In this document: positions 1 through 22,862 of the stretch, piece by piece
Position numbering within the stretch: the stretch's first letter is position 1
Layout of the letters: every line of letters starts with the position of its first letter
Origin: Planctomycetota bacterium
Lineage (GTDB): Bacteria; Planctomycetota; GCA-002687715; DRQF01
Direction: 5' to 3'
Assembly: GCA_036479435.1 (NCBI GenBank)
Contig: JAZGFI010000075.1
Span: 1 to 22,862 of the forward strand
DNA length: 22,862 bases
The notes under the pieces: model-generated
Seen by the model: only the letters and a program-made list of their open reading frames with translations
Database searches by the model: none
Told to the model about the DNA's origin: nothing
Program-made: the position numbers and the translations under genes

Positions 1-1
1 G

Positions 2-964
2 CACCAGCGGAACTCTCTCGATGACCCATCCCATCGCGTAGTTGGAGATGCCCTTGTCGTAGAGTTTTTCACGACTGGCCTTAGACAAGACGCTGTCGTT
101 GCGCAGAGCACGATCCCAACGGAAAAGATCAGCGACCGTCGAGTACATGGCTCCTGCCGCATAAGTGACGGACATGTCCACGTAGGGGGCACGGCGCCAT
201 GAATTAAGGACTCGTTGGTGTCCCGTTGCTCGCCGGGGCAAGATCTTGTTGCTTTGGTCGAGCCCGGTGTCCTTAAGTCCCGCCGGTTTGAGCACGCGTT
301 TCTGGAGGGCGTCCGCGAAGGACTGCCCCGTGACTTTCTCGATGATCCGCCCGAGGATGAAATACCCACTATTGCAGTATCGGAACTCCTTGCCGGGCTC
401 GAACTCAAGGTCGCCGCTGCAGTCGGAGTTCACGAACTCGGCGGGAACCACGGTCGCTCGCGAGCTAATCTGAGCGAAATCCTCACGTTCGGTGTAACTT
501 GGAATGCCCGACGAATGCTGGAGCAGATTTCGGATCGAGACTTTGGCACCCGTGTCCGCTCGATAGTCAGGCAAGTAGTCGACGATCTTTTTGTCGAGAT
601 TGAGTTTCTCTTCCTCGACGAGCTTCAGCACCAAGGCCGCGGTGAAACTCTTCGTGATGGAGGCAATCCGATGGTGCGTCTGGGCGCCGTTTTTGAGATT
701 CCACTCGCGGTTCGCAAGTCCGTAGCCTTTTTCCACCAGGATGCGCCCTTGGCGGGCGACCAGAACACTGCCACAAAAGTGGCCATGCTGAGCGGCCGCG
801 TCGAGATAGGTCTCGATGCGTTTGCGCAGCGCTTCATCTTCGGCGGCGGCCGGAGCCGCGACGTCTTGGGCCTCGGTGCTGACGACAAGGCCCACGAGCA
901 GCATTTTGAACAAGAGCGCAAGGCTGAGCATCTTGATTGGCAGGGCCAAAGTGGTGGTCGGCAT
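2..964 (-). CDS. Serine hydrolase, beta-lactamase/AmpC-like family, secreted; 3' end runs off the window
   Basis: Not in the ORF track because there is no stop in the window. Manual translation from ATG 964 (GGAG upstream): MPTTTLALPIKMLSLALLFKMLLVGLVVSTEAQ...GSVLVARQGRILVEKGYGLANREW...RIASITKSFT (SxxK)...LLQHSSGIP...FEPGKEFRYCNSGYFILG (YxN)...AAGAMYSTVADLFRW. ORF 215..1069 + is its antisense shadow. Confidence 0.93.
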   Translation of the reverse strand, partial: MPTTTLALPIKMLSLALLFKMLLVGLVVSTEAQDVAAPAAAEDEALRKRIETYLDAAAQHGHFCGSVLVARQGRILVEKGYGLANREWNLKNGAQTHHRIASITKSFTAALVLKLVEEEKLNLDKKIVDYLPDYRADTGAKVSIRNLLQHSSGIPSYTEREDFAQISSRATVVPAEFVNSDCSGDLEFEPGKEFRYCNSGYFILGRIIEKVTGQSFADALQKRVLKPAGLKDTGLDQSNKILPRRATGHQRVLNSWRRAPYVDMSVTYAAGAMYSTVADLFRWDRALRNDSVLSKASREKLYDKGISNYAMGWVIERVPLV

Positions 965-1078
965 GAATGTCGGCTCCGAGGGATTTCGACCCATTCTGGC
1001 AGTTCTTTAGGGATTGGACGAGGACTTAGGCCTCAGCTATTATCCTGCCTTCGCTCCCAAGCCCTTTGAGGTGCCATT

Positions 1079-2614
1079 TTGGCCACGAGTTTGACGATCC
1101 AGATTCCTTCACCTTTGCTCCGTTACTCGGAGGGTCAAACGAGTCTGGACGTTGAGGCCCAAACCGTGGGGGCGGCCTTGGATGCGCTGTTTGCGGTCTT
1201 TCCGGGCTTGGCGTCGCGCGTTCTCGACAAAAACGGCAACATCCCACCCTACTTGATCCTGTTACACGCTGGTGAGGTGCTGGCGCGAGACGACTTTCGC
1301 GACCATGTCGTCCAAGCGGGTGATTTACTAGACATCATTCCCGCGGTCGAGGGCGGGAACAGCTCCGGCGACGATGTCCGCATGCGTGGATTCAGAAAAC
1401 GAGCCACCGTCGCCGAGGCCCGCAGCGAAGCGATGGCCGGGCTCAGCTGGCGCAGCGAAACATTGGCTATTGCCGAGGCGGCGGGGCGCGTCCTCGCCTC
1501 GGACGTCGCTTCGCAAATCGACGTGCCAACTTTTGACCGTTCCGCCATGGATGGCTTCGCCCTTTGCGGCGAGGACAGTTTTGGCGCCACGCTCTACGAC
1601 CCGGTTCGTCTCGAACTGGTTGGCGAAGTCATGCCGGGGATGGAGAAACTTCCAAGCCTCGCTCGCGGCCAAGCGCTGCGCATCATGACCGGCGCGCCGA
1701 TCCCTCCCGGCGCCGATGCGGTCTTGATGGCGGAGGACGCCAAAGAAGAACAAGGGGCCGTGTTGGTCCAAGCACCCGTGACACCGGGCAAGAACGTCGG
1801 GCGCCGCGGCGAAGACATCTGTGCGGGCGAAACTTTGCTCAGTGCGGGTCGAAAGTTGCGGCCTCAAGATGTCGGGCTCTTGGCGAGTATCGGAGCGGCC
1901 GTAGTTGAGGTGATTGCGAAACCTCGCGCCGCGATTTTGGTGACGGGCAATGAGCTATTGCCCCCAGGTGAAACGCCGGGGCCTGGCCGAGTGGTCGATA
2001 GCAACACGCCGATGTTGCGGGCATTGATGGAGGCCGATGGCGCTGAAGTCGTCTTGGAGTTTCGCCTTGCTGACGAGCCGGACATCATCGCCCGGGCACT
2101 GGTGCGGAGTGAAGTCGAGATTTTGGTCGCGGCGGGGGGCTCATCGGTCGGTCGCGAAGATTGGCTGCCTGTGTTAACCCGTGAGTACGGCGAGCTGCCG
2201 ATCCACGGCATTGCCATGCGGCCTTCTTCTCCGACCGGTATTGGTCGGGTCGATGACAAAAAGGTGTTCTTGTTGCCGGGAAATCCCGTTTCTTGCCTCG
2301 CCGCCTACGACTTTTTCGCTGGGCCGGCGATTCGCTTTCTCAGTGGCCTTGAACCGGGTTGGCCTTACCCTCGCGAGACCCGTCGCTTGGCGAGGCGGGT
2401 TAGTTCGCAAGTGGGGCGCCTCGACTACCTTCGCGTCAAAATCGAAACCGATGGCCGCGTGGTGCCGCTGGCCTTGTCCGGCGCGGCGATCTTGTCGTCG
2501 ACGACTCGCGCCGACGCCTTCGCAATCATCCCCGCTGATTCCGAAGGCTTCGATGAAGGCAAAGAGATCGAGGTCTTTTTCTACGACCGGCGCCACGTGG
2601 ACGGTCGAGCGTGA
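1079..2614 (+). CDS. moeA: MoaD/ThiS ubiquitin-like sulfur carrier fused N-terminally to gephyrin-like molybdopterin molybdo/tungsto-transferase MoeA
   Basis: GAGGTG RBS before TTG. aa1-93 are beta-grasp-like and end GDLLDIIPAVEGG. MoeA motifs follow: DRSAMDGFA, IMTGAPIPPGADAVLMAED, TGNEL, GGSSVG, LPGNPVS. Confidence 0.93.
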   Translation: MATSLTIQIPSPLLRYSEGQTSLDVEAQTVGAALDALFAVFPGLASRVLDKNGNIPPYLILLHAGEVLARDDFRDHVVQAGDLLDIIPAVEGGNSSGDDVRMRGFRKRATVAEARSEAMAGLSWRSETLAIAEAAGRVLASDVASQIDVPTFDRSAMDGFALCGEDSFGATLYDPVRLELVGEVMPGMEKLPSLARGQALRIMTGAPIPPGADAVLMAEDAKEEQGAVLVQAPVTPGKNVGRRGEDICAGETLLSAGRKLRPQDVGLLASIGAAVVEVIAKPRAAILVTGNELLPPGETPGPGRVVDSNTPMLRALMEADGAEVVLEFRLADEPDIIARALVRSEVEILVAAGGSSVGREDWLPVLTREYGELPIHGIAMRPSSPTGIGRVDDKKVFLLPGNPVSCLAAYDFFAGPAIRFLSGLEPGWPYPRETRRLARRVSSQVGRLDYLRVKIETDGRVVPLALSGAAILSSTTRADAFAIIPADSEGFDEGKEIEVFFYDRRHVDGRA

Positions 2615-4596
2615 AACAGCGTCAGTTCTTAGACGTCGTCACGGACGAAGAGGCGCAGCGCCGCATCGCCGAAGTCTTCCAAGGCATGGTGCCCTGCGGT
2701 GAGATGCTGCCCCTCAACGAGTGCTTGGGCCGCGTCTTATTTGAGGACGTAAGCGCCGCGGTCGATGTCCCGGGTTTTGATCGCGCGGACATGGACGGAT
2801 TTGCCCTGCATGCGGTCGACACTTTCGGAGCCGAAGAACTCGCACCGAAGCGCTTGAAGGTTTCGCGCCATCAGATCGCCGCCGGCTCGGCGGATCTGCC
2901 CGCCGACTTCTCCTTAGAACCGGGTGCAGCGATTTCAATCGCAACTGGTGGCACTTTGCCCCGCGGGGCGAACGCCGTCTTGATGATTGAAGACTCCGCG
3001 CCGGTGGTTGACGGTGACAATAGCGGTGACGAGATCGACGTATTTCATCCGGTCGCCCCCGGAGCGAATCTTACGGGGGCCGGCACTGACGTCGGTCGCG
3101 GCGAGATGATCTTGCGTGCGGGCCAAATCCTTGGGTCTCGTGAGACAGCCCTAGCGGCAGCGGTTGGTGCGCATGAGCTGTGTGCTTTTGCCGCGCCTAA
3201 AGTTGCGATCATCTCGACGGGCGATGAATTGCGCCGCCCCGGAGAAGACTTGGGGCCCGGTGAAATCTACGACTCCAATGGCCGCATCCTCGCCGACGCG
3301 GTACGCGAGATGGGCGGCGAAGCCTGTGAACTCGGCATCGTGCCCGATGACGAGAAGAAGCTCAGCGCTTGTCTAAGGGAAGCCCTCCGAGACTCAGACT
3401 TAATCTTGATGTCGGGTGGGACGTCGAAAGGCGCTGGCGACCTCAACTATCGTGTCGTGCGTGCCTTGGCCCAAGAGCTGCCAAACTCGCGAGGCATTGT
3501 CGTTCACGGCGTCGCCTTAAAGCCCGGCAAGCCTCTTTGTGTCGCCGAAGTCGCCGGCCGTCCGCTGGTGATCTTGCCGGGTTTCCCAACCTCGGCGATC
3601 TTCACTTTCCATGAGTTCGTCTCCTCGCACCTTCGATTTGCCGCTGGCCGCCGCGAGCATTCGGCGGAGTACGTCGAAGCCTACGCGCCGCTGCGCCTGC
3701 CCAGCGCGAAAGGGCGAACGGAGTACATGCTGGTCGATCTCGTGCCCGGCGATCAAGGCTTGGCGGCCTATCCTTTGGGCCGCGGTTCCGGCAGTGTCAG
3801 CACTTTTTCGGCGGCCGATGGTTTCATTCGCATTGATCGTCACACTGAGTTCGTAGCGGAAGGCGAGCGCCTTTTGGTGCGACCCTTGGGCGATCAAGTC
3901 CGGCGACCCGACCTCGTCGCCATCGGTAGTCATTGCCTCGGATTGGACTATTTGTTGAGCGTCTTAAGTCGGCGTGGTTACAGCGTGAAGGCCATCAACG
4001 TTGGGTCTCAGGGCGGACTGAACGCGCTCGCGCGCGGCGAAGGCGACCTCGCAGGAACCCACCTTCTGGATGCGACAACCGGGGAGTACAACCGCTCTTT
4101 TCTTCCCGAGAACACCGAGATCCTAGGAGGATGGCGGCGGCGACAAGGTTTGGTATTTCGCCGCGGCGACGCTCGATTTGAAAGTCTCGCCGCCGACCTA
4201 AGCCGACTCGCCGACCTGGTGCGCGAACCCGGCGTGGTGATGGTGAACCGCAATCCGGGCAGTGGCACTCGCGTGTTGATTGATCGTTTTCTTAGCGCGG
4301 GCGCTGAAACTAAAAGCCCGCCCGAGGGCTTTCACGCCCTAGCCCGCAGCCACCACGCCGTGGCTGCCGCCGTGGTCCAAGGTCGGGCAGACTGGGGCAT
4401 AACGCTCCAATCCTTGGCTCAAGAGCAAGGCCTCGAATTCGTCTTTGTGCAAGACGAGATCTTCGAACTCGCCTTTCCCGCGTCGAGGGCCCAGCGCCCA
4501 GCTATCCTGGCGCTGCGCAAGATCTTGGCCGAATCCGAAGTTCAAGCAAAACTAAAAAACCTGCTATACGGAGTCAGACTAAATTCTCCCGCTTAA
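2611..4596 (+). CDS. moeA: MoeA fused to C-terminal PBP (periplasmic-binding-protein-like) domain
   Basis: GTGA overlap with the upstream gene. MoeA motifs DRADMDGFA, STGDEL, SGGTSKG, HGVALKPGKP, LPGFPTSA. PBP motifs GSHCLGLD, VGSQGGL, GTHLLD, NRNPGSGTR. Paired moeA genes are typical of tungsten-AOR loci. Confidence 0.93.
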   Translation: MKQRQFLDVVTDEEAQRRIAEVFQGMVPCGEMLPLNECLGRVLFEDVSAAVDVPGFDRADMDGFALHAVDTFGAEELAPKRLKVSRHQIAAGSADLPADFSLEPGAAISIATGGTLPRGANAVLMIEDSAPVVDGDNSGDEIDVFHPVAPGANLTGAGTDVGRGEMILRAGQILGSRETALAAAVGAHELCAFAAPKVAIISTGDELRRPGEDLGPGEIYDSNGRILADAVREMGGEACELGIVPDDEKKLSACLREALRDSDLILMSGGTSKGAGDLNYRVVRALAQELPNSRGIVVHGVALKPGKPLCVAEVAGRPLVILPGFPTSAIFTFHEFVSSHLRFAAGRREHSAEYVEAYAPLRLPSAKGRTEYMLVDLVPGDQGLAAYPLGRGSGSVSTFSAADGFIRIDRHTEFVAEGERLLVRPLGDQVRRPDLVAIGSHCLGLDYLLSVLSRRGYSVKAINVGSQGGLNALARGEGDLAGTHLLDATTGEYNRSFLPENTEILGGWRRRQGLVFRRGDARFESLAADLSRLADLVREPGVVMVNRNPGSGTRVLIDRFLSAGAETKSPPEGFHALARSHHAVAAAVVQGRADWGITLQSLAQEQGLEFVFVQDEIFELAFPASRAQRPAILALRKILAESEVQAKLKNLLYGVRLNSPA

Positions 4597-4663
4597 TTAG
4601 GTCAGACCTAATTAAGCGGGAGAATTTAGTCTGACTCAAAAAAGCGGGAGAATTTAGTCTGAC
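4571..4663. repeat. Perfect 33-bp-arm inverted repeat plus a third 22-bp copy, REP-like, between convergent genes
   Basis: 4571-4603 GAGTCAGACTAAATTCTCCCGCTTAATTAGGTC is the exact reverse complement of 4605-4637. AAGCGGGAGAATTTAGTCTGAC occurs at 4614-4635 and 4642-4663. Confidence 0.9.
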
Positions 4664-4673
4664 GCGGTATATC

Positions 4674-5579
4674 CTATCTTCTCCCGCCGTCCAGTTTTCC
4701 GTCTGACAACCCGGCGGCATTGCGGACCAATCGCGCGATCGCCGACAGGTCTTCGTCGCCAAATCCTGCATCGATCAGTTCGTCTTCGCTGGTCGCCATT
4801 TGACTCGCGACGGGAAGTTCCACGCCGGTGTCGGCGGCGGCATCTAACGCGATCCTTAGATCTTTTCGGTGGAGGCTGACTCGAAATCCCAAGGGGTATT
4901 GGTTGTCGATCATGTTGCCGGCGCGTTGCTGGAGTACCCAAGAGGCAGCGGCGCCGCCGCCGATCGCCTCTACGACGCGCTCGGGATCAACTCCTAGCTT
5001 GTGGGCCAAGACCATGCCTTCCGCGACGGCTTGGTAGGTGCCTGAGATGACCACCTGGTTGACGGCCTTGGCGACTTGGCCGGCTCCACTGGGGCCAACG
5101 TGCGTGATCGTTGTGCCGACGGCTTCGAGTACGGGGCGGGCGCGTTCAAAGTCGGTTTCCGAGCCACCGCACATAATGGCGAGCGTGGCGTTCTGAGCAC
5201 CTTCTGAACCGCCAGAGACGGGGGCATCAACGAAGGCGATCTGCCGTTTGGCGCAAGTCGCGGCCAATCTTCGAGTCGCGTCGGGGGCCACCGTCGAGCA
5301 ATCGATGATCAGCCCACCGTCGGCGATCCCCGCTAACAGCCCGCGTTCAGCATCGAGCACGACTTCTTCTAAGTCGGGCGTGTCCGAGACGCAGATCAAA
5401 ACGGCATCGCAGATCTTCGCCAGCTCTTTTGGCGACGCGGCGCGTTTCGCGCCGACAGCGGCCAAGGCCTCTTCTCGCTCGCGGGTTCGGTTGTGAACCA
5501 CCAGGTCAAATCCGGACTTCAACAAGTTGTGGGCCATGGGCGTTCCCATGGTCCCAAGTCCTAAGACGCCAATTTTCAC
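4674..5579 (-). CDS. NAD(P)-dependent beta-hydroxyacid dehydrogenase (3-hydroxyisobutyrate DH / tartronate- or succinic-semialdehyde reductase family)
   Basis: GVLGLGTMG Rossmann motif, DAPVSGG, catalytic-Lys region GAGQVAKAVNQ, and F-x6-KDL. Confidence 0.93.
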   Translation of the reverse strand: MKIGVLGLGTMGTPMAHNLLKSGFDLVVHNRTREREEALAAVGAKRAASPKELAKICDAVLICVSDTPDLEEVVLDAERGLLAGIADGGLIIDCSTVAPDATRRLAATCAKRQIAFVDAPVSGGSEGAQNATLAIMCGGSETDFERARPVLEAVGTTITHVGPSGAGQVAKAVNQVVISGTYQAVAEGMVLAHKLGVDPERVVEAIGGGAAASWVLQQRAGNMIDNQYPLGFRVSLHRKDLRIALDAAADTGVELPVASQMATSEDELIDAGFGDEDLSAIARLVRNAAGLSDGKLDGGRR

Positions 5580-5614
5580 GGTGTTTTCTCGCCAATTCTG
5601 AATGGGGGTAAACG

Positions 5615-6502
5615 TCAGTCCAACTGCGATCGCATTTCCCGCAACTCGCGGCGGCGGTCGTCGCTTACTTGAGGGTACTGAGGGTCGAGGTCCTTTAGGG
5701 CCTCCACGATGATCTTAGCCACTTGCAGTCGCATGAAGGGCTTGTCGTCGGCAGGGATCGCGAACCAAGGCGCATGTTCGCGGGACGTTTGGCCCAAAGC
5801 GTCTTCGTAGGCCCGCATGTAAGCGTTCCAATGCGCGCGTTCTTTGACGTCACTTTCGGAGAACTTCCAGTTTTTGTCGGGTTCATCAATGCGGGACAGA
5901 AAGCGTTGCCGTTGTTCTTCCTTTGAAACATTGAGGAAGAATTTCAAGATGCGCGTGCCGTTTTTCGCCAAGTGTCTTTCGTGATCGCGGATGGACTCGA
6001 ATCGTTGATCCCAAAGATCTTGCCCCAGGTCGAGCCCGGGGATGCGCTGGTACTTCAGGTACTCCGGGTGGACTCGAACCACGAGCACCTCTTCGTAGTA
6101 GCTACGGTTGAAGATCCCGATACGCCCGCGCTCAGGCAGTGACTTTGCCGTGCGCCACAAAAAGTCGTGGTCCAGTTCTTCGGCACTGGGTTGCTTGAAA
6201 GAAAAGACCTGGCAGCCAGCGGGGTTAACCGCACCCAAGACCGCGCGAATCGTGCCGTCTTTTCCGGCGGCATCCATGGCCTGGAATACTAAGAGCAAAG
6301 CATGATCATCGCTGGCATAGAGTTTTCGTTGCAGGCTTCTGATTTCGTCTTGGAGTTTCGCGAGATGTTTTTTGCAGTCCTTTTTGCCCGGTGCGCCCGG
6401 CGGCGGCTCCGTGCTCAATCTCCCAAGATCAAAACGACCCTGGGTGGGCACCAAGTAGGGACTATTCAGTGGAGCCGGCATGGAGCGTTCTGAGTGGGGC
6501 AT
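5615..6502 (-). CDS. ppk2: Polyphosphate kinase 2 family (probably class III polyP:nucleotide phosphotransferase)
   Basis: LLVFQAMDAAGKDGTI Walker A, SFKQPSAEELDHDFLWR, IFNRSYYEEVLVVRVH, KNWKFSESD, APWFAIPADDK. Confidence 0.95.
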   Translation of the reverse strand: MPHSERSMPAPLNSPYLVPTQGRFDLGRLSTEPPPGAPGKKDCKKHLAKLQDEIRSLQRKLYASDDHALLLVFQAMDAAGKDGTIRAVLGAVNPAGCQVFSFKQPSAEELDHDFLWRTAKSLPERGRIGIFNRSYYEEVLVVRVHPEYLKYQRIPGLDLGQDLWDQRFESIRDHERHLAKNGTRILKFFLNVSKEEQRQRFLSRIDEPDKNWKFSESDVKERAHWNAYMRAYEDALGQTSREHAPWFAIPADDKPFMRLQVAKIIVEALKDLDPQYPQVSDDRRRELREMRSQLD

Positions 6503-6504
6503 GA

Positions 6505-9102
6505 TCAGTGTTTCTTCAGGACTTGTCTTCGGCGCTTGAAGTCGGCGGCCTCAATCTTGTGCACCACATCGCTAATCCCGTCCTTGGCCTCGACCTTGAT
6601 CTCGAAGGAATCGATCGGAGTCACCCGCCTGGAGTCCGAAGACATCGAGTGAGAAGTTTGCTGCAGGTAACTAAAGCGCAAGAGGTAGCGACCGGCTTCT
6701 GGGAATGATAACTCGGCGGCCCCTTTCTCGTCGAGGACGGCCCTCACTTCGGCTGGTTTCGATTCTGCGCCGCCGAGGAAGGCCGAAAGCGTGATGAAGA
6801 GCGGAGCCTGGGGCCAGTGCTTCGGACCCTTGATCTGAAGGTGGACGCGACAAGGCGGGGCGAGCTTGATGGTCCCCGAGCGCAGCGGACCCGGTTTTCG
6901 GTAGGCCCCTCGCTCATCTGCAGAAACGAAGAGGTCGCTAAGGGGAGAAGCTGCGACCAAGGTCATGACGCCCTTGGCATCGGAGTCCGGAAAGTACCGG
7001 CTCTTTCCCATCTCGGTCGCCTGTACTGTTGCGCCTTCGACAGCGCGGCCTGTGGAATCCACAATCTTGAGCCGGGCCGTCCAGATCCTTGCGCCCAGGG
7101 CTACACGCTGGAGCCGCGAGTCCGTCGATTCTCCCTTGGCGTCAATCTCAATGTCGCTGATCTCAAGAATCGGGGGACTTTTCGATCCCCGATGCTGAAT
7201 GCGAATCGTCGCCAGCCCTGGCCGCAAGCCCGACCAGGCCACGCGGTGTGGGTTCGTCCATTGCCCTCTTTTTTCGGAGTGTGGACCGGCGTCAAAAGGG
7301 TCCCAGGCGGCAGGCACTCCCAGCATCAAGATTTCGATCGCCTTCGGGCCGGGGACTCTTCCGACGAAAGTCATGGCGATCCGGCCTCCCCGCGGCATCG
7401 TCAATCGCAATCCCTCAGTTCCCGGCGCAAGCTCTTCGCTGACGAGCGCGGGGAATCCGGGACGTTCAAAAAAAAGGCGAAAGGGCTCATCGACTACTTG
7501 GCTCAAGAGGCGAAACCTACCCTGTTCGTCAACGCGGGCGGCGATGTCGCTTAGGTCTTCGACGCTTCTTGCTTGACCGAGCGCGACGCGAAGCGTGACG
7601 TTCTGAAGGGCTTGACCCGCATCGTCGACGACCAGTCCTGCCGCTAAGACCGGAAGCTCCTGAAGGACCAAGTCACCGAGGTCGACGCGCGCCGGGAAGG
7701 TGTCGTGCTGCGGCAAAAGGGCCTCCGTACCCCCGCGATGCCCACCGGCGAACCCGGTTTCGATACGCAACGTGGACTGCGCCGCCCGAAGGAGACTGTC
7801 CTCGCAGCCGATTCGGATGAATCCAACAGCATCCGTGCTGCGTATCCCAAGGTCGTGATGGACATCGTGGTTTTTGCCGCCGAGGCCTCGCAAGAGCAAA
7901 TCAGTATGGGCCATGGGCTCGCCCTTGGTATTGAGCACCCGGGCCGTCAGTGTCGATAGCGCTGCACCCAGTTCAAGCTGGTGACGGACCTTGCCTCCAC
8001 TATTCACGGGGCCGTCCAAAACGACGCTGTGGTGTTCACAGCTCTTGTCGGTGGGTCCAACGCATACCACAAATCTCAAGCCCAACGGCAGGTCATCAAA
8101 GCGCACTTCGCGTTGGGGGGTAATGCGCATCCAGGTTGGCCCGTACTCGCTGTTATCTGCAGCAAGAGCGCGCAAAGTAAGAACGACGGTTTTGTCCTTG
8201 GTGTTTTCGGGACCAACCCAACTCAAGATCATGGATGCTCCGCGCGGAAGGCGATGCACGGGAACGGCGTCTTCTGGACGAAGTGGTCGCGCGGTGATCG
8301 GCTGCGGACTGTAGCCCGGGAGCACAATCGAAAATCGTGCATGTGATGACGCGTAGCCGTAGTCCGGTTCGAAGAACCACGCCACTCCATCCTGGTCAGT
8401 TCGCGAGACCATGCGGTCGTAGAATACTCGGGGGTTTAGGTTCGTGGATTGCAGCGTGACGTCCAAACCCTCGCGAGGCTTGCCATCGGCACCTGCAATC
8501 TTGAGCGCATACTGCCGCGACTTGAGCAGTTCGTACTCGACAACCTGTCCAGCATCGTCGTTGAAATAGACCTGTTGCGGGGGCAAATACCCTTCATGCG
8601 CTGTCGCCGCGACTTGGCCTTTGCGCCAAAACCGCGGCAAGGGGCAGTAGCCACGTTCATCCGTCTCGAAGACATCGCCGTACTGAGTGGCCAGGATCAG
8701 AAAGTGGTCGGCCGTGGTCGCTTGATGGTCAAGCGCTTCGCGCGCGGCGCCCGCGTAGGGCAAAAAAGCCACGACCGCTCCGGCGACCCCGCGCTGCCCG
8801 GTGGGATCGAGAATCCTCAATATCGGCCCCCCACGATCCTGAACGACATCAATCCAATCGTCGGGGAACAGCCGCGCGCTGCGGGCGGACTCGAGTTGTC
8901 TGGCACTGAGAGTTCGAGTGCGCCGATGGCCTCGCTCCCCGCTGCGGTCTCGGGGCTTTTCGAATTCATGTTGGTTTTTCGTCTTGGGCGCTAGCCGGTT
9001 TGACGATTCGCTTTCATCATCCGCAGTGATCCACCCAAATAGCCCCAGGCCCCAAAAGGCCAAGCCAATGATGAGCGCGGTGATGAAATGGCGTGCCTGC
9101 AT
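6505..9102 (-). CDS. Membrane-anchored exported protein with repeated carboxypeptidase-regulatory-like beta-sandwich domains; function unknown
   Basis: 865-aa ORF with an N-terminal hydrophobic segment. Recurring G-x-V-x-D-x-x-G-x-P/A...T-D-x-x-G patterns (ARVLNTKGEPM, AGLVVDDAGQAL, KIVDSTGRAVEGATV, TDQDG, TDERG). Confidence 0.75.
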   Translation of the reverse strand: MQARHFITALIIGLAFWGLGLFGWITADDESESSNRLAPKTKNQHEFEKPRDRSGERGHRRTRTLSARQLESARSARLFPDDWIDVVQDRGGPILRILDPTGQRGVAGAVVAFLPYAGAAREALDHQATTADHFLILATQYGDVFETDERGYCPLPRFWRKGQVAATAHEGYLPPQQVYFNDDAGQVVEYELLKSRQYALKIAGADGKPREGLDVTLQSTNLNPRVFYDRMVSRTDQDGVAWFFEPDYGYASSHARFSIVLPGYSPQPITARPLRPEDAVPVHRLPRGASMILSWVGPENTKDKTVVLTLRALAADNSEYGPTWMRITPQREVRFDDLPLGLRFVVCVGPTDKSCEHHSVVLDGPVNSGGKVRHQLELGAALSTLTARVLNTKGEPMAHTDLLLRGLGGKNHDVHHDLGIRSTDAVGFIRIGCEDSLLRAAQSTLRIETGFAGGHRGGTEALLPQHDTFPARVDLGDLVLQELPVLAAGLVVDDAGQALQNVTLRVALGQARSVEDLSDIAARVDEQGRFRLLSQVVDEPFRLFFERPGFPALVSEELAPGTEGLRLTMPRGGRIAMTFVGRVPGPKAIEILMLGVPAAWDPFDAGPHSEKRGQWTNPHRVAWSGLRPGLATIRIQHRGSKSPPILEISDIEIDAKGESTDSRLQRVALGARIWTARLKIVDSTGRAVEGATVQATEMGKSRYFPDSDAKGVMTLVAASPLSDLFVSADERGAYRKPGPLRSGTIKLAPPCRVHLQIKGPKHWPQAPLFITLSAFLGGAESKPAEVRAVLDEKGAAELSFPEAGRYLLRFSYLQQTSHSMSSDSRRVTPIDSFEIKVEAKDGISDVVHKIEAADFKRRRQVLKKH

Positions 9103-9213
9103 GCCGATGGGCTGTCCTGACCGTTGAAGGATTGAATCGTCATCCTACCCGACGCAAAAAAGAGTGCGAAACCGTCTCTGGTTTCGCACTCCTCGTTTGG
9201 GCCAGAAAGGTGG

Positions 9214-10323
9214 CTATCCGATGGCGGCGATCATGACCTCGAGTCGGGCTTTGATCGGGAGTCCCGCGGTCTTTTCCAGCAGGGCTTCGAGCTTCTTTTT
9301 CTGCGCCGCCAGTTTCTTCTTGTTCATACGGGCGCAAACATTGCAACCAGCTTGCTTGTGATCGTGCCCTAGGCGCTTGCAGTTCTTGCAGGGCTTCATC
9401 TTGTCGAGATGTTTTTGCACCTTGTCGAGCTTCTTTTCGATCTCGAGGGCGGCTTTGAAGTCATCGGAGCCCTTGAGTTCGACGAGCTTTTCGGTGACGG
9501 CAGGTCCCAGAGTGGTCCTGGATAGTTCCTTTTCGAGTGACTTCAGCTCTCGTTGGGCTCGCGACGGGTGTTGGCCCATGGCGTTGTCAATGTCCGCCAG
9601 TCGGCGGTCACGCCAGGACTCGACGGCATTCAACAGACGGTCTAAATCGCTGCGCAGCTCATCCGAAGTCCTTTCGTCGGCGAGTTTCTTCTCGATGGTC
9701 TTAAGGGTCGCGTTGAGTTTCTTGGGGCTGGCGATTTGGGCCGCCAGCTTGGGCGCGGCCTCAAACTTTTCTTTCCCGAGGTCGATCGAACGTGCGCGAT
9801 CGAGGAGCTTGTCGACCCATTCGATGAACTTGAGCCCGTCACCCTCGTGGTAGTCACCACACATGTGGTGGTGAGCGATCTTGCCGCGGTGGTCAAAAAC
9901 TATGTAGTAGGGAACGTAGCCGCTGCCCTTCACTTTTGGGTGACGGCCTTGTGATGTCACCGTGAAATTCGGGGTTTTGGCGGTAACTCCTTTGGACTTG
10001 ATGTAGGAAACGACTTCGGACTTGGGGTTGCTCTGGCAATGGGATGCCAGCAAATGAAAAGGACGTCCTTCGAGTCTCTTGGCCAAACTGACCAAGTGCG
10101 GGGTGATCGCGTGGCAACCCACTCAGCTTCCCCAGATCTCCATCAACACGACCTTGCCGACCAAGTCGCGCTTGTCGATTTGTTTGCCGTACCAATACTC
10201 ACCCAAGCTGATGTCGTTGATTGACTCGCCAATCGCGGGATCGTTCTGAGCCCAGGTCGATGGCAGGGTTGACCCAAGGGTCAGCGCGCTCGCCAATAAA
10301 AGTGCGAGAGGGGAAAAACGCAT
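9214..10323 (-). CDS. Putative selenoprotein (369 aa with UGA read as Sec): signal peptide, TlpA/thioredoxin-fold domain with UxxC, coiled coil, CxxC..CxxC tail
   Basis: ORFs 10123..10323 and 9214..10122 abut in frame across one TGA (10123-10125), giving DLVGKVVLMEIWGS-U-VGCHAITPHLVSLAKRLEGRPFHLL. This matches the TlpA pattern GKVVLxxFW..CxxC...PHL. GAGG RBS lies before ATG 10323. Confidence 0.82.
10078..10096 (-). promoter_or_regulatory. Candidate bacterial SECIS hairpin for UGA 10123-10125
   Basis: CTTGGTCA-GTT-TGGCCAAG, an 8-bp stem with one G-U pair. The loop starts with GU, 34 nt after the UGA. Confidence 0.4.
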
Positions 10324-10434
10324 GTTCGATTTCCTCGTGCTTTGAATTCGAAAAATCAGGGCCGGGGCTTCCAGGTTATCTGGAGTTTTGGCCTCGGTCC
10401 ATGATGAGGTCTGGAAAGACGTCCCTGGGCGAGA

Positions 10435-11118
10435 TTAGTTCAGCGAAGAATCTTCGAGTTTTCCGTCTCGGAGCTCGAGCCGGCGGGGGGCGCGAGCGGC
10501 CAGCGTTGGGTCGTGCGTCACCACAATAAGCGTGCGGCCCTGCTGGGGCAGCTCAGCGAGGAATTCGGAGACCAATTCAGCTTGCTCGGGGTCGAGATTC
10601 CCGGTCGGTTCATCGGCGAGGACGATTTCGGGGTCGTTGGCGAGGACGCGAGCCAAGGCGACGCGCTGCCGTTGGCCGACACTCAGCTCAGACGGTTTGT
10701 GATTGCCGCGGTCGGCGAGACCGACTTTGGCGAGGAGTTCTTCGGCCCGCGCCCGTTGGCGTTCGTTGGACCATCCCTTAAGCCACAACGGCAGTTGGAT
10801 GTTTTCAAGCGCGCTCAAATAGGGCAGGAGGTGAAAGGATTGGAAGACGAAGCCGACTTTTTCTTGTCTGTACGCCGCTCTTCGCGCGGCGGACTCCGCA
10901 TAGAGATCCTGGTCATCGACGACAACCTTGCCACTCGTGGGCGCCAGCATGCCGCCAAGTAACAGCAGCAGCGTGCTCTTGCCGCTACCGCTGGCACCGA
11001 CAATGGCGAGGTGATCGCCCGCGGCGATCTTAAGGTCACATGGTTTAAGAGCTTCGACGACGTCGCCCCGGCGGCAGCGAAAAGTCATGGCCGTAGCTTC
11101 CAATCGTAGTTCGCTCAT
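10435..11118 (-). CDS. ABC transporter ATP-binding protein, LolD/MacB-type
   Basis: GASGSGKS Walker A, GFVFQSFHL Q-loop, LSVGQRQRVALAR signature, LADEPTGNLD, VTHD. ATGA overlap with the permease. Confidence 0.96.
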   Translation of the reverse strand: MSELRLEATAMTFRCRRGDVVEALKPCDLKIAAGDHLAIVGASGSGKSTLLLLLGGMLAPTSGKVVVDDQDLYAESAARRAAYRQEKVGFVFQSFHLLPYLSALENIQLPLWLKGWSNERQRARAEELLAKVGLADRGNHKPSELSVGQRQRVALARVLANDPEIVLADEPTGNLDPEQAELVSEFLAELPQQGRTLIVVTHDPTLAARAPRRLELRDGKLEDSSLN

Positions 11119-12329
11119 TCGTCGCGTAGGGCCCTGGCGGGGTCAAGATGTAGAGCGCGCCAAATCGGCCAAAGACTGGCGAGAGCAGTGATGCCGACCG
11201 CGAGGAGCAGGGCGAGCGGCAACAAATCCCAGCGCAGCGGCACCATGACTTGGGCGAGGCGTGGCCCCAAAGCGGCGGCCAAGCCGACGCCGAGCAGCCA
11301 ACCTAGCAAGCCGCCGCTCAAGGCAATCAGAAGGGCCTTGGCCATGAACAACTTGGCAAAGAGCGACGCCGGGGCGCCGAGTGCTGACAACATGCCGAGT
11401 TCGCGACGGCGTTCGCGCAAGTTTGAGAGCATCGTCGCCAAGATGCCGGCACCGCCGAGCAATAAAGCGAGGCCCGACAACAGCCAGGACAAACCCTGCA
11501 TGGTGCGGTTGGTTTCGATCTGAGTCTCGACGATCTGCAAGACGGTCACGACGCGGGTTTCGGGGAGGAGTTTCTCCAGGCCTTCACCGAGACCTTTTGC
11601 GATTTCTCGACAACAGCCGACAATCTCAATTGCATTGATGACTTCGCCCGCGCCCGCGATTTCTTGCACGGTGTGCAAGTGCGCGAAGACTCGGGAGTCA
11701 TCGACGGTGCCGGTGACGGGGAGGATTTCGAGCACTTTGAACTGCCGCCCACCCAGCTCGATCTCGGATTCAGCCTTCCAGCCGTAACGCTGGCTAAGGT
11801 CGGCCCCGACCAAGACCTCGTCGGCGGCAAGGGTGTCGATGATGCGCCTGCGGACGGCGGTTTCTGGGAGCTTGGCGGGCACTGTTTCGCTGTCAGGGCC
11901 GCAGCCTTCCGGTGGGCGGGCAAAGACACCTGCCCCCTTCCAGGTGGCTTTCGCGGCAAATTCGCGTTGAGGCAAGATGCCGGTGAGGGTGACCTTCGCG
12001 TCGCCAAAGGCCACCGGGATGGAGAGTTTGGGCGAGACGTTGTCGAGACCCTTTAGGTCTGAGAGCGCAATTCTTGCGACGTAGGATTCGGGCATGACCG
12101 AACCACCGAGGTCGGCGGAGTAATAATCATCGACGGCGGTGCCGGGTGGTAAGACCAAGATGTTGGCGCCGAGGCCGTCGAGCTTGCGCGCGACGTCCGC
12201 TTCCGAGGCCTGCATCACCGAGCGCACGGTCACCACAAGCGCGACCCCTAATCCCACGGCCATCAAGGCGGTGAGAAAGGGGGATTTGCGTTCGCTGATT
12301 TCGCGGGTCACGAGCGTCGTGAGGCGCAT
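11115..12329 (-). CDS. ABC transporter permease, MacB/FtsX (LolC/E-like) family
   Basis: N-terminal TM, LGANILVLP, large periplasmic domain, ERRRELGMLSALGA, three C-terminal TMs, LDPARALR. Contains GCG and GCC cysteine motifs. Confidence 0.93.
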   Translation of the reverse strand: MRLTTLVTREISERKSPFLTALMAVGLGVALVVTVRSVMQASEADVARKLDGLGANILVLPPGTAVDDYYSADLGGSVMPESYVARIALSDLKGLDNVSPKLSIPVAFGDAKVTLTGILPQREFAAKATWKGAGVFARPPEGCGPDSETVPAKLPETAVRRRIIDTLAADEVLVGADLSQRYGWKAESEIELGGRQFKVLEILPVTGTVDDSRVFAHLHTVQEIAGAGEVINAIEIVGCCREIAKGLGEGLEKLLPETRVVTVLQIVETQIETNRTMQGLSWLLSGLALLLGGAGILATMLSNLRERRRELGMLSALGAPASLFAKLFMAKALLIALSGGLLGWLLGVGLAAALGPRLAQVMVPLRWDLLPLALLLAVGITALASLWPIWRALHLDPARALRDE

Positions 12330-12359
12330 GCGATGATCTTCTCGATGTGGGTGCTGAAG

Positions 12360-12398
12360 TCTCCCGGTACCCGGGAGAGTCGGACTATTTACAGTCCG
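12360..12398 (-). promoter_or_regulatory. Two tandem hairpins after the TGA-TGA; candidate SECIS element(s)
   Basis: Minus strand: CGGACT-GTAAAT-AGTCCG (12381-12398) and TCTCCCGG-GTA-CCGGGAGA (12360-12378). Both loops start GUA and neither has a U-tract, so they are not terminator-like. Confidence 0.45.
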
Positions 12399-13287
12399 GG
12401 ATCGCTCATCAGGGTGCGGCGTATTTGGCGGTGATCGCCAAGAGTAAGTCTTTAGTCACCTTGCCGGTAAGGCGCCCGAGTTCAGTGCCAGGAGGGGCGA
12501 GGACGAGGGCGGTTGGACAGGGAAGTGCGATGAGGGTTCCCTGGGCTAAGGCGACGTCAAAGTCTGGGCCAAATCGAAACTGCTCAAAGAAATCAGACCC
12601 TTTGGCCTGTTCCGCGCCAATGTTGACTCGAGCCAAGTTCGCGGAAGCCTCGGCATCCGCGAAGAGGGCCTCGATTCCCGTGACGTTTTCCATCGGATCA
12701 TGGGCGTAGCTTGCGAGCGCTCGCATGTCGACGATGACCAGCTTGCCCGCCTGAAAAGCCTCGAGGACTTTCGCGTGGGCCGGGCCGATAAAGGCCGTGT
12801 CCAACTCGTCGAGATCAAAGTCACCATCTTCATCGGCGAGAATCGTCTTCGTGATGGCGCCACTCGGCGCGATGACCATCACCACCGGCATGGGCATGCG
12901 CGCGAGATCCAACTTGCGGATTACAGGGGCTTGTCCCGACAAAGTCAGATCCACGGCCTGAAACTCGGCCTTGTGTTTGGGGTCGGCGGCCACTTCGCGC
13001 AAGGATTCCAACAAGTCGGCATCGAGGGTCTCGGCGTCTTGGTGGAAAAGTCCGACGAAGAACTTTTTCTTCGCGTGGGTCGCCTGCATGAGCTCCATGC
13101 CGTTCTCTCGATCTTCACTGCCCTTAGCCACTGGAGTCTCGACCGCGGAGGCGGTCGGCGGGGCTTTGGCAACTTTTTGTGGCGATGATGGGCTGCACCC
13201 CGCCAGGGTCGCGAAGACCAAAGTCGCAAAGATGATGCCGAGCGCTGGCGCTTGCTGCCAGCGTCTTGAAGGGGCTGCGTCGTTCAT
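12385..13287 (-). CDS. Lipoprotein with two thioredoxin-like folds, partner of the ABC exporter; probable C-terminal tandem Sec-Sec (300 aa with readthrough, 292 aa if stopped at 12409)
   Basis: Lipobox LAGC and two similar halves (VVMVIAPSGAI / ALVLAPPGTEL). The 3' end reads GCC GCA CCC TGA TGA GCG ATC CCG GAC TGT AAA TAG = AAP-U-U-AIPDCK-stop. The CDS itself is secure; the readthrough is inferred. Confidence 0.75.
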
Positions 13288-13371
13288 ACCTTCACCATCG
13301 GCAATTCGGGGGCTGACGACAAGTTTCGGGTGGATTCCGCACGAATTCCTGGGCCATGACCTCTTGCTGTC

Positions 13372-13950
13372 TTAGAGCGAAAGGCTCGGAACGTCCCAGG
13401 TCTCGGGCAGGCAAATGGGAGAGGCGATGACGACACTAATATCGGGCAAGGCGTCAAGAGCGGCCCTAAGGGCCTCGGCGCGGGCCTCATCGAGGTCGGC
13501 CAGGGGCTCGTCCAAGAGCAGTAGTTCCGGTCGCAACACCAATGCCCTAGCCAGGGCGACGCGCCGGATCTCGCCGCCGCTCAGGGTGCGCGACGAGCGC
13601 CTCAACAGATCTTTCAGCTCAAAGCGTTCGACGGCTTCGTCAATTCGCGGCTGACTCTCATTCGCTCGGATGCCGTGAGCCTTCAAACCGTAGCTGAGAT
13701 TGCTGCGCACATCGCCGCGAAACAAAAAGGGGCTTTGGTGAACAAAAACGCGCGCCTTTTGGTGCGCTTCAATCTTGACTTGACCTTGGGAGGGCACATC
13801 GAGTCCCGCCATCACGCGAAGCAGGGTCGACTTCCCCGAGCCGTTTTGGCCACGGATCAAAAAACGCTGGCCCCGCGCCAAAACAAAAGAGTCGAGTTTG
13901 AGAATCTCGTGGCCGTTGCGAGTCAGGCGAAGGCCGGTAATCTCAATCAT
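13372..13950 (-). CDS. tupC: Tungstate ABC transporter ATP-binding subunit
   Basis: True start is probably ATG 13950 (MIEITG, ATGA overlap with tupB) rather than 14157. Motifs GQNGSGKS, VHQSPFLF, LSGGE, LLLDEP. Follows tupA and tupB. Confidence 0.88.
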   Translation of the reverse strand: MIEITGLRLTRNGHEILKLDSFVLARGQRFLIRGQNGSGKSTLLRVMAGLDVPSQGQVKIEAHQKARVFVHQSPFLFRGDVRSNLSYGLKAHGIRANESQPRIDEAVERFELKDLLRRSSRTLSGGEIRRVALARALVLRPELLLLDEPLADLDEARAEALRAALDALPDISVVIASPICLPETWDVPSLSL

Positions 13951-14648
13951 GATTTCGCCTCCCGGTCGCGCTCGAAGGAAAGCAAAACCAAGATGCTGGT
14001 GACGCCGAGGGAAAGCAGCAGCAACAAAAAGCCCATGGCTAGTCCGCGGCTGTACTCGCCGCGGCTTGACTCTAGGACAATCGAACCCGCCAAGGTACGC
14101 GTACGGCCCGCGATGTTGCCGCCGACCATCACCGCCACGCCGAGTTCCGTCATGCAACGCGCCAGCGCGGTCAAGACGCCGAGCAGAATGCCCGTGCGGG
14201 CTTCCGACAAAAGTGTGAGGGCGTGGCGCAACTTCCCCGCCCCCAAAGTGCGCGCGGTTTCTGAGGCGCGGGGATCCAAAGCGGACACCGCCCCTTGGGT
14301 CAGCGAAAAAGTGATCGGAAGGGCGAGCAAGAACTCGCCCAAGATGATCGCCCAGGGGGTGTAGATCAGCTCCAACCCACCCAAGACTCCGCCGCGAGCA
14401 AAAAAGGAATAGCCGAGGATTCCGATAAAGGCGGTGGGGAAGGCCATGCCGGTCCGACCGAGCAAGATCAAAAGGCGGCGACCGACGAAGCGTTTGGTGG
14501 CGACAAATGTCCCCAGCGGAATACCGACCATCGCGGCCAAAAAGACCGCCGACCCGGAAACGAATAGGGTGCGGCCCGCGGCGTTCATGACCACGGGATC
14601 TTGATCGATGAGAAGCCGGAAAGCCTCGCGAATGCCGTCTGCGAACAT
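13947..14648 (-). CDS. tupB: Tungstate ABC transporter permease
   Basis: Hydrophobic protein with ETARTLGA EAA-loop and the TupB-type ELGVAVMVGGNIAGRTRTL motif. Confidence 0.92.
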   Translation of the reverse strand: MFADGIREAFRLLIDQDPVVMNAAGRTLFVSGSAVFLAAMVGIPLGTFVATKRFVGRRLLILLGRTGMAFPTAFIGILGYSFFARGGVLGGLELIYTPWAIILGEFLLALPITFSLTQGAVSALDPRASETARTLGAGKLRHALTLLSEARTGILLGVLTALARCMTELGVAVMVGGNIAGRTRTLAGSIVLESSRGEYSRGLAMGFLLLLLSLGVTSILVLLSFERDREAKS

Positions 14649-15497
14649 CTATCCGGCCTTCGGCGTCAAGGTCTTAAAGACGCGCACGCCGCCGACTTCG
14701 TAGTTGCGGATGATGTCTTGAGCCTCGGGGCCGATAAGGAACTCGGCAAATTTCTCCGCGAGCTTCACTCCTGCGGCGGGGCGACGATCCGGATTCACGC
14801 GAATGACCGAATAGGGATTGATCAGATTGGCACCGCCGGACACCAACTCAACGAGATCGAGGCGGTTTGCCACCCGGGCGAAGGTGCCGCGGTCGATGAG
14901 CAAGTAACACCTCAGTTCGTGCGCCATTTCCGCGGTGGCCCCCATGCCTCGGCCCGATTCGATGTACTCCGACCAAGGGCTGTAACCATCGACGAGCTTC
15001 CAAAGCTGCGCTTCGCGTTTGTGGGTACCACTGTCGTCGCCACGGCTGATAAAACGCGCACCTTGTTGGCAAATGCGGCGCAGGGCGTCCGCGACCTTCA
15101 TGCCTTTGACGCCCGCCGGGTCGTTCTTCGGACCGGCGATGAGGAAATCGCTTTGCATGACGGCCCGGCGCCCAAGGCCATGCCCGGCCGCCACAAAGGC
15201 TTCTTCGGCTTCGCGAGAGTGAGCGAAAACCGCATCAACGTCGCCGTTAGCGCCGAGCTTCAAGGCAGCCCCGGTGCCCACCGCGAGGACGATCACTTCG
15301 CAGGACTCACTTTTTTCAAAGAGGGGGATGAGTTGGTCGGCGATCCCGGAGTCACGCATCGAGGTGGTGATGGCGATGCGCAGGATCTTGTCATCGGCCC
15401 CGTCCTGGCAGCCCCAAAGGCAGCTCAGAACGAGGCCGACAGCGGCAGCAAAGCCTAAATGCCGGATTTCAAAAGCATCTCGTCGAAGGACTTGCAT
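14649..15497 (-). CDS. tupA: Tungstate-binding lipoprotein of ABC transporter
   Basis: Lipobox LWGC; ITTSMRDSG (TTTS-like), AVGTGAAL, FISRGDDSGTHKRE, GRGMGAT, DRGT, NPYSVI. The start overlaps the aor 3' end by 43 nt and is uncertain. Confidence 0.92.
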   Translation of the reverse strand: MQVLRRDAFEIRHLGFAAAVGLVLSCLWGCQDGADDKILRIAITTSMRDSGIADQLIPLFEKSESCEVIVLAVGTGAALKLGANGDVDAVFAHSREAEEAFVAAGHGLGRRAVMQSDFLIAGPKNDPAGVKGMKVADALRRICQQGARFISRGDDSGTHKREAQLWKLVDGYSPWSEYIESGRGMGATAEMAHELRCYLLIDRGTFARVANRLDLVELVSGGANLINPYSVIRVNPDRRPAAGVKLAEKFAEFLIGPEAQDIIRNYEVGGVRVFKTLTPKAG

Positions 15498-18019
15498 ACC
15501 CGTGAGTGCACCTCTTCGAAGAACTCGACCGTGTTGAAGTGTTCAAGATCAACTTTGTCGTACTTGCGGTGAACTTCAAGGGGCATCCGGTAGTCCTCGG
15601 GGCTAAAGCCCTGAGTCCTTTCCAGTTTAAGACCGCGGAGGAAGCAGCGCTTGACCGTCTCGGTGAGCTGCTCTTCGCTGATCTCAAGGCCGGTCATGAG
15701 CTGGATGGCTTCCGCCATCTTCTCGTTGGGCAGGGCCGCAAACTTGCAGATGCCAATGACGTCGTCGCGCATGATCGAACAGCCGCGCTCAGTGATGGCT
15801 TCAACCCAGTAGTCGGCGCCCGCTTCTTTTTCGAAAACGTAGAGCAAATAGGTCTTCATCGACATGTGCCCGCCGGCCAAGGCCCAGGGATAGCCGGGGT
15901 TGAACTGCGGTAAGTAGGCGGGGAACTCGACGCCCTTGCAGTGCATGGCGTAACCGGTTTCACCGAGCGCTTCCGAAAGACGTTTCACGCCCTGGCCGAG
16001 CAACGGGAGTTTGCCCTTGGCCATTTCGGTGATAGCCCGTTGCGCGCCTTCGTAGTTGCCGTACTCGATGTAGTCCGGGATCAAAGACGGCTCGCCCGCC
16101 TCTTTTTTGCGCTTGTTGTACTCCATGGCGTAAGAGATCGTGACGCCGCAAGAGATGGAATCCATGCCGTAGTCGTCGACCATGTCCACCAAGTGAACGG
16201 CTTGATGGATGTCGAAAATCCCGATGTTCGAAGACATCAAGTTCAAGGGCTCAAAATCGAGCTTCGCGTGGAACTTGCCGGGCTTTACTTTGCCCTTGAC
16301 CTCTGTGCGGTCGTAGACGTTTTTGTGACAGGAAATGCCGCAGGCGTAGCAAGCTTCGTCTTTGACCATCAACTCGCCCGCCGCTTCGACGTTGGCGCGG
16401 TACATCGGCACAGAAACATCGGTGCCGGTGGGGTTGAAGTTGTTTTCAGGCATCGCGTGCAGCGGGTTCAAGGCCGTCATGTTGGCCCAAGTGCCGCCGC
16501 CGCCATCGCCTTTTTTTGCGTCGCGAAAGCGCTGGCTTCCGGGCCCGCGCGCGACTTCCATGTTGATCTCTTTGAGGCCCGCGACTTTGACGCCCGGCTT
16601 GGGGTCTTTCATGTCCGCCACGATGGCGAGCAAGTTTTTGGAACCCATCAAACCGCCCATGCCCCCGCGCCCCGCAAAGCGCGACTTCATGTCGCCACTT
16701 TTGAGCTGGTTGAGGGTAGAGAGGCCGATCGCCGCGAAGCGGACTTCTTCGTAGTTCTCGCCGGCGGTGCCAATCGCCGCGAAGTGAGCATCGGGATACT
16801 GGGTGTAGAGGTGTTGGATCTTTTGATTGATCGTCATTCCCTGCAAGTGATGCGCGGGCTTAAACTGGAACGTCGGTTGGCCGTTGGCTTCGTCGTGAGT
16901 GATGTGCAAGTAGACCGGCATGATGGCCTGGCCCGTGAAAATAACTTCCTCCACCCCGAGGTGCCGAAGCTTGGTGCCGAATTTGCCACTGCCGGTCGAC
17001 CACATCGCCGAGGGCTTGTCACTGAGGGAGGCCTTCAGCGGTGAGTAACCGTGGAAGTAGGTGCGTAGGCCGGTCATGAACTGAGTGCCCGACAAAATGC
17101 CGAGGTTCATGATGAGCGGCGCGGCTTTGTCGTAGGGATCTTCAACCTCGTAGTCTTCGAGAATCTTGAATCCGCGGCCGATGCCGCCCAAGACATCTTC
17201 GTAGTCGGCACACTCGACCGTGTCTCGCTTGACGAAATAGGTGCTGAGGTCGATCCGGTACTGTTTGATGCTGAATTCGCGGGGTGACTTGAGATCAGCC
17301 GCCGCGACCGGAGCGGGAGCGGATTTCTTGGCCGGTGCCGCTTCGGATTTCTTAGCAGGTGTGGCGGCGGGCTTTTTCGCCGGAGCTGCCCCCGGCTTAG
17401 CGGCCGGAGTCGTCTCCGGCTTGGCGGCTGGTTTCGCGGTCGCTTTGTTCGGGGCGGGCTTTTTAGGCTCCGGCTTTTTGACTTCAGGTGTTTTGTCGCT
17501 CGGCTTCTCGACGGCCGCCACCGGCTTTGCCGCCGTCGGGGTCTTTGACGTGCGCTTCGTGGTTTTTCGGTCCTCGGAGTCGCCTGTCGCCGTGGCTGGT
17601 TTCTCAGCGGGCTTCTTCTCCGGGTCCGGGGCCTTTTGCGAAATGATCGTCTTCGGCGGTTCTTCGACCGCTGTTGGCATTCGCTCGGCGCTGGTTTTGG
17701 CGACTTTCTTTTTGGCCACCTTCACGACGACTTCGATTTTGGTTCGACCCATCTTGATGACCAAACCGTTCTTCAATGGATGACGATTGCCTTTCCCGAG
17801 AACCGGGCCTCCGACGATGACCGTCTTGTTGGAGCTGCCGACGTCTTCGATTTCAAGGCCACCGCTTCCCTCCAAAATCACGGCGTGGCATCCGGAAACA
17901 TTCTGGTCATTAACGCAGAGTTGGTTGCTGGGGTCGCGCCCGATGGTGGTGCCAGCTTTGATGGCAACGTTGCGGGGGGCTTGATCGGGTTCGTGGAGGC
18001 GAAAGGTGTATTCAGACAT
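15455..18019 (-). CDS. aor: Tungsten-containing aldehyde:ferredoxin oxidoreductase family enzyme with N-terminal FHA domain and Lys/Pro/Ala-rich linker
   Basis: FHA: TIGRDPSNQL..VSGCHA..IEDVGSSNKT. AOR: AGRGGMGGLMGSKNLLAI, PENNF, CYACGISC, DDYGMDSIS (DxxGxD), KGVEFPAY, GGH, DDVIGICKF (fourth Fe-S Cys). Confidence 0.92.
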   Translation of the reverse strand: MSEYTFRLHEPDQAPRNVAIKAGTTIGRDPSNQLCVNDQNVSGCHAVILEGSGGLEIEDVGSSNKTVIVGGPVLGKGNRHPLKNGLVIKMGRTKIEVVVKVAKKKVAKTSAERMPTAVEEPPKTIISQKAPDPEKKPAEKPATATGDSEDRKTTKRTSKTPTAAKPVAAVEKPSDKTPEVKKPEPKKPAPNKATAKPAAKPETTPAAKPGAAPAKKPAATPAKKSEAAPAKKSAPAPVAAADLKSPREFSIKQYRIDLSTYFVKRDTVECADYEDVLGGIGRGFKILEDYEVEDPYDKAAPLIMNLGILSGTQFMTGLRTYFHGYSPLKASLSDKPSAMWSTGSGKFGTKLRHLGVEEVIFTGQAIMPVYLHITHDEANGQPTFQFKPAHHLQGMTINQKIQHLYTQYPDAHFAAIGTAGENYEEVRFAAIGLSTLNQLKSGDMKSRFAGRGGMGGLMGSKNLLAIVADMKDPKPGVKVAGLKEINMEVARGPGSQRFRDAKKGDGGGGTWANMTALNPLHAMPENNFNPTGTDVSVPMYRANVEAAGELMVKDEACYACGISCHKNVYDRTEVKGKVKPGKFHAKLDFEPLNLMSSNIGIFDIHQAVHLVDMVDDYGMDSISCGVTISYAMEYNKRKKEAGEPSLIPDYIEYGNYEGAQRAITEMAKGKLPLLGQGVKRLSEALGETGYAMHCKGVEFPAYLPQFNPGYPWALAGGHMSMKTYLLYVFEKEAGADYWVEAITERGCSIMRDDVIGICKFAALPNEKMAEAIQLMTGLEISEEQLTETVKRCFLRGLKLERTQGFSPEDYRMPLEVHRKYDKVDLEHFNTVEFFEEVHSRVCKSFDEMLLKSGI
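17290..17720 (-). repeat. Low-complexity PAKK/PAAK-type peptide repeats in the FHA-AOR linker (approximate bounds)
   Basis: KPAAKPETTPAAKPGAAPAKKPAATPAKKSEAAPAKKSAPAP. Confidence 0.85.
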
Positions 18020-18072
18020 CAAAAGTCTCTATCGCTCGGGGTGCGTGCCGGGTTGGATCTGAGGTTGAGGCG

Positions 18073-18109
18073 AAAAACGGCGGCCCCATATCGAAGGGTG
18101 CCGCCGTTT
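18073..18109 (-). terminator. Intrinsic-terminator-like hairpin between the ThDP enzyme gene and aor
   Basis: Minus strand AAACGGCGGC-A-CCC-TTCGATAT-GGG-GCCGCCGTTTTT, starting 5 nt after the stop codon. Confidence 0.6.
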
Positions 18110-18114
18110 GAGAT

Positions 18115-19764
18115 TCAAAGAGTGCAGGTAATGGAGCCGAGGCGAGCCGTCAGCTTCATGTTTTCGCTGTAGTCGATCGGGATCGAGATGATCGCCGGCC
18201 CCTCTTGCTGGAAGGCCTCTTCGAGGGCGGGCAGCAGGTCTTTGGATTTGGTGACATGCTTGCCCCAAGCGCCAAAGCTCTCCGCCAACTTCACGAAGTC
18301 GGGGTTGGTGAAAGCCAGGTCGGAGTGCTTGCCAAAGCTCGCCTGCTGCTTCCATTTGATCAGGCCGTACTCGCAGTCTTCCCAGATCAGCTGGACGATG
18401 TTGAGTTTGCGGCGCACCGCGGTCTCAAGGTCTTGGATGTTCATCATCGTACCGGCATCACCACCCACAGCGAGGATGCGGCGATCGGGAAAGACCAACT
18501 TCGCGCCCATTGCGCCTGGGAAGGCGAAACCCATCGTGCAAAAGCCGTTCGAGATCAGGCAAGTGTTGGGCTCGTCGCACTGGTAGTAGCGGCCGATCCA
18601 CATCTTGTGGGCTCCGACGTCGCTCAAAATGATGTCGTTTGGTCCCAAGACCTGACGGCAATCCCAGAGTGCTTTTTGGGGAGTGATCAAGCCGTCGGTG
18701 TCGGCGTCGGCATGTTCGGCGAAGTCGGCGAGCATTTCCTTGCGCAACTTGGCGTGCACGTTGATGTCGAACAGGGGCTTGTCGGGCATACCCTTGTTGA
18801 GTTCGTAGATCGAATCCGCGATGTCGGCGACCAATTCGACATCCGGGTGATAGAGGCTCTCCACTTCGGACTCTTCGAAGTCAATGTGGATGATCTTCTT
18901 GTCGCGCCCGGTGTTCCAAAACTGCGGGTGGTACTCGACGAGGTCGTAGCCAATGGCAATAACCAAGTCGGCTTTTTCCATTTCGCAAGAAACAAGGTCG
19001 CGAGCCTGTAGGCCCATCGTGAATAAACAGTGCTTGTCATCTCGCGCAATCGCGCCCTTGCCCATGAAGGTGCTGACGACACCGATACCAGATTTCTCGG
19101 CGAAGATCCGAAGCTGCTTTGTGGAGCGCTTGCGAATCGAGCCGTTGCCCGCGAGGATCAAAGGGTGCTTGGCATTTTTGATCAGCTCGAGCGCTTGCTT
19201 GACCGCTTTGTGGTCGGCGCCGGGGCGGCGAACCTTGCGCGGCTCCATCGGGACCAAGTCATCCTTCACTTGCGAGTCGGCAAGGTCTTCGGGAAGCTCG
19301 ATGTGCGTGGCCCCCGGTTTTTCGGCGGTAGCGACTTTGAAAGCCTTGCGCACCACTTCCGGAATGTTCTCCGGTTGGCGAACACTGAAGTTCCACTTGG
19401 TGATCGGCCGGAACATCTCAATGCAGTCCATGTTCTGATGCGATTCCTTGTGCAGTCGATGGGTGTCGGCTTGTCCGGTGAGGACGACCATGGGCGCGCG
19501 GTCCATGTTGCCGTCGGCAACGCCCGTCACCAAGTTGGTGGCGCCTGGCCCGAGTGTCGCCAAGCAAACGCCGGGCTTGCCCGTCAAACGCCCGTAGACG
19601 TCGGCCATAAACGCGGCGGCTTGTTCGTGGCGGCAGAGAACGAAGTCGATGTCCGATTCCATCAAGGAAATCATCACATCGGCGTTCTCTTCACCCGGGA
19701 TGCCAAAGATGTACTCGACCCCTTCGGTCTCTAAGCACTTAACGAACAGATCTGATGCCTTCAT
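18115..19764 (-). CDS. ThDP-dependent enzyme, acetolactate-synthase-large-subunit-like; resembles the cyanobacterial 2-oxoglutarate decarboxylase subfamily
   Basis: FGIPGEEN, RHEQAAAFMADVYGRLTGK, TLGPGATN, ESHQ, TFMGKG, SDVGAHKMW, NTCLISNGF, ThDP motif GDAG..., DYSEN. GAGAGG RBS. No ALS small-subunit gene is adjacent. Confidence 0.92.
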   Translation of the reverse strand: MKASDLFVKCLETEGVEYIFGIPGEENADVMISLMESDIDFVLCRHEQAAAFMADVYGRLTGKPGVCLATLGPGATNLVTGVADGNMDRAPMVVLTGQADTHRLHKESHQNMDCIEMFRPITKWNFSVRQPENIPEVVRKAFKVATAEKPGATHIELPEDLADSQVKDDLVPMEPRKVRRPGADHKAVKQALELIKNAKHPLILAGNGSIRKRSTKQLRIFAEKSGIGVVSTFMGKGAIARDDKHCLFTMGLQARDLVSCEMEKADLVIAIGYDLVEYHPQFWNTGRDKKIIHIDFEESEVESLYHPDVELVADIADSIYELNKGMPDKPLFDINVHAKLRKEMLADFAEHADADTDGLITPQKALWDCRQVLGPNDIILSDVGAHKMWIGRYYQCDEPNTCLISNGFCTMGFAFPGAMGAKLVFPDRRILAVGGDAGTMMNIQDLETAVRRKLNIVQLIWEDCEYGLIKWKQQASFGKHSDLAFTNPDFVKLAESFGAWGKHVTKSKDLLPALEEAFQQEGPAIISIPIDYSENMKLTARLGSITCTL

Positions 19765-19925
19765 GGCTCAAGTCCTCTCATGGCGATTAACGGTTAGAAG
19801 GTGGCGCCGGTGCCACCAACCAAAGTCGCGGATCACTGCACAAGCGCTGGAATTACACTATTTAGGGCCCTTTGTGAAGGCCCCATGCGCTATCGGCGTC
19901 TTCTCGTCCATCGGGAGAGTCTAAT

Positions 19926-20369
19926 TTGCAGGATCGCGAACTCGTTCTTTTTGAGTCCTTCGCATGGCGACAGCTCGAGGCCATGGCCCTGGATTCTTGG
20001 CCCCAAGAGGCAAGCGGATGGCTCATTGGTCCCCGCTCCCAGAACGCCTTTGAACGGATCACGCGCCTTGATTGCGCTGAATCGAGCGATGCCCGCTCCG
20101 ACTTCTTCGTCCTCAACCCCGTCCACTACGCCCGGGCCCAATTCGACGCGCGCCGCCAGGGGCAGGACATTTTGGGAATCTTTCATTCACACCCGAACGG
20201 CGCCGCCCACCCTTCGGCCACCGACCTAAGCTGGTCCCGCTCAATGTTCGGCCGCGACCGCGGCTGGCTAGAAATCATTGCCGCTGTGAATGAACATCGC
20301 CGCCTCGACCTCAGCTGTTGGCGCCTCGACGACGGCGTCTACCGCCAATGCAACTTCCGAGTTTCCTAA
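19926..20369 (+). CDS. JAMM/MPN+ (Mov34/JAB, M67) metallopeptidase
   Basis: PQEASGWLIG (catalytic Glu) and GIFHSHPNGAAHPSATD (HxH-x7-S-x2-D). GGGAGAG lies before the TTG start. Confidence 0.9.
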   Translation: MQDRELVLFESFAWRQLEAMALDSWPQEASGWLIGPRSQNAFERITRLDCAESSDARSDFFVLNPVHYARAQFDARRQGQDILGIFHSHPNGAAHPSATDLSWSRSMFGRDRGWLEIIAAVNEHRRLDLSCWRLDDGVYRQCNFRVS

Positions 20370-20561
20370 CCCTCGACTTTTTCACTCGGAAATGAAATCA
20401 CGCTCACTCCCCGCGGGGGCCCCTTAGCCACTAACACTCGCAGTTTGGCAATGACTGCATGCCGCCGGCCTCGTGCGAAAGAATAGGCGGCTTGGTTCTT
20501 GGTGAGGACGCCAACAAACGACCCGGTAGGCCGCAGATTTCTTCGCCGTCTTGGTCGTCAT

Positions 20562-20591
20562 TTGACGGATGATCGAGGAGTAGTCTACAAT
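20562..20591 (+). promoter_or_regulatory. Candidate sigma70-type promoter for the HNH gene
   Basis: TTGACG (20562-20567), 18-nt spacer, TACAAT (20586-20591), about 105 nt upstream of the proposed start. Confidence 0.5.
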
Positions 20592-20695
20592 CTCAGGTCC
20601 GTTTGGCGTTGTTTGCAAGTTCGCGTTTTGCCCATCTCTGGGTTGACTGGTTATGCGGACGCACAAGAAGCATACATCCCTGTTGGAGGTTCCAA

Positions 20696-22261
20696 GTGCG
20701 CAAGAATCTCGTCGTCATGATCTCGGTCGGCGTTCCGCTATTGATTGTGCTGGCCTGTTCCGTACTTCTAAGAAGAGCCTTCGAAAAGCCGATAGAGGAG
20801 GTTCAAAGCGTCGCCGAGCAATCCGTATCAGACTCCAACAAAGAAAACCCGTTCGACTACGAACCGATGTTTGTTGCGAAGCCGCTGCAAGCAGTCATAG
20901 GACAAAAAGACCAAGTCCGTGCCTCGGACTTGTTGCTTGATGATCTCTCTCACGTAGTCGAGATCACCTCAGATAGCGACGAAACCATCTACTTCTGGCG
21001 CATCATTTCCAACCTGGCCCCAGTCCAGTCGAGCGACCCTGTGGAATTCTACGGGACGATCTCTGACTTCCGATCTTGTTGTGCAGAGTTGGAGTTCATC
21101 CGTCAGGTCCATGGACGTGGAAACTGGGAGGCTAGGGTCGAGAATTCCTCAGTCGTAATGGACGGTGCGTGGGACACAGTCTCGTCCGTACTTGGAGATT
21201 TCTACAGCCTCGGCGCGCTCATTGCCAATAATCTCTTCCGAAACCCTGCTGAGTTTTGGGGAAAGGCGTACAGCAGGCGTTTCGAAGTGGCCAAGATCGG
21301 AAAAACGGTCTTCGAGTTTATCTACAACACAAACACCGAGCAGCTCAAGTCAATTGCATCGCGGGCTTTTGACGTCTTTTGGAACGAGAAATGTGACGGT
21401 GTCGCGGCTGAACGAGGTTTCTCGGCAGAGAATCTAAGGTACGCCGAATACTCCAAATCGCTGATCGATGAAGTTGTCAAGTATGAGTGTGGTGGCAACC
21501 TTGTTCCGGAAGTCGCTGCGCTGCTGATACCGGTTTCTAAACTCTCGAAAGTCTCCAATCTAAAGAGGCTAGGGAACACAAAGCAGTGGATCGAAGATGC
21601 GCGAAAGCTAAACCCGGCTTCAGCCGTCAAGCGCCTAACTAAGTTCGGCCTCCGCCGGATGAAGATCGATTCGGAAGCGAAGACTGCGTTGATCAAGAAG
21701 ATCGACTCTCATGTTGCTCTTGTAGATCCGGCGAGGCTTTCCGAGCTGAAAACAGGCAACCGGGGCGCGAATCGTAAATTTAGAAAGTTGATGTTTCATA
21801 TGCATGACGCTGACAATGCAGGGATCAGGCCGCGTGTGTTCTTAAAACATCTCTATGCAAGAATTGACCAGCCCGCTTATGGAAACGCGCAGCACGTGTT
21901 CGTGCCAATTGTCGACAAGAGAAATCTGAGAACTCAGTACATTCGAGCAAAAGAGATGGGGCTGTTCACTCCTGAGAACTACTTGCGCCTACGCGAAGGG
22001 CAGTCGCCTCTTGTCATGCGTGGCCCGTTCAAGGGCAGTGCTGTGGACGTTGACCATATTGTTCCAGTTTCCAAATGCCCCGAGCTTGAGAATTGCTACG
22101 GCAATCTCAGCTGGGAAACGGCGAGCGCGAATCGTCGCAAAGGTGCAAGGCTGACCGCACAATCCCAGGTACGGCTCGACAGGATATCGCGTGAGAGCGG
22201 CTGGGATCTTAACTCGAGGCGTCAGGCTTCCGAATCAACCGTTGGCGTGGTTGATGGATGA
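20696..22261 (+). CDS. Membrane-anchored protein with C-terminal HNH (His-Me finger) nuclease domain
   Basis: GGAGG (20685-20689) then GTG 20696, in frame with ORF 20603..22261. TM segment LVVMISVGVPLLIVLACSVLL. C-terminal VDVDHIVPVSKCPELENCYGNLSWETASANRRKG. Visibly more AT-rich than the upstream genes. Confidence 0.8.
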   Translation: MRKNLVVMISVGVPLLIVLACSVLLRRAFEKPIEEVQSVAEQSVSDSNKENPFDYEPMFVAKPLQAVIGQKDQVRASDLLLDDLSHVVEITSDSDETIYFWRIISNLAPVQSSDPVEFYGTISDFRSCCAELEFIRQVHGRGNWEARVENSSVVMDGAWDTVSSVLGDFYSLGALIANNLFRNPAEFWGKAYSRRFEVAKIGKTVFEFIYNTNTEQLKSIASRAFDVFWNEKCDGVAAERGFSAENLRYAEYSKSLIDEVVKYECGGNLVPEVAALLIPVSKLSKVSNLKRLGNTKQWIEDARKLNPASAVKRLTKFGLRRMKIDSEAKTALIKKIDSHVALVDPARLSELKTGNRGANRKFRKLMFHMHDADNAGIRPRVFLKHLYARIDQPAYGNAQHVFVPIVDKRNLRTQYIRAKEMGLFTPENYLRLREGQSPLVMRGPFKGSAVDVDHIVPVSKCPELENCYGNLSWETASANRRKGARLTAQSQVRLDRISRESGWDLNSRRQASESTVGVVDG

Positions 22262-22737
22262 ACTGGACTCTGAACCACGCGCGGTGATGAAGACAGAGGA
22301 GCCAATCCCGTTTGGAAACGTAATTTCGCTGATCTGACTTTCATCAAAGAAGAAGTTCGTTCGATCGCCAAGAGTTTTGAACGTGCCTTCGACGATGAAG
22401 AAGACCACTCAAGTTACCTCGAACCCATCGTCTTGGAAGGCCGCCGCGCCGACAAACAACGTCTCCGCGCCTTGGCCCCCAAGGCGCGCTACTTGCACAT
22501 CGCCACCCACGGTTGGTTCGCCCCAGATTCCCCTCTCTGTCACCGACCGTCGCCCGGACGACGAAAGAATGGGCATCATGGCCACGGACTTCAAAAGCCA
22601 AGTTCGCGGCTACCTCCCCCCTAACGCTTTGCGGCATCGCTCTCACCGGAGCAGGACTCAAACCCAACGAAGACGGCAGCGACTCTGGTCTCATGACCGG
22701 CACCGAGATCGCTCAGATGGATCTCTCCGGCGTTGAG
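22240..22737 (+). pseudogene. CHAT (caspase-like) domain gene remnant with stops, two frameshifts and truncation
   Basis: Three frames join as ...WKRNFADLTFIKEEVRSIA...LEGRRADKQRLRALAPKARYLHIATHGWFA / SVTDRRPDDERMG..QVRG / SPLTLCGIALTGAG...SGLMTGTEIAQMDLSGVE. It ends just before the expected VLSAC catalytic Cys. Confidence 0.8.
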
Positions 22738-22768
22738 TGTCAGCAGCCAACTTAGTCGAGGGCAATTC

Positions 22769-22826
22769 GGCGATTTATCGCCACGCTCTTTGAGGCTCGT
22801 TGGATTCTGAGCCTCAAAGAGCGTGG
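22769..22826. repeat. REP-like palindromes: 18-bp perfect inverted repeat plus overlapping short palindrome
   Basis: CCACGCTCTTTGAGGCTC (22781-22798), 10-nt loop, GAGCCTCAAAGAGCGTGG (22809-22826). GGCGAT-TT-ATCGCC at 22769-22782. Confidence 0.8.
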
Positions 22827-22862
22827 TGGTCGGCATCCGAGCCATGCCTTTGAAAACCTCGG

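Follow-up and report, generated by a model that had tools for sequence, protein, structure and literature searches.

A MoaD-like domain joined through an internal Gly-Gly to MoeA in a planctomycete tungsten-cofactor gene cluster: a probable precursor for cleavage by a JAMM protease

The fused gene

The window analysed here, a stretch of 22,862 nucleotides from a Planctomycetota genome, carries near one end an open reading frame (1079..2614, + strand; 511 amino acids in a single frame) that combines a MoaD/SAMP1-like domain with MoeA. Translation is assigned to a TTG codon at 1079, with just three codons between it and the preceding stop; another TTG, at 1091, could equally well serve for initiation. 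Residues 1-93 (1079..1357) make up a ubiquitin-like beta-grasp domain of the ThiS/MoaD family, nearest to SAMP1 and CysO, and end in Gly-Gly (residues 92-93, codons GGC GGG at 1352..1357), the predicted cleavage site. A linker predicted to be disordered (NSSGDD, 1358..1375) leads into MoeA proper (1376..2611), a metal insertase of the archaeal type that opens with the conserved VRMRGF. After the Gly-Gly the frame reads N-S-S-G-D-D-V-R-M-R-G-F with no stop and extends for 418 further residues, leaving the gene product without a free C-terminal carboxylate on the last glycine. Since the frame runs on past this point, a free C-terminal glycine on the fused carrier would require proteolysis. The initial annotation of this DNA had described just such a MoaD-like domain, ending in GG at 1352-1357 and running stop-free into MoeA, and its description is borne out by the reading frame and by independent contigs. 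The latter, from four runs of two other studies, cover positions 1079-1700 with a sole substitution (at 1153) and no reported indels. A hidden stop after the Gly-Gly, which the same annotation had named as a possible sequencing error, is excluded because these contigs show no indels at the junction. The fusion of MoaD to MoeA is thus confirmed as real and not an assembly error.

Assignment of the N-terminal domain rests on several converging matches. Pfam ThiS (PF02597) aligns with residues 19-93 (profile positions 13-76 of 76) at 23.7 bits, a narrow margin over the cut-off of 22.5. The NCBIfam SAMP1 model (NF041918) matches residues 20-93 through to the model end (91/91; E 1.4e-11), with a score of 44.7 bits that falls below the equivalog cut-off of 60; judged from these profiles, the domain is SAMP1-like and we do not call it SAMP1. 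The nearest solved relatives in a PDB sequence search are SAMP1 chains (E about 1e-5), and in the matches to SAMP1, CysO and MoaD the Gly-Gly of the fusion aligns with their C-terminal Gly-Gly (in SAMP1 3po0, for example, the two final residues of the chain). The AF2 model is confident for residues 1-89 (pLDDT 87-98 per 10-residue block), with strands (E) and helices (H) in the order E3-8, H11-16, E22-27, H30-48, E59-63, E83-88. Residues 90-98 (VEGGNSSGD) have pLDDT below 50, whereas the beta-grasp domain and MoeA are both confident. Foldseek, run on the whole model, returned MoeA structures as its only matches, so that the beta-grasp assignment derives from the AF2 elements and from sequence.

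The MoeA portion gives Pfam scores far above all cut-offs (MoeA_N, residues 110-272, 156.2 bits; MoCF_biosynth, 285-418, 80.6; MoeA_C, 436-499, 47.2), and the best Foldseek match of the model is Pyrococcus horikoshii MoeA (1uz5, E 2.3e-43). It reaches no NCBIfam MoeA equivalog cut-off, the best scores being 350.3 against 534 for PRK14498 and 284.3 against 440 for PRK10680. In a comparison with E. coli MoeA (1fc5) mapped by hand, D59, T100, D142, E188, D228 and R350 are identical, while K279 is replaced by R, R137 by G and S371 by A. These nine residues are the ones targeted in E. coli MoeA mutant structures, and we take them to be important for catalysis.

The gene cluster

The stop of the fusion gene is overlapped by the GTG start (2611) of a second moeA gene (2611..4596, + strand), whose product is fused to a PBP-like domain and is of the PRK14498 type (669 bits, cut-off 534). 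Next lies a gene on the - strand (4674..5579) for a dehydrogenase resembling HIBADH and 2-hydroxy-3-oxopropionate reductase, which adjoins the MoeA pair in relatives too. Farther along, a TupABC-like tungstate ABC transporter is encoded on the - strand (13372..15497) by genes for a TupA-like binding protein (14649-15497), a permease (13947-14648) and an ATPase (13372-14157); among named families TupA and TupB match best, both below the equivalog cut-offs. Two more - strand genes specify a protein of the aldehyde:ferredoxin-oxidoreductase (AOR) family of tungsten enzymes (15455..18022), carrying an N-terminal FHA domain, and a TPP enzyme of the acetolactate-synthase-large-subunit type (18115..19764; PRK08322, above cut-off). 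Divergent from this TPP-AOR-Tup operon, on the + strand, is a gene for a Prok-JAB (JAMM/MPN+) metalloprotease (PF14464; 19926..20369), the candidate processing enzyme. The fusion gene is therefore part of a conserved tungsten-cofactor cluster comprising the MoeA-PBP, TupABC-like, AOR-family and TPP-enzyme genes, where we infer the specificity for tungsten. Rfam gave no matches anywhere in the window at gathering thresholds and, consequently, the window contains no Moco riboswitch.

The fused carrier is not the only MoaD of the cell. The source genome has a separate moaD-moaE pair, its sole moaE lying next to a standalone moaD on contig C271; the fused carrier is thus an extra, cluster-specific copy, and molybdopterin synthesis does not depend on it. 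Both other ThiS-family genes of this genome end in GG-stop, which leaves the fusion as the only visible linear substrate for the JAB protein. The genome also encodes a single ThiF-family E1, a candidate activator of the carrier. The same holds more widely for the extra MoaD: in G064, G187, G113 and G089, as in the source genome (G000), a standalone ThiS-family match adjoins moaE, and in G403, an Acidimicrobiia genome, moaE has no such neighbour, and a distinct MoaD-like gene with GG-stop at its end lies elsewhere. Among these six genomes we found no case in which the fused MoaD was the sole one.

Conservation of the fusion

The ThiS+MoeA architecture is widespread, being present in 114 of the 120 best homologues (47-98% identity). 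The Gly-Gly is retained in 111 of these 114 fused proteins and is replaced by GD, GD and GN in the other three, which settles favourably the two points, domain architecture and Gly-Gly conservation, on which the initial annotation had suggested that its reading be checked. The linker between the Gly-Gly and the motif [DE][VI]R[MFL]xGF varies in composition and in length (1-22 residues). Proteins with this architecture are abundant in databases, usually annotated plainly as MoeA, and we found no description of a MoaD-MoeA fusion in the searchable literature.

Besides the window, 13 of the 30 loci that a phylum scan returned carry the fusion; the Planctomycetota genomes that share it number at least 13 apart from the source, and four Actinomycetota loci have it too. 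These relatives are not independent, and the signal amounts roughly to two Planctomycetota families and one Actinomycetota group. One genome, G204, has a split form in which MoaD ends ...AEGG-stop and this stop overlaps the start of a MoeA reading MSSGDVRMRGF. In a quick MoeA tree, from which we read no more than how the fused rows group and where the split form nests, the split row adjoins a fused one. In another genome, G210, the MoaD-like domain is joined to a different, uncharacterised domain, and the JAB gene is still kept.

The JAMM protease gene

The JAB protein of the window scores 58.7 bits with PF14464 (cut-off 25). Its JAMM motif, E...HxH...S..D, is intact, with E28, H87, H89, S97 and D100 invariant in 18 sequences (alignment A2). 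The sole NCBIfam match is to desampylase (E 1.3e-9), at 38.1 bits, below the cut-off of 130. Homologues were sought with a profile built from Pfam-located copies; phmmer with the window's protein missed JABs of the f57 type, and a word-based search gave 8 matches. The source genome has one Prok-JAB above cut-off, that in the window.

A JAB gene is present in 13 of the 14 Planctomycetota genomes with the fusion. Since 202 of 401 genomes of the phylum (about 50%) have a Prok-JAB, presence in the genome says little, and we relied on proximity instead. In 8 of the 14 the JAB gene is on the fusion's contig less than 20 kb away (0.1 to 17 kb); in a ninth it adjoins the TPP-AOR operon on another contig. 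At non-fused loci, a JAB was seen in only 2 of 75, within the DNA fetched around each locus. Within the window's order, all eight other genomes of family f1 have the gene, as against 1 of 14 in families f2-f4, where the MoaD-like query matched 2 of the 14 genomes. In G317 and G122, the JAB gene is on a different contig from the fusion, and no gene of the window lies close to it. G064, whose fusion has the Gly-Gly (92% complete, 4 contigs), gave no Prok-JAB above cut-off by Pfam or by profile A2. The four Actinomycetota fused loci have no JAB within 10 kb; these genomes carry one elsewhere, about 110 kb off in G403. Elsewhere among the Planctomycetota, JAB genes are also found with MoaD-like genes that are standalone or fused to an E1, and at loci L056-L059 they lie directly upstream of ThiS-rhodanese-ThiF fusions.

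Discussion

MoaD needs a free C-terminal Gly-Gly for adenylation, thiocarboxylation and sulfur carriage, and a conserved gene that buries these residues consequently predicts an obligatory processing step. The fusion protein is probably a precursor cut after the Gly-Gly, most likely by a JAMM protease, by analogy with MoaD-MoaE fusions. It probably arose when an overlapping moaD-moeA gene pair was fused inside a tungsten-cofactor and aldehyde-oxidoreductase cluster. The 93 N-terminal residues form a putative MoaD/SAMP1-like carrier, whose Gly-Gly is tethered to MoeA of the archaeal type through a linker that is short and flexible. Post-translational cleavage after Gly93, with the Prok-JAB protein encoded at 19926-20369 as the best candidate enzyme, would release a carrier of roughly 10 kDa that ends in ...VEGG and that the single E1 (ThiF/MoeB) of the genome could adenylate and thiocarboxylate. 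The freed MoeA might then cooperate with the neighbouring MoeA-PBP paralogue in adding tungsten to the pterin that serves the AOR-family protein. A cleavable precursor, which would supply sulfur carrier and metal insertase in a 1:1 ratio, had been proposed in the initial annotation. Retention of the Gly-Gly, the predicted disorder around it, the split form with its GG-stop and the clustered JAMM gene all favour this proposal; the G064 genome speaks against it, and the cut itself stays a prediction.

Could the protein function without being cut? The beta-grasp domain might serve MoeA in cis, as a module for docking or regulation (binding E1, MoaE or the AOR apoenzyme, for instance), with the Gly-Gly in a structural or binding role. 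Enzyme-fused, uncleaved beta-grasp domains are common, according to the available sections of PMC1779556; a separate MoaD exists, so that a sulfur-carrier role is not required of the fused domain; 3 of 114 homologues keep the fusion without the Gly-Gly; and G064 has the fusion with no JAB detected. We nonetheless consider this unlikely, given that the Gly-Gly persists in 111 of 114 proteins while flanks and linker vary freely and that its segment is predicted to be disordered, not packed. The split form, moreover, stops precisely at the Gly-Gly, and the JAMM gene remains linked to the cluster across several gene arrangements.

If the precursor is cleaved, another protease might do the cutting, while the cluster's JAB removes the ubiquitin-like protein from protein or small-molecule adducts, in the manner of desampylases and Mec+. 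Such a division of labour would accommodate G064, the distance of the Actinomycetota JABs from the fusion, the persistence of the JAB gene in G210 despite the different fusion partner of its MoaD-like domain, and the JABs found beside standalone or E1-fused MoaD-like genes. We regard it as doubtful, because known JAMM enzymes perform both jobs through one active site (PMC4443979, in the accessible text) and because no second cluster-linked protease gene turned up in the DNA fetched with the window's own genes as queries, a comparison that is blind to kinds of protease absent from the window. A further elaboration of the precursor model strikes us as similarly improbable: a zymogen-like switch in which the joined ubiquitin-like domain and MoeA are inactive until the JAMM protease releases both, perhaps under control linked to the FHA domain of the AOR protein, and in which the carrier may be conjugated to proteins, a bacterial analogue of sampylation and desampylation in archaea.

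MoeA might instead be made mainly alone, from the internal methionine (M102) of DVRMRGF, with the full-length fusion as a minor by-product. M102 is at least 90% conserved, and several database proteins (P0050, P0113, P0085) have their annotated starts at this residue or close by. The methionine is equally conserved, however, in unfused orthologues that begin upstream of it, so that its conservation is not specific to the fusion; moreover, ribosomes translating the MoaD part meet no stop and must continue into MoeA. This makes internal initiation a very improbable account. A frameshift from sequencing or assembly, or a decaying pseudogene, deserves virtually no credence: an error of one base could fuse the frames, given that the two ancestral genes share the four bases ATGA, but the same junction recurs in the contigs of the two further studies and in homologues that share the architecture, and both halves of the AF2 model are confidently folded, so that the sequencing-error reading was rejected.

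The precursor reading, if the cut is confirmed, would extend JAMM-dependent maturation to tungsten-cofactor assembly in bacteria, and the fusion and the JAB would together offer a simple two-gene system for studying deubiquitinase-like recognition of a ubiquitin-like protein in prokaryotes.

Comparison with known systems

Known fusions pair MoaD with its direct partners, MoaE or MoeB. MoeA works two steps further along the pathway and does not partner MoaD directly. The closest parallels are the linear MoaD-MoaE fusions, namely MoaX of Mycobacterium tuberculosis, DR2607 of Deinococcus radiodurans and an engineered SAMP1-MoaE of Haloferax volcanii, which the accessible portions of PMC4443979 and PMC8832034 describe as inactive until a JAMM protease cuts exactly after the Gly-Gly. 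HvJAMM1 cleaves the SAMP1-MoaE fusion precisely at this position, depends on the Gly-Gly to do so and is itself required for activity (PMC4443979, same portion), and DRJAMM cleaves the natural fusion of D. radiodurans (PMC8832034, likewise). As in those proteins, an N-terminal MoaD-type domain here has its Gly-Gly peptide-bonded to a cofactor-biosynthesis enzyme; in our case the partner is MoeA, cleavage is predicted and the cell has a separate moaD-moaE pair.

The SAMP1/HvJAMM1 system of H. volcanii, in which SAMP1 doubles as MoaD, resembles ours in that the N-terminal domain is nearest to SAMP1 and the JAB matches desampylase. Unlike it, both proteins score below the equivalog cut-offs (44.7 against 60 and 38.1 against 130) and the host is a bacterium. 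In analysing the window and the genome we found nothing that points to protein conjugation.

MoaD genes linked to AOR in tungsten-cofactor neighbourhoods were described by Iyer, Burroughs and Aravind in 2006, who noted that MoaD lies next to MoeA "in a few cases" (PMC1779556, accessible sections). Our locus shares with theirs a second MoaD copy that lies away from the Moco operon and is clustered with an AOR-family enzyme and MoeA. The MoaD fusions listed in those sections involve MoaE, ThiG, sulfite reductase and AOR, and not MoeA, and the tungsten neighbourhood there (Table 1, row 3) is not linked to JAB. Fusions of MoaD with MoeB have also been reported (PMC11237513); a Gly-Gly is buried before a pathway enzyme in both cases, the partner being the activating enzyme there and the insertase here. 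The two tandem genes, one for an archaeal-type MoeA and the other for a MoeA-PBP fusion, recall the archaeal MoeA1(PBP)/MoeA2 pairs, whose PBP form has been proposed to be tungsten-related and co-occurs with TupA (PMC11733289). In contrast to those pairs, for which PMC11733289 makes no mention of MoaD, the paralogue lacking the PBP domain has here gained a ubiquitin-like one. What the planctomycete locus adds is a modest twist on a known theme: MoaD joined to MoeA, an enzyme of a later step, in a dedicated tungsten-cofactor cluster that keeps a JAMM protease.

A MoaD-like domain read in frame into MoeA

The open reading frame at 1079-2614 (plus strand, TTG start, 511 aa in the window translation) had been described in the initial annotation as a ubiquitin-like (Ubl) MoaD domain fused to MoeA with a buried Gly-Gly, and both description and coordinates are correct. 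Direct reading of the window gives residues 88-105 as I-P-A-V-E-G-G-N-S-S-G-D-D-V-R-M-R-G, with the Gly-Gly codons at 1352-1357 and the frame running on with no stop. The Pfam ThiS-family domain (residues 19-93; 23.7 bits, cut-off 22.5) aligns up to the last profile position, and the match to the NCBIfam SAMP1 model (E 1.4e-11, below the model cut-off) stops exactly at residue 93; three Pfam MoeA domains span residues 110-499. By sequence, the nearest solved relatives of the N-terminal domain are Haloferax SAMP1 (E about 1e-5), M. tuberculosis CysO and a MoaD. Its alignments to three SAMP1 chains finish on Gly-Gly, the final two residues of SAMP1 chains 3po0 and 4hro. The MoeA part has its nearest match in Pyrococcus horikoshii MoeA; of nine positions targeted in mutant structures of E. 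coli MoeA, mapped by hand on the alignment, six are identical in the window protein and one is a K-to-R change.

The concern that a sequencing error might hide a stop after the Gly-Gly was not borne out. Independent contigs from four public runs, which belong to two studies besides the possible source, span positions 1079-1700; they differ from the window by a single substitution at 1153, with no insertions or deletions. The combination of ThiS and MoeA, flagged for a search in the initial annotation, is common: 114 of the 120 best database matches (47-98% identity to the window protein) have the N-terminal domain. Of the other six, four start no more than three residues from the DVRMRGF motif, P0107 carries a short unrelated extension ahead of it, and P0048 starts within the MoaD domain. 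Searching 401 Planctomycetota genomes with residues 1-127 as query yielded 30 loci, 14 of them full MoeA fusions, window included; the same fusion is found at four Actinomycetota/Acidimicrobiia loci.

Conservation of the Gly-Gly

The gene product would be a precursor, cleaved after Gly93. Loss of the Gly-Gly in fused homologues had been named as a sign against such processing; the domain-final pair is kept in 111 of the 114, being replaced by GD twice and by GN once, and G93 is at least 90% conserved in alignment A1 (the window protein and 46 of the 120 homologues). Between the Gly-Gly and a conserved [DE][VI]R[MFL]xGF motif lie 1 to 22 residues, most commonly 2, and comparison of the 114 proteins found no conserved sequence in this stretch. 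An AlphaFold2 model built on A1 (mean pLDDT 91.6) is confident for both the beta-grasp domain and MoeA, pLDDT falling below 50 at residues 90-98 (VEGGNSSGD). An uncleaved fusion, with the Ubl domain acting in cis, is unlikely in our judgment, the three replaced pairs being set beside the 111 retained ones. The D-V-R-M-R-G-F sequence (1373-1393), found N-terminally in this MoeA subfamily, is conserved with or without a fused Ubl domain and could be a recognition element; residues 101-110 average a pLDDT of 66, so that the motif is modelled with moderate confidence.

Split and fused forms

In genome G204, MoaD and MoeA are encoded separately: the MoaD gene closes with ...AEGG-stop, and the start of MoeA (MSSGDVRMRGF) overlaps this stop by four bases (ATGA). 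The window linker NSSGD is therefore the counterpart of a free MoeA N-terminus; a single-base change would join the two frames of such an overlap. Immediately 3' of the fusion gene, the window has a second MoeA, joined to a PBP-like domain (PRK14498, 669 bits, above cut-off), whose GTG start and the fusion gene's TGA stop overlap in a four-base arrangement of the same kind (GTGA, 2611-2614).

Sorting 92 distinct loci with orthologous MoeA gave 17 fused forms and one split-adjacent form. At ten more, a MoaD-like gene of its own (...GG-stop) lies some 1.8-2.1 kb upstream of MoeA, with an aldehyde:ferredoxin-oxidoreductase (AOR) family gene in between in nine; no MoaD-like gene was seen at the remaining 64. 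In a provisional tree of 89 MoeA rows, made by a quick maximum-likelihood method, a branch with support 99 parts the 65 unfused bacterial rows from the remainder, where all 17 fused rows fall and where the split G204 row adjoins a fused one. At the equivalent place in genome G210 (locus L060, 9185-10765; same family as the window), the MoaD-like domain ends ...VEGG and is fused to a domain of about 175 aa that has no Pfam match and itself ends ...AGG-stop; MoeA was not found in the 20 kb around this locus, and a JAB protease gene is kept beside the thiamine-enzyme (TPP) gene.

The putative tungsten-cofactor cluster

Further window genes encode a TupA/TupB-like ABC transporter, an acetolactate-synthase-type TPP enzyme and a HIBADH-like dehydrogenase; these and the AOR-family gene are found again around the fusion in relatives. 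The AOR-family protein (15455-18022, minus strand, 855 aa) has an N-terminal FHA (phosphothreonine-binding) domain, an unusual pairing, present at full length in relatives (loci L049 and L143), that hints at phosphorylation-based regulation. The two halves of the cluster are separated by a MacB/FtsX-type ABC pair and three minus-strand ORFs, two of about 300 aa with no family match (9214-10122 and 12409-13287) and one of 865 aa with weak CarboxypepD_reg and DUF4198 matches (6505-9102); in genome G272 the halves are contiguous and all of these are absent. A 552-aa ORF adjoining the JAB gene (20603-22261, plus strand) has no Pfam or NCBIfam match; its C-terminal part (...DVDHIVP...N...) resembles what we take to be an HNH-type nuclease motif.

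Other contigs of the genome carry a ThiS gene as well as a canonical moaD-moaE pair, MoaD and ThiS each ending GG-stop, so that the fused carrier is an extra copy specific to this cluster. The genome has one MoaE and one ThiF-type E1. If freed, the carrier may supply this MoaE or serve the tungsten cofactor in some other sulfur transfer.

A JAMM protease gene linked to the fusion

The enzyme responsible for cleavage would most likely be the cluster's JAB, a Prok-JAB (JAMM) metalloprotease (19926-20369) encoded divergently from the TPP-AOR-Tup operon and the sole match of its genome above cut-off. Its JAMM-motif residues (E28, H87, H89, S97, D100) are invariant in 18 aligned JABs, and its only NCBIfam match, below cut-off, is a desampylase model. 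Eight of the 14 fused Planctomycetota genomes have a JAB on the fusion's contig within 20 kb, at about 17 kb in the window, 16 kb in G346, 11 kb in G272, 2 kb in each of G113, G089, G297 and G152, and 0.1 kb (divergent) in G187. In G287 the JAB adjoins TPP-AOR on a contig other than the fusion's; contig breaks leave the distance undefined in G385 and G242, G317 and G122 have a JAB elsewhere in the genome, and none was found in the genome of G064. The JABs of genome families f1 and f57 are just 17-22% identical and lie in differing gene arrangements, which suggests that the linkage was maintained or regained more than once. At non-fused MoeA loci a JAB occurs in 2 of 75 (DNA fetched around each locus), one of the two (L136) being a contig-edge case with the upstream gene missing. 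Within the window's order, all eight other f1 genomes have a JAB, as against one of the 14 from families f2-f4; the split-form genome, 89% complete, has none above cut-off. However, 202 of the 401 Planctomycetota genomes have a JAB, and the Actinomycetota fusions lack one within 10 kb, every one of their genomes having it elsewhere. Cleavage by an enzyme other than the cluster's JAB is the second main rival reading, less likely than the uncleaved fusion.

At loci L056-L059 of other Planctomycetota, ThiS-rhodanese-ThiF or ThiS-ThiF-rhodanese fusions join a Ubl domain to its own E1 and bury the Gly-Gly; a Prok-JAB gene lies directly upstream of each.

Discussion

A literature search of article text found no paper describing the MoaD-MoeA fusion, an architecture already implicit in database domain annotations. 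The portion available of an archaeal-fusion survey lists MoaD-MoaE and MoaD-MoeB, MoaD-MoeA being absent there (PMC11237513). AOR-linked MoaD genes have been described as belonging to tungsten-cofactor neighbourhoods, where MoaD adjoins MoeA "in a few cases" (Iyer et al. 2006, PMC1779556). For the paralogue fused to PBP, a tungsten-related role has been proposed in a 2025 study of MoeA evolution, which contains no mention of MoaD (PMC11733289).

The precursor reading is drawn from characterized MoaD-MoaE systems. HvJAMM1 cleaves a linear SAMP1-MoaE fusion exactly behind the last Gly, a cut that requires the Gly-Gly, the fusion being inactive when the protease is missing (PMC4443979), and DRJAMM of D. 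radiodurans likewise processes a natural MoaD-MoaE fusion (PMC8832034). By analogy with these two proteases, the cluster's JAB probably cuts the MoaD-MoeA precursor after Gly93.

Follow-up and report, generated by a model that had tools for sequence, protein, structure and literature searches.

Type VII ABC systems such as MacB, LolCDE and FtsEX combine an FtsX-type permease of four helices, bearing a MacB-like periplasmic domain, with a LolD-like ATPase and a dedicated periplasmic partner encoded by an adjacent gene, and to our knowledge no metal substrate is known for any of them. In the cytoplasmic ArsD-ArsA pair, as described in PMC12415280, a thioredoxin-like carrier binds As(III) through Cys12, Cys13 and Cys18, a CC-x4-C site, and gives it to a three-Cys site on its ATP-driven partner ArsA. 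The predicted selenocysteine-assisted organometallic (SAO) locus is outlined by Haft and Gwadz (2022, bioRxiv 10.1101/2022.07.06.499078) as an ABC transporter flanked by selenoproteins, in which SaoC, a signal-peptide protein or lipoprotein, ends in CC or CU, SaoT is thioredoxin-like and of UxxC type, and the CC/CU repeats are read as heavy-metal ligands. UxxC thioredoxin-fold selenoproteins, TlpA-like or thiol-disulfide isomerase-like (cd02966; Redoxin PF08534), are entered in Table 1 of PMC13188914 (2026; 119 prokaryotic selenoprotein families), a table that lists no adjacent UGA decoding.

Here we describe a locus in a 22,862-nt stretch of DNA from a Planctomycetota bacterium (the window) that resembles each of these in part. 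It has the permease, ATPase and gene arrangement of type VII ABC systems; unlike them, its permease carries three conserved periplasmic Cys, its partner is modelled as a double-thioredoxin-fold protein with a putative Cys/Sec tail, the window holds no membrane-fusion or outer-membrane gene, and the scores fall far below the LolC/E, LolD and MacB equivalog cut-offs. The likeness to ArsD-ArsA lies in the thioredoxin-like carrier, the CC-x4-C spacing and the three-Cys partner, and relatives of the module occur in ars operons, often next to arsD and arsA. However, the hand-off proposed for the module is periplasmic, its ATPase is of the ABC type, and its motif sits in a C-terminal tail rather than at the N-terminus; the tail protein gave no match to Pfam PF06953 or NF033727, and has nothing but the CC-x4-C spacing in common with ArsD. 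In the SAO account the permease SaoP belongs with the MetI-like importers and not with FtsX/MacB, the motif is CU, never UU, and the hosts are anaerobes with Stickland metabolism; the NCBIfam Sao models (SaoA/B/C/P/T/X) gave no match to the four window proteins at E 0.01 or better. The nearby UxxC gene is like the known UxxC selenoproteins in being exported and redoxin-like with an in-ORF SECIS, and unlike those in the table in belonging to a planctomycete subfamily with a helical C-terminal extension of about 200 residues. The first-pass annotation of this DNA recognised no characterised system of such composition, and none was found in the literature searched, the predicted SAO system and the ArsD-ArsA hand-off being the close analogues.

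Gene organization of the locus

The order proposed in that annotation holds: a lipoprotein gene ending in TGA-TGA, a permease, an ATPase and a UxxC gene follow downstream of tupABC, all on the minus strand (Table 1). One same-strand string runs from the FHA-AFOR gene through tupABC and the module to the UxxC gene, with gaps of 84, 55 and 111 nt. The 84-nt gap between tupABC and the lipoprotein gene is unstructured, and the ATPase gene starts inside the end of the permease gene, the two sharing 4 nt. No terminator was found between the genes of this string, and a strong one stands after the UxxC gene (-39.4 kcal/mol, z -6.0; 0/200 shuffles fold equally well).

Table 1. Features of the locus, with positions counted from the first letter of the window
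Feature	Position	Strand	Basis or remark
Lipoprotein (tail protein) gene	12385..13287	-	Translation with both TGA as Sec; coding to first TGA is 13287..12412
Tandem UGA-UGA, read as putative Sec293-Sec294	12406..12411	-	TGA 12411-12409 and TGA 12408-12406
Hairpin 1, candidate SECIS, 7 bp, loop UAAA closed by G-U pair	12381..12398	-	67-nt fold, z -2.3
Hairpin 2, candidate SECIS, 8 G-C-rich bp, loop GUA	12360..12378	-	Intergenic spacer; no U-run after
Permease, MacB/FtsX-type (type VII ABC), 404 aa	11115..12329	-	Pfam
LolD/MacB-like ABC ATPase	10435..11118	-	Pfam and NCBIfam
Exported TlpA/redoxin-like UxxC selenoprotein gene (predicted)	9214..10323	-	In-frame TGA 10125-10123, giving WGSUVGC
SECIS hairpin of UxxC gene (predicted), 8 bp, loop GUU	10078..10096	-	Kept in 19 aligned homologues
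tupA, tupB, tupC (tungstate ABC importer)	13372..15497	-	Immediately upstream of lipoprotein gene; context only
Intrinsic terminator, 15-bp stem and U6, closing the same-strand string after the UxxC gene	9153..9194	-	Folding

A conserved envelope module with a three-Cys permease

Both Pfam matches of the permease pass their cut-offs (FtsX PF02687, 63.4 bits against 25.5; MacB_PCD PF12704, 35.8 bits against 27), which places it among the type VII ABC proteins of the MacB/FtsX family, with a MacB-like core domain in the periplasm and an FtsX four-helix domain at its C-terminus. It has three Cys in all, each of them periplasmic: C143 in EGCGP (11903-11901) and C239-C240 in IVGCCRE (TGT-TGT at 11615-11610), the two motifs that the first-pass annotation had picked out. 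Conservation of the CC pair had been set beforehand as one test of its relay reading; C239 and C240 are each present in 108/108 distinct permease relatives and C143 in 104/108, and exactly three periplasmic Cys occur in 73 of the 108. The ATPase matches ABC_tran at 119.6 bits. Its top NCBIfam match is LolD TIGR02211 at 229 bits, below the cut-off of 308, and the LolC/LolE model TIGR02212 gives 43.9 where 362 is required, so neither LolCDE threshold is reached; the 16 window ORFs scanned contain no HlyD-family (HlyD/MacA) match of the kind expected for MacAB-TolC.

Homologues of the tail lipoprotein are present in 28 of 401 genomes of the phylum, and the permease adjoins the lipoprotein match in 25/27 planctomycete loci. 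Metagenome contigs add at least 480 relatives of the module. Among 102 module loci, the permease is found in 102, the ATPase in 95 and the lipoprotein in 86. Lipoprotein, permease and ATPase are a conserved, widespread and unnamed three-gene envelope module.

The tail protein is 300 aa long if both TGA are Sec, ending ...KYAAP-U293-U294-AIPD-C299-K300, and a Pfam/NCBIfam search with it gave no match. Its AlphaFold model (mean pLDDT 80.9) has two beta-alpha-beta thioredoxin-like halves, and Foldseek matched it to the two-domain proteins QSOX, PDI and PfPDO (E 4e-6 to 5e-4); as modelled, it is a tandem double thioredoxin fold with a flexible C-terminal tail. In 93 distinct tails, the last 32 residues hold exactly three Cys in 64 and four or more in 14. 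The three-ligand patterns of relatives are CC-x4-C or C-x4-C-x4-C, and the corresponding pattern in the window reads as Sec293-Sec294-x4-Cys299; by alignment, the window's copy appears to have two adjacent Cys of the family swapped for two adjacent Sec.

The folds of the partner, together with LolC/E and LolD as the top-scoring families, invite a reading without metal cargo, in which the permease is a Lol-like extractor moving the tail lipoprotein, or the Cys/Sec sites form a disulfide or selenylsulfide redox relay. By eye, a lipobox is seen in the window's protein (LAGC) and in P0006 and P0007; most tail-protein homologues, however, have by eye a plain signal peptide with no lipobox. The thioredoxin-like domains lack CxxC, the LolC/E score is far below cut-off, and this reading would leave the steady ars and metal neighbourhoods described below unexplained. 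We regard it as very unlikely.

Decoding of the tandem TGA

After TGA-TGA come six sense codons (AIPDCK) and a TAG stop (12387-12385). In the family alignment, the column under position 293 is Cys in 20/27 homologues and that under 294 in 27/27. Homology goes on past the UGAs, with a counterpart to C299 in 20/27 rows and to K300 in 15/27, over the only six residues available, and AIPDCK with its stop restores the family pattern CC-x4-C-K. Four metagenome tails (L109, L159, L166 and L158) have only two Cys and an in-frame TGA at the place of the third ligand, and in three of them a 6-7-bp G-C hairpin lies 16-35 nt past the TGA. The genome encodes selB (323 bits), selA (526 bits) and tRNA-Sec (67 bits), all over their cut-offs. 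The 501-base stretch around TGA-TGA is letter-identical in contigs of four runs from three studies, two of which runs may be the source of the window's DNA. This identity, the Cys columns under TGA-TGA and the Cys conservation in the permease lift the observed features above chance. The alignment of the two UGAs with Cys columns is observed directly; on the whole of the sequence evidence we infer Sec insertion at both UGAs and consider Sec-Sec the probable reading, with good confidence. Both TGA sites of the locus, in the tail gene and in the UxxC gene, are best read as Sec, as the first-pass annotation had proposed.

Two hairpins follow the UGAs, both non-canonical. The stem of hairpin 1 begins 10 nt past the first UGA and 7 nt past the second and overlaps the last codons and the stop, and its 4-nt loop has no G unless the closing G-U pair opens. 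Hairpin 2 has its loop G 41 nt past the first UGA and 38 nt past the second, and a hairpin of matching build (8 bp, loop GUU, 37 nt) is present in the nearby UxxC gene. By chance, as estimated from a genome-wide null, a hairpin like the second, of at least 7 bp with a loop starting GU, occurs 34-44 nt downstream of 483 in 174166 TGA triplets (0.28%). The UGA-loop spacing in ten other candidate Sec genes of the genome, picked by our own motif filter, is 22-37 nt, and the spacings of the window's hairpins are at the edges of this range.

The alternative to be weighed is that TGA-TGA is an ordinary double stop, the Cys tail having been lost in the window's clade so that the protein ends at Pro292 and AIPDCK and the hairpins are relics or unrelated. 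Gene callers ended P0005-P0008 at the place of TGA-TGA, and the predicted proteins of the three closest homologues, P0006-P0008, stop exactly at the preceding Pro; the Sec status of these three is deduced from such end points, not from DNA. Neither hairpin is a textbook SECIS, and adjacent Sec-Sec is uncatalogued. A protein without the tail would, however, miss the one nearly invariant feature of its family, the Cys column at 294, and we roughly estimate that random sequence would offer a second TGA, then four sense codons, Cys, Lys and a stop, with a chance of about 1e-6. The fit to the family at C299 and K300, the replacement of the third Cys by TGA and a hairpin in other tails and the presence of selA, selB and tRNA-Sec likewise speak against a double stop, which we judge quite improbable. 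Since E. coli recodes one UGA at only 30-40% (PMC4513850), a double Sec event would be expected to give a low yield.

Genomic neighbourhoods and the putative cargo

With ars labels taken from a single representative of each BLAST cluster, 25/37 metagenome loci of 6 kb or more contain one or more core ars genes (ACR3, ArsC, ArsM, ArsA, ArsD, ArsP or ArsF), and 31/37 contain a core ars gene or ArsR. The core ars gene in the same locus that goes with an accessory role in an ars operon is present for these relatives and absent in the window, where none was found among the 16 ORFs scanned; ACR3 was not found in the genome (92% complete), and an ArsC-like match there is below its cut-off. A soft metal or metalloid cargo, suggested in the first-pass annotation, fits the neighbourhoods of the module's relatives, and As(III) or some other thiol-loving metal is the likeliest candidate, judging by gene context and ligand pattern.

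A rival reading keeps the module and the Sec decoding but takes the cargo here to be, instead of As(III), a soft metal ion (Hg(II), Cu(I)/Ag(I), Cd(II) or Zn(II)), for which the vicinal Sec-Sec would do what CC pairs do in MerT and MerA. The Pirellulales-type planctomycete clade adjoins heavy-metal efflux genes, not arsenic genes. Planctomycete loci hold CusA/CzcA-type RND pumps (5/21 wider loci), CDF transporters (L053, L055), P1B ATPases (L055, L058), His-rich and Cys-rich small proteins, and a MerB-thioredoxin fusion (L048, L049); these metal-linked clades share the CC-x4-CK type of tail with the window, and the lack of ars genes in the window and of ACR3 in the genome points the same way. 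In a FastTree phylogeny the window's permease and P0009 form their own clade, in an unresolved polytomy and outside any ars-linked clade. By identity, however, the permease is nearer to ars-linked relatives (47-54%) than to Pirellulales-type relatives (39-44%), and three-ligand sites in both partners would suit trigonal As(III) over linear Hg(II). We hold a soft metal ion in place of As(III) to be unlikely.

The UxxC selenoprotein and the tungsten context

The UxxC protein has WGS-U67-VGC, a CxxC...CxxC insert and, towards its C-terminus, a long helical part. WGSU(V/I)GC is conserved both before and after the UGA, with CPPC or CGPC in distant homologues, and the seven-pair hairpin, aligned across the 19 homologues, contains one covarying pair (UA 12, CG 4, broken 3). 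Matches to the family are found in 217/401 genomes, most with one TGA. Its sequence marks the protein as a true selenoprotein from a very large planctomycete family of its own, not a conserved member of the module; among the known UxxC selenoproteins it is nothing out of the ordinary.

The first-pass annotation had joined it to the UU-lipoprotein, CC-permease and ATPase in a four-gene thiol/selenol relay, perhaps linked with tungsten-enzyme physiology, a view favoured by the single same-strand string with its small gaps, no internal terminator and a strong terminal one. Thioredoxin (7 loci) and DsbD-type membrane genes (10 loci) also recur beside the module in ars-linked loci, which makes a reductant partner plausible. 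Across 102 module loci (858 kb), however, there are no homologues of UxxC, TupA, TupB or AFOR, which leaves the tungsten link unsupported; the 29 loci holding UxxC homologues contain no ABC module genes, the two lie on different contigs in the five genomes that hold both, and the UxxC family is found in many more genomes than the module. The earlier reading is only partly supported, because the lipoprotein, permease and ATPase keep company and the UxxC gene and tupABC are absent from these loci, and we think such a tungsten relay highly unlikely.

Little more than a slim chance can be given to a recruitment of the module, here, into a tungsten operon (TPP enzyme, FHA-AFOR, tupABC, module, Sec-redoxin, terminator). 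With its selenols the Sec-Sec-Cys tail would then trap a thio- or seleno-metalate (thiotungstate, thiomolybdate) in the periplasm, or would clear the pool of oxyanions of arsenic or sulfide, protecting or feeding tungsten-cofactor synthesis, and each UGA would have its own hairpin. If true, these would be the first natural back-to-back SelB-dependent insertions in bacteria.

Proposed role of the module

Our preferred reading remains metalloid or metal capture and hand-off by a selenium-substituted module; its cargo, the hand-off and the direction of the hand-off are proposed on the basis of gene content, conservation of the module and its Cys, fold and neighbourhood statistics. The two UGAs would be decoded as adjacent Sec, aided by one or both downstream hairpins. 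The periplasmic and, here, lipid-anchored tail protein would use its tail to capture a thiol-loving trivalent metalloid, most likely As(III)/Sb(III), or alternatively a soft metal such as Hg, Cu(I) or Cd, hold it in a three-coordinate site and exchange it with the permease triad C143, C239 and C240. Cytoplasmic ATP hydrolysis by the LolD-like ATPase would move the periplasmic domain (the type VII 'mechanotransmission') and so lead to release or expulsion of the cargo. A Sec-Sec-Cys tail would offer an Se2S site of lower pKa and higher affinity than S3, and the UxxC TlpA-like selenoprotein may keep the selenols reduced here. On balance we favour the view that genes 13287..10435 are a selenium-substituted copy of the conserved three-gene envelope module, working by Sec-Sec decoding and metalloid or metal capture and hand-off; absent from current bacterial catalogues, the Sec-Sec form would be a new one for this module.

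Organization of the minus-strand genes

The window is a tungsten/molybdenum cofactor island, and its principal features are collected in the table. Because no terminator lies between them, the lipoprotein, permease, ATPase and redoxin genes belong to one same-strand string, with tupC, tupB, tupA, a gene for an FHA-AFOR fusion and that of a TPP enzyme as upstream neighbours and a strong intrinsic terminator (z -6.0) downstream of the redoxin gene. A sigma-70 promoter scan returned no sites, and its output also lacked the terminator that folding shows after the redoxin gene. Neither Pfam nor NCBIfam gave a match for the lipoprotein. By eye, its N-terminus (13200-13287, minus strand) carries a signal region, ...PSRRWQQAPALGIIF...LAGC, with an RR pair before the lipobox that loosely resembles a twin-arginine motif. 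A candidate Moco/Wco riboswitch in the tupC/lipoprotein interval (13271-13403, minus strand) reached 16.2 bits, where the gathering score is 36, and is probably a chance match. Elsewhere in the window, the FHA-AFOR protein combines domains in a way unusual among tungsten enzymes, its gene being placed between that of the TPP-dependent enzyme and tupA, and the gene for an 865-aa exported protein lies just beyond the terminator, followed by a PPK2 gene.

Features of the window and of module loci in other planctomycetes (L###, loci holding module relatives)
Feature	Coordinates	Strand	Basis or remark
Lipoprotein (tail-protein) gene	13287 to 12412, then TGA 12411-12409, TGA 12408-12406, AIPDCK, TAG 12387-12385	-	translation
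Permease, 404 residues	12329..11115	-	Pfam FtsX and MacB_PCD, both above cut-offs
ABC ATPase	11118..10435	-	best family LolD, 229 bits, below cut-off
Redoxin/TlpA-like (UxxC) gene	10323..9214	-	in-frame TGA 10125-10123, giving WGS-U-VGC
FHA-AFOR protein, 855 aa	15455-18022	-	N-terminal FHA (49.8 bits) and full aldehyde:ferredoxin oxidoreductase (AFOR_N, AFOR_C)
TPP-dependent enzyme	18115-19764		
Tandem MoeA pair	1079-4596	+	first with N-terminal ThiS/MoaD-like domain; second with fused C-terminal PBP_like (oxyanion-binding) domain
Exported protein, 865 aa	6505-9102	-	CarboxypepD_reg and DUF4198-like stretches, both below Pfam cut-offs
Small Cys/His-rich proteins	L053:9083-9532, L056:9266-9784, L060:9112-9594, L067:2324-2785, L054:8956-9618, L062:4168-4746		
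Further small Cys/His-rich proteins	L057:4461-4928, L059:4367-4849, L064:4238-4711		

A conserved three-gene module

The lipoprotein, permease and ATPase genes form a conserved module, and the redoxin and tup genes lie outside it. Of 401 same-phylum genomes, 28 have a homologue of the lipoprotein. The lipoprotein was matched at 27 loci, and at 25 of these the permease gene comes next (39-51% identity), followed by the ATPase gene where the locus extends far enough. Within the window's class the module is found in one of 23 genomes, its own, with no lipoprotein homologue in the other 22; in the phylum of an Acidobacteriota match it is present in one of 301 genomes, that of the match itself, in two copies. 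When metagenomes were scanned with the permease alignment, at least 480 relatives were confirmed and 80 loci kept. Other searches returned less: a permease-only scan of genome contigs gave one locus, L017; the four-row lipoprotein alignment A1, run against metagenomes, gave 305 pattern matches, none confirmed; and a protein search with the family alignment A3 yielded 14 proteins, too few for counts of tail types.

The first-pass annotation had proposed a four-gene unit with a possible tie to tungsten physiology. The core of that unit stands, since all 102 module loci (858 kb) have the permease, 95 have the ATPase and 86 the lipoprotein, and the UxxC gene drops out of it, with its protein found at none of the 102. 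TupA, TupB and AFOR were likewise each found at none of them, which leaves the tungsten link unsupported. Conversely, module genes were found at none of 29 loci around UxxC homologues, and in five genomes with both module and UxxC homologue, the two lie on different contigs.

Directly upstream of the tail-protein gene, many planctomycete loci encode small Cys- and His-rich proteins of about 150-220 aa with one N-terminal hydrophobic segment and no Pfam match. In those clades they may make up a fourth part of the module.

Cysteines of the permease and the tail protein

The two permease motifs singled out in the first-pass annotation are exact, EGCGP containing Cys143 and IVGCCRE being encoded with TGT-TGT at 11615-11610. 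The Cys-Cys pair proved invariant: all 108 distinct relatives have both C239 and C240, and 104 of them have C143. These are the only three Cys of the window permease and every one is periplasmic, and 73 of the 108 relatives have exactly three periplasmic Cys. More distant MacB-like relatives carry a Cys pair at the same place as CGC, CxxCP or CxC.

An AlphaFold model of the tail protein (mean pLDDT 80.9, core blocks 91-97) has two thioredoxin-like halves, neither of them with CxxC, and then a tail modelled at low confidence. The two-domain thioredoxin proteins QSOX, PDI bb' and PfPDO occupy the top Foldseek ranks, and a profile search of PDB sequences gave thioredoxin matches, which were weak. 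The last 32 residues contain exactly three Cys in 64 of 93 distinct tails, four or more in 14 and two in 12.

The TGA-TGA pair of the lipoprotein gene

The organism is able to make selenoproteins: selB (323 bits) and selA (526 bits) both exceed their cut-offs in its genome (92% complete), as does the tRNA-Sec adjoining selA (67 bits). In the alignment, the columns under the two TGAs hold Cys in 20 and 27 of 27 Cys-form homologues, respectively. Past the TGAs, the column of C299 is Cys in 20 of 27 rows and that of K300 is Lys in 15, so that read-through to AIPDCK-stop restores the family ending, CC-x4-C-K; we estimate the odds of this in random sequence at about 1e-6. The gene calls of the three closest homologues (P0006, P0007 and P0008; 31-48% identity) end at the Pro just before the TGA site, and these ends, seen in protein calls only, resemble those of cut Sec genes.

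Two hairpins follow the pair. The first (7 bp, loop UAAA closed by G-U) begins its stem 10 nt past the first UGA and 7 nt past the second; the second (8 bp, loop GUA) lies in the spacer, has no U-run and places its loop G 41 and 38 nt from them. The latter has the design of the SECIS in the neighbouring UxxC gene (8 bp, GUU, 37 nt), and of the TGA triplets across the genome, only 0.28% have a hairpin like it at 34-44 nt. Against the Sec reading, the spacings of the two hairpins lie at the limits of those in ten other candidate Sec genes of the genome (22-37 nt), which were chosen by our own motif filter. The TGA-TGA stretch is identical in contigs from four runs of three studies (two of the runs may be the source of this DNA), and no RNA data are listed among the sequencing runs that hold it.

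Five metagenome relatives have an in-frame TGA replacing one of the three tail Cys (L109:688, L159:463, L166:2957, L158:7851 and L132:5346), one example ending ...CGSSCAPGGG-U-KR-stop. Those of L109, L159, L166 and L158 are two-Cys tails with the TGA at the third-ligand position, and in the first three the TGA is followed, 16-35 nt further on, by a G-C hairpin of 6-7 bp whose loop contains G. These tails are candidate single-Sec forms of the family, and with TGA as third ligand in four of them, Sec substitution in the tail would be recurrent.

Also against the reading, adjacent Sec-Sec occurs in none of the 119 families in Table 1 of a 2026 catalogue (PMC13188914), where the nearest motifs are UxxU, UxxxxU and CU. 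A literature search found no adjacent or consecutive bacterial UGA or Sec. Judged from sequence, we consider it quite probable that TGA-TGA is read as two selenocysteines.

The UxxC redoxin gene

The UxxC gene does encode a selenoprotein, though one of an ordinary kind. A protein search gave 94 matches, the window's own ORF included, nearly all of which begin just past the TGA with M-G-C for V-G-C, as expected of a gene-caller product on a cut Sec gene. A six-frame search found a match in 217 of 401 same-phylum genomes, most with exactly one TGA, and WGSU(V/I)GC is kept on both sides of it; distant homologues have CPPC, CGPC, UGPC or UPPC. Going by the source names of the homologues in the protein search, the phylum is Planctomycetota. 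The hairpin (8 bp with loop GUU in the window) lies 30-48 nt past the UGA and has a 7-pair consensus across 19 aligned sequences with one covarying pair (UA in 12, CG in 4, broken in 3). UxxC thioredoxin-fold families are already listed in Table 1 of PMC13188914. The C-terminal helical region of the protein (9214-9400, minus strand) carries an insert, KPCKNCK...GCNVCA (CxxC...CxxC), shared by some homologues (P0160, P0164 and P0171) and lacking in others.

The motif-plus-hairpin filter picked out further candidate selenoprotein genes on contigs C69, C96, C112, C141, C262, C271, C274, C62 and C201 of the same genome, including several W-U-x-x-C thioredoxin-like genes, one of VPGU type and two CxxU. 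The genome thus appears rich in exported selenoproteins.

Genomic neighbourhoods and a possible cargo

We clustered 695 neighbouring ORFs from 81 loci (80 from the metagenome scan plus L100) and scanned one representative of each recurrent cluster. Among the recurrent neighbours, ArsR/SmtB is encoded at 31 loci, ACR3 at 24, ArsC and ArsM at 11 each, ArsA at 10, and ArsD and ArsP at nine each, beside DsbD-type membrane proteins (10) and thioredoxins (seven). Of the 37 loci of 6 kb or longer, 25 carry one or more core ars genes; with ArsR counted as well, the number is 31. Planctomycete genomes show a different set of neighbours: CusA/CzcA-type RND pumps (five of 21 wider loci), CDF transporters, P1B ATPases, small proteins rich in His and Cys, and a fusion of MerB and thioredoxin accompanied by a DsbD_2 protein. 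The window itself has no ars genes, and ACR3 was not found in the 92%-complete genome. In a FastTree phylogeny, its permease and P0009 (61% identity) form a clade of their own, in a polytomy with ars-linked clades and a heavy-metal-linked Pirellulales-type clade.

According to PMC12415280, Cys12, Cys13 and Cys18 of ArsD bind As(III), which is then transferred to a three-Cys site of ArsA; their spacing, CC-x4-C, is that of the tail described here. The best reading is that As(III), or else another soft metal, may be passed between tail and permease in the periplasm through three-ligand sites, a transfer that the type VII ABC motor would drive.

Relation to known systems and implications

Among published systems, the predicted SAO locus (Haft and Gwadz, bioRxiv 10.1101/2022.07.06.499078) comes closest. 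It is described there as an ABC transporter that includes selenoprotein subunits, together with SaoC, a lipoprotein ending in CC or CU, and the UxxC protein SaoT; its permease, however, is MetI-like. The window's four proteins have no match to the NCBIfam Sao models, and our literature search, full text included, found no paper on a Cys-bearing MacB-type module. The new elements are the putative Sec-Sec tail, the candidate single-Sec tails that recur among relatives from metagenomes, and the location of the module at the end of a tungsten operon.

In the current view, each UGA must have its own correctly spaced SECIS for Sec to be inserted in bacteria. If both UGAs encode Sec, this would be a natural bacterial protein with two adjacent selenocysteines, and its gene therefore a ready-made test of SelB serving two neighbouring codons. 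The importance of the three-gene module is independent of this reading. It is common in environmental bacteria, a single metagenome scan having given at least 480 relatives, and is found mostly within arsenic-resistance operons. It would add an ATP-driven periplasmic branch to the handling of arsenic or soft metals, and would be the first type VII ABC machine with a metal-linked role.

Follow-up and report, generated by a model that had tools for sequence, protein, structure and literature searches.

A probable tandem selenocysteine tail on an exported planctomycete lipoprotein encoded beside a MacB-type permease

The gene for an exported lipoprotein in a member of the Planctomycetota appears to stop at two consecutive TGA codons, and the question that this locus raises is whether translation ends there, or whether both codons are read as selenocysteine (Sec) and the protein continues into a short cysteine-bearing tail. 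The gene lies on the minus strand of a stretch of 22,862 nucleotides (GCA_036479435.1 JAZGFI010000075.1:1-22862), and this whole stretch is referred to here as the window. On the evidence of the sequence, both UGA codons are probably read as Sec, which would place two Sec residues side by side. The parts of the gene that bear on the question are as follows.

12388..13287, minus strand: lipoprotein coding sequence read through two UGA codons, 300 residues (P0001), from translation
13195..13287, minus strand: signal peptide with lipobox L28-A29-G30-C31, read from the translation (…FATLVFATLAGC|SPSS…)
12406..12411, minus strand: UGA-UGA, proposed Sec293-Sec294, placed by the aligned Cys columns of homologs
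12385..12405, minus strand: tail codons A-I-P-D-C-K and UAG stop, with P, C and K matching the family tail CC-x2-P-x-C-K

The open reading frame starts with ATG at 13287-13285 and, translated with table 11, runs for 292 codons to the first TGA (12411-12409), which is followed at once by the second (12408-12406). In frame with these, GCG ATC CCG GAC TGT AAA (12405-12388) encodes A I P D C K and leads to a TAG stop at 12387-12385, and the downstream permease gene begins at 12329. The read-through tail after UGA-UGA is short, at six residues. Signal peptides of bacterial lipoproteins carry the lipobox consensus [LVI][ASTVI][GAS]C, with which L28-A29-G30-C31, located by eye in the translation after a hydrophobic stretch, agrees. 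The original prediction had described this layout, with TGA-TGA, an in-frame AIPDCK-TAG and two hairpins devoid of a U-tract, and translation, folding and a terminator scan bear it out.

Since the host genome is a draft in 299 contigs, a sequencing or assembly artefact has to be considered, in which the true codons are TGT or TGC, or a frameshift is present. This is extremely unlikely. The 1101 bases at 12250-13350 recur without a single difference in contigs of run X2, from which the window DNA may come, and of run X3, which belongs to another study (contig depths 75.6 and 8.1), and TGATGA is therefore not a one-off assembly error. Moreover, two identical errors in adjacent codons would be improbable in themselves, and the gene callers behind database entry P0002 met, and placed, the same stop. 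Two further runs, X7 and X8, cover the stretch in part, with the TGA site outside their coverage.

The lipoprotein belongs to no family at the cut-offs of Pfam or NCBIfam, where its sole match is Thioredoxin_6 at E 0.12, and an exhaustive HMMER search gathered 222 family representatives at E <= 1e-3. Its AlphaFold model (pLDDT 82, pTM 0.74) contains two tandem thioredoxin-fold domains followed by a low-confidence tail, the last ten residues having a pLDDT of 52. Foldseek returned 43 matches to this model at E <= 1e-3, with the best being QSOX1 Trx1-Trx2, Eps1p, P. furiosus PDO and PDI (E from 3.5e-5), and a comparison of the lipoprotein profile with the PDB gave weak PDI matches (E 0.0024). 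AlphaFold and Foldseek thus both assign the thioredoxin fold. The lipoprotein is, however, not a classical thiol-disulfide oxidoreductase, because no CxxC is present in the 300-residue sequence or in the family consensus.

A Cys-rich C-terminal tail is found in nearly all full-length members of the family, for example GKCCDDPNCKH, SSGCGPGGCGPGGCK and CCPGGKCGPNGC, and at least three tail Cys are present in 107 of the 131 representatives that have a recognisable PP motif. In an alignment of 114 sequences, in which U was entered as C and which so favours the alignment of those columns, the column of the first TGA (U293) is Cys in 108 of the 113 other sequences (four gaps, one Ser) and that of the second (U294) is Cys in 80 of 113 (28 gaps). 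Beyond the two TGAs, P297 is matched by Pro in 75/113, C299 by Cys in 106/113 and K300 by Lys in 30/113, and the commonest family tail, CCDDPNCK, agrees with UUAIPDCK at five of eight positions when U is read as C. The claims made beforehand about this tail have therefore held up: that homologs upstream of MacB-like permeases end in CC-x(n)-C (they end in CC-x4-C or in Cys-rich tails), that homolog C-termini would carry Cys at the two TGA columns, and that AIPDCK is homologous to the family tail.

These observations have to be weighed against the simplest alternative, namely a genuine double stop at TGA-TGA, with a tail-less protein of 292 residues, AIPDCK as a relic or coincidence, and hairpins that act in RNA stability or processing between the two cistrons. 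This is unlikely, even if TGA-TGA as such is common, ending 30 of the 1473 TGA-ended coding-like ORFs of the host genome. Both TGAs fall exactly on two Cys columns, and the tail that follows is exceptional within the genome. A PSSM was built from the 36 of 146 family representatives with CC-x4-C-x; it left out the window gene and is free of the bias of the alignment. It ranked the lipoprotein tail first among the 1473 read-through tails, with P, C and K matching the family and a score of +2.5, compared with -1.7 for the next best tail and a null mean of -22.2 (sd 5.6). The pattern U[U/C]xxPxCK was likewise found in one of these 1473 tails, that of the lipoprotein gene. Alignment and PSSM together show UGA aligned with Cys and conservation on both flanks, as is expected of a selenoprotein. 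Other TGA-TGA genes of the host with a Cys-containing read-through (contigs C130, C217, C27 and C30) resemble ordinary stops or start overlaps.

The double stop also draws on the four closest homologs of the lipoprotein, P0003, P0007, P0004 and P0005 (50, 40, 37 and about 30% identity), which in their protein records alone are all annotated to end at ...AP, immediately before the column of the first TGA, and which account for the four gaps in the U293 column. In a quick tree, these four and the window gene form one clade (SH-aLRT 100). Gene callers that meet a Sec codon would leave just such an end. The original prediction had named homologs that end at AAP, with no aligned Cys pair, as evidence against itself; such ends are seen in these four relatives only, and all but one of the other aligned sequences carry Cys at the first column. 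No relative was confirmed among 141 pattern matches in genome contigs and 305 in metagenome contigs, and a search of all 23 genomes of the host's class returned the host's own genome as sole match. A tail that had been silent since the ancestor of the clade should no longer read xxPxCK-stop, and the expected decay is not seen in the sequence of the window genome. The Sec reading is favoured over a relic because the tail still reads xxPxCK-stop in a clade at 30-50% identity. In addition, it would be unusual to lose a tail whose Cys is conserved in >90% of the family while the docking surface of the protein, described below, stays conserved. Standard gene calls would then cut off a tail that is predicted to be functional in at least the clade of the window lipoprotein.

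In-frame TGA codons in the tail are rare elsewhere in the family (one of 28 other genome loci and one of 73 metagenome loci), and the two cases differ from the window gene in the Cys that is replaced. In genome G119 (locus L023), which belongs to a different family of the same phylum as the host, the homolog ends DCCPGGI-TGA-AAC-TAG where relatives have CCPGG[SQK]C, corresponding to CC-x4-U. This TGA is followed after 15 nt by an 8-bp hairpin (-17.7 kcal/mol), and selA (474 bits) and tRNA-Sec (74 bits), the two components searched for, were both found in that genome. For the G119 protein, a search at E <= 1e-8 through 150 further genomes of the same order detected no orthologs. The metagenome locus L121 has the tail SADSG-TGA-GGGGCAPSGCK-TGA, with U at the first Cys, corresponding to U-x4-C-x4-C. 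G119, L121 and the window clade are three separate lineages on the tree, with modest support for their placement (81-86). Taken from sequence, the most likely interpretation is a new selenoprotein family in which the tail Cys residues are interchangeable with Sec. Replacement of Cys by Sec in selenoproteins points to a redox-active or nucleophilic rather than a purely structural role, and Sec/Cys interchange at any of the three tail Cys favours such a role here.

The host is well equipped to decode UGA as Sec. Its genome contains selA (526 bits), selB (323 bits), selD (372 bits) and tRNA-Sec (67 bits), all above curated cut-offs, with selA, selD and tRNA-Sec together on contig C117 and selB on contig C237. 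The selD gene itself contains one in-frame TGA, and exactly one in-frame TGA is present in 13 of the 23 Redoxin-family matches of the host, many of these ORFs showing the motif F-W-G-x-W-U-G-P-C. Planctomycetes with the full Sec machinery are on record (PMC4807772). A second probable selenoprotein is encoded in the window.

9217..10323, minus strand: second probable selenoprotein P0006, exported and Redoxin/TlpA-like, W-G-S-U67-V-G-C, TGA at 10125-10123

An 8-bp hairpin with a GUU loop follows the UGA of P0006, with the base of its stem 26 nt away. Thus, the genes for Sec decoding that were to be looked for are all present, and the likely second selenoprotein, said to lie 2 kb from the lipoprotein gene, does exist as an ORF of the minus strand (10323-9217).

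Decoding of UGA-UGA would also call for a recoding signal in the RNA, and two hairpins downstream of the codons are candidates.

12381..12398, minus strand: hairpin H1, CGGACUG-UAAA-UAGUCCG, candidate SECIS, from folding
12360..12378, minus strand: hairpin H2, UCUCCCGG-GUA-CCGGGAGA, candidate SECIS in the 3' untranslated spacer, from folding

The H1 stem has 7 bp including a closing G.U pair, or 6 bp with the loop GUAAAU if that pair is open, and it overlaps the Cys codon, the Lys codon and the UAG stop. H2 has 8 bp and a folding energy of -13.3 kcal/mol. Folding of the 70 nt that start at the first UGA gives z = -2.86, a stability equalled by one of 200 shuffles. A terminator scan of 9000-13600 flagged neither hairpin, from which it follows that there is no U-tract at H1 or H2. 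A summary of the bacterial SelB-SECIS mechanism is given in PMC10778597. A reference set for the host was formed from 14 Trx-like Sec ORFs, hand-picked from 114 motif candidates, and a SECIS-like hairpin was defined by a stem of >=6 bp, an energy of <= -7 kcal/mol, GU at the loop start and a position within 66 nt of the UGA. Hairpins of this GU-loop kind follow 11 of the 14 reference Sec codons, compared with 41 of 1470 TGA-ended ORFs, and two separate ones are present in 7/1470.

With regard to spacing, the stem base lies 13-26 nt after the UGA in the 11 reference ORFs with a hairpin, in P0006 and in selD. The base of H1 is 10 nt after the first UGA and 7 nt after the second, and that of H2 is 30 nt and 27 nt after them, respectively, so that both fall just outside the range of the host. 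The loops differ too, with GGUC, GGU, GUU and CGUGU in the reference elements versus GUA and (G)UAAA(U) at the lipoprotein gene; GGUC, which occurs in six reference elements, is in neither H1 nor H2. Rfam reported nothing at gathering level over the whole window, and an E-value scan of 12300-12450 yielded a chance lncRNA match alone. The spacing slightly beyond the local SECIS range and the missing Rfam SECIS match are points for a true double stop. Nevertheless, the hairpins do not behave as a general feature of this intergenic spacer: 22 of 25 other loci lack a strong hairpin between lipoprotein and permease genes, and one of the three exceptions is the G119 locus with its own TGA. H1 and H2 are compatible with SECIS function.

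A further possibility is that recoding takes place once, with the first UGA read as Sec and the second terminating translation (...AAP-U), or with the second read by a near-cognate tRNA (Trp or Cys). In E. coli, each SECIS serves a single codon, for which it places SelB at a set distance, and RF2 competes at every UGA; both of these properties would favour single recoding, as would the lower conservation of the second Cys column. To our knowledge, two successive SelB-dependent events at adjacent codons have never been demonstrated, and they would be expected to be inefficient. Single recoding is nevertheless distinctly improbable. Conservation of P-x-C-K beyond the second UGA speaks for translation through this codon, the presence of two separate hairpins is itself rare, the family motif is CC, and the host uses Sec heavily in exported redox proteins. 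The reading of both UGAs as Sec is thus the one carried forward.

The possible role of such a tail can be approached through the neighbouring genes, which encode the other parts of an ABC transporter.

11115..12329, minus strand: MacB/FtsX-type permease, 404 aa, matching Pfam FtsX and MacB_PCD
10435..11118, minus strand: ABC ATPase, LolD/MacB-like, from profile matches

The lipoprotein gene opens a conserved unit of three genes, in which it is followed by those of the MacB/FtsX-type permease and the LolD-like ATPase, and the same order is repeated in three other genomes. The permease is directly downstream of a lipoprotein homolog in 25 of 29 genome loci, and 73 of 80 metagenome loci of the permease have a lipoprotein homolog on the upstream side. 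A scan with the permease clade also revealed one close locus (L063, 71% identity) with no lipoprotein gene upstream. By its co-location, the lipoprotein has the position of a periplasmic partner of a type VII ABC transporter. The sequence match of the permease to the solved MacB, LolF and LolC is confined to the FtsX transmembrane part. Its periplasmic domain contains a vicinal pair, Cys239-Cys240 (nt 11615-11610), as well as Cys143. The CC pair is invariant in 24/24 syntenic loci and in 66/66 database homologs, and Cys143 is kept in 21 of the 24 syntenic sequences.

A complex of permease periplasmic domain residues 30-275 with lipoprotein residues 60-292, the tail being left out, was modelled with an ipSAE of 0.74 (runs 0.75, 0.73 and 0.74), whereas the best of three controls scored 0.00. 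Among solved complexes, 116 of 157 reach this ipSAE mark, as do 2 of 215 mismatched pairs; both counts are only rough, as own alignments were used. The runs share >=75% of contacts, and the pLDDT of the partner is >=79. The model supports, as a prediction, binding of the lipoprotein to the periplasmic domain of the permease. The predicted interface is formed on the lipoprotein by the near-invariant residues 129-133, 145-150, 178-181 and 264-269, and on the permease by segments flanking the CC pair, 228-229 and 253-256. The flexible tail begins about 25 residues after the APPG contact. We infer that the tail may reach the CC pair of the permease, where either a disulfide or diselenide or else a soft metal or metalloid would be exchanged between the two. 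The pairing with a CC-bearing permease would suggest a type VII ABC machine that works through thiols or selenols.

A scheme can be proposed on this basis. The product would be an exported lipoprotein of 300 residues, with two thioredoxin-fold domains lacking CxxC and a flexible tail P-U-U-A-I-P-D-C-K. Both UGAs would be recoded to Sec by the SelA, SelB, SelD and tRNA-Sec of the host, directed by one or both of the downstream hairpins, H1 over the last codons and H2 in the spacer. Docking would join the most conserved surface of the lipoprotein to the periplasmic domain of the MacB-type (type VII ABC) permease encoded alongside, and the Sec-Sec...Cys tail of the lipoprotein would serve as a mobile chalcogen arm beside the invariant Cys-Cys. 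Such an arm may relay redox equivalents by exchanging a vicinal diselenide or a selenenylsulfide, or it may carry a soft metal or metalloid. Where recoding fails, for instance when selenium is scarce, the tail-less product of 292 residues would result. Within this scheme, we infer the translation of the UGAs, Sec at both, the choice of hairpin, the diselenide and the substrate.

A bolder version of the proposal is finely balanced between being right and being wrong. It would make this the first natural bacterial Sec-Sec protein, with UGA-UGA decoded by two successive SECIS-like hairpins, one per codon, and with a vicinal diselenide, or a Se-Se-S triad including Cys299, on a swinging arm that passes redox equivalents, or else a soft metal or metalloid, to and from the CC of an undescribed class of MacB-type permease; the family would carry UU-x4-C, CC-x4-U and U-x4-C-x4-C in three lineages.

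Systems of this kind are already known, as SECIS-directed recoding to Sec and exchange of Sec with Cys are established. What appears to be new is the adjacency of the Sec residues, the possible arrangement with two hairpins and the context of an ABC partner with a CC-bearing permease. No description of natural adjacent Sec-Sec, or of UGA-UGA recoding in bacteria, was found in full-text searches of mainly non-subscription journals. Current models of Sec insertion in bacteria require a SECIS hairpin close to each UGA, at a fixed distance, and two adjacent Sec codons would hence probe the mechanism, which could involve one SelB-SECIS complex for both codons or two pre-loaded hairpins. A vicinal diselenide, if true, would add a new motif to those used in nature for redox chemistry or metal binding. 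In addition, the analysis defines an unannotated family: a two-thioredoxin-fold lipoprotein with a Cys-/Sec-rich tail and a conserved MacB-type permease partner with a periplasmic CC.

Among known proteins, mammalian thioredoxin reductase has a flexible C-terminal redox arm, Gly-Cys-Sec-Gly, with a bond in an eight-membered ring and the Sec a few codons before the stop. The likeness to the proposed lipoprotein tail lies in a flexible tail whose adjacent chalcogen residues shuttle redox equivalents elsewhere; unlike the lipoprotein, thioredoxin reductase has Cys-Sec rather than Sec-Sec, is a eukaryotic flavoenzyme with its SECIS in the 3'UTR, and shows no homology. SelL of aquatic eukaryotes, reportedly described by Shchedrina et al. 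in 2007 as a thioredoxin-like selenoprotein with a diselenide U-x-x-U, similarly combines two nearby Sec and a proposed diselenide with the thioredoxin fold. However, the eukaryotic SelL is unrelated in sequence and its Sec are two residues apart at the classical CxxC position, whereas those proposed for the lipoprotein are adjacent and in a tail outside a fold that lacks CxxC.

Vicinal Cys-Cys on flexible segments pass soft metal from protein to protein in the mercury systems, at the C-terminus of MerA and in MerT and MerF. The Mer proteins resemble the proposed tail in having adjacent thiols on flexible segments, but they are not homologous to the lipoprotein; there are no mer genes in the window, and a metal role for the tail is speculation by analogy. 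TlpA/Prx-like W-U-G-x-C proteins and FrhD come closer in decoding, with a UGA at a conserved redox Cys, a hairpin just downstream, and a patchy exchange of Sec and Cys in which different Cys of the motif are replaced by lineage, as in the lipoprotein family. In FrhD, the Cys of the motif that has given way to Sec varies between bacteria (PMC1976440). These proteins have one Sec per motif, whereas the lipoprotein would have two at adjacent codons, in a family outside Pfam and NCBIfam.

As a transporter, the unit resembles MacAB, LolCDE-LolA and FtsEX-EnvC, which likewise combine an FtsX-type permease having a large periplasmic domain with a LolD-like ATPase and a co-encoded periplasmic partner. 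It differs from the solved type VII ABC systems in the invariant CC of the periplasmic domain and in a partner made of two thioredoxin folds with a Cys-/Sec-rich tail.

In-frame TGA codons also occur in the tails of homologs of the lipoprotein, at the positions listed below.

In-frame TGA codons in the tails of lipoprotein homologs
G119:C9, locus coordinates 2197-2226: tail end of the L023 homolog, DCCPGGI-TGA-AAC-TAG
Metagenome contig, locus coordinates about 2414-2470: tail of the L121 homolog, SADSG-TGA-GGGGCAPSGCK-TGA

The L023 homolog, from a genome (G119) of another family in the same phylum, is probably a CC-x4-U selenoprotein; a strong GC hairpin lies 15 nt downstream, and the genome encodes selA and tRNA-Sec. 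The L121 homolog probably carries Sec at the first tail Cys. The annotated ends of four database representatives of the family (P0032, P0072, P0069 and P0107) directly precede a conserved tail Cys column (e.g. ...CSSCGPAG and ...LPKPSS), and these may be additional Sec-truncated annotations.

The host genome is unusually rich in thioredoxin-like selenoproteins, spread over many contigs (for example, ORFs at C290:105-464, C170:21941-22297 and C263:3875-4267), and 13 of its 23 Redoxin (PF08534) matches contain one in-frame TGA. Several of the thioredoxin-like selenoproteins have in common the motif F-W-G-x-W-U-G-P-C, together with a near-identical SECIS (ACGAGC-GGUC-GCUCGU) 25 nt 3' of the UGA. 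The following features of the window all lie on the minus strand.

Features of the window
9217-10323 (-): exported Redoxin/TlpA-like ORF (P0006), in-frame TGA at 10125-10123
11610-11615 (-): vicinal Cys-Cys, permease residues 239-240, periplasmic domain
13372-14157 (-): uptake-set ATPase
13947-14648 (-): uptake-set permease
14649-15497 (-): uptake-set PBP_like_2
15455-18022 (-): aldehyde:ferredoxin oxidoreductase (AFOR_N + AFOR_C)

In P0006 the TGA falls within the motif W-G-S-U-V-G-C, and an 8-bp GUU-loop hairpin has its stem base 26 nt 3' of the UGA. The long, Lys-rich and helical C-terminal half carries a CKNCK...CNVC cluster. The gene immediately follows that of the ABC ATPase and, on comparison with three other genomes, lies outside the conserved three-gene unit. 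The aldehyde:ferredoxin oxidoreductase bears a fused FHA domain at its N-terminus, and the tungstate/molybdate-type ABC uptake set comes next on that strand.

The pairing of lipoprotein and permease is not universal, since a lipoprotein gene is missing upstream of the closest relative of the permease with available DNA (71% identity, metagenome locus L063); its place is taken by two features on the opposite strand, a TetR-like regulator and a DUF2202-like ORF. The vicinal Cys239-Cys240 of the permease, for which we know of no counterpart in MacB or LolC, is invariant in this MacB-type subfamily, within E-[IV]-[VMI]-[GA]-C-C, and Cys143 is additionally conserved.

Follow-up and report, generated by a model that had tools for sequence, protein, structure and literature searches.

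A conserved FHA domain fusion suggests protein-kinase control of a putative tungsten aldehyde oxidoreductase in uncultured marine Planctomycetota

A small group of uncultured marine Planctomycetota carries a single gene in which an N-terminal FHA domain is joined through a long low-complexity linker to an aldehyde oxidoreductase (AOR) of the tungstoenzyme family. The composition of this gene suggests that the AOR is placed or switched by protein-kinase signaling. The gene was analyzed in a 22,862-nucleotide stretch of planctomycetal DNA, here called the window. An earlier note, made from the sequence alone, had described a continuous reading frame with an FHA domain, a long linker, and a complete AOR at 15455 to 18019. 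The open reading frame list and Pfam confirm this, and the extent is borne out; the note gave no strand, and the gene is on the minus strand. The listed frame (15455..18022, minus strand, 855 aa) begins with TTG, and the adjacent next codon is an ATG at 18019. The 854-aa protein that starts at this ATG is referred to as P0001. Pfam places FHA, AFOR_N, and AFOR_C in that order in a single frame, with the linker between FHA and AFOR_N, predicted to be translated as one chain. Because the minus-strand gene is read right to left, the FHA domain lies at the high-coordinate end. The features of the gene are as follows.

15455..18019, minus strand: FHA-linker-AOR gene, 854 aa (coding sequence 15458-18019, stop codon 15455-15457; open reading frame list and Pfam)
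17720..18019, minus strand: FHA domain, aa 1-100 (Pfam match aa 24-91, nt 17747-17950)
17936-17938, minus strand: FHA residue R28
17894-17896, minus strand: FHA residue S42
17885-17887, minus strand: FHA residue H45
17828-17830, minus strand: FHA residue N64
17276..17719, minus strand: low-complexity Ala/Pro/Lys/Thr linker, aa 101-248, net charge +17
17693..17695, minus strand: codon of T109, the sole invariant linker residue and a candidate phospho-acceptor
15458..17275, minus strand: AOR (WorL) catalytic part, aa 249-854 (Pfam: AFOR_N 254-469, AFOR_C 508-817)
16328-16351, minus strand: cysteine ligands C557, C560, and C564, aligned with the CxxCxxxC motif of Pyrococcus furiosus AOR (PfAOR)
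15746-15748, minus strand: C758, within the DDxxGxC motif

The fusion is not a singleton, a possibility that the earlier note had raised as grounds for dismissal. The same architecture is found in 8 further 90%-identity protein clusters, and it forms one intact frame in 7 of 9 genomes of the window's family, across five genera. In the other two family genomes, one gene is cut by a contig end, and in the other (genome G005) the frame is interrupted within a (PA)n run of the linker. Of 203 relatives in a species-genome collection, the best 80 include 7 fused loci. In an AOR tree of all 120 relatives listed, the fused forms make up one clade of 12 rows (SH-aLRT 99), a topology that shows a single origin of the fusion. 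Apparent N-terminal extensions of other loci (L047, L050, L052, and others) were tblastn artifacts across frames, and the ESM Atlas yielded no usable match for another type of N-terminal domain.

The FHA domain (PF00498) matches P0001 at aa 24-91 with an E value of 4.8e-13 (49.8 bits versus a cutoff of 20.7), and a match is also present in 8 of 8 fused relatives. FHA structures have established that phosphothreonine is bound by the Arg of a GR motif, the Ser and His of an SxxH motif, and the Asn of an S/T-N loop. The corresponding G27-R28, S42-x-x-H45, and N64 were recognized in the earlier note; they are present in P0001 and do not vary among the 10 fused FHA domains aligned, whose overall identity is 39 to 53%. 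Every canonical phosphothreonine-binding residue is kept in the fused FHA domain, under purifying selection (alignment, dN/dS), and the domain is predicted to be a phosphothreonine reader. A word search with the FHA domain alone returned only the query and one 499-aa FHA protein. An FHA profile was run against 1.8 billion representatives, and the best 150 matches by summed score were mostly multi-FHA proteins; among these 150, the closest relatives of the P0001 domain are the N-terminal FHA domains of two-FHA proteins, which are its likely source subfamily.

The AOR part matches AFOR_N (PF02730) at aa 254-469 (E value of 6.2e-37, 127.7 bits versus a cutoff of 29.8) and AFOR_C (PF01314) at aa 508-817 (E value of 1.6e-41, 143.2 bits versus a cutoff of 27). 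Its best solved match is PfAOR (PDB 1aor, profile E value of 8.5e-42), a distant relative at 103 bits by phmmer, and no NCBIfam equivalog model reached its cutoff. C557, C560, C564, and C758 do not vary across the 120 aligned relatives, nor do GRGG 450-453, D615/D620, and D752-D753-x-x-G756-x-C758, in agreement with the earlier description of a complete AOR with four Fe-S cysteines and pterin-binding motifs. From its motif, we take C758 to be the fourth [4Fe-4S] ligand. T510, E590, and Y702 align with T243, E313, and Y427 of PfAOR, and all three are invariant. H718 is invariant as well, but because it is located just beyond the aligned PfAOR stretch it is only a putative equivalent of H448. 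T243, E313, Y427, and H448 (PfAOR numbering) are given as conserved pterin or active-site residues in the available text of a recent classification (PMC13328260).

The same text sorts AOR-family tungstoenzymes into five classes by subunit composition and by electron carrier, which is ferredoxin for Class I WORs (PMC13328260). P0001 resembles Class I (WorL only, e.g., PfAOR) in its AFOR_N and AFOR_C domains, its CxxCxxxC...C motif, its T243/E313/Y427 equivalents, and the ThiS-like and putative tungstate-uptake genes near its gene. As in Class I, which has no adjacent partner-subunit gene, no gene for a WorS/polyferredoxin or FAD subunit was found among the window open reading frames scanned or in the neighborhoods of four relatives. 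Unlike Class I enzymes, P0001 has an N-terminal FHA domain and a 148-aa tether, and unlike PfAOR, its AOR belongs to an uncharacterized, mostly planctomycetal clade linked to an AlsS-like gene. An FHA-type domain appears in no class of this 2026 classification, whose main text contains "FHA", "forkhead", and "Planctomyc" 0 times (PMC13328260). The AOR of the fused gene is the sole AOR of its genome. It is predicted to use tungsten rather than molybdenum and to oxidize aldehydes with ferredoxin, in a context of downstream TupABC-like genes and two MoeA genes. Targeting to an encapsulin or other compartment was considered and rejected: PMC8346489 mentions AOR in its reference list only, and the window showed no shell gene. 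The features around the fused gene, of which the TupB-like, TupC-like, and two MoeA entries come from domain and family profile searches, are as follows.

18115..19764, minus strand: catabolic-type acetolactate synthase (ALS)-like TPP enzyme, 95 nt upstream of the fused gene on the same strand
14649..15497, minus strand: TupA-like tungstate-binding protein, downstream of the AOR
13947-14648, minus strand: TupB-like permease
13372-14157, minus strand: ABC ATPase (TupC-like), start uncertain
19926..20369, plus strand: Prok-JAB protein, divergent from the ALS-like gene
1079-2614, plus strand: ThiS/MoaD-like::MoeA protein
2611-4596, plus strand: MoeA::PBP_like protein
4674..5579, minus strand: HIBADH-family beta-hydroxyacid dehydrogenase, recurring near the fused gene

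The ALS-like protein scores 755 bits with NF006187 (cutoff of 509), and its best solved relatives are catabolic ALS enzymes, including that of B. subtilis (4rjj, 2e-110). It resembles AlsS in both respects, but its gene is paired with an AOR and not with acetolactate decarboxylase. The gene is directly upstream of the fused gene in all 6 family loci. Among 7 fused loci in genome contigs it takes this position in 6, the exception being L025, where the 7 kb upstream contain no ALS-like gene. In 14 of the 73 other loci it is next to an unfused AOR. NF041772 is the best and only match of the TupA-like protein, at 182 bits versus a cutoff of 400, and the true start of this gene is uncertain because the listed start overlaps the 3' end of the AOR. 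Both MoeA genes are near the fused gene in relatives too, the HIBADH-family gene is in 5 of 6 family loci, and the Prok-JAB gene, whose product probably processes a MoaD/ThiS-like protein, also stands in loci L018 and L020. Rfam models had 0 matches in the window, and promoter and terminator scans were at chance level. The genome has 56 Pkinase matches (about 50 Ser/Thr kinase genes) and 25 FHA matches; neither the window nor the neighborhoods scanned around four relatives contain a kinase or phosphatase gene.

Our preferred reading, which we regard as reasonably probable on the strength of sequence and gene context, is that P0001 is a single-chain, catalytically competent tungsten AOR of the single-subunit Class I type that oxidizes the aldehyde made by the AlsS-like enzyme and is coupled to the kinase network by its FHA domain. 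The AlsS-like TPP enzyme would convert a 2-oxo acid to an aldehyde, a decarboxylase role that we infer, and the AOR would oxidize the aldehyde to an acid while reducing ferredoxin. PfAOR is reported, in the available text of the classification, to be most active on aldehydes from 2-ketoacid decarboxylation (PMC13328260). The FHA domain on its long, probably disordered tether would link the AOR to the cell's Ser/Thr kinases. Its phosphothreonine ligand would belong either to a different protein or to the linker of an adjacent AOR molecule, with T109 as the candidate, and kinase activity would then recruit, cluster, or switch the AOR. Kinase control, or tethering to a phosphoprotein partner, had been suggested in the earlier note and is partly supported, by the conserved fusion, the intact FHA residues, the 56 Pkinase matches, and the Thr-bearing linker. 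Counting against our proposal are the lack of a nearby kinase or phosphatase gene, the ALS-free locus L025, the below-cutoff TupA-like match, threonine enrichment that is not universal among linkers, the G005 frame break, and a member of the fused clade without an FHA domain (P0012). The same applies to the lack of a clade-specific Ser/Thr signature both in the fused-clade AOR domains, which have 3 clade-specific columns in all, and in the ALS-like proteins of the fused family, where no co-varying Ser/Thr signature was found either.

Alternatively, the FHA domain could be a phosphorylation-independent docking or oligomerization module on a swinging arm, which would, for example, hold the AOR to the AlsS-like enzyme or to a membrane complex and allow reactive aldehyde or electrons to be passed directly. 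We consider this unlikely. The ALS-like gene is tightly linked to the AOR, and a long, variable linker would suit a reach function. GarA-type FHA proteins are reported to regulate enzymes via direct binding (PMC12321487), and Rv1747 1-310 is reported to phase-separate at higher concentration even when nonphosphorylated (PMC9312465). However, invariance of R28, S42, H45, and N64 at so low an overall identity would be needless for a phospho-independent contact, the unfused AOR has the same ALS-like neighbor without any FHA domain, and the ALS-like proteins of the fused family carry no co-varying signature.

The linker, put at about 145 aa of Lys, Pro, Ala, and Thr in the earlier note, measures 148 residues in P0001, of which 78% are A/P/K/T/E and 15 are Thr. 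In relatives it ranges from 65 to 355 aa, with net charges from +17 to -14, and we rejected a DNA-binding role for the Lys-rich linker because of this variation in charge. Despite the differences in length and charge, all 13 fused sequences have a Thr aligned with T109. Most members' linkers are enriched in Thr; the enrichment is not universal, with 4.2% and 5.4% Thr in two linkers versus 3.7 to 5.0% in AOR parts. The FHA domain is at the very N-terminus in all 10 aligned fused sequences and no tail precedes it, so any acceptor Thr must be C-terminal to the domain. T109 is about 10 residues past the last FHA strand. This proximity suggests, in our judgment, binding between molecules more than self-binding, as in TIFA, in which an FHA domain and a nearby phosphothreonine bind head to tail between molecules, or in Rv1747.

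Rv1747, a mycobacterial ABC transporter with a disordered phospho-linker between FHA-1 and FHA-2, shares with P0001 the combination of an FHA domain and a disordered Thr-bearing linker, and phosphorylation-dependent FHA-linker contacts are reported to drive its clustering (PMC9312465, available text). P0001 differs in that it has a single FHA match instead of two FHA domains flanking a linker, and it carries a soluble redox enzyme where Rv1747 has a transporter. The actinobacterial proteins GarA and OdhI are described as controlling TCA-cycle enzymes under Ser/Thr kinases and as having a nearby acceptor Thr that can bind the FHA domain; P0001 likewise pairs an FHA domain with a central-metabolic enzyme and has a candidate Thr. 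GarA and OdhI are small and free-standing with the acceptor motif in an N-terminal tail, whereas the P0001 domain is fused to its enzyme and is followed, not preceded, by the candidate Thr. With the OdhI equivalog model NF041660, P0001 scores 20.6 bits (cutoff of 200). The GarA/OdhI-like self-binding raised in the earlier note is therefore a loose comparison: P0001 falls short of the OdhI model and lacks the N-terminal tail, and the position of the invariant T109 favors contacts between molecules. By analogy with TIFA or Rv1747, T109 and perhaps other linker threonines, once phosphorylated, might be bound head to tail by the FHA domain of another molecule. The result would be a kinase-switchable, self-clustering AOR. 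Its condensate or metabolon, which might include the AlsS-like enzyme, would confine a reactive aldehyde and an oxygen-sensitive cofactor. We consider such self-clustering quite doubtful; if true, a tungstoenzyme would for the first time be seen to assemble under phospho-regulation.

It is very improbable, in our estimate, that the fusion is idle, with active AOR arising from an internal start or by proteolysis and the FHA domain and linker persisting as a relic of gene fusion. Such a relic would fit an AOR clade dominated by unfused members of about 600 to 640 aa, the G005 frame break, and P0012 (631 aa), which lies inside the fused clade without an FHA domain through either loss or a miscalled start. 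In a comparison of G001 with G002, however, dN/dS was 0.108 for the FHA domain, 0.193 for the linker, and 0.038 for the AOR, all three below 0.2; the FHA binding residues are invariant across 5 genera, and linkers of 65 to 355 codons stay open in 7 genomes. The earlier note had allowed for AOR translation from an internal start, and no in-frame ATG, GTG, or TTG lies between aa 168 and 276, which leaves none near the AOR boundary, and no Shine-Dalgarno-like sequence precedes four earlier start candidates. A chimeric contig, binning error, or missed stop in GC-rich low-complexity repeats, which are error-prone and contain the G005 break, is close to refuted: single contigs from three studies (run X3, which is independent, and runs X1 and X2, which may be the source of the window DNA) cover 15300-18200, including the linker whose coverage the earlier note wanted verified, with 0 differences and 0 gaps, the identical P0001 protein is on 4 contigs, and the same FHA-AOR join is in 7 other species-level genomes. 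The FHA-linker-AOR arrangement is a real single gene.

Placement or switching by a protein kinase is undescribed for the AOR enzyme family. We found no paper on an FHA-AOR fusion in the literature and no report of posttranslational, signal-dependent control of any AOR-family tungstoenzyme. Since the hosts are uncultured, the value of the finding is that of a testable hypothesis and not of a demonstrated mechanism, and it offers two experimental handles, a 100-residue FHA domain and a single invariant Thr. As a natural experiment, the conserved FHA fusion points to signal-dependent control of AOR. The linkage to an AlsS-like gene, shared by fused and unfused forms alike, is a rare clue to the substrate route of this mainly planctomycetal AOR clade, which, if so, would be a CoA-independent oxidative decarboxylation of a 2-oxo acid.

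The fused gene runs right to left as one open frame that encodes an 854-residue protein (P0001) from an ATG at 18019. The three Pfam domains matched above cut-off, and the description in the earlier note, an FHA domain, a long linker, and a complete tungsten-type aldehyde oxidoreductase (AOR) in one ORF, was correct. The linker between FHA and AOR spans 148 residues, is 78% Ala, Pro, Lys, Thr, or Glu, includes 15 Thr, and carries a net charge of +17.

15455..18022, minus strand, FHA-linker-AOR open frame (ORF listing)
Residues 24-91 of P0001, FHA
Residues 254-469 of P0001, AFOR_N
Residues 508-817 of P0001, AFOR_C

The whole stretch is present in sequencing runs of three studies. Single Logan contigs of runs X1, X2, and X3 match 15300-18200 letter for letter and are free of indels and of joints within the linker; X1 and X2 may be the source of the window's DNA, and X3 is independent. 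The misassembly that the earlier note had asked to be checked in reads was thus not found. A fourth run (X6) covers the stretch in pieces only, one small unrelated X2 contig gives a joint inside the AOR part, and a protein identical to P0001 is recorded from 4 contigs. An AOR translated from an internal start had also been considered. After the FHA, in-frame ATG, GTG, or TTG codons occur only at residues 99, 101, 114, and 167, none preceded by an SD-like sequence, and the next is at residue 277. Because no start codon lies between 167 and 277 and no SD-like sequence was found, the sequence does not encode a stand-alone AOR that would begin close to the domain boundary.

The fusion is not a singleton. 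Among the best 120 relatives listed, nine proteins including the query (773-1056 aa) join FHA to AFOR_N and AFOR_C, and a separate Pfam scan confirmed the FHA in 8/8 fused relatives. Whole-genome searches found the fused gene in 9/9 genomes of the window's family (5 genera) and in 0/14 genomes of the same order's three other families; these 23 genomes make up the class. Read from DNA, the gene is one intact frame of 795-1056 aa in 7 genomes of the family. The contig end cuts the G004 frame after the FHA and the beginning of the linker, and in G005 (locus L008/L012, G005:C20) the linker's (PA)n run contains a frame change that separates the FHA from the AOR, which is called from an internal Met (P0011). 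This change could be a sequencing error in the repeat or a real recent split; P0002, which is closely related, is intact. Of the best 80 of 203 related loci in the species-genome collection, 7 are fused, all from Planctomycetota; around the remaining 73, an FHA profile detected no FHA gene at a distance of up to 7 kb except for three weak Actinomycetota matches. In a tree built from the AOR columns of the full set of 120 proteins, the fused forms make one clade of 12 rows (SH-aLRT 99), comprising the nine fused proteins, P0010 (whose call begins inside the FHA), P0011, and P0012 (631 aa, beginning at the linker end), which reflects either loss of the FHA or a miscalled start. Most simply read, these sequences point to a single fusion in the ancestor of the window's family.

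Across ten fused FHA domains, which share 39-53% identity with that of the window, G27, R28, S42, H45, D59, G61, S62, and N64 are invariant; among them are the positions that, in FHA structures, hold the phosphate and the backbone of the peptide. In the closest pair, G001/G002, dN/dS was 0.108 for the FHA, 0.193 for the linker, and 0.038 for the AOR; synonymous sites were saturated in the two remaining pairs. Linkers of fused relatives range from 65 to 355 residues, and their net charge spans +17 to -14, evidence against a conserved nucleic acid-binding role. Thr makes up 4.2-12.8% of linkers versus 3.7-5.0% of AOR parts; most linkers, though not every one, are enriched. T109 (window numbering), ∼10 residues past the last FHA strand, is kept in 13/13 fused sequences, and its equivalent is common, not fixed, in the wider FHA subfamily. 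Genera g3 and g5 share two further motifs, KTEPQPIHPYG and LPEIP, both absent from the window's protein.

At least among the best-ranked profile matches listed, the closest relatives of this FHA come from the N termini of proteins that carry two FHAs. One such protein in the same genome (G000:C185:21878-23725, L117/L002) is 616 aa long; its N-terminal FHA is followed by a histone-H1-like linker rich in Lys and Ala, then by another FHA and, at the C terminus, a hydrophobic stretch. It is the nearest in-genome relative of the AOR's FHA-plus-linker, with 33% identity over residues 5-240. Since the match extends through the linker, it suggests that the module was copied onto the AOR, with the 616-aa protein as its likely donor.

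The closest solved relative of the AOR part is Pyrococcus furiosus AOR (PfAOR; phmmer E = 1.5e-28, profile E = 8.5e-42). The CxxCxxxC cysteines and C758, GRGG 450-453, D615/D620 with DDxxGxC, H718, and T510, E590, and Y702 (aligned to PfAOR T243, E313, and Y427) are invariant in 120/120 relatives. No NCBIfam equivalog scored above cut-off, so by sequence the AOR part belongs to an uncharacterized clade. It is the sole AOR in its genome, and no adjoining Fe-S or FAD subunit gene was found among the window's scanned ORFs or in the neighborhoods of four relatives. Such a gene set fits class I WOR of the 2026 classification (PMC13328260), in which the large subunit WorL stands alone, ferredoxin is the acceptor, and a ThiS-like gene is often found close by. 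P0028, P0036, P0042, P0059, and P0098 (about 800 aa) carry another N-terminal addition: a helical domain of ∼120 aa that matches no Pfam family, and after it a linker of Ala, Pro, and Lys. They form their own clade (SH-aLRT 100) within the AOR clade of P0001, and their addition is unrelated to FHA; tethered N-terminal modules were therefore gained at least twice.

The genes around the fused gene are as follows.

Directly downstream of the fused gene, TupA-, TupB-, and ABC-ATPase-like genes
18115-19764, same strand as the fused gene, directly upstream by 95 nt, acetolactate synthase (ALS)-like TPP enzyme, 549 aa, passing NF006187
19926-20369, plus strand, Prok-JAB gene, divergent from the operon
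1079-2614, plus strand, ThiS/MoaD-like::MoeA fusion gene
2611-4596, plus strand, MoeA::PBP_like (periplasmic-binding-protein-like domain) fusion gene
5615-6502, minus strand, PPK2 polyphosphate kinase gene
Farther off in the window, HIBADH-family dehydrogenase gene

Both MoeA cofactor genes are themselves fusions, and the Prok-JAB protein could process the ThiS-like C terminus. PPK2 homologs with 28-30% identity are also found at a distance of 5-7 kb from unfused AORs at seven actinobacterial-type or unclassified loci (L073, L080, L083, L087, L090, L094, and L100), which may be chance. The nearest solved relatives of the 549-aa enzyme are catabolic acetolactate synthases. Its gene directly precedes the fused gene in 6/6 family loci (74-84% identity) and in 6/7 fused loci of the species collection. 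In addition, it neighbors an unfused AOR in 14/73 other loci (L029-L032, L035, L040, L042, L044, L047, L049, L050, L052, L075, and L079), often with a ThiS/MoaD-like gene between, so the pair predates the fusion. The pair recurs in unfused Planctomycetota too. It looks like an undescribed module in which the AlsS-like enzyme would convert a 2-oxo acid to an aldehyde that the AOR would oxidize to the acid with ferredoxin, a candidate substrate route. PfAOR is reported to be most active on aldehydes of 2-oxo-acid origin (PMC13328260).

We found no paper on an FHA domain joined to aldehyde ferredoxin oxidoreductase, nor any account of the fusion in literature on Planctomycetes and the ALS context, and it is absent from the main text and two supplement files of the WOR classification paper (PMC13328260). 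Public annotation labels relatives "FHA domain-containing protein" or "aldehyde:ferredoxin oxidoreductase"; the sequences are therefore already on record, and their reading as an FHA-AOR fusion is new.

The window's own genome has 56 Pkinase and 25 FHA matches; its contig holds no Pkinase match and no FHA match besides the fused gene. In the 20 of 22 other FHA-bearing frames scanned for domains, FHAs are joined to kinases, sigma-54 activators with GAF, a cyclase, a SpoIIE phosphatase, a protease, and CAP-domain proteins, or make up FHA-only proteins, and one is fused to a multihaem cytochrome; apart from the AOR, no soluble metabolic enzyme carries an FHA in the scanned set. That cytochrome (G000:C195:43766-45742, L121), a 659-aa frame with an N-terminal FHA and Cytochrome_C7 and MtrC/MtrF-like domains with paired CXXCH, gives this organism another fusion of an FHA to a redox protein.

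Conservation and substitution patterns show one chain to combine an apparently phosphothreonine-competent FHA, a tether under selection, and an intact enzyme. The FHA would read phosphothreonine made by one of the genome's many kinases, and its ligand may equally be a partner phosphoprotein or a neighboring molecule's linker. Self-closure, the mode of GarA, is judged less likely than binding between molecules because T109 is very close to the C terminus of the FHA, which in FHA folds faces away from the binding loops. In binding between molecules, the FHA of one AOR would bind the phosphorylated linker (T109) of another. This would resemble TIFA or the Rv1747 module; in Rv1747, clustering of the protein is reported to come from its FHA domains together with phosphorylated linkers (PMC9312465).

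Follow-up and report, generated by a model that had tools for sequence, protein, structure and literature searches.

A KGD-like decarboxylase gene paired with an AOR-family gene in a planctomycete: a candidate CoA-free route that shortens a 2-oxoacid by one carbon

Why does a gene that databases label 'acetolactate synthase large subunit' stand next to a gene for an AOR, a putative tungsten-pterin enzyme acting on aldehydes? The question arises from a planctomycete contig of which a 22,862-nucleotide stretch, hereafter the window, was analysed. There the ThDP enzyme gene lies directly upstream of the AOR gene on the minus strand, with a spacer of 92 nt (Table 1), and both genes are single-copy in genomes of ~5 Mb. 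A sequence-only reading of the window had described an acetolactate synthase (ALS)-like gene immediately upstream of aor, with neither a small subunit nor ilv neighbours. ORF coordinates and the domain scan agree with this description, and a scan of 18 large ORFs of the window found no ALS small subunit, ilvC/D or budA.

We posit, with a probability of roughly one half, that the pair constitutes a CoA-free route which, in two steps, turns a 2-oxoacid into the acid with one carbon less. The ThDP enzyme would first decarboxylate a 2-oxoacid with a distal anionic group, most likely 2-oxoglutarate, to succinic semialdehyde and CO2. A tungsten-pterin [4Fe-4S] AOR would then oxidize the aldehyde (to succinate) and donate two electrons of low potential to an acceptor of the ferredoxin type, although the cluster itself showed no ferredoxin gene. 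In this lineage the AOR would thus replace the NAD(P)-dependent aldehyde dehydrogenase (ALDH) that accompanies the ThDP subfamily elsewhere.

Table 1. Features of the window that bear on the gene pair and its cofactor supply (positions are those of the window).
Feature	Position	Strand	Basis
MoeA with N-terminal ThiS/MoaD-like domain	1079..2614	plus	Pfam MoeA_N, MoCF_biosynth, MoeA_C, ThiS; SAMP1-like match
MoeA with C-terminal PBP-like (oxyanion-binding) domain	2611..4596	plus	NF011068 669 bits, above cut-off; Pfam PBP_like
ABC ATPase, TupC/WtpC-like	13372..14157	minus	Pfam ABC_tran; WtpC 104 and TupC 94 bits, below cut-offs
TupB-like ABC permease	13947..14648	minus	NF038017 174 bits, above cut-off; TupB NF041773 153 bits, below 320
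TupA-like tungstate-binding protein	14649..15497	minus	NCBIfam NF041772 182 bits, below cut-off 400; Pfam PBP_like_2
FHA-linker-AOR fusion gene	18022-15455	minus	ORF, 855 aa
AOR-family catalytic part, planctomycete-specific subfamily	15455..17272	minus	Residues 251-855
Low-complexity linker, Pro/Ala/Lys/Thr-rich	17273..17746	minus	Residues ~93-250; translation, no Pfam match
FHA domain, AOR N-terminus	17747..17950	minus	Residues 25-92; Pfam
Hairpin followed by U-run in the 92-nt ThDP-AOR spacer	18071..18109	minus	Resembles a terminator or attenuator
ThDP enzyme gene (P0001)	19764-18115	minus	ORF, 549 aa
Predicted ThDP-dependent 2-oxoacid decarboxylase, KGD/OgdA superclade, subfamily B2	18115..19764	minus	Pfam, NF006187, identity, pocket, tree, AU test

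The ThDP fold of P0001 is evident from three Pfam domains (TPP_enzyme_N, M and C; E 8e-39, 2e-31 and 2e-44) together with E47, G435-D436-A437-G438 and D463, the middle Gly of the GDG motif being Ala here and likewise in many B2 members. The protein scores 755 bits against NCBIfam NF006187, a model that the B. subtilis control genome also passes. With cyanobacterial orthologues of MaKGD, a characterized 2-oxoglutarate decarboxylase, it shares 50-52% identity, as against 35-37% with annotated AlsS (reference genes adjoining budA) and ~31% with IlvB/IlvG. For MaKGD, 17 pocket residues (among them Q254, V382, A384, H385, K386, A408, M410, Y465, L467, K471 and Y531) are assigned by docking or mutagenesis, on a docking model rather than a crystal structure, and two lysines are assigned to 2-oxoglutarate (PMC10418658). 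The pocket columns were anchored on orthologues from five named cyanobacteria, each of which has one protein where 16-17 of the 17 residues recur, all shifted by the same offset. In P0001, 15 of these residues are conserved, the exceptions being A408, which is Cys in all B2 members, and G436, replaced by Ala. Both lysines are retained (K387 and K472), where AlsS has Y/H and Q, and IlvB has Q and W; overall, P0001 carries Q, A, K, C, L and K at positions where AlsS carries F, S, Y/H, Q, M and Q. Of the decarboxylase-type motifs listed in the sequence-only reading, VGAHK was located at 383 and DYSEN at 531; EDCEYGLIKWK lies at 462.

In a quick IQ-TREE run P0001 fell into clade B2 (SH-aLRT 98), which joins the clade holding the cyanobacteria (99), apart from AlsS (85), and lies inside a 51-row KGD-like superclade (85). 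The AU test rejected B2 and AlsS as one clade (p = 0.00165, or 0.0017 when rounded), the group having been named after the tree was seen. The earlier assignment to the cyanobacterial 2-oxoglutarate decarboxylase subfamily is supported by identity, pocket and tree as far as KGD/OgdA-like character goes, but P0001 belongs to a sister subfamily, B2, and not within the cyanobacterial clade itself.

Comparison of sequences thus supports a KGD/OgdA-like decarboxylase rather than an ALS, and we consider it highly improbable that P0001 is a true acetolactate synthase, be it a catabolic AlsS-like enzyme or the sole AHAS serving branched-chain amino acid synthesis in this organism. P0001 barely passes the NCBIfam AlsS model NF006378 (516.6 against a cut-off of 510) and fails a second AlsS model, TIGR02418 (477.5 against 551). 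The passing of NF006187 by B. subtilis is a point in favour of an ALS, and canonical ilvB/ilvN were not found in the window's genome although ilvC and ilvD are present. TIGR00118 (IlvB/G/I), however, gives 421.8, below its cut-off of 538. The AlsS/AHAS-typical residues are replaced, no budA lies nearby in the window, and the identities and the AU test given above likewise speak against an ALS. Moreover, ilvC of this genome is cut by a contig end and ilvC is immediately followed by ilvB in G119, so that ilvB may merely be unassembled here. The enzyme is not the branched-chain AHAS, as 8 of 10 B2-holding genomes lack ilvB, ilvN and ilvC altogether. Among the matches listed, all named members of the ThDP family carry the label "acetolactate synthase large subunit", and at least 120 matches across several phyla are 64-84% identical to P0001; this large conserved family very probably consists of decarboxylases. 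In another lineage the decarboxylase is fused to a cNMP-binding domain.

The genes found beside the ThDP family suggest that its product is an aldehyde. The family gene has a co-directional ALDH no more than 1 kb away in 15 of 29 other planctomycete loci and in three of five cyanobacteria, and plasmid copies in Vibrio, Leisingera and Halorarius adjoin an ALDH as well. In Sulfitobacter, a B2 gene is immediately preceded by gdhA, whose product makes 2-oxoglutarate. The AOR subfamily takes the neighbouring position in 3 of 12 genomes (G000, which is the window's genome, G122 and G083), that is, in 2 of the 11 other AOR-holding planctomycete genomes, and in 9 of 80 metagenome loci. The pair thus recurs beyond the window, in at least four gene orders and in three B2 subclades, and the AOR-paired ThDP genes of loci L264 and L277 share 78% and 72% identity, respectively, with the gene of G065, whose partner is an ALDH. 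The ThDP family itself is present in 8 of 12 AOR genomes as against 24 of 189 others; none was shown in the remaining 4 of the 12.

The two kinds of partner are distributed in a complementary manner. The usual partner-ALDH type occurs in 1 of 7 B2-holding genomes with the AOR and in 12 of 13 without it (Fisher p 0.0012; 0.018 at family level), p-values that overstate the case because genomes of related organisms are not independent. In the window's genome this type was not found at E <= 1e-70, and the neighbour is the AOR. The proposal of the sequence-only reading that an AOR stands in place of an NAD(P) aldehyde dehydrogenase fits both this distribution and the ALDH held at the same position in relatives, and the reading from decarboxylase to AOR is well supported by comparison.

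A different view is that the two genes share no pathway, the AOR being a general aldehyde scavenger in a tungsten-cofactor island and the ThDP enzyme using an unlinked dehydrogenase. A ThDP neighbour is indeed missing for most AOR orthologues (9 of 11 AOR genomes, 71 of 80 AOR metagenome loci, and 21 of the 24 AOR loci whose flanks reach 2.5 kb or more on either side), and the commonest neighbours of the AOR are cofactor genes: MoaD-like genes (19 of 80 loci) as well as those for MoeA, Tup and ThiI. Cofactor genes around AORs are a known theme (PMC1779556). The hairpin in the spacer of the window is strong (MFE -25.7 kcal/mol, z = -4.6; 0 of 200 shuffles fold equally well) and, with its U-run, may mean that the two genes are not co-transcribed; a consensus terminator scan missed it owing to its loop limit of 8. 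The hairpin is absent from G122 and L308, however, where the spacer is only 13 nt. The window's genome also has four other ALDH genes that might serve the ThDP enzyme, but the best of them is merely 26-33% identical to the partner ALDHs. Together with the variety of gene orders and subclades in which the pair recurs, and the complementary occurrence of AOR and partner ALDH among B2 holders, this makes two unconnected functions unlikely in our view.

Can the AOR carry out the second step? Pfam recognizes FHA at residues 25-92 (E 4.8e-13), AFOR_N at 255-470 (E 6e-37) and AFOR_C at 509-818 (E 2e-41), which with the Cys ligands for [4Fe-4S] and the catalytic Glu and His places the protein in the AFOR family. 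In the alignment to the Pyrococcus furiosus enzyme (PDB 1aor), C558/C561/C565 and E591 line up; H719 and C759 are presumably the equivalents of 1aor residues. All six are invariant across 17 relatives, and the Asp-rich pterin motifs are conserved. The protein belongs to none of the characterized AOR subfamilies (AOR sensu stricto, FOR, GAPOR, WOR4/5, BamB, YdhV), the highest-scoring curated model, YdhV-type NF007354, giving 76.6 where its cut-off is 868. Among solved chains 1aor matches best (phmmer E 1e-28, ~104 bits), and other planctomycete AORs score no more than 105 bits against it. In databases, 1,370 relatives of its own subfamily reach E <= 1e-60, and all named members are Planctomycetota.

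Downstream of the AOR, on the same strand (15497-13372), follow TupA-like, TupB-like and ABC-ATPase genes, the last probably starting downstream of 14157. The tungsten cofactor of the genome's only AOR would be supplied via tupABC and two moeA genes. With its conserved ligands and catalytic residues and the adjacent tupABC, this sole AOR looks functional and tungsten-linked; tungsten rather than molybdenum is suggested by the adjacent Tup-like genes, which score below curated cut-offs. Orthologues of the ThiS-MoeA protein adjoin the AOR in L035, L036, L277, L289, L334 and L335. The window and many orthologous loci thereby resemble the AOR-MoaD-MoeB/MoeA neighbourhoods described by Iyer, Burroughs and Aravind (2006; PMC1779556), with MoaD-like and MoeA genes near an AOR; the window differs in having MoaD fused to MoeA, and in the Tup transporter and ThDP decarboxylase that join the cluster.

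The substrate is less certain than the order of the steps. The same decarboxylase-to-AOR logic would hold for oxaloacetate, 3-sulfopyruvate, hydroxypyruvate or 2-oxoadipate, in which case the module would not be a route from 2-oxoglutarate to succinate. The SSADH (succinic semialdehyde dehydrogenase) model PRK09406 fits cyanobacterial, haloarchaeal and some clade-A partner ALDHs, whereas the top-scoring models for the B2 partners are those of lactaldehyde, sulfoacetaldehyde and phosphonoacetaldehyde dehydrogenases, with 'lactaldehyde dehydrogenase' foremost (346-459 bits), so that the aldehyde could differ from succinic semialdehyde. As the usual B2 partner is not an SSADH of the Sad/GabD type, 2-oxoglutarate and succinic semialdehyde are here the presumed substrate and product. 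The Cys at the Ala408 position and the sucA distribution considered below also leave room for another 2-oxoacid. Yet all these model matches lie below curated cut-offs, and the 'lactaldehyde-like' ALDH also partners clades A and B1, so the ALDH type does not track the ThDP clade. Since, in addition, the pocket retains both lysines assigned to 2-oxoglutarate and gdhA precedes the Sulfitobacter B2 gene, we regard another 2-oxoacid as possible but rather doubtful, and keep 2-oxoglutarate as the most likely substrate.

For such a 2-oxoglutarate route the term 'bypass', used in the sequence-only reading, is too strong, because the window's genome has sucA, the 2-oxoglutarate dehydrogenase E1. This gene and one 2-oxoacid:ferredoxin oxidoreductase make the route dispensable for closing the cycle. 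Nor does the ThDP family anticorrelate, over the whole phylum, with sucA, which is found in 11 of 32 genomes with the family and in 63 of 169 without it.

The module might also run backwards, with the AOR reducing a carboxylic acid by means of reduced ferredoxin and the ThDP enzyme carboligating the resulting aldehyde in acyloin formation. Ligation of aldehydes is within the reach of ALS-like ThDP enzymes. Both in vitro and in anaerobes that reduce acids, AORs work reversibly (PMC10816221). P0001 nevertheless has a decarboxylase pocket whose lysines suit a dicarboxylate, unlike the pocket of AlsS or AHAS. The same position in relatives is held by NAD(P) ALDHs, which run towards the acid under physiological conditions. 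We therefore give this direction only a very slim chance, and oxidation by the AOR remains our preferred reading.

Several known systems offer partial precedents for oxidation in this direction. Zhang and Bryant reportedly described, in 2011, a cyanobacterial bypass of 2-oxoglutarate decarboxylase and succinic semialdehyde dehydrogenase. It shares with the window an ALS-like ThDP enzyme of ~550 aa that has no small subunit and is similar in identity and pocket, both lysines included, and an aldehyde-oxidizing enzyme encoded next door (predicted in the window). Examples are OgdA-SsaD (Synechococcus sp. PCC 7002), Sll1981 (Synechocystis) and MaKGD (Microcystis) (PMC5160925, PMC10418658). The window differs from this bypass in its B2 protein with Cys at the Ala408 position, in a partner that would be a tungsten-pterin AOR yielding ferredoxin-type electrons instead of an NAD(P) SSADH, and in the presence of sucA in the genome, tupABC in the cluster and FHA on the AOR.

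For Aromatoleum aromaticum, Debnar-Daumler and colleagues are said to have reported in 2014 that anaerobic phenylalanine degradation involves phenylpyruvate decarboxylase and a tungsten AOR (plus phenylacetaldehyde dehydrogenase). The aldehyde made by a ThDP 2-oxoacid decarboxylase is reportedly oxidized there by the W-AOR, a reaction also open to an NAD-dependent aldehyde dehydrogenase; the decarboxylase is, though, of the indolepyruvate/phenylpyruvate family and not ALS/KGD-like, the AOR is canonical with extra subunits, and the substrate is aromatic. The best solved AORs match the window protein at E 1e-24 to 1e-29. The proposed role of the P. furiosus AOR is the oxidation of aldehydes derived from 2-keto acids. 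That enzyme shares the AFOR_N/AFOR_C fold, CxxCxxxC and a fourth Cys for [4Fe-4S], and the Glu and His equivalents, but the window AOR matches it weakly, and in P. furiosus the aldehydes stem from side reactions of ferredoxin oxidoreductases and not from a dedicated ThDP decarboxylase.

Should the AOR indeed stand in for the dehydrogenase, aldehyde oxidation would release its electrons at ferredoxin potential and not as NAD(P)H. The energy balance of the 2-oxoglutarate branch would then be different in organisms most of which have no 2-oxoglutarate dehydrogenase, sucA being found in 1 of the 12 AOR-holding genomes. The present comparison also gives an uncharacterized planctomycete AOR subfamily a candidate physiological substrate and a testable tungsten requirement.

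The FHA domain of the AOR shows G-R, S-x-x-H and N, which we take to be the phosphothreonine-binding residues, and relatives vary in length at the linker (773-1056 aa). Domain and Thr-rich linker would probably, if speculatively, serve phosphothreonine-dependent control or localization of the AOR. GarA and OdhI are FHA regulators of the 2-oxoglutarate node in Actinobacteria. The parallel with them drawn in the sequence-only reading is conceptual only: both cases link an FHA domain with a Thr-rich disordered segment to an enzyme possibly acting downstream of 2-oxoglutarate, but the window FHA is fused to that enzyme and is not a small free regulator. No GarA/OdhI chain was matched in the PDB search at E <= 1e-3, where other FHA proteins appeared weakly (E about 1e-3), and the window contains no kinase gene. 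One may imagine, though we think it improbable as a whole, that planctomycetes convert 2-oxoglutarate to succinate by a tungsten-dependent route without CoA, via a KGD-like decarboxylase, succinic semialdehyde and a lineage-specific AOR, yielding reduced ferredoxin and not NAD(P)H, and that it is switched on and off by the FHA domain in one lineage, under Ser/Thr-kinase signalling, or by the decarboxylase-fused cNMP-binding domain in another, much as GarA/OdhI control the 2-oxoglutarate node but from within the enzymes themselves. Studies of how the route is regulated may in any case start from the FHA and cNMP fusions; the FHA-AOR fusion is confined to one planctomycete lineage.

According to the ORFs and domains of the window, P0001, a 549-aa ThDP enzyme carrying the database label 'acetolactate synthase large subunit', is encoded directly upstream of the aor gene, and neither an acetolactate synthase (ALS) small subunit nor an ilv gene or budA was found among the 18 large ORFs scanned. 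The sequence-only reading had thus described this gene order correctly. The contig belongs to an assembly of 5.47 Mb (299 contigs, completeness 92%), and its nearest protein relatives are named Planctomycetota. Directly 3' of the ThDP stop codon lies a hairpin with a folding energy of -25.7 kcal/mol (z -4.6) and a U-run behind it; by its sequence this element could be a terminator or attenuator, and it makes co-transcription of the ThDP and AOR genes in the window uncertain. Among the genes of the cluster, none was recognized as a ferredoxin. The pair of moeA genes is kept beside AOR orthologues in six other loci (L035, L036, L277, L289, L334, L335).

Features of the window and of compared genomes (G), contigs (C) and loci (L)
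Feature	Position or length	Strand	Remark
ThDP enzyme P0001, 549 aa	19764-18115	-	
Hairpin	18071-18109	-	
ThDP-AOR spacer	92 nt	-	
FHA + linker + AFOR_N + AFOR_C protein, 855 aa	18022-15455	-	database form starts at ATG 18019; linker (~150 aa, between FHA and AFOR_N) rich in Pro/Ala/Lys/Thr
TupA-like, TupB-like and ABC-ATPase genes	15497-13372	-	after AOR gene
CarboxypepD_reg-repeat giant protein	6505-9102	-	
Beta-hydroxyacid dehydrogenase	4674-5579	-	
moeA with C-terminal PBP-like oxyanion-binding domain	2611-4596	+	overlaps first moeA
moeA with N-terminal ThiS/MoaD (SAMP1-like) domain	1079-2614	+	
Beta-hydroxyacid dehydrogenase	L034:3899-4759	-	
CarboxypepD_reg giants	L036:10819-13080; L037:2702-6082; L039:10028-13303; L041:10436-13138		near AOR orthologues
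ThDP gene with cNMP_binding	L037:9889-11958	+	also in L100, L102, L104, L265, L275, L311
ThiI genes	L035:5719-7944; L036:13183-14412; L038:1880-3097; L040:9975-11171; L043:9450-11408		beside AOR
Truncated AOR orthologue of G064	L043:7842-9440		
C-terminal AOR piece	G064:C4:2017721-2018161		
gdhA and ThDP gene, Sulfitobacter sp. S190 plasmid	L252:3630-6650		
Second ThDP enzyme of G000	G000:C174:43308-44909	+	
sucA of G000	C174:47606-50368		

Judged from its sequence, P0001 is not an acetolactate synthase, and family models are misleading in its case. Its score on NF006187, a model named "acetolactate synthase large subunit", is 755 bits, and it barely passes NF006378, the model of the catabolic ALS AlsS (516.6 against a cut-off of 510). 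In the control genomes, NF006187 was matched at E <= 1e-150 by B. subtilis and M. acetivorans only, not by S. elongatus, a strain that we take to be without the 2-oxoglutarate decarboxylase bypass. NF006187 had been considered as a possible marker of OgdA; the pass of B. subtilis shows that its cut-off admits AlsS too.

Five named cyanobacterial genomes (G201-G205), reached by a 16S primer scan, served as references; each holds exactly one NF006187 member (872-884 bits), besides an IlvB-like protein. For the characterized 2-oxoglutarate decarboxylase of Microcystis (MaKGD), 17 residues contacting ThDP or 2-oxoglutarate are given, with K386 and K471 assigned to 2-oxoglutarate by a docking model (PMC10418658). 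The five NF006187 proteins keep 16 or 17 of these at a uniform offset of 3, and the gene directly upstream best matches the NADP-SSADH model in three of the five genomes, so we took them as KGD orthologues. Five Firmicutes genomes reached by primer scan gave no AlsS passing the cut-off, and annotated AlsS genes adjoining budA on plasmid records were therefore used instead. P0001 is 50-52% identical to the cyanobacterial proteins, versus 35-37% to the budA-linked AlsS and about 31% to the AHAS large subunits IlvB/IlvG. It keeps 15 of the 17 MaKGD pocket residues, including K387 and K472 (K386 and K471 of MaKGD), columns occupied by Y/H and Q in AlsS and by Q and W in IlvB. Ala408 of MaKGD is systematically replaced by Cys in B2, the ThDP subfamily that includes P0001.

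In a quick IQ-TREE phylogeny (61 rows, LG+C20), IlvB is followed by AlsS and then by a 51-row clade (SH-aLRT 85) in three parts, which are as follows: A, with planctomycetes only; B1 (99), with the cyanobacteria; and B2 (98), with P0001. The match to the cyanobacterial decarboxylase subfamily proposed in the sequence-only reading is partly supported: P0001 lies with the cyanobacterial proteins in this 51-row clade, in the sister clade B2 rather than in the cyanobacterial B1. Clustering as a true ALS, which would have spoken against a decarboxylase, was not observed; an AU test rejected a single clade of B2 and AlsS (lnL difference 23.9, p 0.00165), a group named after the tree had been seen.

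A role of P0001 as branched-chain AHAS was rejected: ilvB, ilvN and ilvC are all absent in 8 of 10 B2-holding genomes (G122, G176, G068, G083, G187, G089, G113, G098), one of which is 100% complete in 2 contigs. Branched-chain amino acid synthesis may be impossible in these eight. No canonical ilvB or ilvN was found in G000, the genome of the window, whose ilvB may simply be unassembled, because its ilvC runs into a contig end and ilvB directly follows ilvC in G119. A second, very divergent ThDP enzyme of G000 (NF006187 292 bits, TIGR00118 207 bits, end branch of 5 changes/site) lies 2.7 kb upstream of sucA.

The product of the ThDP family is, by its gene context, most likely an aldehyde. The 6-kb flanks of 29 other planctomycete members were inspected: a co-directional aldehyde dehydrogenase (ALDH) gene lies within 1 kb in 15 of them, and an AOR is present at none of these loci. 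An ALDH also adjoins plasmid-borne members in Vibrio tubiashii, Leisingera and a haloarchaeon, being annotated as NAD-dependent SSADH in the latter. Unlike the cyanobacterial KGD partners, which match the SSADH model, the ALDHs beside B2 have their best match, at 346-459 bits and under the cut-off, in a "lactaldehyde dehydrogenase" model; the B2 aldehyde is thus not fixed and could be other than succinic semialdehyde. On a plasmid of Sulfitobacter sp. S190, a B2 ThDP gene is preceded at 21 nt by an NADP-specific glutamate dehydrogenase gene (gdhA), and three aminotransferase genes flank this block, a context suggesting that the substrate is 2-oxoglutarate or some other 2-oxoacid derived from an amino acid.

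The AOR part forms a sharply bounded subfamily: of 200 further planctomycete genomes sampled, 11 hold an orthologue scoring 532-1005 bits, and no AOR outside the subfamily exceeds 105 bits. Protein-database relatives number 1,370 at E <= 1e-60, and among the 120 listed, all those with an organism name are planctomycetes. The subfamily keeps the [4Fe-4S] Cys ligands, the catalytic Glu/His equivalents and Asp-rich pterin motifs; the window AOR is the sole AOR of G000. Cofactor genes are the commonest neighbors (MoaD-like in 19 of 80 metagenome loci, plus MoeA, Tup and ThiI), as seen with a GC3-weighted ORF pick for these GC-rich loci rather than a true gene caller, so that a few calls may be wrong. 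Tungsten-cofactor genes around AORs are a known theme (PMC1779556). A ThiI (sulfur-transfer) gene adjoins the AOR orthologue in all five genomes of family f57, where it may deliver sulfur for the pterin cofactor. The AOR gene of G064 is probably broken: the orthologue breaks off at about residue 719, its C-terminal piece lies ~2 Mb off, and a DDE transposase adjoins the truncated gene.

Adjacent ThDP and AOR genes recur in G122, a genome of the same family as G000 (spacer of 13 nt, FHA present too), in G083 (divergent orientation) and in 9 of 80 metagenome loci; of the 24 loci flanked by 2.5 kb or more on each side, 3 show them. Most AOR orthologues in genomes and metagenome loci have no ThDP neighbor. 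Five arrangements were seen, namely ThDP>FHA-AOR, ThDP>AOR, divergent, AOR>moaD-like>ThDP and convergent. The AOR-adjacent ThDP genes fall into three B2 subclades, and those of L264 and L277 share 78% and 72% identity with the ALDH-paired gene of G065. Six ThDP/AOR database pairs, each sharing its largest-contig size, suggest further co-located pairs. The ThDP family is present in 8/12 AOR genomes versus 24/189 others. An ALDH of the partner type occurs in 12/13 B2-holding genomes without AOR but in 1/7 with AOR (Fisher p 0.0012), and by family in 8/8 versus 1/4 (p 0.018), both p-values being upper bounds on significance because related genomes are not independent. Adjacency in several orders and this complementary distribution support the earlier proposal of an AOR in place of an NAD(P) aldehyde dehydrogenase, and the AOR appears to stand in for the partner ALDH.

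The two-enzyme module of decarboxylase and aldehyde dehydrogenase is already known from cyanobacteria; here, an AOR appears to take the position of the second enzyme. In phenylalanine catabolism of Aromatoleum, a ThDP decarboxylase reportedly feeds a W-AOR, the enzymes there being unrelated to the present ones. A literature search, partly at title and abstract level, found no description linking this AOR family with this ThDP family. New are the pairing of a KGD-like decarboxylase with an AOR subfamily specific to planctomycetes, the evidence for an AOR/ALDH swap at one position, and the fusion of regulatory domains, FHA to the AOR and, in another lineage, cNMP-binding to the decarboxylase.

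The FHA-AOR fusion is found in the closest relatives only, namely G000, G122, L308 and, among the 120 database proteins listed, eight with 65-69% identity. It lies 3' of the ThDP gene in all three verified cases (G000, G122, L308), with L308 being identical to G122 and thus not independent of it. Putative phosphothreonine-binding residues are visible in the FHA sequence. The suggested parallel to GarA/OdhI stays an analogy, as a search of solved structures matched no GarA/OdhI chain to the FHA protein and the window contains no kinase gene. B2 enzymes of 675-678 aa with a C-terminal cNMP_binding domain (Pfam, E 8e-20) occur in families f53 and f57 and on several metagenome contigs. Four of the seven such genes adjoin an AOR and the other three have one elsewhere in the genome; an ALDH adjoins none of the seven.

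The term 'bypass' claims too much here, as G000 has sucA, along with one 2-oxoacid:ferredoxin oxidoreductase, and the ThDP family and sucA are not anticorrelated over the phylum. In the sampled planctomycetes, sucA occurs in 11/32 genomes with the ThDP family versus 63/169 without (p 0.84), and the argument that the family fills in for a missing OGDH was therefore dropped. Among AOR-holding genomes, sucA was found in 1/12 versus 73/189 others (p 0.06).

G000 and G122 share a beta-hydroxyacid dehydrogenase gene (65% identity), located in the same block of co-oriented genes; it belongs to the tartronate-semialdehyde reductase/3-hydroxyisobutyrate dehydrogenase family, with scores under the curated cut-offs, and this family presumably includes succinic semialdehyde reductases. 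Giant proteins with CarboxypepD_reg repeats are encoded in the window and near AOR orthologues of several unrelated planctomycete families, the one in L041 being a fusion of the repeats with a sigma-70 domain.
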